DNA of 64,000 nucleotides, taken from contig OZ059894.1 in NCBI GenBank assembly GCA_964057225.1, positions 17,980,001-18,044,000 of the forward strand, in the 5' to 3' direction. The notes beneath the pieces were generated by a model. It saw only the letters and a list, made by a program, of their open reading frames with translations, ran no database searches and was not told the origin of the DNA. Both the position numbers and the translations under genes were made by a program. Numbering within the stretch: the stretch's first letter is position 1; every line of letters begins with the position of its first letter. Shown one piece after another: positions 1-64,000 of the stretch. This DNA is from Auanema rhodensis (lineage: Eukaryota; Animalia; Nematoda).

Positions 1-3000
1 TTAAATATACAATTTGTTCTCTGTGCTAAAGTACATATAATTATCATCAGAGGCAGCACGAACGGGCAATGGGGTTGTTCTTTTTGCAGCACTCCATGTA
101 TTTCTGTTCCATTTTTCTCATAAGCAAGTAAGGCTTTATGGAAATATTCAGTTCAGGATTAAAGGAATATTCTTAGTTCATAATATTTCAGTACAGCGGT
201 TTCGTATGCTGTATTTTGTCTCAAAAAATTTATCGTCTTAGATTTCTAGCTGGATCAGAGAAAGAAAAAAACTTAGACGGGAACGTTCGACGGGAAAAAG
301 ACATCCATATAAATAAATAAAAAAGGTGGTACAGGTTTAAAAACCTGTGTAAAATTGGTGGAAACAAGCACATATAAACTCATCGACTACGGGAAGAGGT
401 TGATGTAATTAACGATATTTCTTGTATTTTACTGATTATATGATAACAATATATTATAAGATCACTGAAATGATTTCATTGAACTGAGTATAAGAAATAC
501 ACGTTGTAATATAGTTAACATTATGTATTGAAATATATTTTGCACAACGAACGAGGCTGCTATTTACGGTGTTTCATAAATTAAAAGACTTATCGAATAC
601 AGACTATCATAAAGTACAATGAACTGTTGATCTTTCTTCCGGTAATTTATATTTTTTACGACAAAATAGTGAAAACGTCGCACAGATTTATATTTTAAAG
701 ACTAAAAAATCACATGAACTTTTTTGAATCTAACTTATATTATCAGAGTATTTTCAAGGTTTTTTCAAAAATGTGCAATGGTATTCATACACAATAACAT
801 ATTTAATATAAGCATATCTCATGACTTTTTTGAAATATTTCATAATTTTATGATAGATGGCTAAATAGATAGATTAGGATATAGAGGATGATGATAAAAA
901 AAATACAAAAAAAAGAAGAAATTTCATCATTATTCTTTAAAGCTTCAAATATATCCATCCTACTATTTAGCTTTAGGATTTAGCTGAACATTTCACATAA
1001 ACTTTTAATATATTCGAAATGATTTTCAAATTTAAAAACTGCCTTCTTTTAATCGTGATACTCTGTAATACTTCATTCTATTTGGTATAATTTGTCTTTT
1101 ACAAGCGATTAGAAGATCCGTAAAACGTTTTAAAACTTGTAATTAGTTATCTTAATTCATATTGGTTCCACATCATTCAGTTCAATTACTTCTATATCTT
1201 TTACATTAGGGTAAAACTTTCCATTTTCTATATAAGAGCTTTTCTAATAGATTTCTTAAAAATTGAAATTTCTGAATTCTTTTTATATTTTTCCCTCTTA
1301 TGAACTTCATTTTTTAAAAATTTTGAACTATTTTTGAAAAAACATTAAAATTTTGACTAAGTCCTGTAATGGGTTTATAATTCCTTATTTATCTAAATCT
1401 AATATGTGTTTCCTCTTTTTCGTATTTGATTGAGCTTTTTTCTTTGTTTGTTCATAATTCTCGTGTAGAGGGTTCCTTTGATGAATACTCAGAGCATATT
1501 TGAAGACTTCAAAGGCTCCGCATGAAGGTTAATATCTGCATCGTCGCAAGAATCAATCTTAACGAAACAAAGAATGTGAAGATGTTTTTTGAATGGAGAT
1601 ATTCATACTATCTTATTAGAAGAGAATGGCATCGTACTTCAAATATGAATTCCAATAAGGAATCTGTATGAAGAGGTTAAACAGAGTTATTTTGCAATTA
1701 CCCCCATGAAAATGATTCAATGTCATTTACTCCTCTACAGTCGTGCCACCCGGTGCTGCTCTAATTGCCTAATGTTCTATTTTTCAAACTTAGTTCATAT
1801 AACTGCGGCATCCTGTTGAGTTTCGGTGACATGTTGTAACTTTTTTTACTCAATAAGTTAGAATCAGTTAATTTGAACTGATAGATGACATTTGACAAAA
1901 AAAATTGTCGTAACGAATGGTTGTTGTAGTTTATCCAAACGAGGATGAAAACAGTTCTTTTTTCTAGTCTCTATGATTATAAAACCTATATAGATTTGAA
2001 TAAGCAATTTAAGCAACTTAAAGATGATATGGTTGTATTCTGGTTGGGCAAGGAGGGGGGGTTAATAATTTTTTTTGTTGACAGATACAACCTCGGATAT
2101 TAAGGCCAAATCAATAAGCAAAGCATCAGCTGTACCCAACTGCTTTTGCTACTAATATAGATCGTTGGGTGCAGCTGTTCGCCTTTTACAGTCGCCTATG
2201 CGTCTCTTTTGTCACAATATGTCATCAGATGAAATTCAAATCGCTTTCTTTTTTATTTTATTTTTGTTCTCTCTTTCTTCATAATTAACTATATTTATGT
2301 AAATATATTTATATAGTTTAAAAGATAAGATTTCTGTTTTGATTTTTTTTCATGGTAATGTCATTCACATATACATTCAACTATTTGAATTTGAATTACG
2401 TTTTCGTTATTACACATATATAGAAAAAAAAATCACACATACGCTATGTGTATGATAAAACAACATCCTTAGATAGTTATATTATCCTATCCTTTTAGTC
2501 ATTTTATCGTCCTCTTTCAAACATAAAGTGTCTTTTTGTCGTTTGTTTTGTGACAAAAGTCATGCTGAATCGTACTTCTTTTGTTTTGTAACTATTCAAA
2601 TTTGTTTACATGTTGCTATTTCCACCGTTTTCTATTCGATGCCCTGCTTGCACTATGTTTACATTGCAGTCACCTTTGCTAGTATACACATAAATTTGCT
2701 GAACGAAGAACCCTAAAACAATTATGGTGATATCAATGCTTTCATATACTAATATCATGTTCATATGCGCATACATATATATATATATATATATTTCTCT
2801 TTATATCCCACTCAGTCGTTTTCTCTAATATTTAGAACACCTTTCTTATAAAAAGAAAGAGAAATTTCCTCAAATGGAGAAATAATGATCCATGGCTTGT
2901 ACTATCACTTGAATATTCAGGCTAAAATCACTTTCACTTCTCATCCTCAGCATACACCTGTGCACTTCCACATTTTAAAAAATCTTCTTCTGTTTTCCTT

Positions 3001-6000
3001 TTCACTTGTTCGTCTTTTTTCTTCTTTTCGCTACGCTTTCATTTTCATCATAACTGCTCTATGTAATTCATCTGCAGCCGGCTGTTCGCCTATACAAGTC
3101 GATCTTTCCCTTTTGCTTTCTGTGCCTACCACCCTCTGACCTCTTTTTGGAGCCTTCTCTCACAATCTCTCAATTTAATCTACTATCTAGTCTAGCCTTC
3201 TGCTCTTTGAATATTTGAATAGACCCTTGACACTGTCAATTTCCTCTGCTTGTTCGTTACTATTCCATATACATACTCCAAATTCTGCCTGGTAATTATA
3301 TTTTTCCTTTTCCTACCGATCTGGCAATTAGTCAATTGTACCAAATCCACATGGCTCCTATTTTTGAAAATTTTTCGAATAAATGCCAAAGCGTTACACT
3401 CATGTATTCATTTTTTCTTCACTGTATCCTTCATTTCTTGTCGTAACTATCAATATTGTTGAATGAAATCATTATTTCTGTTGTGAAATTCTAAAAGAAT
3501 CTGTTTTCTGATTCTTAATTGCTATGTTACTGTGAACAAAGTGAATTTTTGTTAAATGTACGTTAAGATTTTCAAAATTCTTATTCACAAACTTACCATC
3601 GAATAACCTTTGCATACTGACTTTGATACCAACGTGGTCATCATCCAACCTTTTCCAAGGCAGAAATCCACTATTTTCTTTTGATACTCATTGCCTCCAA
3701 CCTTTTATATATGAAATTCAAATATTCATATATAATATATATTTGTCAAAAATTATTGTATTCATATCTATTTCCGGAATGAACTATTCATAATGTCTTT
3801 GTTTCATATCAATTTCTTAGTATAGACAGCTAGTATATTGGTTCTTTCATCATGAGCTTCCGAACAGAAAGTCATTCATTCGCAACTTTCGAATTTGTTT
3901 ATGATAACGTTTCATTTGTACCTTATCAATCTTTGATTTCTTACTGCTATAGCATGTTATACTGTTTGAAAATTACCTTGAAAATTCTTCCAGAGGTGTT
4001 ACTTTTTTTATTTCCACACCCATTTTTTCCTTCGTTAGCTTTACTTTAATTTACGACATGCTTTTCAAGGTTTTCAAAATTCGAACGATCTCGTCTGTCC
4101 TTGGTGGTTTTTTTCACTTTTGACTGCTCTCATCTGGTCTGTGGCCTCGTTTCTCTTTCTTTACCTCAGAAAAAACGAATTGCTAACCTAAGTCTTTTTG
4201 TGTGGCACGTTCAAATAGTTCTTTTGTCGGCTCAGCTATTCAAATGTGTCATATTGTATTGACCATATTTGTTTATTACAGTTTTGTTTTATCATATATG
4301 AATAGGAGTAATTTCCCATGACCTCAACTCTTAGTTTTTCGAAGCTATCCAATATTTTGACATTATAATATATTATTATAGATTAATATCTTGATCACCA
4401 AAAGTTTTATATTTCTCCAAATTCACCTATTTCTTTTAGATTATCTCCAAATATATATATACAACATCATAAACTCAAATTCTTATACGAAGATTCTTAT
4501 GCTTTTGCTATAACATAAGCTAGCTAGCTAGCTATCTAGTAATACTATTTTCAAATTATGGCTCTAAATCTTCATCATGGCAATTGCTCTTGTTTTTATT
4601 CCATCTGAATAATCGTAGGCTATGCTTGTGTCATGAATCGTATCCTCGTTCACTCTTCTTATGACAACCCTCATTTATGCAAATGAGAAGGTTCAAAACC
4701 GAAACTGGTTTTCAGTTCAAGTGAAAGAAACTGGATTGCGGTTTTCTTTCGCTTTTAGCACTTTTTTGATTATGCCATCCTATCATCGTCTTCAAATTTT
4801 TGAAATTTCCTCTTCAGATCATCTTTCATACACATATAGTCGGTTTCTATTTAATTTTTCTCAAAAAAGTTGTTCATTATTCATTAAAGTGATTTATGCT
4901 GAAAACCGATTTTACAGTCTATTAATAACATCTGGTTGACATGTTTTGCATTTATACTCGTCGCCGTCCTTTCGGTATAGTTTCGTCTATCATCAAAAGT
5001 CCTTCTAAACTACAGTTGTATAGATTTTTGCTTGATATATTATCATTGAATATATCGCATTGAGCGTCGACCTCTTGCCAATAACCTTTCCTTCTCTCAA
5101 CGTCTTTTTCAAATTTTTTCTGTCATTCTTCTAGTCACCTTACTGGTCCTCCTCATTCACACATCCTTGTCGTCTTTGCCATCTTCTAGATTCAGAAGAG
5201 CAGGCTAAATAATAGCTGAGTCTGATGATAGCAAATGCTATATTCAAATAGAAAGGGTGTCTGATGCGGTATTGTAATCGTGGGAAGTATGGCTGACTAT
5301 TGCATCTTTCTGTGAGTAAGATTTTTTTTCTCATTTTTGTCTCTAATCATAATGCTTTGCGCTGTATGTACCGAATTAGTGACATACATATGTGAGAGAA
5401 TGTTCAATAAAAAAGCTTTTATCTTCAAATCTTTTTTTTGAGAGAGAGACAGGACAATATTTCATTTAGTTAGTTCTTCTTTCCCTTTCTCTAGATATAT
5501 TCTTTATCCCGGTAACTTTAAAGTATTGAGCAACAATTCATCTCATGCTATGTCATCTTAGTATATTCCAAAAAATAGTTTATAACCAATGTTTATTACT
5601 TGACCTTTTTTTCACACTCAAGGTTATGTAGTCGGCTTCTTTTTTCTTCTTTTGAGTTTATTTCCTAAACCCATTGGTAATTACCTTAGTGATCAGCAGT
5701 TCTGCTCGACGTATAACTCTTCCCATTAGTATTCTTGTTGTTTTGATTTGTATTTTAGACCATTTTAGACCATTTTTAATCTATTCTATTTATTTAGAAA
5801 ACTAAAACAGTTTGTATGTGCTAAATATAAGACTCTAACATATTTCTTTGATGCCGTATGTGACCTCTCTATTGCAGATCAATGATGAAAAAGCCGTCTG
5901 TCTTATACCCAGTTGCCCTATTTTGAGCTTGCAGAGCATATCCTATATTTTTCTCTGTCACTACCAACTGTTTTCCAGATTCTCATCTTTTATATACTAT

Positions 6001-9000
6001 CTAGTAGCATCCTCAACGATTAATGCAGCTTTGATGACGCAATCTGTCGACACATGCTCTATATTTGAATCCACCGAATGGTCCGTGAACCATGTGCTCT
6101 TTCCTCATCTATATTCTGCTTTTACTCACGCAATATATACTTCGCAATACTTAATTTGAACAATTTCTGCCATCATGTTGTCAATAACCGATTGTTCAAT
6201 GCAATAACTAACAATCATTTTACCAAAGAGTTTCTAACTTATTTTTTTCTGACTCTGCCACTTTTTTCTATTTTTTTTCACAGCTATCCGATAGCTAGTC
6301 ATTCAGGTCATTGTGCCCCAAAATTTGAAATGACACGCAATACTCAGCTGACTGTCTTTAGATGTAATTGACCAACGGTTTTAGTATTGCTTAACTCTTC
6401 ACATTTCAAAAATGACCTTTACTAGGCTCTTTCTTCACCAACTTCATATGAGTTATACGTTCGTATTGCGTGCTACTATGACAATCCTTGACCGTATTAC
6501 CGATTAACTCTCCTCTTCTGAAAAGTCACAATATCTTGACCTCTGTTTCAAATTGTGGCTGTCGCCATATACAATCCCTTTTTTGAACCCATTCAATGTG
6601 AAAACTTATTCAATAAGATTTGGAAACCCTCTATCTAGTACAGTGATCATGTTCACACCCTAAAGAGTAATCCGTGCTGATGCATAGATGTATTTTCATT
6701 TCAAAAACTAAAGCTGTGCCATACGGTTGCATTCCAATTTTCATTTCTTTCTTTTCCTACCCTTCTTCTTCTTATCATACTTCTGGTTCACATTTTAGGA
6801 CACAACAGAAACGATTATTCGATATGAGTAAGAGTATGTAACATACTCTTTGACAATATACCGCATTACACCTTTTACAATTTTTGTAGACCAGAGGTTT
6901 ACCAGACATTACTGTCCAGAATTATTTTGAGCTAGTATTTACCACAATTATTGACTCTTCAATGAACTTATTCATAACAAATAGTTCATATTATCTTATA
7001 TTTTATGATTGATCTAATCGTCAACTATACATCACTTTAGTTTATCTTTTTTTTGATTTCACTATTATTTTTTATAATTCATCACATTAATACAAATGCT
7101 AAGATTGAAAGCGAATTTTGAATTTCAAGGTCGAATAGAACCCTGTAAAGAGCATGACATTGCTTGTTCTGCGTGCCGGTTCAAAATGCTGCTTAGGAAT
7201 TAGGCGCATAGGGTTATTGTGCCAGGTGTTCGTCATGTTACTGCTTCTTTTTCTTTTTTAATGCCCGACTGTTAGATTTCTATAGTAGGCTAAAAACAAA
7301 AAAAAACGAAGCATAATTATTAATTTACAAGATACGATGTATAGTTTCCTTTATAGCGTTCAATCTTTTATTTAAAAATTGGATATGGTATTGTCATACT
7401 CGTACAACATACGACTCAAAGTTTGTCATTTCCTTTAGATCAAGATATATAAGAATTATTGTAATTTTTCTTCATGTATTGTTATTTATACTTTCAATAC
7501 AACTATTCATCTAACTCTATTTCCGGAAAATATTTGATAATCTCTCATACTCGCTATTGTAATATCAAACGTTTTTATTCTAAAACTCCTTTTCAACATT
7601 TTTCCAGCTCACAGCACAATCTGGAAACTTTCTTTTTAAAATGTACTATTTATATTCTCTTGTATTATGTGTTATGTGAAGAAGATATCGCTATGACTTT
7701 CTCTGTGGGACCTCGTCTGCTTAGCAGAATTCCCCCTTTCTCTTTTTTTCTGTCATATCTCGTCCTCATTCAAATACTATGAGCCATTATTACGCTGTGA
7801 CGAGGTCATATCTGGGGTCACCGACAGAAAGAAAGATTCTTGCGGTCGATGAGGTTGAGCAAGATTAGAAATAGCTTCTGAAAAGTGAGAGAGAACAAGA
7901 AGACATAGAGTAAAGAACCGTAATTAGGACTAAAGAAAAGAAGGTGCCAGAAGAAGAAGGAGAAGAAGAGAAAGGCTATGTGATCTGAGAGTGGAATTAG
8001 GTTAAAGAGGATATATCGAACAGCTTTAGATATATGTTGTCTGTAAACGATTATTTGAAATACATCATTGGAAGCTTATGATATATATTTCCAGTAAATA
8101 CCAGATACATCTAATCGCTAGAGCACAACTGTTCAGGACTATCGTATCGGTATTTTCAAAGATAAGATTGGTTTTTATTTTTGATAAGATTTTCTAAAAG
8201 ATTTTTTGAGAGAAATGGAACGACGTTCACACTATAGTTACGAAGTATTGTACAATACAACGTTTTCTATTTATATAAGTATATATTAATAATATTTTTA
8301 TTCACACAACATCTGCTTCTTTTGTCTTATAAAGTGATTGAGATTGCTTTTTAACAGGTGGTCACAACATATTTGCCTCATAAGTTCAAAACTTTTTCAA
8401 TAGTTTAAATTAATGTATCTTTGAATAAACATAACAAGAACAATTATACAAACATAACTATATGTTCTTATGCTTTAATTTGTTTTATTATCTCTATCAA
8501 TATACAAATCCCAAAAATTTTCTCTTCACAAATTTAAATTCGAAAACAAACAACCCGCAAGAGGTATTTTGCACGCAACATATTGTCTTATATGGTCCGA
8601 TCATGAAAGTTACGCAACAATGTTTCTTTCTATCCTTTCATACCATAATAGTATTTTCAATATTATCCATTCCCATAACATAAACTTCGAAATAGTGTTC
8701 ATACCAGGTTTTGAGGAAATGGTTTTCCGCTTGATCTTCTTCTTATTATTCGGCTAAATACATTTTTCTTTAGTGTTACCGTTCGTTACTACTGACATAC
8801 TTCCTATTTGAATTGGCCTTATTTGCCAATGTATCTTCAGACAAGTCAAATCTATTTGCTTAGACATTTTTTTTTATTTCAGCCTTAATACATAGTGAAA
8901 ACAAATGCAGTACCATCCATGCAGACCTAGATTTAACTATTCGCATATATAACTGAATAACGATTAATTCTCATTAATTCAATTGTTACTTTAGATTTTT

Positions 9001-9228
9001 TTGAATTAGCTCTTATTATTGTTGTGCTCTATTCTTTGGTTAACTAGCACTTCATGACAAGTCTCTCTTCATTCTGATCAGAATAGATGATGAACATATC
9101 TCCCTCTCTGTCTGACCAATACCATTTCTTAACGAATTGTTCGAAATTAAGCAGCTGCTCTGTTTCTAGGTCTATCCACTTGGTATCTTCTTTTTCTATC
9201 ATAACCCTTTTCATAGCCTTAATATAAA

Positions 9229-9268
9229 TCTCTCTCTCTCTTTCTCTATCTCTCTCTCTCCCTCTCTC
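9229..9268. repeat. Imperfect (TC)n tract
   Basis: Directly visible. A similar tract lies near 10853-10905. Confidence 0.7.
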
Positions 9269-11153
9269 GTATTTTGCTTCTGTATCGTTCTGATGTGCTG
9301 AGCACCTTGCGATGTATTACATAACTGCTCTGCTTGGACAATGATTCAGCACAAAATATATTATTCTTATCAATATTATAACATTCTTAATATTTAATTT
9401 TTAATTTTTAATTTTGAAATTGTATATCTTATTGGAGTACAGATTGATTTCAAAACATATGCTTAAACTTTTTTCAACATTCTCACTAGAATATGGTTCA
9501 TTTCGATAAAAACGAAAAGCTGAAACATTACAGTTCTGCGGTCACTGCTCTTCAATGACATTCACGTTTTTCATTAAAGCCGAACTCTATAGCAATTCAT
9601 CTTAGTCACTTTGGACAGATATGAAAGGACTGTCTTAGCAAGTTGACTTTAACCACTGCATTTGGCTTTCAAATTGTACCGTATATATCATACAATGCCA
9701 TCTTTTAACCCCAATATGATAGGGATGTTGCATATGAAATTACTACAGTCTCTAGTATTATCTATATACCATTCCAATAATTCAATTTGTTATAGTTCAA
9801 ATGTCCGAATCCCTTAAATGGCATAATGAATGAGATGTGAATACCAGAAGATAGAGACAAATAATGGTAACCTAGTCCACTCTTTTCCTCGTCATCTCTC
9901 TTTTCTTTTTTTATTCTCTCGTTTCTCTTCATTTAAATATGTATTCTTTCGCCCTTTAACGTCATTCACCCAGTTCTAGTGCGATGGCACGCAACACAGC
10001 TGCCGACCACATTTGAATGAGCATCACCGTAACCCGCATTCGGACCGGTGCTTTCTAAGCTATTCATCTGGGGACAAGGCTGGGACACCAGTGTGACCCC
10101 ATTGTAGTTACTCGTTAACTATATCTTCAACACGAATTGTACTCATTCATCAGAAATTGTCTCTATTAGAATCATTCACATTTTGAAAATATTCTTCGAG
10201 CTATCTCGGCCGCTTTAATTGTTTCCTGTTTTTCTTTTGCCCTTGTTTCCTTTAAATTTTATAAAATTTTAATTAGAAATAAATACAAGTCTGTCTTTTT
10301 ATACACCAATTTCCAGTTTCTTTTAAAATCTACTTCTAACTTTTACTTCTATGTACCTGAACCAAAATGCTCTATGTATCAGCGTTTTCTTGTTAAGTTT
10401 CGAGTAGTTTTTCTTTTTCTTTGCTTACGCAAGAGGTCCGTAAAAGTTTTTGAGAGATCTAGAAGTCTACCTGGCTTATACTTAGTTGTGTCAGTGGTAG
10501 CCTACTTGCTTACCGCTATGGCCTAGTCTATAAACTACTATATGCTCAATTAGTCGGTAGCTCTCTTAAGACGGTAACTCAAAACTATATTACCTTTCTA
10601 GGTCGACTTACATGTGTTTGCACAAAACGACGATCTTTCGTTAGAATAGTCTATTAGTAAGTGTGGAAATTACTCAATATCCTTATTATTCTTTTTTTTC
10701 AAAAATTTTCTGTTTTTCTTCCAGTATTTTGAATCCTTCATATTCTAATAAGAGTACTTCTTGACAACGAATATAACATAATCATATACATTAATCGATT
10801 GAAAGAGATGAATATTTTATTGTTTTTTTGTTTCAATAACGCTTTTGACAATCTCTCTCTTTCTTTCTTTCTATCTCTCTATCTCTCGTTTTTTCTCTTT
10901 CTTTCTGCTTATTTTTTGAATCTTCTATTTAATTATAATTATTCCATCCGTTTCTTTACGTAAGCATTAGCTTCCTTATATTTTTTGTCAATATAATATC
11001 TCTTACTCTACTCAACTGCATATGATGTTATGCTCGAGTGTTCTTAGGTCGCGGTCATGTCGCTGAGTGATCAGCGATATTTTTCTTGTAATTTCGTTTT
11101 TTTTTCTTCATTTGAATTGAACTATTTCATATTATTTCTTTTTATTTTATTTC

Positions 11154-11159
11154 TTTCAG
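11154..11159 (+). promoter_or_regulatory. Probable trans-splice (or 5'UTR cis-splice) acceptor TTTCAG upstream of cdc-25 exon 1
   Basis: TTTCAG follows a long T-rich tract, 41 nt before ATG 11201. It matches the nematode acceptor consensus. Confidence 0.5.
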
Positions 11160-11200
11160 GTATTATTCTTCTGTTTGTAATAAAAATAATATAAGTAGAG

Positions 11201-14200
11201 ATGTACAACCTTAACGCTTCATCTAATAACTATCAAATACAACACAAACCAAGTAAGTTTTTGTAAATTTTCATATTTTTATAAGAAATATTTGTTATTT
11301 TTTATAAAAAGCATCATAGTTATACCAAAAAACGTTGGATAACTTGAAAGATTTATGCAAAATACACGATATGTAATCTAATTTGGTACCATTTTCTATA
11401 TTTGACTTTATTATTTATTTATTTTGATTGCGTCTTAGATTGAAATACCTTATTTACTATGTCATATATGAAATGAAAATCCTATAGCTAGTGTCGAGAT
11501 GAGAGATTGTATGAAAAAAGAGAGAGTGGGAGAGGATAAATGTGAGGTAAGGAGATTATTTAGAAAGAAGTACTTAAACCCAAAAAATTATGCAACTTAT
11601 GACATGGTGTCTATTTACTTAAAACTGAAATAAAATCATTTTAACGTTCGAGTAGTAGTTTAAATTTTTCTATCCATTTCTTATCGCTTCAATTCATCCA
11701 AGGCTGTCAGAGGTCGTCTTCACTGCAATTCACTCACTTCTAACCAACTTTCTCCGTTAAACGACTTCCATTGACCATAGACAATTTCATCGCGAACATA
11801 TTTGAATTAAGGTTCAAGAGAATGAAAACTACAGTATTAAATTAGGAAAATATGGAAAAGTTAATAGCTCTTCATCTTTTTTTGTTTGTTTCTAAAGAAA
11901 AAGGTTGTTTAATATGCTAGTAGGGTAGGAATATAGTTCAGAGAGCTTAGTAAGCGGGATTCTTTTGATCATAGCCAATTATCTTTCTGTCATACTGATT
12001 TTGGAGAGAAAAACAGTTAATGAGTTGTTTACCTGTTAGATGTAACATCTGCTTCATCCATACCTATATTGTTTACAGCAATTACCAACAAAACTGAATG
12101 TTTCTCATAAATGCTTGCTCTTTTTTTTCTGAATTTTGGTTAATCGATGTTAATCAACTTTTTAAGCTCAAACTTATATTTACTTACAAACCAAAAAATA
12201 TATAAATAGTTATAATTATACAATTGAAGCAATATGTTCAGTATTATTAATTTTTAGCGTTATTATTGAGATATGTCGCTATTTTCAAAGACAAAATACT
12301 TGATCTACCGGAATTATTTACAGTTTTTCCCAAAGCCTTAGAGCTAAACTGAAGTCATAAAAGTGACACCAACAGCCATTTTCTTGACCAAATGGTTATT
12401 ATATTATAAACAGACTTTTATTGTGATGAACAACTGATTGTCTTCTCAGTTTTCATTTGTTATACAACTTCGACCTATAGCCAAGATGTTCACCAACCTG
12501 ATCCTTATCAAATTCATTAGAATAACTATTTACTTCATATTACTTCTATTTCTTTGTAGTATCATTTTCAAAAATATACTCTAGTACTCATTCTATGCTT
12601 AGAATGCAGAAACGTTTCTTATCTAAAGTAGTATCGTCTGAAAGCCATCAATGATTTTTCACGGTAATGCTCTTAGATGACCTTCCAAACCTTTTGTGTT
12701 GAATCACTCATTTCACGCCTTTCCTAAGAAAATACTCTAGTAAAGAAAGAAGAACATTTATTTTTAGTTTAAAATTTCAAATGAATTTAAATTCTTCATA
12801 TCATTCGCCATTTTACGTGTTTTACGTGAAGATGGGATGCTATTTGACTATTTTCATGCTGGGAAAACGGTTGCTTTCTGTTTCTACATTAAGAACATAT
12901 CTCTATATGTATCTATATATCTATATATTTATATGTATATAGATAGATTGATTGGTTCTTAATTACTCTCTGCTTTCTTTAAATATTGTATTTTGCTTGT
13001 AGCATATTCAGTATTACAGTGGTCACTATTGGCAACTATTTCTTACAAATAGAGCATTTCTCTCAATATTGTTGTGAATAAGTAAATGACAAGTTGCCAA
13101 TGGCATACAGTGGGTCATTGCTGATGTGACGGAATGCCCCTTATAGCTCCTCCTCTAACACAAAGCTGATCTGATCCATACTGAGGCTCTATTGCTATTT
13201 GTGGTACTTAAGCTTTTGGGGTCATCATGCTATGTGTCCCCACATGCCCCACCCACTTTCATATTTGGCCTGTCTTTCTTTGCCCATTGTTATGGGGTCG
13301 TTTCATTCTGTTGCGCCATTCCTGTGAGGTCAAACAGTGTACCCACCTGAATGTTGTTATGTTTCCAACAAACTAAATAATAACTGCTCTTTGTTTTTAA
13401 AACGAATAAGTTATTAACTAAATAATTTTACATAATTTTTTTCTATATTTATAAATTTAAATTTAATATATTAGCTTCATCATAATATTTTCAGGGGAAA
13501 TGATTATGTGTCGTGAACAAAATGTATGTGACGAAGATTCTCGAGATTCTGGAATTTCTGAGATGGACTTCGAAATGCCCACGTCGTTTTCAGATATTTT
13601 TAATAGTAAAGTAAGAGATATTACAAGCAAAGCAGTAACTATATTATCATAATTTAAGGATAAAACTATGGAAATTGAACTTGATATTACTGAACGTCAG
13701 CTAGAAAAGACAACATTGTATAACAAGCGTGAGCGATTGGGCTTATCTGATATTACCAATAGGTATGGAAAGTTGTAAAATATTTTCATTTATTTCGATT
13801 GTTTGCAGCAATTTCGAATCTCCTAAGTGTAGAAAGAATTTTTCCAATTTTGCCAAACCTTTTGCTCGTGTTCACACATTTGGTCAATCGAGAAAAAGAA
13901 TAAACGCTGATTCAGCTGTTGATGTTAAAAGAAATAAGCTGGATGACAATAATTCCAACAAGAGTCTCGTTGCACATCGCCGTAATAGCATGCCACGAAC
14001 TCACTCATCATCCGTCTTAGAGCGTGGACAGTATGCTCATGTTGAAGACGAACTCCCCAAACCTCTTATTATTGTAAGTTATTATATATACAACATCTAG
14101 AGATAACTGTTTATTTTGCAGAATTACCATCTACCGCATTTAGCCGTAGACTCTCAAGCTTACCGTAGAATTCATGCCTCAACCCTCTCTCAGGTCATGT

Positions 14201-14995
14201 CATCAATGTCAAATGAGGAGTTCAATGAGCGTTACATCTTGATTGATTGCCGATACCCATATGAATACGAAGGAGGTCATATTAAGGTAACACTTTTTTT
14301 TCAAATTTATAATATTCTACATTTAATTATAATATCATATATTTCATATATATTATAAAAACTATTTATAGAATGCTATCAATATCTTCAATCCTGATCG
14401 CTGTACTGAAGTTTTATACCCCAGCTCATCAACGGAAAAGAAGAGAATTCCCATTTTCTACTGCGAATATAGTCAAAAGCGTGGGCCATCCATGGCTCAA
14501 TTCATTCGTGCTTTTGATAGAAAAAAGAATATGTTATCGTATCCTAAGCTTGATCATCAAGAAATGTATGTTCTAGACAAAGGATACAAACATTTCTATG
14601 AGTCTCACCATGACTCCCAGTATGCGGTTAGTTTTTCTTTTCTCGTTTGATTAATACTTTTTCCTCTCAATAAAATGTAAATATCAATGTACTAATTCTA
14701 TTTTTTTTTTCAGAAACTTTGCGAACCATGTAACTATACTACTATGGATGATACTAAATATGCACTAGAGTTGAAACAATTTACATACCATAAGAAGGGC
14801 CCTGTTGGAGCAACTGGATGCCGAAAGGAATTGAGTAATGTACGATCTCGTCTTCGTCAGCATCATAATGGAGATGATTCAAACACGCAAAAAACGTCAC
14901 AACGTAAACTTTTCCAGCCTTGTGATACTATAAAGAATGTTGCCCATGCCCCTCTTGCAAAGCTTCCACCTATTCCAAATCCTCAATTTTCCTAA
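11201..14995 (+). CDS. cdc-25: CDC25-family (M-phase inducer) dual-specificity phosphatase with rhodanese-like catalytic domain; about 412 aa, 7 exons
   Basis: Hand-spliced exons 11201-11252, 13495-13610, 13659-13762, 13809-14073, 14122-14286, 14372-14626 and 14714-14995, all with GT..AG introns and continuous frame. The translation contains [22 protein letters not shown], the CX5R active-site loop FYCEYSQKRGP, EMYVLDKGYKHFY and an N-terminal SRDSG. Exon 1 is less certain; an alternative start is the ATG at 13500. Confidence 0.95.
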
Positions 14996-17205
14996 CATCC
15001 CTACTACAAGAATAATTTAATGAGCCCGCTCTAGGTGCCAAATGCTCTACTGATCTCATTCAAATGTGAGATCAAGAATTTCCTATCAAATATTTCTTAT
15101 TCTTAAAACTTTGAAGTTAGTTACAGATTTATAATTATTAAAAACAATAATCACTGGTCATTTAATTTTTCATGTGCCGTTATTATTATTATTCATCATG
15201 TACTCATTATATTTGTATTTCTCATATTTTTCTTTCCTTCCAATCGTTCTTTCCATGTTCTAATCAAACTTTTTTTTTGCTTTTTGAAAGATCTTACATA
15301 GATGATTTTTCGACTGTACATACTTATTAAGCTTTTTTTGAGCTTTATTTTTTATTTGATGGTGTCAATTTTTTGTCACTTAGTTTAATTATAAAATAAT
15401 AAAATATTATAATCATAATATATAATTCCAATTTATATTTTAATTGAAATTAATACAAAAATAACATGTATATATATATTGGATTATGAAGTACATACAT
15501 TCAAAAATGCATATATTGTACATAGAATGCTTATCTATCTTTCCCCGAAGACCCTTACCATCTCTAATCTTGTATTATTCATCAATTCACCCCTAATATA
15601 CATCTTTGTCTTGATGAATATCCAAGAATGTAATACTTCTCCAAACTATCTTCAATAACAAAATTCTCTATATACTATCTTAGTACATAATTAAAACCTA
15701 ACTAATTCATTATATTAAGAAAACAATTGATATATCTCAGAATATCTCAGAATATCTTTGTTATTTCGTTTTATTTTAATTTTTATCATATTTATAATCA
15801 TTATATCTCTCATATCTGAAATGTTACTTTAAAAAATCGCAAAAAGATTTCGTGCTGTTCACCTTTTCTGAACTTGTGTATATTCGGTAGGATCTTCATA
15901 TAATTATTTGTGTTGTTCTGCTTGTTAGCTATACTTGAGATTTTCTCGCCGGCAATAGTCACTCTCTTCCTACTTATTACAGCACTTGACTCAATACTGT
16001 CCACTTCTTCATCCATTCAATTCTGTCCACATATCCTAAAGGTAGACAGTTTAACTCATCTTTGAACTTACATATATGTCACTTTACCGTTTTAAATTTT
16101 AAAAATTCTCTCATCCTCCAGTGTTTCCTCTTGTAATGTTGCATCGCATAAAATTAAGAAATCAATGATATCCTTTCGTCTCTTCTCAAATAAAAACCAT
16201 TTTAGTTAGCTTTATTAACTAATATTAACTAAATAATCAGAAAATTAATAGAAGACGAGATTCTTAAATCTTTTTAAATCTATTTATTCTGAATCTATTT
16301 AACTTAGTAATTCGCACATAATTCTAAAGCTGTATGCATCACGTACCAGCGCCAAATAGCTTAAGCTGGAATATCAATATCAATGAAATTCATAACAGTT
16401 TTTGTCAATTGAGAGAAATGCATCTAACATCTAAGCATAATTCACCCTAAACACTTAGCTTTAAGCAGTTATGAGATACATTTTTTTCTTCGTTTCAATA
16501 CTTTTGAAGTACATCTAAGTGTCCGATGGGGGGATGTTCTTAGTTTTGTCTCTGTATATTGCGTTTCGCAGAGAATTATTCATTTTCTCTACGATACTTA
16601 TCATTTTTTAACGCAACGTGTTTTTTTCATTAAATGTATATTCAATCATTTTTGTTTTTGTTTTCTTAATATATTTTTAAAAGAACTAATTATATGATTT
16701 GGTAATTCATTCATGTTATCTAACTTCTGATCATTAATTTTTTTGAACAACACTATGGTTGTACTATGATAATAAGCATATATAAAAAAACCAAGCAATA
16801 TTTTAAAATAGAAATTATACTAACAAAAAGAACGAAAAAGGGTTAAATCAAATAAGACAATGCTCATCTAATCTTTAATTCATCTTAAGCCGCTTTCACT
16901 AATCTGTATAATAATTTTTATTTCTCTTAAAAACTTAAACTTTTTATTGTGAATGGGCTACTTATTTTTTTTGGAATCATTAAAGTCAGAATGCCGTTAT
17001 ATTACATAGATCAATGGTATTTCTTCTTATAAGCCGATATAAGCAAAATCTTTATTTCTTTTTTTTTATTTTTCTAAATTTATGTGATTATACCATTATA
17101 TATTTCCATCTTAAACAAATTATTTTTTACTTTTTTTTTCCAGAATACTTCTTTATAAAAGAATATCAACAGAATAATTATAATATTTACTTGATATTAC
17201 AACCC

Positions 17206-18214
17206 ATGTCTAACTGGGCCAGAAATACAATATTAGATGATAATACTTCATACTATGCTTCACCTGTATTCAAACCGAAGCTTCAGAATATCCAGCCAAG
17301 TAATAATCCTTGTGCAATAAACCCAAGTACTCTGAATGAGGTGAGTCTATATTTCTGCTATCATTCCACTTATACATTTTCCTTCTTTTTTTTTTCAAAT
17401 TCTAGAATATATGTTCGTTAATATCTTTTTTCATACTGTTTTTTTCTGTTTCAATCCGATGCAATGTGATATCTTCTGTTTCATTTTTCATCTTTCTCAT
17501 TTGTCACCTTTATGTTTTACTTCTTTTCCATTCTTTATCGTCGTTGGTCATCCTGCTATTCAGTTATCGTAATGAACGACGTCTTCTTTTCTAAGTGTGA
17601 TCATCTTTGTCTTCATCATTGGTTGTTTCCATCTACATCTCATTTCTCTTCATCCCCATCGCTTTCTTTTCTTCTTTCTTTTCCTCTTTCTTCTTCTTTT
17701 TTCCCACCCTCCCATTTTCCCTTCATTTGCACTCTCTTTCCTCGTTCTCTTTCGCACATTTTTTCTACTTTTTTTTTGTTCTAAACTTCTTCCTGCATCT
17801 CATCTTCGTGCATAGTCTCATGTTAAATTCACTTTGCTTCTATCCGAGTTATCTTCCCTTTTTCTTTTGTAGCATAATTAAGATCTTCAAACGCAGAAAA
17901 GGCAAAACAGAAGAAGGAAAATAGTCTAATTGAAGTGAAAGCTGATGAATTTGAACCAAACACTCCCCAAAAATAATTAAAATTTTCAAACATTTTCTTG
18001 CAGATTCCAACAAAACCTGCTCCAAATTTAAGCCGCACTCCTACATGTCGGCCGGCAAGCGCTTTGTATTTGCCATATAAAATTAAAAAAAAAGAGATTA
18101 GGTGGGTTAGGATAAATTACATTGACGAAACATTTAAAGTGGTTCAACAAACTTATAACATCCCAGTATGATTAGTCTTTCAGGTGGACTAGTTCAATTC
18201 TTGAATATATATAT

Positions 18215-18287
<73 letters not shown>

Positions 18288-18890
18288 TTTAGAAATAAAC
18301 TATTCATTTGAAAAAGTCCCTTCTACCAAATAATTTCAGTTTAATAGAACTTTAATTCTTTTTTTATCGATATATTTCTTCCACTCGTAATTTATATATT
18401 TTTATTTATGAAATAATTACATTTTCATACGAACTTTCGTTCGAACAGCCAAGGAAGATTAATGAGGATTCTGAGTAAAACCCAGCTTCTGCTTTATAAC
18501 TTTTCTTTGATACTCTCATATGAAGCTGTTATTCTTAGCTTTATCTTAACTATTTTTTTAAAGAACTAGCATTATATATTATATTTCGACCTTAGTTTAA
18601 TTATTTCGACGAAACTCTTTTACTTTCTAGCGTTTAAATATACTTATTTCATAATGATCATTACTATGTGCTCTTTTTGTGACGAATTTTTCTCCATTAA
18701 GCTTTCTTAATTGGATGCTTGATTCTAGAGCCATGTCCCTGCGTCGGCAGCTTTGTGGGTTCCACCACTTTGCTCCATGGGCCGATATATGCTCTGTGTA
18801 TCTTTTTTTTGCTATCATCAATTTCAGAAACTATCCATCAAATGAAGAAGGATGTCTCACTCCCTCTCCTGCAAAGAGCCTCATACGTTT
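17206..18890 (+). CDS. Possible small spliced gene, Pro/Ser/Asn-rich, function unknown; 3' end unresolved
   Basis: TTCCAG near 17143, ATG at 17206 and a 45-codon exon ending at a GTGAGT donor (17341). Candidate exons 18004-18065 (after TTGCAG) and 18828 onward (after TTTCAG) join in frame: [12 protein letters not shown]...[42 protein letters not shown]. No recognisable domain. Confidence 0.3.
18205..18283. repeat. Compound (AT)n(AC)n(AT)n microsatellite
   Basis: Directly visible dinucleotide run. Confidence 0.95.
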
Positions 18891-18929
18891 TGTTTCGCAT
18901 TGTCTCAATATATTTCTTACTATAAAAAT

Positions 18930-18931
<2 letters not shown>

Positions 18932-19019
<88 letters not shown>
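18932..19019. repeat. (AT)n microsatellite, about 44 units
   Basis: Directly visible. It explains the IYIYIY ORFs in the track. Confidence 0.97.
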
Positions 19020-19022
<3 letters not shown>

Positions 19023-19875
19023 CCTGCATCTGTGTTTATTCATTTTTCAAGCTTATTGGATTTATTCACATTGTTGTCTGAAACGAAGACCGGGCTGTTT
19101 CTAACACTAAGATATATGTCTGTTTTTGGGAACAACTTCTTAGTATTTTTTCACTTGAAAGAAGCTTGCTGTCTGAGCCAATCATCTGTTTTCCTTGTTT
19201 TTCAAAAGTCACTCATTTAGGCATGGCCTCTTTGCGGCTTCTCTTTTCGTTCTTTTCATTTTTTATTTTTCACTATTTGTTTCTTCTCTAACTATTTTTT
19301 GTCATTTTTTGCTTGGAACTTTTTCTCACTTCTATAGTTCCGACCTCACTTAGTGGCATCACACTAATAGCTCGAAAACATACTGCAATTCAATATCTAG
19401 AAAATTGATTGTGTTTCAGCTATATCGCTCTTTCATCTGAAGAGTATTCAGTCGCAGAGATTCAAAAATATTTTTTGCATACTACACAAGTTAAAGTTTT
19501 TACTTAAGCTATTTAAACTCCGTATATTATTTCTTTCATGCTAGAGTTATAGTGTCTCAAAAACAGACTAACTTCTATAACAAGTTTCAAAATTATTGCT
19601 CCTGAGTTTTATTTCTTATGTTTTCAAAATGTTGCTTTGTATATCTAAGAATACTATTTGTATAAACATACCAAAACCTAAAATGTGTGTGTGTTTATTG
19701 TTTATACTTTTGTACATCCATGATATATCCTTGTCTTTTCGCTCCAGAAATGTCATTGCTCTTCAACTTTTAAAAATAAGAATTTTCGGTTTATTCTCAC
19801 ATTTCGTTTGGTGGATAATACAACATTCCAAATTAAAGTTAACTTGAAATCTGGACAATGACTTCTAGATAAACA

Positions 19876-22800
19876 ATGAAGGAGACATTGAATGGTACAG
19901 CCGGCTGGCATCAGTCAAAGAGGTAGTGACACGAAAATAGTTACCTGCCAAGTAAAATAGACACGTTCATTATCAAATGAGATTATGATGAATTTATATT
20001 TACAGTGGCTGCTTGCGTCCTTTGACACGCTTAGAGGTTGTCCTTCTTCTACTGTTGATTATCCTTATACTGTCTTTAATTGGAGTATTGGCTTGCTGGG
20101 TTTTGTTATTAGATGGCTACAAAATATTTTCACATGGTACATTTTAGATCGATAATTTCAGACTTATCAATATTTTTTTTTGAGTTTAATTATTCATTTT
20201 TGTATAGGATGGCCAATATATGGCTTAAGGAATTCATCCAGTTCTATAGGAATAGACAGAACCGCCTTGCATCATAATAATATTGTTTGTACTTCTCGAG
20301 AATGTGTTTTACTAGCTGGATTTCTAGCTGGGAATCTAAACGATAAGGTAGGGAAACGTTACAGTTTGTATCTTAACTTCGTTTAAGGTTGATCCTTGCG
20401 AAGATTTTTATGAGTTTGCTTGTGGAAATTATGGACTCAATCGTAATCTTCCTGCGAACAAGCCGTTACGACACACGATCAGTGATGTTCAATCGCGTTT
20501 GAACAAACAAGTAAAAAGTATTTTGCAGGTATTTTTTTTAAAATTCGTATTTCTAAGCTATCATTTTCAGCTACCTGTAACATCACATGAATCTAAATGG
20601 GATAAGCTGGCTAAAGAATACTATCAAAAATGCTTAGATGAAGGTAGTTTAAGGAATTCCATCCAGCATATATATATATATCTAAAGTATAACTTTTGTT
20701 CTAGAGAAACTTGAGCAGACAGGCAACGCCGCTATTTTAGAGGTGCTGGACTGGGTTGGTGGGTGGCCAACGTTGAAAGGTTTGAAAAGTCAGGAGAAGT
20801 TATTGAGTGTTGCTCATGTTCTCAGGAAAGAATTGGACAGAATGGGACTACTCATGGGAGCAACAATTGGCTGTTGTAATGAATAGAACAGGCGTCAATG
20901 CGGTAATTCTGGAATTAGCTGTCACTCATGATCCTTCTAACAGCTCAAAATCTGTTATTGAAGTTTCTTTTACATTTTTATTAAACGAGAAAAATGAAAT
21001 TTAAGCTTGATCAACCTAAGTGGGGAATAGGCTCAAGATGGCCGTATTTGTCAGGTGCAGAAGATCCGATGATTAAGAACTATACAAATCTCATGATACT
21101 ATCAGCTGTTGCCTTAGGTTAGAGTATAAATTGATAAAACATTCTTATTGTTATTTCAAGGTGCTGATCCCATAGTGGCAGAAAAAGACATGAAGGAAGC
21201 TATGGAATTGGAACTCAAGCTAGTAAACTTTTCCGCTGAAGAAATGGTCAGGCGAGATCCTGAACGAGGGAACAATCGTTATCAATTATGGCAACTCAAA
21301 AAACATTTTCCTTTGGTTTATTCAGATAAACCAACATGTATGCTAATATTTAATTCAGATCGACTTTGAAAAATACATAAAACGCATTTTTTATGATCTT
21401 GTTGAAGTAAGTCAAAATCATACAGTAATTATCAGGGAGACTGAATATTTTACTGGCATTCAGGTAAATAATTGACTTTAGTTATAATGATGATTCTATG
21501 GTTTTCAGCACATATTAAACTCCACACCAAAACGTGTAATAGCTAATTATATTGCTTGGAGAATTGTTCAAGGTACAATTCATGTATTGAAATAAAACTA
21601 AAAGTAGATATTTAAAAGGTTTTTCACCGTTTCTTCCTCCACGATCTCGTGTAGCATTCTATCAATTCAAAGCTAATCAAACTGGTATGTTCAACAGTCC
21701 TCCACCAGACAGGTAAATTTATTATGCTGTATTATTCTAGAATTATTCAATTTAGATGGGAAGATTGTGTTACGTTATCTGTCATTATGTTAGATATGCC
21801 TGTCGGAAAATTGTTTGTCGAAAACTTTTTTGAAAAAAGCAAGGCAATGGACAAAGTAAGTTTATGAAAAGTAAGCAAAGCATGAAGCAATATTAGAAAT
21901 ATTATTTTTATCGATATATATATGCTAACACATAATTACCTTGAACAAATATACGTTTTTACCATATGCCTCAGATGATATTATTCGTTTATTATGGATT
22001 GCTGACATATTTCTTAAGATGACTGAATTAACAACATTCCTCAAAGCAGAATTCATTAAACAGCTACATGTATTGGATTGGATGGATGACATCACAAGAA
22101 AGCGCGCAATCGAAAAGGTTAGTTTTTTCTTTTTCGTATTCCGATGTAGTGAGCATTTATACAGGCGGGAATGATTGAATATAAAAACGGTTTTCCCGAA
22201 CTTCTTTTTAATAACACATGGATGAATGAGCATTGGGGCATGGTATGATATTAGAATTGAAATAAGAAGATAAAAACATTAATTTGAGGACATAGTACCA
22301 AACGAGTACCTATTGCATTTTACAATCAGGATAAAACTAACTCGCTATACCGAAGAATTATTACGTCTTGATCAACCTTTAGACCGGTAAATCTAGATGA
22401 TTTTGATTCCAATCAATTTATTGTTCTTGTGTTGTAGAACCATGTGGTATCAAAGCCCTGCTCAAGTTGATGCTTATTATGCTCCAAACAACAATGAAAT
22501 GAGTAAGGCACATTAATGCATTAATTTTGAGTAAATGTCATATAGTATTCCCGGCTGGAATAATGCAGTTTCCTTTCCTAACAATTGGTGTGCCAAACTA
22601 TATCACATTTGGTATGGTTGGAGCTGTGATTGGTCATGAAGTATCACATGCGTTCGATGATCAAGGTAACTTCATCTATCCCAACAAATAAATATAATTA
22701 TTTCAAGGAGGTCAATATGATGAACTTGGAAACCTGAATGATTGGTGGGACTCGCAAACTGCTGAAAAATTTTCCGAAAAAACCAGGTGAGAGTAAAACC

Positions 22801-23357
22801 AAATGTTTGAAGCTTATTTTTTTAGATGCTTTATAAACCAATACAGCTCTATCAAAGTTGAAGAGGCTGGAATCAATTTGAATGGGCAGTTAAGCTTGGG
22901 AGAAAATATTGCGGATAATGGTGGTGTCAAAACAGCATTTAATGTTTTTAAAGTGTTAATAATACTTTTAACAGATCTGTTTAAGGCATATCGAGCATGG
23001 AGAACAAATTCCACAAGTTCTGAACCTGCATTGCCAGGCTTTCAAAATTATACAAGTGAACAAATGTTTTTTCTAGCTTATGCGAACGTATGTTGAATTG
23101 TTATTTAAAAATTAAATATTAAAAGTAATTCAGAATTGGTGTTCGGTTGTCCGAGCAAAGCATTACATACAGATTATTATAACTGATGTTCACGCACCCA
23201 GCAAATACCGTGCGATAATCCCTTTACAGGTAAAAAACTTTGAAAAAATTTAGAAACTCAGTAAGTATTTATTCAGAATCGTCCAGAATTCGCTGCAGCG
23301 TTCAAATGTTCACGGGGAACATCAATGAATCCAGAGAAAAAATGTCAAGTTTGGTGA
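19876..23357 (+). CDS. Neprilysin / endothelin-converting-enzyme-like M13 zinc metallopeptidase, type II membrane protein; about 23 exons
   Basis: Starts MKETLNGTAGWHQSKSGCLRPLTRLE, then a transmembrane helix (VVLLLLLIILILSLIGVLACWVLLL, exon 20006-20136). Further motifs: VDPCEDFYEFACG (20388 onward), GGWP, LDWMDDITRKRAIEK, VFPAGIMQFPF, zinc motif GHEVSHAFDDQG, ENIADNGG, QMFFLAYAN, DVHAPSKYR, and terminal MNPEKKCQVW with stop at 23355-23357. I count 22 GT..AG introns, most 40-60 bp. The exact nep paralogue cannot be identified from the sequence alone. Confidence 0.96.
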
Positions 23358-23597
23358 CGTAGCAAGAAAACCATATTTCGAATAGATAATATCTGCTACA
23401 CCCAATGTTAAAAAACAATTTTTGAAATATTTTTGCGAACAAATCGGAATTTTCGCTCATATTGTAGTGACTCTTTTTATAACTTCCGACAAAACTCATA
23501 TTCTCATGACTCCAACAACGTCTGGGCTTATTAGCCCATATATCATTTAAAAAACTGTTTTTTTTTCAAATGTCTGATCTCATACCAAACGAAATTT

Positions 23598-23603
23598 AAT
23601 AAA
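23598..23603 (+). terminator. Candidate polyadenylation signal AATAAA for the neprilysin gene
   Basis: First AATAAA I saw downstream of the stop, about 240 nt after it, followed by T/GT-rich sequence. Confidence 0.45.
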
Positions 23604-23659
23604 TTATATGTTTATACGTTTTTGTTTCTCAATTCCAGAATGGTGAAAAAAAATTTGGT

Positions 23660-23674
23660 TTAGGCTTAGCCTAA
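23660..23674. other. Head-to-head telomere-unit palindrome TTAGGC-TTA-GCCTAA (candidate chromosome-break / telomere-addition site), copy 1
   Basis: The sequence reads GGTTTAGGCTTAGCCTAATCATT. TTAGGC is the common nematode telomere repeat. The function is inferred. Confidence 0.5.
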
Positions 23675-24333
23675 TCATTAATTAGTCCTATGTTATAATG
23701 AACACGGAAATATTCAAAACTGTTTTTCATACACATGACCTCTTATAACGGGTCACCACGTGTACATTTAATTAGTATATTTTAAAGTTCACGTAAATTT
23801 CAAAGTTATCAAAACACCTTATGCACATCAAAGACTATGGACAATGTTATTCAACGGAAAAATTAATTCTTCAGGGTGAAAATCGAGGATATATGTGTGA
23901 ACTTATATCAGTTGATATCTCGGTGAGTGTACATGGAAACTCAACATACACTAATGCATCATTTTTCAAACGATCATAACTAATTTTTGTATTAAGCGTT
24001 TCTCAATGTAGTATAGTGCATTCGATGCGGATTTTTGAGCTGCGTTGATCTGTGTTATCAGATTTGCGCTAGCTTAAAAATGCACCGAGATATCAACTGA
24101 GATAAGTTCAAACATATATCCTCGATTTTCACCCTGAAGAATTAATTTTTTCGTTGAATAACATTGTCCATAGTCTTTGATGTGCATAAGGTGTTTTGAT
24201 AACTTTGAAATTTACGTGAACTTTAAAATATACTAATTAAATGTACACGTGGTGACCCGTTATAAGAGGTCATGTGTATGAAAAACAGTTTTGAATATTT
24301 CCGTGTTCATTATAACATAGGACTAATTAATGA

Positions 24334-24348
24334 TTAGGCTAAGCCTAA
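24334..24348. other. Mirror copy of the telomere-unit palindrome, TTAGGC-TAA-GCCTAA
   Basis: It lies in the right arm of the inverted repeat at the exact mirror position. Confidence 0.5.
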
Positions 24349-24540
24349 ACCAAATTTTTTTTCACCATTCTGGAATTGAGAAACAAAAACGTATAAACAT
24401 ATAATTTATTAAATTTCGTTTGGTATGAGATCAGACATTTGAAAAAAAAACAGTTTTTTAAATGATATATGGGCTAATAAGCCCAGATATCATTAAAAAA
24501 GTCATAGAGTCATGAGAATATGAGTTTTGTCGGAAGTTAT

Positions 24541-24570
24541 AATACATGAATTGTACCTTGAACAATTCTC
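24541..24570 (-). other. 30-bp templated insertion, reverse complement of 21559-21588 (a neprilysin exon/intron boundary)
   Basis: AATACATGAATTGTACCTTGAACAATTCTC is the exact reverse complement of GAGAATTGTTCAAGGTACAATTCATGTATT at 21559-21588. Confidence 0.95.
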
Positions 24571-27500
24571 ACGTAAATTTCAAAGTCATGGTTACCATGC
24601 ACCTATATCAATGAAAATTTGTTTTCAGTCTAATATGGAAATGGGGAATCTAATTTTGAAAACCGCATCTCTTTATCTTTTACGGGAAGCGAGTTACATA
24701 TCATGTGCCCATCACGTGTACATTTAATTAGCATAAATTAAAGTTCACGTAAATTTCAAAGTCATGGTTACCATGCACCAGTATCAATAGAAATTTGTTT
24801 TTGGACTAATATGGCCATGGGGAATCTAATTTTGAAAACCGCATCTCTTTATCTTTTACGGGAAACGAGTTACATATCATGTGCCCATCACGTGTACATT
24901 TAATTAGCATAAATTAAAGTTCACGTAAATTTCAAAGTCATGGTTACCATGCACCTATATCAATAAAAATTTGTTTTTAGACTAATATTAACATGGGGAA
25001 TCTAATTTTGAAAACCGCATCTCTTTATCTTTTACGGGAAACGAGTTACATATCATGTGCCCATCACGTGTACATTTAATTAGCATAAATTAAAGTTCAC
25101 GTAAATTTCAAAGTCATGGTTACCATGCACCTATATCAATAAAAATTTGTTTTTAGACTAATATTAACATGGGGAATCTAATTTTGAAAACCGCATCTCT
25201 TTATCTTTTACGGGAAACGAGTTACATATCATGTGCCCATCACGTGTACATTTAATTAGCATAAATTAAAGTTCACGTAAATTTCAAAGTCATGGTTACC
25301 ATGCACCTATATCAATAGAAATTTGTTTTCAGTCTAATATGGAAATGGGGAATCTAATTTTGAAAACCGCATCTCTTTATCTTTTACGGGAAACGAGTTA
25401 CATATCATGTGCCCATCACGTGTACATTTAATTAGCATAAATTAAAGTTCACGTAAATTTCAAAGTCATGGTTACCATGCACCTATATCAATGAAAATTT
25501 GTTTTTGGACTAATATGGCCATGGGGAATCTAATTTTGAAAACCACATCTCTTTATCTTTTACGGGAAGCGAGTTACATACCATGTGCACATCACGTGTA
25601 CATTTAATTAGCATAAATTAAAATTCACGTAAATTTCAAAGTCATGGTTACCATGCACCTAGATCAATGAAAATTTGTTTTTGGACTAATATGGCCATGG
25701 GGAGTGTAATTTTGAAAAGCACATCTCTTTATCTTTTACGGGAAGCGAGTTACATACCATGTGCACATCACGTGTACATTTAATTAGCATAAATTAAAAT
25801 TCACGTAAATTTCAAAGTCATGGTTACCATGCACCTATATCAATAGAAATTTGTTTTTAGTCTAATATGGCCATGGGGAATCTAATTTTGAAAACGGCAT
25901 CTCTTCATCTTTGAGTTACATACCATGTGTACATCACGTGTACATTTAATTAGCATAAATTAAAATTCACGTAAATTTCAAAGTCATGGTTACCATGCAC
26001 CTATATCAATAGAAATTTGTTTTTAGTCTAATATGGCCATGGGGAATCTAATTTTGAAAACGGCATCTCTTCATCTTTGAGTTACATACCATGTGTACAT
26101 CACGTGTACATTTAATTAGCATAAATTAAAGTTCACGTAAATTTCAAAGTCATGGTTACCATGCACCAATATCAACAAAAATTTGTTTTTAGACTAATAT
26201 GGACATGGGGAATCTAATTTTAAAAACCGCATCTCTTTATCTTTCACGTGAAGCGAGTTACATACCAAGTGCACATCACGTGTACATTTAATTAGCATAA
26301 ATTGAAGTTCACGTAAATTTCAAAGTCATGGTTACCATGAACCAATATCAATAAAAATTTGTTTTTAGACTAATATGGCCATGGGGAATCTAATTTTGAA
26401 AACGGCATCTCTTCATCTTTGAGTTACATACCATGTGTACATCACGTGTACATTTAATTAGCATAAATTAAAGTTCACGTAAATTTCAAAGTCATGGTTA
26501 CCATGCACCTATAACAATAAAAATTTGTTTTTAGTCTAATATGGCCATGGGGAATCTAATTTTGAAAACGGCATCTCTTCATCTTTGAGTTACATACCAT
26601 GTGTACATCACGTGTACATTTAATTAGCATAAATTAAAGTTCACGTAAATTTCAAAGTCATGGTTACTATGCGCCTATATCAATAAAAATTGGTTTTTAG
26701 ACTAATATGGCCATGGGGAGTGTAATTTTGAAAACCACATCTCTTTATCTTTTACGGGAAGCGAGTTACATATCATGTGCTCATCACGTGTACATTTAAT
26801 TAGCATAAATTAAAGTTCACGTAAATTTCAAAGTCATGGTTACCATGCACCTATATCAATAAAAATTTTTTTTCAGTCTAATATGGAAATGGGGAATCTA
26901 ATTTTGAAAACCGCATCTCTTTATCTTTTACGGGAAACGAGTTACATACCATGTGCACATCACGTGTACATTTAATTAGCATAAATTAAAATTCACGTAA
27001 ATTTCAAAGTCATGGTTACCATGCACCTAGATCAATGAAAATTTGTTTTTGGACTAATATGGCCATGGGGAGTGTAATTTTGAAAAGCACATCTCTTTAT
27101 CTTTTACGGGAAGCGAGTTACATACCATGTGCACATCACGTGTACATTTAATTAGCATAAATTAAAATTCACGTAAATTTCAAAGTCATGGTTACCATGC
27201 ACCTATATCAATAGAAATTTGTTTTTAGTCTAATATGGCCATGGGGAATCTAATTTTGAAAACGGCATCTCTTCATCTTTGAGTTACATACCATGTGTAC
27301 ATCACGTGTACATTTAATTAGCATAAATTAAAGTTCACGTAAATTTCAAAGTCATGGTTACCATGCACCTATAACAATAAAAATTTGTTTTTAGTCTAAT
27401 ATGGCCATGGGGAATCTAATTTTGAAAACGGCATCTCTTCATCTTTGAGTTACATACCATGTGTACATCACGTGTACATTTAATTAGCATAAATTAAAGT

Positions 27501-30500
27501 TCACGTAAATTTCAAAGTCATGGTTACTATACGCCTATATCAATAAAAATTGGTTTTTAGACTAATATGGCCATGGGGAGTGTAATTTTGAAAACCACAT
27601 CTCTTTATCTTTTACGGGAAGCGAGTTACATATCATGTGCACATCACGTGTACATTTAATTAGCATAAATTAAAATTCACGTAAATTTCAAAGTCATGGT
27701 TACCATGCACCTATATCAATGAAAATTTGTTTTTGGACTAATATGGCCATGGGGAGTGTAATTTTGAAAAGCACATCTCTTTATCTTTTACGGGAAACGA
27801 GTTACATACCATGTGCACATCACGTGTACATTTAATTAGCATAAATTAAAATTCACGTAAATTTCAAAGTCATGGTTACCATGCACCTAGATCAATGAAA
27901 ATTTGTTTTTGGACTAATATGGCCATGGGGAGTGTAATTTTGAAAAGCACATCTCTTTATCTTTTACGGGAAGCGAGTTACATACCATGTGCACATCACG
28001 TGTACATTTAATTAGCATAAATTAAAATTCACGTAAATTTCAAAGTCATGGTTACCATGCACCTATATCAATAGAAATTTGTTTTTAGTCTAATATGGCC
28101 ATGGGGAATCTAATTTTGAAAACGGCATCTCTTCATCTTTGAGTTACATACCATGTGTACATCACGTGTACATTTAATTAGCATAAATTAAAGTTCACGT
28201 AAATTTCAAAGTCATGGTTACCATGCACCTATAACAATAAAAATTTGTTTTTAGTCTAATATGGCCATGGGGAATCTAATTTTGAAAACGGCATCTCTTC
28301 ATCTTTGAGTTACATACCATGTGTACATCACGTGTACATTTAATTAGCATAAATTAAAGTTCACGTAAATTTCAAAGTCATGGTTACCATGCACCTATAT
28401 CAATAAAAATTTGTTTTCAGTCTAATATGGAAATGGGGATTCTAATTTTGAAAACCGCATCTCTTTATCTTTTACGGGAAACGAGTTACATACCATGTGC
28501 ACATCACGTGTACATTTAATTAGCATAAATTAAAATTCACGTAAATTTCAAAGTCATGGTTACCATGCACCTATATCAATAGAAATTTGTTTTTAGTCTA
28601 ATATGGCCATGGGGAATCTAATTTTGAAAACGGCATCTCTTCATCTTTGAGTTACATACCATGTGTACATCACGTGTACATTTAATTAGCATAAATTAAA
28701 GTTCACGTAAATTTCAAAGTCATGGTTACCATGCACCTATATCAATAGAAATTTGTTTTTAGTCTAATATGGCCATGGGGAATCTAATTTTGAAAACGGC
28801 ATCTCTTCATCTTTGAGTTACATACCATGTGTACATCACGTGTACATTTAATTAGCATAAATTAAAATTCACGTAAATTTCAAAGTCATGGTTACCATGC
28901 ACCTAGATCAATGAAAATTTGTTTTTGGACTAATATGGCCATGGGGAGTGTAATTTTGAAAAGCACATCTCTTTATCTTTCACGGGAAGCGAGTTACATA
29001 CCATGTGCACATCACGTGTACATTTAATTAGCATAAATTAAAATTCACGTAAATTTCAAAGTCATGGTTACCATGCACCTATATCAATAGAAATTTGTTT
29101 TTAGTCTAATATGGCCATGGGGAATCTAATTTTGAAAACGGCATCTCTTCATCTTTGAGTTACATACCATGTGTACATCACGTGTACATTTAATTAGCAT
29201 AAATTAAAGTTCACGTAAATTTCAAAGTCATGGTTACCATGCACCTATAACAATAAAAATTTGTTTTTAGTCTAATATGGAAATGGGGAATCTAATTTTG
29301 AAAACCGCATCTCTTTATCTTTTACGGGAAACGAGTTACATACCATGTGCTCATCACGTGTACATTTAATTAGCATAAATTGAAGTTCACGTAAATTTCA
29401 AAGTCATGGTTACCATGCACCTATATCAATAAAAATTTGTTTTCAGTCTAATATGGAAATGGGGAATCTAATTTTGAAAACCGCATCTCTTTATCTTTTA
29501 CGGGAAACGAGTTACATACCATGTGTACATCACGTGTACATTTAATTAGCATAAATTAAAGTTCACGTAAATTTCAAAGTCATGGTTACTATGCACCTAT
29601 AACAATAAAAATTTGTTTTTAGTCTAATATGGCCATGGGGAATCTAATTTTGAAAACGGCATCTCTTCATCTTTGAGTTACATACCATGTGTACATCACG
29701 TGTACATTTAATTAGCATAAATTAAAGTTCACGTAAATTTCAAAGTCATGGTTACCATGCACCTATATCAATAAAAATTTGTTTTCAGTCTAATATGGAA
29801 ATGGGGAATCTAATTTTGAAAACCGCATCTCTTTATCTTTTACGGGAAGCGAGTTACATACCATGTGTACATCACGTGTACATTTAATTAGCATAAATTA
29901 AAATTCACGTAAATTTCAAAGTCATGGTTACCATGCACCTAGATCAATGAAAATTTGTTTTTGGACTAATATGGCCATGGGGAGTGTAATTTTGAAAAGC
30001 ACATCTCTTTATCTTTCACGGGAAGCGAGTTACATACCATGTGCACATCACGTGTACATTTAATTAGCATAAATTAAAATTCACGTAAATTTCAAAGTCA
30101 TGGTTACCATGCACCTATATCAATAGAAATTTGTTTTTAGTCTAATATGGCCATGGGGAATCTAATTTTGAAAACGGCATCTTTTCATCTTTGAGTTACA
30201 TACCATGTGTACATCACGTGTACATTTAATTAGCATAAATTAAAGTTCACGTAAATTTCAAAGTCATGGTTACCATGCACCTATAACAATAAAAATTTGT
30301 TTTTAGTCTAATATGGCCATGGGGAATCTAATTTTGAAAACGGCATCTCTTCATCTTTGAGTTACATACCATGTGTACATCACGTGTACATTTAATTAGC
30401 ATAAATTAAAGTTCACGTAAATTTTAAAGTCATGGTTACTATGCGCCTATATCAATAAAAATTGGTTTTTAGACTAATATGGCCATGGGGAGTGTAATTT

Positions 30501-33500
30501 TGAAAACCACATCTCTTTATCTTTCACGGGAAGCGAGTTACATATCATGTGCTCATCACGTGTACATTTAATTAGCATAAATTAAAGTTCACGTAAATTT
30601 CAAAGTCATGGTTACCATGCACCTATATCAATAAAAATTTTTTTTCAGTCTAATATGGAAATGGGGAATCTAATTTTGAAAACCGCATCTCTTTATCTTT
30701 TACGGGAAACGAGTTACATACCATGTGCACATCACGTGTACATTTAATTAGCATAAATTAAAATTCATGTAAATTTCAAAGTCATGGTTACCATGCACCT
30801 ATATCAATAGAAATTTGTTTTCAGACTAATATTAACATGGGGAATCTAATTTTGAAAACCGCATCTCTTTATCTTTTACGGGAAGCGAGTTACATACCAT
30901 GTGCACATCACGTGTACGTTTAATTAGCATAAATTAAAATTCACGTAAATTTCAAAGTCATGGTTACCATGCACCTATATCAATAGAAATTTGTTTTTAG
31001 TCTAATATGGCCATGGGGAATCTAATTTTGAAAACGGCATCTCTTCATCTTTGAGTTACATACCATGTGTACATCACGTGTACATTTAATTAGCATAAAT
31101 TAAAATTCACGTAAATTTCAAAGTCATGGTTACCATGCACCTATATCAATAAAAATTTTTTTTCAGTCTAATATGGAAATGGGGAATCTAATTTTGAAAA
31201 CCGCATCTCTTTATCTTTTACGGGAAACGAGTTACATACCATGTGTACATCACGTGTACATTTAATTAGCATAAATTAAAGTTCACGTAAATTTCAAAGT
31301 CATGGTTACCATGCACCTATAACAATAAAAATTTGTTTTTAGTCTAATATGGCCATGGGGAATCTAATTTTGAAAACGGCATCTCTTCATCTTTGAGTTA
31401 CATACCATGTGTACATCACGTGTACATTTAATTAGCATAAATTAAAGTTCACGTAAATTTCAAAGTCATGGTTACTATGCGCCTATATCAATAAAAATTG
31501 GTTTTTAGACTAATATGGCCATGGGGAGTGTAATTTTGAAAACCACATCTCTTTATCTTTTACGGGAAGCGAGTTACATATCATGTGCTCATCACGTGTA
31601 CATTTAATTAGCATAAATTAAAGTTCACGTAAATTTCAAAGTCATGGTTACCATGCACCTATATCAATAAAAATTTTTTTTCAGTCTAATATGGAAATGG
31701 GGAATCTAATTTTGAAAACCGCATCTCTTTATCTTTTACGGGAAACGAGTTACATACCATGTGCACATCACGTGTACATTTAATTAGCATAAATTAAAAT
31801 TCACGTAAATTTCAAAGTCATGGTTACCATGCACCTAGATCAATGAAAATTTGTTTTTGGACTAATATGGCCATGGGGAGTGTAATTTTGAAAAGCACAT
31901 CTCTTTATCTTTTACGGGAAGCGAGTTACATACCATGTGCACATCACGTGTACATTTAATTAGCATAAATTAAAATTCACGTAAATTTCAAAGTCATGGT
32001 TACCATGCACCTATATCAATAGAAATTTGTTTTTAGTCTAATATGGCCATGGGGAATCTAATTTTGAAAACGGCATCTCTTCATCTTTGAGTTACATAAC
32101 ATGTGTACATCACGTGTACATTTAATTAGCATAAATTAAAGTTCACGTAAATTTCAAAGTCATGGTTACCATGCACCTATAACAATAAAAATTTGTTTTT
32201 AGTCTAATATGGCCATGGGGAATCTAATTTTGAAAACGGCATCTCTTCATCTTTGAGTTACATACCATGTGTACATCACGTGTACATTTAATTAGCATAA
32301 ATTAAAATTCACGTAAATTTCAAAGTCATGGTTACCATGCACCTATATCAATAAAAATTTTTTTTCAGTCTAATATGGAAATGGGGAATCTAATTTTGAA
32401 AACCGCATCTCTTTATCTTTTACGGGAAACGAGTTACATACCATGTGTACATCACGTGTACATTTAATTAGCATAAATTAAAGTTCACGTAAATTTCAAA
32501 GTCATGGTTACCATGCACCTATAACAATAAAAATTTGTTTTTAGTCTAATATGGCCATGGGGAATCTAATTTTGAAAACGGCATCTCTTCATCTTTGAGT
32601 TACATACCATGTGTACATCACGTGTACATTTAATTAGCATAAATTAAAGTTCACGTAAATTTCAAAGTCATGGTTACTATGCGCCTATATCAATAAAAAT
32701 TGGTTTTTAGACTAATATGGCCATGGGGAGTGTAATTTTGAAAACCACATCTCTTTATCTTTTACGGGAAGCGAGTTACATATCATGTGCTCATCACGTG
32801 TACATTTAATTAGCATAAATTAAAGTTCACGTAAATTTCAAAGTCATGGTTACCATGCACCTATATCAATAAAAATTTTTTTTCAGTCTAATATGGAAAT
32901 GGGGAATCTAATTTTGAAAACCGCATCTCTTTATCTTTTACGGGAAACGAGTTACATACCATGTGCACATCACGTGTACATTTAATTAGCATAAATTAAA
33001 ATTCACGTAAATTTCAAAGTCATGGTTACCATGCACCTAGATCAATGAAAATTTGTTTTTGGACTAATATGGCCATGGGGAGTGTAATTTTGAAAAGCAC
33101 ATCTCTTTATCTTTTACGGGAAGCGAGTTACATACCATGTGCACATCACGTGTACATTTAATTAGCATAAATTAAAATTCACGTAAATTTCAAAGTCATG
33201 GTTACCATGCACCTATATCAATAGAAATTTGTTTTTAGTCTAATATGGCCATGGGGAATCTAATTTTGAAAACGGCATCTCTTCATCTTTGAGTTACATA
33301 ACATGTGTACATCACGTGTACATTTAATTAGCATAAATTAAAGTTCACGTAAATTTCAAAGTCATGGTTACCATGCACCTATAACAATAAAAATTTGTTT
33401 TTAGTCTAATATGGCCATGGGGAATCTAATTTTGAAAACGGCATCTCTTCATCTTTGAGTTACATACCATGTGTACATCACGTGTACATTTAATTAGCAT

Positions 33501-36500
33501 AAATTAAAGTTCACGTAAATTTCAAAGTCATGGTTACCATGCACCTATATCAATAAAAATTTGTTTTCAGTCTAATATGGAAATGGGGATTCTAATTTTG
33601 AAAACCGCATCTCTTTATCTTTTACGGGAAACGAGTTACATACCATGTGCACATCACGTGTACATTTAATTAGCATAAATTAAAATTCACGTAAATTTCA
33701 AAGTCATGGTTACCATGCACCTATATCAATAGAAATTTGTTTTTAGTCTAATATGGCCATGGGGAATCTAATTTTGAAAACGGCATCTCTTCATCTTTGA
33801 GTTACATACCATGTGTACATCACGTGTACATTTAATTAGCATAAATTAAAGTTCACGTAAATTTCAAAGTCATGGTTACCATGCACCTATAACAATAAAA
33901 ATTTGTTTTTAGTCTAATATGGCCATGGGGAATCTAATTTTGAAAACGGCATCTCTTTATCTTTTACGGGAAGCGAGTTACATACCATGTGCACATCACG
34001 TGTACATTTAATTAGCATAAATTAAAATTCACGTAAATTTCAAAGTCATGGTTACCATGCACCTATATCAATAGAAATTTGTTTTTAGTCTAATATGGCC
34101 ATGGGGAATCTAATTTTGAAAACGGCATCTCTTCATCTTTGAGTTACATACCATGTGTACATCACGTGTACATTTAATTAGCATAAATTAAAGTTCACGT
34201 AAATTTCAAAGTCATGGTTACCATGCACCTATAACAATAAAAATTTGTTTTTAGTCTAATATGGCCATGGGGAATCTAATTTTGAAAACGGCATCTCTTC
34301 ATCTTTGAGTTACATACCATGTGTACATCACGTGTACATTTAATTAGCATAAATTGAAGTTCACGTAAATTTCAAAGTCATGGTTACTATGCGCCTATAT
34401 CAATAAAAATTGGTTTTTAGACTAATATGGCCATGGGGAGTTTAATTTTGAAAACCACATCTCTTTATCTTTTACGGGAAGCGAGTTACATATCATGTGC
34501 TCATCACGTGTACATTTAATTAGCATAAATTGAAGTTCACGTAAATTTCAAAGTCATGGTTACCATGCACCTATATCAATAAAAATTTGTTTTCAGTCTA
34601 ATATGGAAATGGGGAATCTAATTTTGAAAACCGCATCTCTTTATCTTTTACGGGAAACGAGTTACATACCATGTGTACATCACGTGTACATTTAATTAGC
34701 ATAAATTAAAGTTCACGTAAATTTCAAAGTCATGGTTACTATGCACCTATAACAATAAAAATTTGTTTTTAGTCTAATATGGCCATGGGGAATCTAATTT
34801 TGAAAACGGCATCTCTTCATCTTTGAGTTACATACCATGTGTACATCACGTGTACATTTAATTAGCATAAATTAAAGTTCACGTAAATTTCAAAGTCATG
34901 GTTACCATGCACCTATATCAATAAAAATTTGTTTTCAGTCTAATATGGAAATGGGGAATCTAATTTTGAAAACCGCATCTCTTTATCTTTTACGGGAAAC
35001 GAGTTACATACCATGTGCACATCACGTGTACATTTAATTAGCATAAATTAAAATTCACGTAAATTTCAAAGTCATGGTTACCATGCACCTAGATCAATGA
35101 AAATTTGTTTTTGGACTAATATGGCCATGGGGAGTGTAATTTTGAAAAGCACATCTCTTTATCTTTTACGGGAAGCGAGTTACATACCATGTGCACATCA
35201 CGTGTACATTTAATTAGCATAAATTAAAATTCACGTAAATTTCAAAGTCATGGTTACCATGCACCTATATCAATAGAAATTTGTTTTTAGTCTAATATGG
35301 CCATGGGGAATCTAATTTTGAAAACGGCATCTTTTCATCTTTGAGTTACATACCATGTGTACATCACGTGTACATTTAATTAGCATAAATTAAAGTTCAC
35401 GTAAATTTCAAAGTCATGGTTACCATGCACCTATAACAATAAAAATTTGTTTTTAGTCTAATATGGCCATGGGGAATCTAATTTTGAAAACGGCATCTCT
35501 TCATCTTTGAGTTACATACCATGTGTACATCACGTGTACATTTAATTAGCATAAATTAAAGTTCACGTAAATTTCAAAGTCATGGTTACCATGCACCTAT
35601 ATCAATAAAAATTTGTTTTCAGTCTAATATGGAAATGGGGAATCTAATTTTGAAAACCGCATCTCTTTATCTTTTACGGGAAACGAGTTACATACCATGT
35701 GCACATCACGTGTACATTTAATTAGCATAAATTAAAATTCACGTAAATTTCAAAGTCATGGTTACCATGCACCTAGATCAATGAAAATTTGTTTTTAGTC
35801 TAATATGGCCATGGGGAATCTAATTTTGAAAAGCACATCTCTTTATCTTTTACGGGAAGCGAGTTACATACCATGTGCACATCACGTGTACATTTAATTA
35901 GCATAAATTAAAATTCACGTAAATTTCAAAGTCATGGTTACCATGCACCTATATCAATAGAAATTTGTTTTTAGTCTAATATGGCCATGGGGAATCTAAT
36001 TTTGAAAACGGCATCTTTTCATCTTTGAGTTACATACCATGTGTACATCACGTGTACATTTAATTAGCATAAATTAAAGTTCACGTAAATTTCAAAGTCA
36101 TGGTTACCATGCACCTATAACAATAAAAATTTGTTTTTAGTCTAATATGGCCATGGGGAATCTAATTTTGAAAACGGCATCTCTTCATCTTTGAGTTACA
36201 TACCATGTGTACATCACGTGTACATTTAATTAGCATAAATTAAAGTTCACGTAAATTTTAAAGTCATGGTTACTATGCGCCTATATCAATAAAAATTGGT
36301 TTTTAGACTAATATGGCCATGGGGAGTGTAATTTTGAAAACCACATCTCTTTATCTTTCACGGGAAGCGAGTTACATATCATGTGCTCATCACGTGTACA
36401 TTTAATTAGCATAAATTAAAGTTCACGTAAATTTCAAAGTCATGGTTACCATGCACCTATATCAATAAAAATTTTTTTTCAGTCTAATATGGAAATGGGG

Positions 36501-39500
36501 AATCTAATTTTGAAAACCGCATCTCTTTATCTTTTACGGGAAACGAGTTACATACCATGTGCACATCACGTGTACATTTAATTAGCATAAATTAAAATTC
36601 ATGTAAATTTCAAAGTCATGGTAACCATGCACCTATATCAATAGAAATTTGTTTTCAGACTAATATGAACATGGGGAATCTAATTTTGAAAACCGCATCT
36701 CTTTATCTTTTACGGGAAGCGAGTTACATACCATGTGCACATCACGTGTACGTTTAATTAGCATAAATTAAAATTCACGTAAATTTCAAAGTCATGGTTA
36801 CCATGCACCTATATCAATAGAAATTTGTTTTTAGTCTAATATGGCCATGGGGAATCTAATTTTGAAAACGGCATCTCTTCATCTTTGAGTTACATACCAT
36901 GTGTACATCACGTGTACATTTAATTAGCATAAATTAAAATTCACGTAAATTTCAAAGTCATGGTTACCATGCACCTATATCAATAAAAATTTTTTTTCAG
37001 TCTAATATGGAAATGGGGAATCTAATTTTGAAAACCGCATCTCTTTATCTTTTACGGGAAACGAGTTACATACCAGGTGCACATCACGTGTACGTTTAAT
37101 TAGCATAAATTAAAATTCACGTAAATTTCAAAGTCATGGTTACCATGCACCTATATCAATAGAAATTTGTTTTTAGTCTAATATGGCCATGGGGAATCTA
37201 ATTTTGAAAACGGCATCTCTTCATCTTTGAGTTACATACCATGTGTACATCACGTGTACATTTAATTAGCATAAATTAAAATTCACGTAAATTTCAAAGT
37301 CATGGTTACCATGCACCTATATCAATAGAAATTTGTTTTTAGTCTAATATGGCCATGGGGAATCTAATTTTGAAAACGGCATCTCTTCATCTTTGAGTTA
37401 CATACCATGTGTACATCACGTGTACATTTAATTAGCATAAATTAAAGTTCACGTAAATTTCAAAGTCATGGTTACTATACGCCTATATCAATAAAAATTG
37501 GTTTTTAGACTAATATGGCCATGGGGAGTGTAATTTTGAAAACCACATCTTTTTATCTTTTACGGGAAGCGAGTTACATATCATGTGCTCATCACGTGTA
37601 CATTTAATTAGCATAAATTAAAGTTCACGTAAATTTCAAAGTCATGGTTACCATGCACCTATATCAATAAAAATTTGTTTTCAGTCTAATATGGAAATGG
37701 GGAATCTAATTTTGAAAACCGCATCTCTTTATCTTTTACGGGAAACGAGTTACATACCATGTGCACATCACGTGTACATTTAATTAGCATAAATTAAAAT
37801 TCACGTAAATTTCAAAGTCATGGTTACCATGCACCTATATCAATAGAAATTTGTTTTTAGTCTAATATGGCCATGGGGAATCTAATTTTGAAAACGGCAT
37901 CTCTTCATCTTTGAGTTACATACCATGTGTACATCACGTGTACATTTAATTAGCATAAATTAAAGTTCACGTAAATTTCAAAGTCATGGTTACCATGCAC
38001 CTATAACAATAAAAATTTGTTTTTAGTCTAATATGGCCATGGGGAATCTAATTTTAAAAACGGCATCTCTTTATCTTTTACGGGAAGCGAGTTACATACC
38101 ATGTGCACATCACGTGTACATTTAATTAGCATAAATTAAAATTCACGTAAATTTCAAAGTCATGGTTACCATGCACCTATATCAATAGAAATTTGTTTTT
38201 AGTCTAATATGGCCATGGGGAATCTAATTTTGAAAACGGCATCTCTTCATCTTTGAGTTACATACCATGTGTACATCACGTGTACATTTAATTAGCATAA
38301 ATTAAAATTCACGTAAATTTCAAAGTCATGGTTACCATGCACCTAGATCAATGAAAATTTGTTTTTAGTCTAATATGGCCATGGGGAATCTAATTTTGAA
38401 AACGGCATCTCTTCATCTTTGAGTTACATACCATGTGTACATCACGTGTACATTTAATTTGCATAAATTAAAGTTCACGTAAATTTCAAAGTCATGGTTA
38501 CCATGCACCTATAACAATAAAAATTTGTTTTTAGTCTAATATGGCCATGGGGAATCTAATTTTGAAAACGGCATCTCTTCATCTTTGAGTTACATACCAT
38601 GTGTACATCACGTGTACATTTAATTAGCATAAATTAAAGTTCACGTAAATTTCAAAGTCATGGTTACTATGCGCCTATATCAATAAAAATTGGTTTTTAG
38701 ACTAATATGGCCATGGGGAGTTTAATTTTGAAAACCACATCTCTTTATCTTTTACGGGAAGCGAGTTACATATCATGTGCTCATCACGTGTACATTTAAT
38801 TAGCATAAATTGAAGTTCACGTAAATTTCAAAGTCATGGTTACCATGCACCTATATCAATAAAAATTTGTTTTCAGTCTAATATGGAAATGGGGAATCTA
38901 ATTTTGAAAACCGCATCTCTTTATCTTTTACGGGAAACGAGTTACATACCATGTGTACATCACGTGTACATTTAATTAGCATAAATTAAAGTTCACGTAA
39001 ATTTCAAAGTCATGGTTACTATGCACCTATAACAATAAAAATTTGTTTTTAGTCTAATATGGCCATGGGGAATCTAATTTTGAAAACGGCATCTCTTCAT
39101 CTTTGAGTTACATACCATGTGTACATCACGTGTACATTTAATTAGCATAAATTAAAGTTCACGTAAATTTCAAAGTCATGGTTACTATGCGCCTATATCA
39201 ATAAAAATTGGTTTTTAGACTAATATGGCCATGGGGAGTGTAATTTTGAAAACCACATCTCTTTATCTTTTACGGGAAGCGAGTTACATATCATGTGCTC
39301 ATCACGTGTACATTTAATTAGCATAAATTAAAGTTCACGTAAATTTCAAAGTCATGGTTACTATGCACCTATAACAATAAAAATTTGTTTTTAGTCTAAT
39401 ATGGCCATGGGGAATCTAATTTTGAAAACGGCATCTCTTCATCTTTGAGTTACATACCATGTGTACATCACGTGTACATTTAATTAGCATAAATTAAAGT

Positions 39501-42500
39501 TCACGTAAATTTCAAAGTCATGGTTACTATGCGCCTATATCAATAAAAATTTGGTTTTTAGACTAATATGGCCATGGGGAGTGTAATTTTGAAAACCACA
39601 TCTCTTTATCTTTTACGGGAAGCGAGTTACATATCATGTGCTCATCACGTGTACATTTAATTAGCATAAATTAAAGTTCACGTAAATTTCAAAGTCATGG
39701 TTACCATGCACCTATATCAATAAAAATTCGTTTTCAGTAAAATATGGCCATGGGGAATCTAATTTTGAAAACGGCATCTCTTTATCTTTTACGGGAAACG
39801 AGTTACATACCATGTGCACATCACGTGTACATTTAATTAGCATAAATTAAAATTCACGTAAATTTCAAAGTCATGGTTACCATGCACCTATATCAATAGA
39901 AATTTGTTTTTAGTCTAATATGGCCATGGGGAATCTAATTTTGAAAACGGCATCTCTTCATCTTTGAGTTACATACCATGTGTACATCACGTGTACATTT
40001 AATTAGCATAAATTAAAGTTCACGTAAATTTCAAAGTCATGGTTACTATGCACCTATAACAATAAAAATTTGTTTTTAGTGTAATATGGCCATGGGGAAT
40101 CTAATTTTGAAAACGGCATCTCTTCATCTTTGAGTTACATACCATGTGTACATCACGTGTACATTTAATTAGCATAAATTAAAGTTCACGTAAATTTCAA
40201 AGTCATGGTTACTATGCACCTATAACAATAAAAATTTGTTTTTAGTCTAATATGGCCATGGGGAATCTAATTTTGAAAACGGCATCTCTTCATCTTTGAG
40301 TTACATACCATGTGTACATCACGTGTACATTTAATTAGCATAAATTAAAGTTCACGTAAATTTCAAAGTCATGGTTACTATGCACCTATAACAATAAAAA
40401 TTTGTTTTTAGTCTAATATGGCCATGGGGAATCTAATTTTGAAAACGGCATCTCTTCATCTTTGAGTTACATACCATGTGTACATCACGTGTACATTTAA
40501 TTAGCATAAATTAAAGTTCACGTAAATTTCAAAGTCATGGTTACTATGCACCTATAACAATAAAAATTTGTTTTTAGTCTAATATGGCCATGGGGAATCT
40601 AATTTTGAAAACGGCATCTCTTCATCTTTGAGTTACATACCATGTGTACATCACGTGTACATTTAATTAGCATAAATTAAAGTTCACGTAAATTTCAAAG
40701 TCATGGTTACTATGCGCCTATATCAATAAAAATTGGTTTTTAGACTAATATGGCCATGGGGAGTGTAATTTTGAAAACCACATCTCTTTATCTTTTACGG
40801 GAAGCGAGTTACATATCATGTGCTCATCACGTGTACATTTAATTAGCATAAATTAAAGTTCACGTAAATTTCAAAGTCATGGTTACCATGCACCTATATC
40901 AATAAAAATTCGTTTTCAGTCTAATATGGCCATGGGGAATCTAATTTTGAAAACGGCATCTCTTAATCTTTTACGGGAAACGAGTTACATACCATGTGCA
41001 CATCACGTGTACATTTAATTAGCATAAATTAAAATTCACGTAAATTTCAAAGTCATGGTTACCATGCACCTATATCAATAAAAATTCGTTTTCAGTCTAA
41101 TATGGCCATGGGGAATCTAATTTTGAAAACCACATCTCTTTATCTTTCACGGGAAGCGAGTTACATATCATGTGCTCATCACGTGTACATTTAATTAGCA
41201 TAAATTAAAGTTCACGTAAATTTCAAAGTCATGGTTACTATGCGCCTATATCAATAAAAATTGGTTTTTAGACTAATATGGCCATGGGGAGTGTAATTTT
41301 GAAAACCACATCTCTTTATCTTTTACGGGAAACGAGTTACATACCATGTGTACATCACGTGTACATTTAATTAGCATAAATTAAAGTTCACGTAAATTTC
41401 AAAGTCATGGTTACTATGCACCTATAACAATAAAAATTTGTTTTTAGTCTAATATGGCCATGGGGAGTGTAATTTTGAAAACCACATCTCTTTATCTTTT
41501 ACGGGAAGCGAGTTACATATCATGTGCTCATCACGTGTACATTTAATTAGCATAAATTAAAGTTCACGTAAATTTCAAAGTCATGGTTACCATGCACCTA
41601 TATCAATAAAAATTCGTTTTCAGTCTAATATGGCCATGGGGAATCTAATTTTGAAAACGGCATCTCTTCATCTTTGAGTTACATACCATGTGTACATCAC
41701 GTGTACATTTAATTAGCATAAATTAAAGTTCACGTAAATTTCAAAGTCATGGTTACTATGCGCCTATATCAATAAAAATTGGTTTTTAGACTAATATGGC
41801 CATGGGGAGTGTAATTTTGAAAACCACATCTCTTTATCTTTTACGGGAAGCGAGTTACATATCATGTGCTCATCACGTGTACATTTAATTAGCATAAATT
41901 AAAGTTCACGTAAATTTCAAAGTCATGGTTACCATGCACCTATATCAATAAAAATTCGTTTTCAGTCTAATATGGCCATGGGGAATCTAATTTTGAAAAC
42001 GGCATCTCTTAATCTTTTACGGGAAACGAGTTACATACCATGTGCACATCACGTGTACATTTAATTAGCATAAATTAAAATTCACGTAAATTTCAAAGTC
42101 ATGGTTACCATGCACCTATATCAATAGAAATTTGTTTTTAGTCTAATATGGCCATGGGGAATCTAATTTTGAAAACGGCATCTCTTCATCTTTGAGTTAC
42201 ATACCATGTGTACATCACGTGTACATTTAATTAGCATAAATTAAAGTTCACGTAAATTTCAAAGTCATGGTTACCATGCACCTATAACAATAAAAATTTG
42301 TTTTTAGTCTAATATGGCCATGGGGAATCTAATTTTGAAAACGGCATCTCTTCATCTTTGAGTTACATACCATGTGTACATCACGTGTACATTTAATTAG
42401 CATAAATTAAAGTTCACGTAAATTTCAAAGTCATGGTTACTATGCGCCTATATCAATAAAAATTGGTTTTTAGACTAATATGGCCATGGGGAGTGTAATT

Positions 42501-45500
42501 TTGAAAACCACATCTCTTTATCTTTTACGGGAAGCGAGTTACATATCATGTGCTCATCACGTGTACATTTAATTAGCATAAATTAAAGTTCACGTAAATT
42601 TCAAAGTCATGGTTACCATGCACCTATATCAATAAAAATTTGTTTTCAGTCTAATATGGAAATGGGAAATCTAATTTTGAAAACCGCATCTCTTTATCTT
42701 TTACGGGAAACGAGTTACATACCATGTGCACATCACGTGTACATTTAATTAGCATAAATTAAAATTCATGTAAATTTCAAAGTCATGGTTACCATGCACC
42801 TATATCAATAGAAATTTGTTTTCAGACTAATATTAACATGGGGAATCTAATTTTGAAAACCGCACCTCTTTATCTTTTACGGGAAGCGAGTTACATACCA
42901 TGTGCACATCACGTGTACGTTTAATTAGCATAAATTAAAGTTCACGTAAATTTCAAAGTCATGGTTACCATGCACCTATATCAATAAAAATTCGTTTTTA
43001 GTCTAATATGGCCATGGGGAATCTAATTTTGAAAACGGCATCTCTTTATCTTTTACGGGAAACGAGTTACATACCATGTGCACATCACGTGTACATTTAA
43101 TTAGCATAAATTAAAATTCACGTAAATTTCAAAGTCATGGTTACCATGCACCTATATCAATAGAAATTTGTTTTTAGTCTAATATGGCCATGGGGAATCT
43201 AATTTTGAAAACGGCATCTCTTCATCTTTGAGTTACATACCATGTGTACATCACGTGTACATTTAATTAGCATAAATTAAATATTCACATAAATTCACGT
43301 AAATTTCAAAGTCATGGTTACCATGCACCTATAACAATAAAAATTTGTTTTCATCTTTGAGTTACATACCATGTGTACATCACGTGTACATTTAATTAGC
43401 ATAAATTAAAGTTCACGTAAATTTCAAAGTCATGGTTACTATGCACCTATAACAATAAAAATTTGTTTTTAGTCTAATATGGCCATGGGGAATCTAATTT
43501 TGAAAACGGCATCTCTTCATCTTTGAGTTACATACCATGTGTACATCACGTGTACATTTAATTAGCATAAATTAAAGTTCACGTAAATTTCAAAGTCATG
43601 GTTACTATGCACCTATAACAATAAAAATTGGTTTTTAGACTAATATGGCCATGGGGAGTGTAATTTTGAAAACCACATCTCTTTATCTTTTACGGGAAGC
43701 GAGTTACATATCATGTGCTCATCACGTGTACATTTAATTAGCATAAATTAAAGTTCACGTAAATTTCAAAGTCATGGTTACCATGCACCTATAACAATAA
43801 AAATTTGTTTTTAGTCTAATATGGCCATGGGGAATCTAATTTTGAAAACGGCATCTCTTCATCTTTGAGTTACATACCATGTGTACATCACGTGTACATT
43901 TAATTAGCATAAATTAAAGTTCACGTAAATTTCAAAGTCATGGTTACTATGCGCCTATATCAATAAAAATTGGTTTTTAGACTAATATGGCCATGGGGAG
44001 TGTAATTTTGAAAACCACATCTCTTTATCTTTTACGGGAAGCGAGTTACATATCATGTGCTCATCACGTGTACATTTAATTAGCATAAATTAAAGTTCAC
44101 GTAAATTTCAAAGTCATGGTTACCATGCACCTATATCAATAAAAATTTGTTTTCAGTCTAATATGGAAATGGGAAATCTAATTTTGAAAACCGCATCTCT
44201 TTATCTTTTACGGGAAACGAGTTACATACCATGTGCACATCACGTGTACATTTAATTAGCATAAATTAAAATTCATGTATATTTCAAAGTCATGGTTACC
44301 ATGCACCTATATCAATAGAAATTTGTTTTCAGACTAATATTAACATGGGGAATCTAATTTTGAAAACCGCATCTCTTTATCTTTTACGGGAAGCGAGTTA
44401 CATACCATGTGCACATCACGTGTACGTTTAATTAGCATAAATTAAAGTTCACGTAAATTTCAAAGTCATGGTTACCATGCACCTATATCAATAAAAATTC
44501 GTTTTTAGTCTAATATGGCCATGGGGAATCTAATTTTGAAAACGGCATCTCTTCATCTTTGAGTTACATACCATGTGTACATCACGTGTACATTTAATTA
44601 GCATAAATTAAAGTTCACGTAAATTTCAAAGTCATGGTTACTATGCACCTATAACAATAAAAATTTGTTTTTAGTGTAATATGGCCATGGGGAATCTAAT
44701 TTTGAAAACGGCATCTCTTCATCTTTGAGTTACATACCATGTGTACATCACGTGTACATTTAATTAGCATAAATTAAAGTTCACGTAAATTTCAAAGTCA
44801 TGGTTACTATGCACCTATAACAATAAAAATTTGTTTTTAGTCTAATATGGCCATGGGGAATCTAATTTTGAAAACGGCATCTCTTCATCTTTGAGTTACA
44901 TACCATGTGTACATCACGTGTACATTTAATTAGCATAAATTAAAGTTCACGTAAATTTCAAAGTCATGGTTACTATGCACCTATAACAATAAAAATTTGT
45001 TTTTAGTCTAATATGGCCATGGGGAATCTAATTTTGAAAACGGCATCTCTTCATCTTTGAGTTACATACCATGTGTACATCACGTGTACATTTAATTAGC
45101 ATAAATTAAAGTTCACGTAAATTTCAAAGTCATGGTTACTATGCACCTATAACAATAAAAATTTGTTTTTAGTCTAATATGGCCATGGGGAATCTAATTT
45201 TGAAAACGGCATCTCTTCATCTTTGAGTTACATACCATGTGTACATCACGTGTACATTTAATTAGCATAAATTAAAGTTCACGTAAATTTCAAAGTCATG
45301 GTTACTATGCGCCTATATCAATAAAAATTGGTTTTTAGACTAATATGGCCATGGGGAGTGTAATTTTGAAAACCACATCTCTTTATCTTTTACGGGAAGC
45401 GAGTTACATATCATGTGCTCATCACGTGTACATTTAATTAGCATAAATTAAAGTTCACGTAAATTTCAAAGTCATGGTTACCATGCACCTATATCAATAA

Positions 45501-48500
45501 AAATTCGTTTTCAGTCTAATATGGCCATGGGGAATCTAATTTTGAAAACGGCATCTCTTAATCTTTTACGGGAAACGAGTTACATACCATGTGCACATCA
45601 CGTGTACATTTAATTAGCATAAATTAAAATTCACGTAAATTTCAAAGTCATGGTTACCATGCACCTATATCAATAAAAATTCGTTTTCAGTCTAATATGG
45701 CCATGGGGAATCTAATTTTGAAAACCACATCTCTTTATCTTTCACGGGAAGCGAGTTACATATCATGTGCTCATCACGTGTACATTTAATTAGCATAAAT
45801 TAAAGTTCACGTAAATTTCAAAGTCATGGTTACTATGCGCCTATATCAATAAAAATTGGTTTTTAGACTAATATGGCCATGGGGAGTGTAATTTTGAAAA
45901 CCACATCTCTTTATCTTTTACGGGAAACGAGTTACATACCATGTGTACATCACGTGTACATTTAATTAGCATAAATTAAAGTTCACGTAAATTTCAAAGT
46001 CATGGTTACTATGCACCTATAACAATAAAAATTTGTTTTTAGTCTAATATGGCCATGGGGAGTGTAATTTTGAAAACCACATCTCTTTATCTTTTACGGG
46101 AAGCGAGTTACATATCATGTGCTCATCACGTGTACATTTAATTAGCATAAATTAAAGTTCACGTAAATTTCAAAGTCATGGTTACCATGCACCTATATCA
46201 ATAAAAATTCGTTTTCAGTCTAATATGGCCATGGGGAATCTAATTTTGAAAACGGCATCTCTTCATCTTTGAGTTACATACCATGTGTACATCACGTGTA
46301 CATTTAATTAGCATAAATTAAAGTTCACGTAAATTTCAAAGTCATGGTTACTATGCGCCTATATCAATAAAAATTGGTTTTTAGACTAATATGGCCATGG
46401 GGAGTGTAATTTTGAAAACCACATCTCTTTATCTTTTACGGGAAGCGAGTTACATATCATGTGCTCATCACGTGTACATTTAATTAGCATAAATTAAAGT
46501 TCACGTAAATTTCAAAGTCATGGTTACCATGCACCTATATCAATAAAAATTCGTTTTCAGTCTAATATGGCCATGGGGAATCTAATTTTGAAAACGGCAT
46601 CTCTTAATCTTTTACGGGAAACGAGTTACATACCATGTGCACATCACGTGTACATTTAATTAGCATAAATTAAAATTCACGTAAATTTCAAAGTCATGGT
46701 TACCATGCACCTATATCAATAGAAATTTGTTTTTAGTCTAATATGGCCATGGGGAATCTAATTTTGAAAACGGCATCTCTTCATCTTTGAGTTACATACC
46801 ATGTGTACATCACGTGTACATTTAATTAGCATAAATTAAAGTTCACGTAAATTTCAAAGTCATGGTTACCATGCACCTATAACAATAAAAATTTGTTTTT
46901 AGTCTAATATGGCCATGGGGAATCTAATTTTGAAAACGGCATCTCTTCATCTTTGAGTTACATACCATGTGTACATCACGTGTACATTTAATTAGCATAA
47001 ATTAAAGTTCACGTAAATTTCAAAGTCATGGTTACTATGCGCCTATATCAATAAAAATTGGTTTTTAGACTAATATGGCCATGGGGAGTGTAATTTTGAA
47101 AACCACATCTCTTTATCTTTTACGGGAAGCGAGTTACATATCATGTGCTCATCACGTGTACATTTAATTAGCATAAATTAAAGTTCACGTAAATTTCAAA
47201 GTCATGGTTACCATGCACCTATATCAATAAAAATTTGTTTTCAGTCTAATATGGAAATGGGAAATCTAATTTTGAAAACCGCATCTCTTTATCTTTTACG
47301 GGAAACGAGTTACATACCATGTGCACATCACGTGTACATTTAATTAGCATAAATTAAAATTCATGTAAATTTCAAAGTCATGGTTACCATGCACCTATAT
47401 CAATAGAAATTTGTTTTCAGACTAATATTAACATGGGGAATCTAATTTTGAAAACCGCACCTCTTTATCTTTTACGGGAAGCGAGTTACATACCATGTGC
47501 ACATCACGTGTACGTTTAATTAGCATAAATTAAAGTTCACGTAAATTTCAAAGTCATGGTTACCATGCACCTATATCAATAAAAATTCGTTTTTAGTCTA
47601 ATATGGCCATGGGGAATCTAATTTTGAAAACGGCATCTCTTTATCTTTTACGGGAAACGAGTTACATACCATGTGCACATCACGTGTACATTTAATTAGC
47701 ATAAATTAAAATTCACGTAAATTTCAAAGTCATGGTTACCATGCACCTATATCAATAGAAATTTGTTTTTAGTCTAATATGGCCATGGGGAATCTAATTT
47801 TGAAAACGGCATCTCTTCATCTTTGAGTTACATACCATGTGTACATCACGTGTACATTTAATTAGCATAAATTAAATATTCACATAAATTCACGTAAATT
47901 TCAAAGTCATGGTTACCATGCACCTATAACAATAAAAATTTGTTTTCATCTTTGAGTTACATACCATGTGTACATCACGTGTACATTTAATTAGCATAAA
48001 TTAAAGTTCACGTAAATTTCAAAGTCATGGTTACTATGCACCTATAACAATAAAAATTTGTTTTTAGTCTAATATGGCCATGGGGAATCTAATTTTGAAA
48101 ACGGCATCTCTTCATCTTTGAGTTACATACCATGTGTACATCACGTGTACATTTAATTAGCATAAATTAAAGTTCACGTAAATTTCAAAGTCATGGTTAC
48201 TATGCACCTATAACAATAAAAATTGGTTTTTAGACTAATATGGCCATGGGGAGTGTAATTTTGAAAACCACATCTCTTTATCTTTTACGGGAAGCGAGTT
48301 ACATATCATGTGCTCATCACGTGTACATTTAATTAGCATAAATTAAAGTTCACGTAAATTTCAAAGTCATGGTTACCATGCACCTATAACAATAAAAATT
48401 TGTTTTTAGTCTAATATGGCCATGGGGAATCTAATTTTGAAAACGGCATCTCTTCATCTTTGAGTTACATACCATGTGTACATCACGTGTACATTTAATT

Positions 48501-51500
48501 AGCATAAATTAAAGTTCACGTAAATTTCAAAGTCATGGTTACTATGCGCCTATATCAATAAAAATTGGTTTTTAGACTAATATGGCCATGGGGAGTGTAA
48601 TTTTGAAAACCACATCTCTTTATCTTTTACGGGAAGCGAGTTACATATCATGTGCTCATCACGTGTACATTTAATTAGCATAAATTAAAGTTCACGTAAA
48701 TTTCAAAGTCATGGTTACCATGCACCTATATCAATAAAAATTTGTTTTCAGTCTAATATGGAAATGGGAAATCTAATTTTGAAAACCGCATCTCTTTATC
48801 TTTTACGGGAAACGAGTTACATACCATGTGCACATCACGTGTACATTTAATTAGCATAAATTAAAATTCATGTATATTTCAAAGTCATGGTTACCATGCA
48901 CCTATATCAATAGAAATTTGTTTTCAGACTAATATTAACATGGGGAATCTAATTTTGAAAACCGCATCTCTTTATCTTTTACGGGAAGCGAGTTACATAC
49001 CATGTGCACATCACGTGTACGTTTAATTAGCATAAATTAAAGTTCACGTAAATTTCAAAGTCATGGTTACCATGCACCTATATCAATAAAAATTCGTTTT
49101 TAGTCTAATATGGCCATGGGGAATCTAATTTTGAAAACGGCATCTCTTTATCTTTTACGGGAAACGAGTTACATACCATGTGCACATCACGTGTACATTT
49201 AATTAGCATAAATTAAAATTCACGTAAATTTCAAAGTCATGGTTACCATGCACCTATATCAATAGAAATTTGTTTTTAGTCTAATATGGCCATGGGGAAT
49301 CTAATTTTGAAAACGGCATCTCTTCATCTTTGAGTTACATACCATGTGTACATCACGTGTACATTTAATTAGCATAAATTAAAGTTCACGTAAATTTCAA
49401 AGTCATGGTTACCATGCACCTATAACAATAAAAATTTGTTTTTAGTCTAATATGGCCATGGGGAATCTAATTTTGAAAACGGCATCTCTTCATCTTTGAG
49501 TTACATACCATGTGTACATCACGTGTACATTTAATTAGCATAAATTAAAGTTCACGTAAATTTCAAAGTCATGGTTACTATGCGCCTATATCAATAAAAA
49601 TTGGTTTTTAGACTAATATGGCCATGGGGAGTGTAATTTTGAAAACCACATCTCTTTATCTTTTACGGGAAGCGAGTTACATATCATGTGTTCATCACGT
49701 GTACATTTAATTAGCATAAATTGAAGTTCACGTAAATTTCAAAGTCATGGTTACCATGCACCTATATCAATAAAAATTTGTTTTCAGTCTAATATGGAAA
49801 TGGGGAATCTAATTTTGAAAACCGCATCTCTTTATCTTTTACGGGAAACGAGTTACATACCATGTGTACATCACGTGTACATTTAATTAGCATAAATTAA
49901 AGTTCACGTAAATTTCAAAGTCATGGTTACTATGCACCTATAACAATAAAAATTTGTTTTTAGTCTAATATGGCCATGGGGAATCTAATTTTGAAAACGG
50001 CATCTCTTCATCTTTGAGTTACATACCATGTGTACATCACGTGTACATTTAATTAGCATAAATTAAAGTTCACGTAAATTTCAAAGTTATGGTTACCATG
50101 CACCTATATCAATAAAAATTTGTTTTCAGTCTAATATGGAAATGGGGAATCTAATTTTGAAAACCGCACCTCTTTATCTTTTACGGGAAGCGAGTTACAT
50201 ACCATGTGCACATCACGTGTACGTTTAATTAGCATAAATTAAAGTTCACGTAAATTTCAAAGTCATGGTTACCATGCACCTATATCAATAAAAATTCGTT
50301 TTTAGTCTAATATGGCCATGGGGAATCTAATTTTGAAAACGGCATCTCTTTATCTTTTACGGGAAACGAGTTACATACCATGTGCACATCACGTGTACAT
50401 TTAATTAGCATAAATTAAAATTCACGTAAATTTCAAAGTCATGGTTACCATGCACCTATATCAATAGAAATTTGTTTTTAGTCTAATATGGCCATGGGGA
50501 ATCTAATTTTGAAAACGGCATCTCTTCATCTTTGAGTTACATACCATGTGTACATCACGTGTACATTTAATTAGCATAAATTAAATATTCACATAAATTC
50601 ACGTAAATTTCAAAGTCATGGTTACCATGCACCTATAACAATAAAAATTTGTTTTCATCTTTGAGTTACATACCATGTGTACATCACGTGTACATTTAAT
50701 TAGCATAAATTAAAGTTCACGTAAATTTCAAAGTCATGGTTACTATGCACCTATAACAATAAAAATTTGTTTTTAGTCTAATATGGCCATGGGGAATCTA
50801 ATTTTGAAAACGGCATCTCTTCATCTTTGAGTTACATACCATGTGTACATCACGTGTACATTTAATTAGCATAAATTAAAGTTCACGTAAATTTCAAAGT
50901 CATGGTTACTATGCGCCTATATCAATAAAAATTGGTTTTTAGACTAATATGGCCATGGGGAGTGTAATTTTGAAAACCACATCTCTTTATCTTTTACGGG
51001 AAGCGAGTTACATATCATGTGCTCATCACGTGTACATTTAATTAGCATAAATTAAAGTTCACGTAAATTTCAAAGTCATGGTTACCATGCACCTATATCA
51101 ATAAAAATTTGTTTTCAGTCTAATATGGAAATGGGAAATCTAATTTTGAAAACCGCATCTCTTTATCTTTTACGGGAAACGAGTTACATACCATGTGCAC
51201 ATCACGTGTACATTTAATTAGCATAAATTAAAATTCATGTATATTTCAAAGTCATGGTTACCATGCACCTATATCAATAGAAATTTGTTTTCAGACTAAT
51301 ATTAACATGGGGAATCTAATTTTGAAAACCGCATCTCTTTATCTTTTACGGGAAGCGAGTTACATACCATGTGCACATCACGTGTACGTTTAATTAGCAT
51401 AAATTAAAGTTCACGTAAATTTCAAAGTCATGGTTACCATGCACCTATATCAATAAAAATTCGTTTTTAGTCTAATATGGCCATGGGGAATCTAATTTTG

Positions 51501-54500
51501 AAAACGGCATCTCTTTATCTTTTACGGGAAACGAGTTACATACCATGTGCACATCACGTGTACATTTAATTAGCATAAATTAAAATTCACGTAAATTTCA
51601 AAGTCATGGTTACCATGCACCTATATCAATAGAAATTTGTTTTTAGTCTAATATGGCCATGGGGAATCTAATTTTGAAAACGGCATCTCTTCATCTTTGA
51701 GTTACATACCATGTGTACATCACGTGTACATTTAATTAGCATAAATTAAAGTTCACGTAAATTTCAAAGTCATGGTTACCATGCACCTATAACAATAAAA
51801 ATTTGTTTTTAGTCTAATATGGCCATGGGGAATCTAATTTTGAAAACGGCATCTCTTCATCTTTGAGTTACATACCATGTGTACATCACGTGTACATTTA
51901 ATTAGCATAAATTAAAGTTCACGTAAATTTCAAAGTCATGGTTACTATGCGCCTATATCAATAAAAATTGGTTTTTAGACTAATATGGCCATGGGGAGTG
52001 TAATTTTGAAAACCACATCTCTTTATCTTTTACGGGAAGCGAGTTACATATCATGTGTTCATCACGTGTACATTTAATTAGCATAAATTGAAGTTCACGT
52101 AAATTTCAAAGTCATGGTTACCATGCACCTATATCAATAAAAATTTGTTTTCAGTCTAATATGGAAATGGGGAATCTAATTTTGAAAACCGCATCTCTTT
52201 ATCTTTTACGGGAAACGAGTTACATACCATGTGTACATCACGTGTACATTTAATTAGCATAAATTAAAGTTCACGTAAATTTCAAAGTCATGGTTACTAT
52301 GCACCTATAACAATAAAAATTTGTTTTTAGTCTAATATGGCCATGGGGAATCTAATTTTGAAAACGGCATCTCTTCATCTTTGAGTTACATACCATGTGT
52401 ACATCACGTGTACATTTAATTAGCATAAATTAAAGTTCACGTAAATTTCAAAGTTATGGTTACCATGCACCTATATCAATAAAAATTTGTTTTCAGTCTA
52501 ATATGGAAATGGGGAATCTAATTTTGAAAACCGCATCTCTTTATCTTTTACGGGAAGCGAGTTACATATCATGTGCTCATCACGTGTACATTTAATTAGC
52601 ATAAATTAAAGTTCACGTAAATTTCAAAGTTATGGTTACCATGCACCTATATCAATAAAAATTTGTTTTCAGTCTAATATGGCCATGGGGAATCTAATTT
52701 TGAAAACGGCATCTCTTTATCTTTTACGGGAAACGAGTTACATACCATGTGCACATCACGTGTACATTTAATTAGCATAAATTAAAATTCACGTAAATTT
52801 CAAAGTCATGGTTACTATGCGCCTATATCAATAAAAATTGGTTTTTAGACTAATATGGCCATGGGGAGTGTAATTTTGAAAACCACATCTCTTTATCTTT
52901 TACGGGAAGCGAGTTACATATCATGTGTTCATCACGTGTACATTTAATTAGCATAAATTGAAGTTCACGTAAATTTCAAAGTCATGGTTACCATGCACCT
53001 ATATCAATAAAAATTTGTTTTCAGTCTAATATGGAAATGGGGAATCTAATTTTGAAAACCGCATCTCTTTATCTTTTACGGGAAACGAGTTACATACCAT
53101 GTGTACATCACGTGTACATTTAATTAGCATAAATTAAAGTTCACGTAAATTTCAAAGTCATGGTTACTATGCACCTATAACAATAAAAATTTGTTTTTAG
53201 TCTAATATGGCCATGGGGAATCTAATTTTGAAAACGGCATCTCTTCATCTTTGAGTTACATACCATGTGTACATCACGTGTACATTTAATTAGCATAAAT
53301 TAAAGTTCACGTAAATTTCAAAGTTATGGTTACCATGCACCTATATCAATAAAAATTTGTTTTCAGTCTAATATGGAAATGGGGAATCTAATTTTGAAAA
53401 CCGCATCTCTTTATCTTTTACGGGAAACGAGTTACATACCATGTGCACATCACGTGTACATTTAATTAGCATAAATTAAAGTTCACGTAAATTTCAAAGT
53501 CATGGTTACCATGCACCTATATCAATAGAAATTTGTTTTTAGACTAATATTAACATGGGGAATCTAATTTTGAAAACCGCATCTCTTTATCTTTTACGGG
53601 AAGCGAGTTACATATCATGTGCTCATCACGTGTACATTTAATTAGCATAAATTAAAGTTCACGTAATATTCAAAGTTATGGTTACCATGCACCTATATCA
53701 ATAAAAATTTGTTTTCAGTCTAATATGGAAATGGGGAATCTAATTTTGAAAACCGCATCTCTTTATCTTTTACGGGAAACGAGTTACATACCATGTGTAC
53801 ATCACGTGTACATTTAATTAGCATAAATTAAAGTTCACGTAAATTTCAAAGTCATGGTTACTATGCACCTATAACAATAAAAATTTGTTTTTAGTCTAAT
53901 ATGGCCATGGGGAATCTAATTTTGAAAACGGCATCTCTTCATCTTTGAGTTACATACCATGTGTACATCACGTGTACATTTAATTAGCATAAATTAAAGT
54001 TCACGTAAATTTCAAAGTTATGGTTACCATGCACCTATATCAATAAAAATTTGTTTTCAGTCTAATATGGAAATGGGGAATCTAATTTTGAAAACCGCAT
54101 CTCTTTATCTTTTACGGGAAGCGAGTTACATATCATGTGCTCATCACGTGTAATTAGCATAAATTAAAGTTCACGTAAATTTCAAAGTTATGGTTACCAT
54201 GCACCTATATCAATAAAAATTTGTTTTCAGTCTAATATGGAAATGGGGAATCTAATTTTGAAAACCGCATCTCTTTATCTTTTACGGGAAACGAGTTACA
54301 TACCATGTGTACATCACGTGTACATTTAATTAGCATAAATTAAAGTTCACGTAAATTTCAAAGTCATGGTTACTATGCGCCTATATCAATAAAAATTGGT
54401 TTTTAGACTAATATGGCCATGGGGAGTGTAATTTTGAAAACCACATCTCTTTATCTTTTACGGGAAGCGAGTTACATATCATGTGTTCATCACGTGTACA

Positions 54501-57500
54501 TTTAATTAGCATAAATTGAAGTTCACGTAAATTTCAAAGTCATGGTTACCATGCACCTATATCAATAAAAATTTGTTTTCAGTCTAATATGGAAATGGGG
54601 AATCTAATTTTGAAAACCGCATCTCTTTATCTTTTACGGGAAACGAGTTACATACCATGTGTACATCACGTGTACATTTAATTAGCATAAATTAAAGTTC
54701 ACGTAAATTTCAAAGTCATGGTTACTATGCACCTATAACAATAAAAATTTGTTTTTAGTCTAATATGGCCATGGGGAATCTAATTTTGAAAACGGCATCT
54801 CTTCATCTTTGAGTTACATACCATGTGTACATCACGTGTACATTTAATTAGCATAAATTAAAGTTCACGTAAATTTCAAAGTTATGGTTACCATGCACCT
54901 ATATCAATAAAAATTTGTTTTCAGTCTAATATGGAAATGGGGAATCTAATTTTGAAAACCGCATCTCTTTATCTTTTACGGGAAGCGAGTTACATATCAT
55001 GTGCTCATCACGTGTACATTTAATTAGCATAAATTAAAGTTCACGTAAATTTCAAAGTTATGGTTACCATGCACCTATATCAATAAAAATTTGTTTTCAG
55101 TCTAATATGGCCATGGGGAATCTAATTTTGAAAACGGCATCTCTTTATCTTTTACGGGAAACGAGTTACATACCATGTGCACATCACGTGTACATTTAAT
55201 TAGCATAAATTAAAATTCACGTAAATTTCAAAGTCATGGTTACTATGCGCCTATATCAATAAAAATTGGTTTTTAGACTAATATGGCCATGGGGAGTGTA
55301 ATTTTGAAAACCACATCTCTTTATCTTTTACGGGAAGCGAGTTACATATCATGTGTTCATCACGTGTACATTTAATTAGCATAAATTGAAGTTCACGTAA
55401 ATTTCAAAGTCATGGTTACCATGCACCTATATCAATAAAAATTTGTTTTCAGTCTAATATGGAAATGGGGAATCTAATTTTGAAAACCGCATCTCTTTAT
55501 CTTTTACGGGAAACGAGTTACATACCATGTGTACATCACGTGTACATTTAATTAGCATAAATTAAAGTTCACGTAAATTTCAAAGTCATGGTTACTATGC
55601 ACCTATAACAATAAAAATTTGTTTTTAGTCTAATATGGCCATGGGGAATCTAATTTTGAAAACGGCATCTCTTCATCTTTGAGTTACATACCATGTGTAC
55701 ATCACGTGTACATTTAATTAGCATAAATTAAAGTTCACGTAAATTTCAAAGTTATGGTTACCATGCACCTATATCAATAAAAATTTGTTTTCAGTCTAAT
55801 ATGGAAATGGGGAATCTAATTTTGAAAACCGCATCTCTTTATCTTTTACGGGAAGCGAGTTACATATCATGTGCTCATCACGTGTACATTTAATTAGCAT
55901 AAATTAAAGTTCACGTAATATTCAAAGTTATGGTTACCATGCACCTATATCAATAAAAATTTGTTTTCAGTCTAATATGGAAATGGGGAATCTAATTTTG
56001 AAAACCGCATCTCTTTATCTTTTACGGGAAACGAGTTACATACCATGTGCACATCACGTGTACATTTAATTAGCATAAATTAAAGTTCACGTAAATTTCA
56101 AAGTCATGGTTACCATGCACCTATATCAATAGAAATTTGTTTTTAGACTAATATTAACATGGGGAATCTAATTTTGAAAACCGCATCTCTTTATCTTTTA
56201 CGGGAAGCGAGTTACATATCATGTGCTCATCACGTGTACATTTAATTAGCATAAATTAAAGTTCACGTAAATTTCAAAGTTATGGTTACCATGCACCTAT
56301 ATCAATAAAAATTTGTTTTCAGTCTAATATGGCCATGGGGAATCTAATTTTGAAAACGGCATCTCTTTATCTTTTACGGGAAACGAGTTACATACCATGT
56401 GCACATCACGTGTACATTTAATTAGCATAAATTAAAATTCACGTAAATTTCAAAGTCATGGTTACTATGCGCCTATATCAATAAAAATTGGTTTTTAGAC
56501 TAATATGGCCATGGGGAGTGTAATTTTGAAAACCACATCTCTTTATCTTTTACGGGAAGCGAGTTACATATCATGTGTTCATCACGTGTACATTTAATTA
56601 GCATAAATTGAAGTTCACGTAAATTTCAAAGTCATGGTTACCATGCACCTATATCAATAAAAATTTGTTTTCAGTCTAATATGGAAATGGGGAATCTAAT
56701 TTTGAAAACCGCATCTCTTTATCTTTTACGGGAAACGAGTTACATACCATGTGTACATCACGTGTACATTTAATTAGCATAAATTAAAGTTCACGTAAAT
56801 TTCAAAGTCATGGTTACTATGCACCTATAACAATAAAAATTTGTTTTTAGTCTAATATGGCCATGGGGAATCTAATTTTGAAAACGGCATCTCTTCATCT
56901 TTGAGTTACATACCATGTGTACATCACGTGTACATTTAATTAGCATAAATTAAAGTTCACGTAAATTTCAAAGTTATGGTTACCATGCACCTATATCAAT
57001 AAAAATTTGTTTTCAGTCTAATATGGAAATGGGGAATCTAATTTTGAAAACCGCATCTCTTTATCTTTTACGGGAAGCGAGTTACATATCATGTGCTCAT
57101 CACGTGTACATTTAATTAGCATAAATTAAAGTTCACGTAAATTTCAAAGTTATGGTTACCATGCACCTATATCAATAAAAATTTGTTTTCAGTCTAATAT
57201 GGAAATGGGGAATCTAATTTTGAAAACCGCATCTCTTTATCTTTTACGGGAAACGAGTTACATACCATGTGCACATCACGTGTACATTTAATTAGCATAA
57301 ATTAAAGTTCACGTAAATTTCAAAGTCATGGTTACCATGCACCTATATCAATAGAAATTTGTTTTTAGACTAATATTAACATGGGGAATCTAATTTTGAA
57401 AACCGCATCTCTTTATCTTTTACGGGAAGCGAGTTACATATCATGTGCTCATCACGTGTACATTTAATTAGCATAAATTAAAGTTCACGTAAATTTCAAA

Positions 57501-60500
57501 GTTATGGTTACCATGCACCTATATCAATAAAAATTTGTTTTCAGTCTAATATGGCCATGGGGAATCTAATTTTGAAAACGGCATCTCTTTATCTTTTACG
57601 GGAAACGAGTTACATACCATGTGCACATCACGTGTACATTTAATTAGCATAAATTAAAATTCACGTAAATTTCAAAGTCATGGTTACTATGCGCCTATAT
57701 CAATAAAAATTGGTTTTTAGACTAATATTAACATGGGGAATCTAATTTTGAAAACCGCATCTCTTTATCTTTTACGGGAAGCGAGTTACATATCATGTGT
57801 TCATCACGTGTACATTTAATTAGCATAAATTGAAGTTCACGTAAATTTCAAAGTCATGGTTACCATGCACCTATATCAATAAAAATTTGTTTTCAGTCTA
57901 ATATGGAAATGGGGAATCTAATTTTGAAAACCGCATCTCTTTATCTTTTACGGGAAACGAGTTACATACCATGTGTACATCACGTGTACATTTAATTAGC
58001 ATAAATTAAAGTTCACGTAATATTCAAAGTCATGGTTACTATGCACCTATAACAATAGAAATTTGTTTTTAGACTAATATTAACATGGGGAATCTAATTT
58101 TGAAAACCGCATCTCTTCATCTTTGAGTTACATACCATGTGTACATCACGTGTACATTTAATTAGCATAAATTAAAGTTCACGTAAATTTCAAAGTTATG
58201 GTTACCATGCACCTATATCAATAAAAATTTGTTTTCAGTCTAATATGGAAATGGGGAATCTAATTTTGAAAACCGCATCTCTTTATCTTTTACGGGAAAC
58301 GAGTTACATACCATGTGCACATCACGTGTACATTTAATTAGCATAAATTAAAGTTCACGTAAATTTCAAAGTCATGGTTACCATGCACCTATATCAATAG
58401 AAATTTGTTTTTAGACTAATATTAACATGGGGAATCTAATTTTGAAAACCGCATCTCTTTATCTTTTACGGGAAGCGAGTTACATATCATGTGCTCATCA
58501 CGTGTACATTTAATTAGCATAAATTAAAGTTCACGTAATATTCAAAGTTATGGTTACCATGCACCTATATCAATAAAAATTTGTTTTCAGTCTAATATGG
58601 AAATGGGGAATCTAATTTTGAAAACCGCATCTCTTTATCTTTTACGGGAAACGAGTTACATACCATGTGCACATCACGTGTACATTTAATTAGCATAAAT
58701 TAAAGTTCACGTAAATTTCAAAGTCATGGTTACCATGCACCTATATCAATAGAAATTTGTTTTTAGACTAATATTAACATGGGGAATCTAATTTTGAAAA
58801 CCGCATCTCTTTATCTTTTACGGGAAGCGAGTTACATATCATGTGCTCATCACGTGTACATTTAATTAGCATAAATTAAAGTTCACGTAAATTTCAAAGT
58901 CATCGTTACCATGCACCTATATCAATAAAAATTTGTTTTCAGTCTAATATGGAAATGGGGAATCTAATTTTGAAAACCGCATCTCTTTATCTTTTACGGG
59001 AAACGAGTTACATACCATGTGCACATCACGTGTACATTTAATTAGCATAAATTAAAATTCATGTAAATTTCAAAGTCATGGTTACCATGCACCTATATCA
59101 ATAGAAATTTGTTTTCAGACTAATATTAACATGGGGAATCTTATTTTGAAAACCGCATCTCTTTATCTTTTACGGGAAACGAGTTACATACCATGTGCAC
59201 ATCACGTGTACATTTAATTAGCATAAATTAAAATTCATGTAAATTTCAAAGTCATGGTTACCATGCACCTATATCAATAGAAATTTGTTTTCAGACTAAT
59301 ATTAACATGGGGAATCTAATTTTGAAAACGGCATCTCTTTATCTTTTACGGGAAACGAGTTACATACCATGTGCACATCACGTGTACATTTAATTAGCAT
59401 AAATTAAAATTCACGTAAATTTCAAAGTCATGGATACCATGCACCTATATCAATAGAAATTTGTTTTTAGACTAATATTAACATGGGGAATCTAATTTTG
59501 AAAACCGCATCTCTTTATCTTTTACGGGAAGCGAGTTACATACCATGTGCACATCACGTGTACATTTAATTAGCATAAATTAAGGTTCACGTAAATTTCA
59601 AAGTCATGGTTACCATGCACCTATATGAATAAAAATTCGTTTTTAGTCTAATATGGCCATGGGGAATCTAATTTTGAAAACGGCATCTCTTCATCTTTGA
59701 GTTACATACCATGTGTACATCACGTGTACATTTAATTAGCATAAATTAAAGTTCACGTAAATTTAAAAATCATGGTTACCATGCGCCTATATCAATGAAA
59801 ATTGGTTTTTAGACTAATATGGCCATGGGGAGTGTAATTTTGAAAACCACATCTCTTTATCTTTTACGGGCAGCGAGTTACATATCATGTGCACATCACG
59901 TGTACATTTAATTAGCATAAAATAAAGTTCACGTAAATTTCAAAGTCATGGTTACCATGCACCAGTATCAATAAAAGTTCGTTTTTAGACTAATATGGCC
60001 ATGGGGAGTGTAATTTTGAAAACCACATCTCTTTATCTTTTACGGGAAGCGAGTTACATATCATGTGCACATCACGTGTACATTTAATTAGCATAAATTA
60101 AAGTTCACGTAAATTTCAAAGTCATGGTTACCATGCACCAGTATCAATAGAAATTTGTTTTTGGACTAATATGGCCATGGGGAATGTAATTTTGAAAACC
60201 GCATCTCTTTATCTTTTACGGGAAGCGAGTTACATACCATGTGTACATCACGTGTACATTTAATTAGCATAAATTAAAGTTCACGTAAATTTCAAAGTCA
60301 TGGTTACCATGCACCTATATCAATAAAAGTTCGTTTTTAGACTAATATGGCCATGGGGAGTGTAATTTTGAAAACCACATCTCTTTATCTTTTACGGGAA
60401 GCGAGTTACATATCATGTGCACATCACGTGTACATTTAATTAGCATAAATTAAAGTTCACGTAAATTTCAAAGTCATGGTTACCATGCACCAGTATCAAT

Positions 60501-63500
60501 AGAAATTTGTTTTTGGACTAATATGGCCATGGGGAATGTAATTTTGAAAACCGCATCTCTTTATCTTTTACGGGAAGCGAGTTACATACCATGTGTACAT
60601 CACGTGTACATTTAATTAGCATAAATTAAAGTTCACGTAAATTTCAAAGTCATGGTTACCATGCACCTATATCAATAAAAGTTCGTTTTTAGACTAATAT
60701 GGCCATGGGGAGTGTAATTTTGAAAACCACATCTCTTTATCTTTTACGGGAAGCGAGTTACATATCATGTGCACATCACGTGTACATTTAATTAGCATAA
60801 ATTAAAGTTCACGTAAATTTCAAAGTCATGGTTACCATGCACCAGTATCAATAGAAATTTGTTTTTGGACTAATATGGCCATGGGGAATCTAATTTTGAA
60901 AACCGCATCTCTTTATCTTTTACGGGAAGCGAGTTACATACCATGTGTACATCACGTGTACATTTAATTAGCATAAATTAAAGTTCACGTAAATTTCAAA
61001 GTCATGGTTACCATGCGCCTATATCAATAAAAATTGGTTTTTAGATTAATATGGCCATGGGGAGTGTAATTTTGAAAACCACATCTCTTTATCTTTTACG
61101 GGAAGCGAGTTACATATCATGTGCACATCACGTGTACATTTAATTAGCATAAATTAAAGTTCACGTAAATTTCAAAGTCATGGTTACCATGCACCAGTAT
61201 CAATAGAAATTTGTTTTTGGACTAATATGGCCATGGGGAATGTAATTTTGAAAACCGCATCTCTTTATCTTTTACGGGAAGCGAGTTACATACCATGTGT
61301 ACATCACGTGTACATTTAATTAGCATAAATTAAAGTTCACGTAAATTTCAAAGTCATGGTTACCATGCACCTATATCAATAAAAGTTCGTTTTTAGACTA
61401 ATATGGCCATGGGGAGTGTAATTTTGAAAACCACATCTCTTTATCTTTTACGGGAAGCGAGTTACATATCATGTGCACATCACGTGTACATTTAATTAGC
61501 ATAAATTAAAGTTCACGTAAATTTAAAAATCATGGTTACCATGCGCCTATATCAATGAAAATTGGTTTTTAGACTAATATGGCCATGGGGAGTGTAATTT
61601 TGAAAACCACATCTCTTTATCTTTTACGGGAAGCGAGTTACATATCATGTGCACATCACGTGTACATTTAATTAGCATAAATTAAAGTTCACGTAAATTT
61701 CAAAGTCATCGTTACCATGCACCTATATCAATAAAAATTTGTTTTCAGTCTAATATGGAAATGGGGAATCTAATTTTGAAAACCGCATCTCTTTATCTTT
61801 TACGGGAAACGAGTTACATACCATGTGCACATCACGTGTACATTTAATTAGCATAAATTAAAATTCATGTAAATTTCAAAGTCATGGTTACCATGCACCT
61901 ATATCAATAGAAATTTGTTTTCAGACTAATATTAACATGGGGAATCTTATTTTGAAAACCGCATCTCTTTATCTTTTACGGGAAACGAGTTACATACCAT
62001 GTGCACATCACGTGTACATTTAATTAGCATAAATTAAAATTCATGTAAATTTCAAAGTCATGGTTACCATGCACCTATATCAATAGAAATTTGTTTTCAG
62101 ACTAATATTAACATGGGGAATCTAATTTTGAAAACGGCATCTCTTTATCTTTTACGGGAAACGAGTTACATACCATGTGCACATCACGTGTACATTTAAT
62201 TAGCATAAATTAAAATTCACGTAAATTTCAAAGTCATGGATACCATGCACCTATATCAATAGAAATTTGTTTTTAGACTAATATTAACATGGGGAATCTA
62301 ATTTTGAAAACCGCATCTCTTTATCTTTTACGGGAAGCGAGTTACATACCATGTGCACATCACGTGTACATTTAATTAGCATAAATTAAGGTTCACGTAA
62401 ATTTCAAAGTCATGGTTACCATGCACCTATATGAATAAAAATTCGTTTTTAGTCTAATATGGCCATGGGGAATCTAATTTTGAAAACGGCATCTCTTCAT
62501 CTTTGAGTTACATACCATGTGTACATCACGTGTACATTTAATTAGCATAAATTAAAGTTCACGTAAATTTAAAAATCATGGTTACCATGCGCCTATATCA
62601 ATGAAAATTGGTTTTTAGACTAATATGGCCATGGGGAGTGTAATTTTGAAAACCACATCTCTTTATCTTTTACGGGCAGCGAGTTACATATCATGTGCAC
62701 ATCACGTGTACATTTAATTAGCATAAAATAAAGTTCACGTAAATTTCAAAGTCATGGTTACCATGCACCAGTATCAATAAAAGTTCGTTTTTAGACTAAT
62801 ATGGCCATGGGGAGTGTAATTTTGAAAACCACATCTCTTTATCTTTTACGGGAAGCGAGTTACATATCATGTGCACATCACGTGTACATTTAATTAGCAT
62901 AAATTAAAGTTCACGTAAATTTCAAAGTCATGGTTACCATGCACCAGTATCAATAGAAATTTGTTTTTGGACTAATATGGCCATGGGGAATGTAATTTTG
63001 AAAACCGCATCTCTTTATCTTTTACGGGAAGCGAGTTACATACCATGTGTACATCACGTGTACATTTAATTAGCATAAATTAAAGTTCACGTAAATTTCA
63101 AAGTCATGGTTACCATGCACCTATATCAATAAAAGTTCGTTTTTAGACTAATATGGCCATGGGGAGTGTAATTTTGAAAACCACATCTCTTTATCTTTTA
63201 CGGGAAGCGAGTTACATATCATGTGCACATCACGTGTACATTTAATTAGCATAAATTAAAGTTCACGTAAATTTCAAAGTCATGGTTACCATGCACCAGT
63301 ATCAATAGAAATTTGTTTTTGGACTAATATGGCCATGGGGAATGTAATTTTGAAAACCGCATCTCTTTATCTTTTACGGGAAGCGAGTTACATACCATGT
63401 GTACATCACGTGTACATTTAATTAGCATAAATTAAAGTTCACGTAAATTTCAAAGTCATGGTTACCATGCACCTATATCAATAAAAGTTCGTTTTTAGAC

Positions 63501-64000
63501 TAATATGGCCATGGGGAGTGTAATTTTGAAAACCACATCTCTTTATCTTTTACGGGAAGCGAGTTACATATCATGTGCACATCACGTGTACATTTAATTA
63601 GCATAAATTAAAGTTCACGTAAATTTCAAAGTCATGGTTACCATGCACCAGTATCAATAGAAATTTGTTTTTGGACTAATATGGCCATGGGGAATCTAAT
63701 TTTGAAAACCGCATCTCTTTATCTTTTACGGGAAGCGAGTTACATACCATGTGTACATCACGTGTACATTTAATTAGCATAAATTAAAGTTCACGTAAAT
63801 TTCAAAGTCATGGTTACCATGCGCCTATATCAATAAAAATTGGTTTTTAGATTAATATGGCCATGGGGAGTGTAATTTTGAAAACCACATCTCTTTATCT
63901 TTTACGGGAAGCGAGTTACATATCATGTGCACATCACGTGTACATTTAATTAGCATAAATTAAAGTTCACGTAAATTTCAAAGTCATGGTTACCATGCAC
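24569..64000 (+). repeat. Satellite DNA tandem array of 176-bp and 166-bp monomers, about 230 copies in the window, running off the right edge
   Basis: The period measured from the TCACGTAAATTTC anchor is 176 (24569 to 24745) or 166 (25801 to 25967). Approximate consensus: TCACGTAAATTTCAAAGTCATGGTTACCATGCACCTATATCAATAAAAATTTGTTTTTAGTCTAATATGGCCATGGGGAATCTAATTTTGAAAACCGCATCTCTTTATCTTTTACGGGAAGCGAGTTACATACCATGTGCACATCACGTGTACATTTAATTAGCATAAATTAAAGT. The ORF track has no entry starting within the array. Confidence 0.99.

Follow-up and report, generated by a model that had tools for sequence, protein, structure and literature searches.

The window, the whole stretch of 64,000 nucleotides that was analyzed, very probably contains an autosomal border of Auanema rhodense at which a retained gene-rich region adjoins a terminal block of the AT-1 satellite, and the 29-nt motif at 23653-23681, here called SFE-1, is on the same reading the SFE (Sequence For Elimination) of that border. 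An earlier, sequence-only reading had taken this position for an elimination break and telomere-healing site; that interpretation is supported by the identity of the satellite with AT-1, by the published loss of AT-1 from somatic nuclei, and by the published occurrence of a 29-nt SFE at gene-rich/repeat-rich borders. The elimination system itself is already published (bioRxiv 10.64898/2026.08.27.747507), the expectation that a site such as this one would be cut and healed is taken from the literature, and SFE-1 is very probably one of the 28 break sites described there for A. rhodense. On this reading, the locus shows to the single base the point at which programmed breakage and re-capping of a nematode chromosome would occur in body cells, and such break sites are recognizable from raw sequence. 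The features on which this account is based are collected in Table 1.

Table 1. Features of the A. rhodense window, in base-pair order
Feature	Position	Strand	Description
M13 peptidase (neprilysin family), last retained gene	20013..23357	+	Start approximate; Pfam PF01431 and PF05649 on exon ORFs
Fold-back, left (original) arm	23477..23925	+	Last part of the neprilysin 3'UTR (including AATAAA), then SFE-1 and 244 bp distal to it
SFE-1	23653..23681	.	Predicted primary somatic break and telomere-addition site; gene side left, eliminated side right
Core GGC-TTA-GCC (GGCT-T-AGCC)	23663..23671	.	Predicted cut and telomere addition between 23666 and 23667
56-nt block	23754..23809	+	73 bp distal to SFE-1; matches a portion of the AT-1 monomer at 91% identity; mirrored at 24199-24254
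Asymmetric spacer between arms, 157 nt	23926..24082	.
Fold-back, right (copied) arm	24083..24542	-	Has 3 mismatches to the left arm over its inner 405 nt, and a small rearranged patch
SFE-2	24327..24355	.	Identical inverted copy of SFE-1, 674 bp distal
Junction filler, 30 nt	24541..24570	-	Between the right arm and the satellite; exact reverse complement of 21559-21588
AT-1 (autosomal-terminal, eliminated) satellite	24569..64000	+	TRF, AT-1 FISH probe matches, and monomer spacing; runs off the window end

The border between gene-rich and satellite DNA

SFE-1 is located at a transition from gene-rich to repeat-rich DNA, with the M13 peptidase on one side and the AT-1 satellite on the other. The ORFs of the neprilysin-family gene contain the motifs HEVSH and GENIADNGG (from the ORF list), and the predicted protein ends in ...KCQVW with its stop codon at 23355-23357, placing the end of the gene 296 bp upstream of SFE-1. 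The motif had been described as lying some 60 bp beyond the poly(A) signal of this gene; an AATAAA is indeed present at 23598-23603, ~50 bp ahead of SFE-1, and the predicted cut would fall ~65 bp past it. The 97-aa neprilysin exon ORF was used in an exact look-up for public short-read contigs carrying the healed end, with no match, and a search for its homologues with the same aim returned only proteins of at most 88% identity from other sources. Further to the left, every ORF of at least 75 aa in positions 1-19000 is on the + strand, and both the GC and the AT skews are negative there; the negative skews suggest that this part of the window holds short-exon genes on the - strand. Ten of the + strand ORFs in 1-19 kb gave no match to Pfam, and positions 1-26 kb contained no Rfam family.

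The satellite begins 888 bp after SFE-1 and takes up all 39.4 kb from there to the end of the window, which bears out the earlier description of a motif ~0.9 kb ahead of at least 39 kb of satellite. Its identity was examined using four FISH probe sequences given in the methods of bioRxiv 10.64898/2026.08.27.747507, one for AT-1 (named 'A-elim') and three for the X chromosome. The 28-nt AT-1 probe has one exact match in the satellite (26260-26287, and thus in one monomer only), together with 55 matches at one mismatch and 124 at two, whereas none of the three X-chromosome probes matched the window within 8 mismatches. Judged by these matches to the published probe, the satellite of the window is the AT-1 repeat of A. 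rhodense or, given the single exact match, conceivably that of a very close relative. In that species, AT-1 FISH signal is seen in every nucleus up to and including the 8-cell stage, but from the 12-cell stage it is gone from somatic nuclei and is seen in micronucleus-like bodies (bioRxiv 10.64898/2026.08.27.747507).

The AT-1 monomers are predominantly 176 bp (146 spacings) and 166 bp (76 spacings) in length. The two lengths are mixed in recurring runs, an arrangement that suggests a higher-order repeat organization of the array. A few spacings of 129 bp and 346 bp represent irregular units, and the first five monomers at the junction are a distinct variant that differs from the AT-1 probe by three mismatches.

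A lenient BLAST alignment of 23646-23809 with the AT-1 monomer extends over 167 nt at 68% identity and passes through the motif; SFE-1 stands opposite the monomer stretch AAAAATTTGTTTTTAGACTAATATTAA, at the correct distance from the shared 56-nt block. The notion that SFE-1 resides inside a decayed AT-1 monomer was nevertheless judged unproven: without the 56-nt block the left part of the alignment did no better than shuffles (local score 16, as compared to 12.5 +/- 2.2), and its in-register z-scores ranged from -0.7 to 3.4 depending on the monomer.

Sequence and rarity of the putative break motif

Read directly, positions 23653-23681 are ATTTGGTTTAGGC-TTA-GCCTAATCATTAA, so that TTAGGC stands opposite GCCTAA across the spacer TTA; the facing telomere units and the 3-nt spacer noted by the sequence-only reading are thus present, with the same letters, at exactly those positions. 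The 29-mer is a degenerate palindrome in which 9 of 14 pairs are complementary, the right half being degenerate and five pairs broken, and its 15-nt core TTAGGCTTAGCCTAA (23660-23674) is an odd palindrome, perfect on both sides of a central T. Only four GGC-N3-GCC strings occur in the 64 kb, and GGCT.AGCC is restricted to the two copies of the motif. When up to two mismatches were allowed, the 15-mer matched only SFE-1 and its inverted twin (24334-24348); shuffled sequences gave a mean of 0.06 matches, and in none of 100 shuffles was a count of four reached. From base composition, ~5 x 10^-5 exact copies of the 15-mer would be expected by chance in the 24.5-kb non-satellite part of the window. 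The two motif copies go back to one event, duplicated by the fold-back, and are counted as a single occurrence.

The telomere hexamer itself is not enriched in the window (seven TTAGGC observed vs ~17 expected), and four of the seven fall within the two motif copies. The A+T content of the 40 nt on either side of SFE-1 is 72.5%, a value that hardly discriminates it from the ~68% of the whole window. A hairpin or cruciform role for the motif was considered and set aside: the core folds only into a 6-bp hairpin (-3.9 kcal/mol), adding nothing beyond the palindrome itself. Another GGC-N3-GCC, the third in the window, was found at 19210-19238, upstream of the neprilysin gene and presumably in retained DNA. 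It has a telomere-like left half (CATTTAGGC-ATG-GCCTC) and 7 of 14 palindromic pairs, lacks GGCT.AGCC, and by its sequence is probably a chance occurrence.

Comparison with known elimination motifs

In A. rhodense, every one of the 28 internal break sites was reported to have a palindromic SFE of 29 nt at whose center telomeres are added; the internal telomere-addition sites number four per autosome and all coincide with transitions from high-coverage, gene-rich to low-coverage, repeat-rich DNA (bioRxiv 10.64898/2026.08.27.747507, 28 Aug 2026). At an SFE of this species, somatic reads would be expected to be clipped into telomere repeats at the center of the motif, with a step in coverage (about 236x to 29x). 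SFE-1 is likewise a 29-nt palindrome at a gene-rich/tandem-repeat border, has AT-1 as its neighbor, and has its predicted addition point at the center. The four bases before its central T mirror the four after it (GGCT-T-AGCC), a symmetry that would be compatible with the published motif as described in the text, and by that textual comparison there is no demonstrable difference between the two. The predicted cut at 23666/23667 corresponds to positions 14/15 of the 29-mer, the position rule being taken from the same preprint (bioRxiv 10.64898/2026.08.27.747507). Bases 23667-23669 (TAG) also fit the telomere repeat, and sequence up to 23669 is indistinguishable from it; therefore, the first base that separates germline from healed DNA is 23670. 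The published assembly was made after telomere-ended reads had been removed (bioRxiv 10.64898/2026.08.27.747507), and for that reason the window shows the germline, read-through form of the locus.

The Oscheius tipulae SFE had been described in the earlier reading as a degenerate palindrome of ~29 bp whose GGC and GCC prime telomere synthesis on both ends, and the literature confirms this: the O. tipulae element is a 29-bp degenerate palindrome with ultra-conserved GGC (11-13) and GCC (17-19) on either side of a conserved 3-bp spacer, and the GGC/GCC prime new telomeres on both ends (PMC13060919). The consensus has TTTA at 1-4, AGGT at 4-7, and a conserved GG at 5-6, and up to 8 mismatched pairs are tolerated (PMC13060919). 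At the O. tipulae positions that can be derived from the text, SFE-1 matches in register, carrying GGC at 11-13, GCC at 17-19, the GG pair at 5-6, and a T at each of 2, 3, and 7. Scored against a consensus that was rebuilt from the published text and not from the logo, SFE-1 matches 11 of the 13 positions given; once palindromic symmetry is used to fill in the rest of the consensus, it matches 15 of 20. The latter is the highest score in the window, where the next best is one 29-mer at 13, followed by five at 12. Over the outer seven bases (ATTTGGT, as compared to TTTAGGT in O. tipulae), five match, and positions 1 and 4 deviate from the text-derived consensus.

Overall, SFE-1 and the O. tipulae element are alike in being 29-bp degenerate palindromes with GGC and GCC 3 bp apart and with T-rich outer bases in register (10.1101/2022.08.19.504554; PMC13060919). 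They differ in that each half of SFE-1 contains a whole TTAGGC unit, whereas that of O. tipulae contains only the GGC. The genomes also differ in how much is discarded: 0.6% of the O. tipulae genome is lost, from the chromosome ends and containing little satellite, as against about 61% in A. rhodense, most of it satellite. In C. auriculariae and C. monodelphis as well as in C. parvicauda, telomere addition is also precise and marked by a motif, and satellites are enriched in the eliminated DNA; however, the Caenorhabditis SFEs are non-palindromic, either bipartite or a single 24-bp element, and sit upstream of the addition site instead of extending across it (PMC13370393).

A fold-back structure and a second motif

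SFE-1 forms part of a mirror-image structure of ~1 kb, the two arms of which are 99% identical. The left arm follows on from the gene without interruption and is thus the original; the right arm stops at the equivalent of position 23477 and is followed by the filler and then by the satellite. The sequence that the filler matches is located 2 kb upstream, at an exon/intron border in the neprilysin gene, and there are 2-nt overlaps at both filler ends. Right arm and filler keep the collinear order of the gene region, but inverted. The eliminated side contains inverted copies of the break signal, of some of the neprilysin 3'UTR, and of 30 nt from the gene body.

Chromosomes 1, 2, and 3 of A. rhodense each have a second high-scoring motif within 1.1 kb downstream of where the break falls, and a few telomere reads start at these secondary motifs (bioRxiv 10.64898/2026.08.27.747507). 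SFE-2, at 674 bp, is alike in position and is likely, by analogy with the motifs so described, to be a back-up break site inside eliminated DNA; O. tipulae also possesses alternative sites in eliminated DNA, which act as a fail-safe. Since the two 29-mers are identical, a somatic end formed at the distal twin, or at some other nearby site, with SFE-1 unused or minor, would be an alternative form of the same elimination border. Swapping the orientation of the O. tipulae consensus leaves it functional, and some good motif matches in that species stay uncut, usage not being decided by sequence alone (PMC13060919). We nonetheless regard this alternative as unlikely: the extra motifs on chromosomes 1-3 are downstream of the break, in eliminated DNA, and have few telomere reads (bioRxiv 10.64898/2026.08.27.747507), and, if both copies were cut, it is the proximal cut that would set the retained end. 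We infer that SFE-1, rather than its twin, is the site used from the wording of the preprint, which places the extra motifs downstream of the break.

A different origin for the palindrome is that it arose by chance or is a relic without any role in breakage, for example one left by a former telomere-telomere fusion or belonging to a fold-back mobile element. A scar from telomere fusion would be expected to have TTAGGC and GCCTAA facing each other in this way, and the motif is within a 1-kb inverted repeat that has a 56-nt core in common with the satellite. However, there is but a single telomere unit per side, with no degenerate repeat tract; the number of copies expected by chance in the unique part of the window is minute, as given above; and the position, length, spacer, and outer GG all fit published descriptions of SFEs. 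Nor is the structure a mobile element, because its arms include 3'UTR and a poly(A) signal that belong to the host gene, and no obvious target-site duplication is present in the bases flanking the arm ends. A relic or chance origin was consequently judged highly improbable.

Near-perfect palindromes are a known class of artefact in long-read data, and the 99% identity of the arms might arouse the same suspicion here. That the fold-back and second motif were created during assembly (e.g., from a chimeric palindromic long read), leaving only SFE-1 as real, is scarcely credible, because the asymmetric 157-nt spacer, the three arm mismatches, the rearranged patch, and the filler with its template 2 kb upstream are what a real rearrangement would show, and because the curated assembly was reported with second motifs within 1.1 kb on three chromosomes (bioRxiv 10.64898/2026.08.27.747507).

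Predicted course of breakage and healing

With SFE-1 as the elimination site, breakage would take place in pre-somatic blastomeres at the ~8- to 12-cell stage, when an SFE-recognizing factor would direct a double-strand break at the center of the palindrome (~23666/23667). After resection, the 3' terminus would read ...TTTAGGC(T) at the gene-side end and ...ATTAGGC(T) at the satellite-side end, each of them a complete telomere unit, and telomerase would then add (TTAGGC)n to both. The gene-side fragment would be retained, its new somatic chromosome end lying ~65 bp past the neprilysin poly(A) signal, whereas the satellite side would enter micronucleus-like bodies and be degraded. The inverted twin at 24327-24355 would remain as a spare site in the discarded DNA.

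Possible origin of the fold-back

The collinearity of the right arm and filler would fit fold-back replication involving template switches, or else an initially larger palindrome that deletions have trimmed. By its sequence, the 30-nt filler would accordingly be described as either a templated insertion or the leftover of a once longer inverted gene copy. Fold-back inverted duplications known from humans (PMC3907307) and yeast (PMC7467729) similarly have inverted arms, a short unique spacer, microhomology, and templated filler at the outer junction; those, however, are associated with disease or were obtained experimentally, whereas the tie to a programmed break site is here only positional, and the resemblance is one of the surrounding structure, not of the motif. 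It is conceivable, though we hold it with some doubt, that germline breaks near SFEs are occasionally mended by fold-back replication with template switching, yielding spare SFEs and germline-restricted gene copies. If this were true, fold-back repair would account for eliminated DNA gaining paralogues of retained genes.

The main text of bioRxiv 10.64898/2026.08.27.747507 makes no mention of inverted duplications at break sites, and a literature search combining nematode programmed DNA elimination with fold-back or inverted duplication found no paper linking the two. Two details of this locus seem undescribed, namely that the SFE pair constitutes the arms of a fold-back and that templated gene sequence is present at the outer junction. 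A fold-back with such a junction hints at the origin of back-up break signals and of germline-only gene copies.

The 157-nt spacer was also considered as an older, decayed palindrome, but its score of 17 is not significant when compared to shuffles (12.9 +/- 3.2). The sole indel between the arms is a 19-nt patch in the right arm (24488-24506) that replaces 8 nt at 23513-23520. By eye, the patch resembles local duplications of neighboring bases, which would suggest local template slippage.
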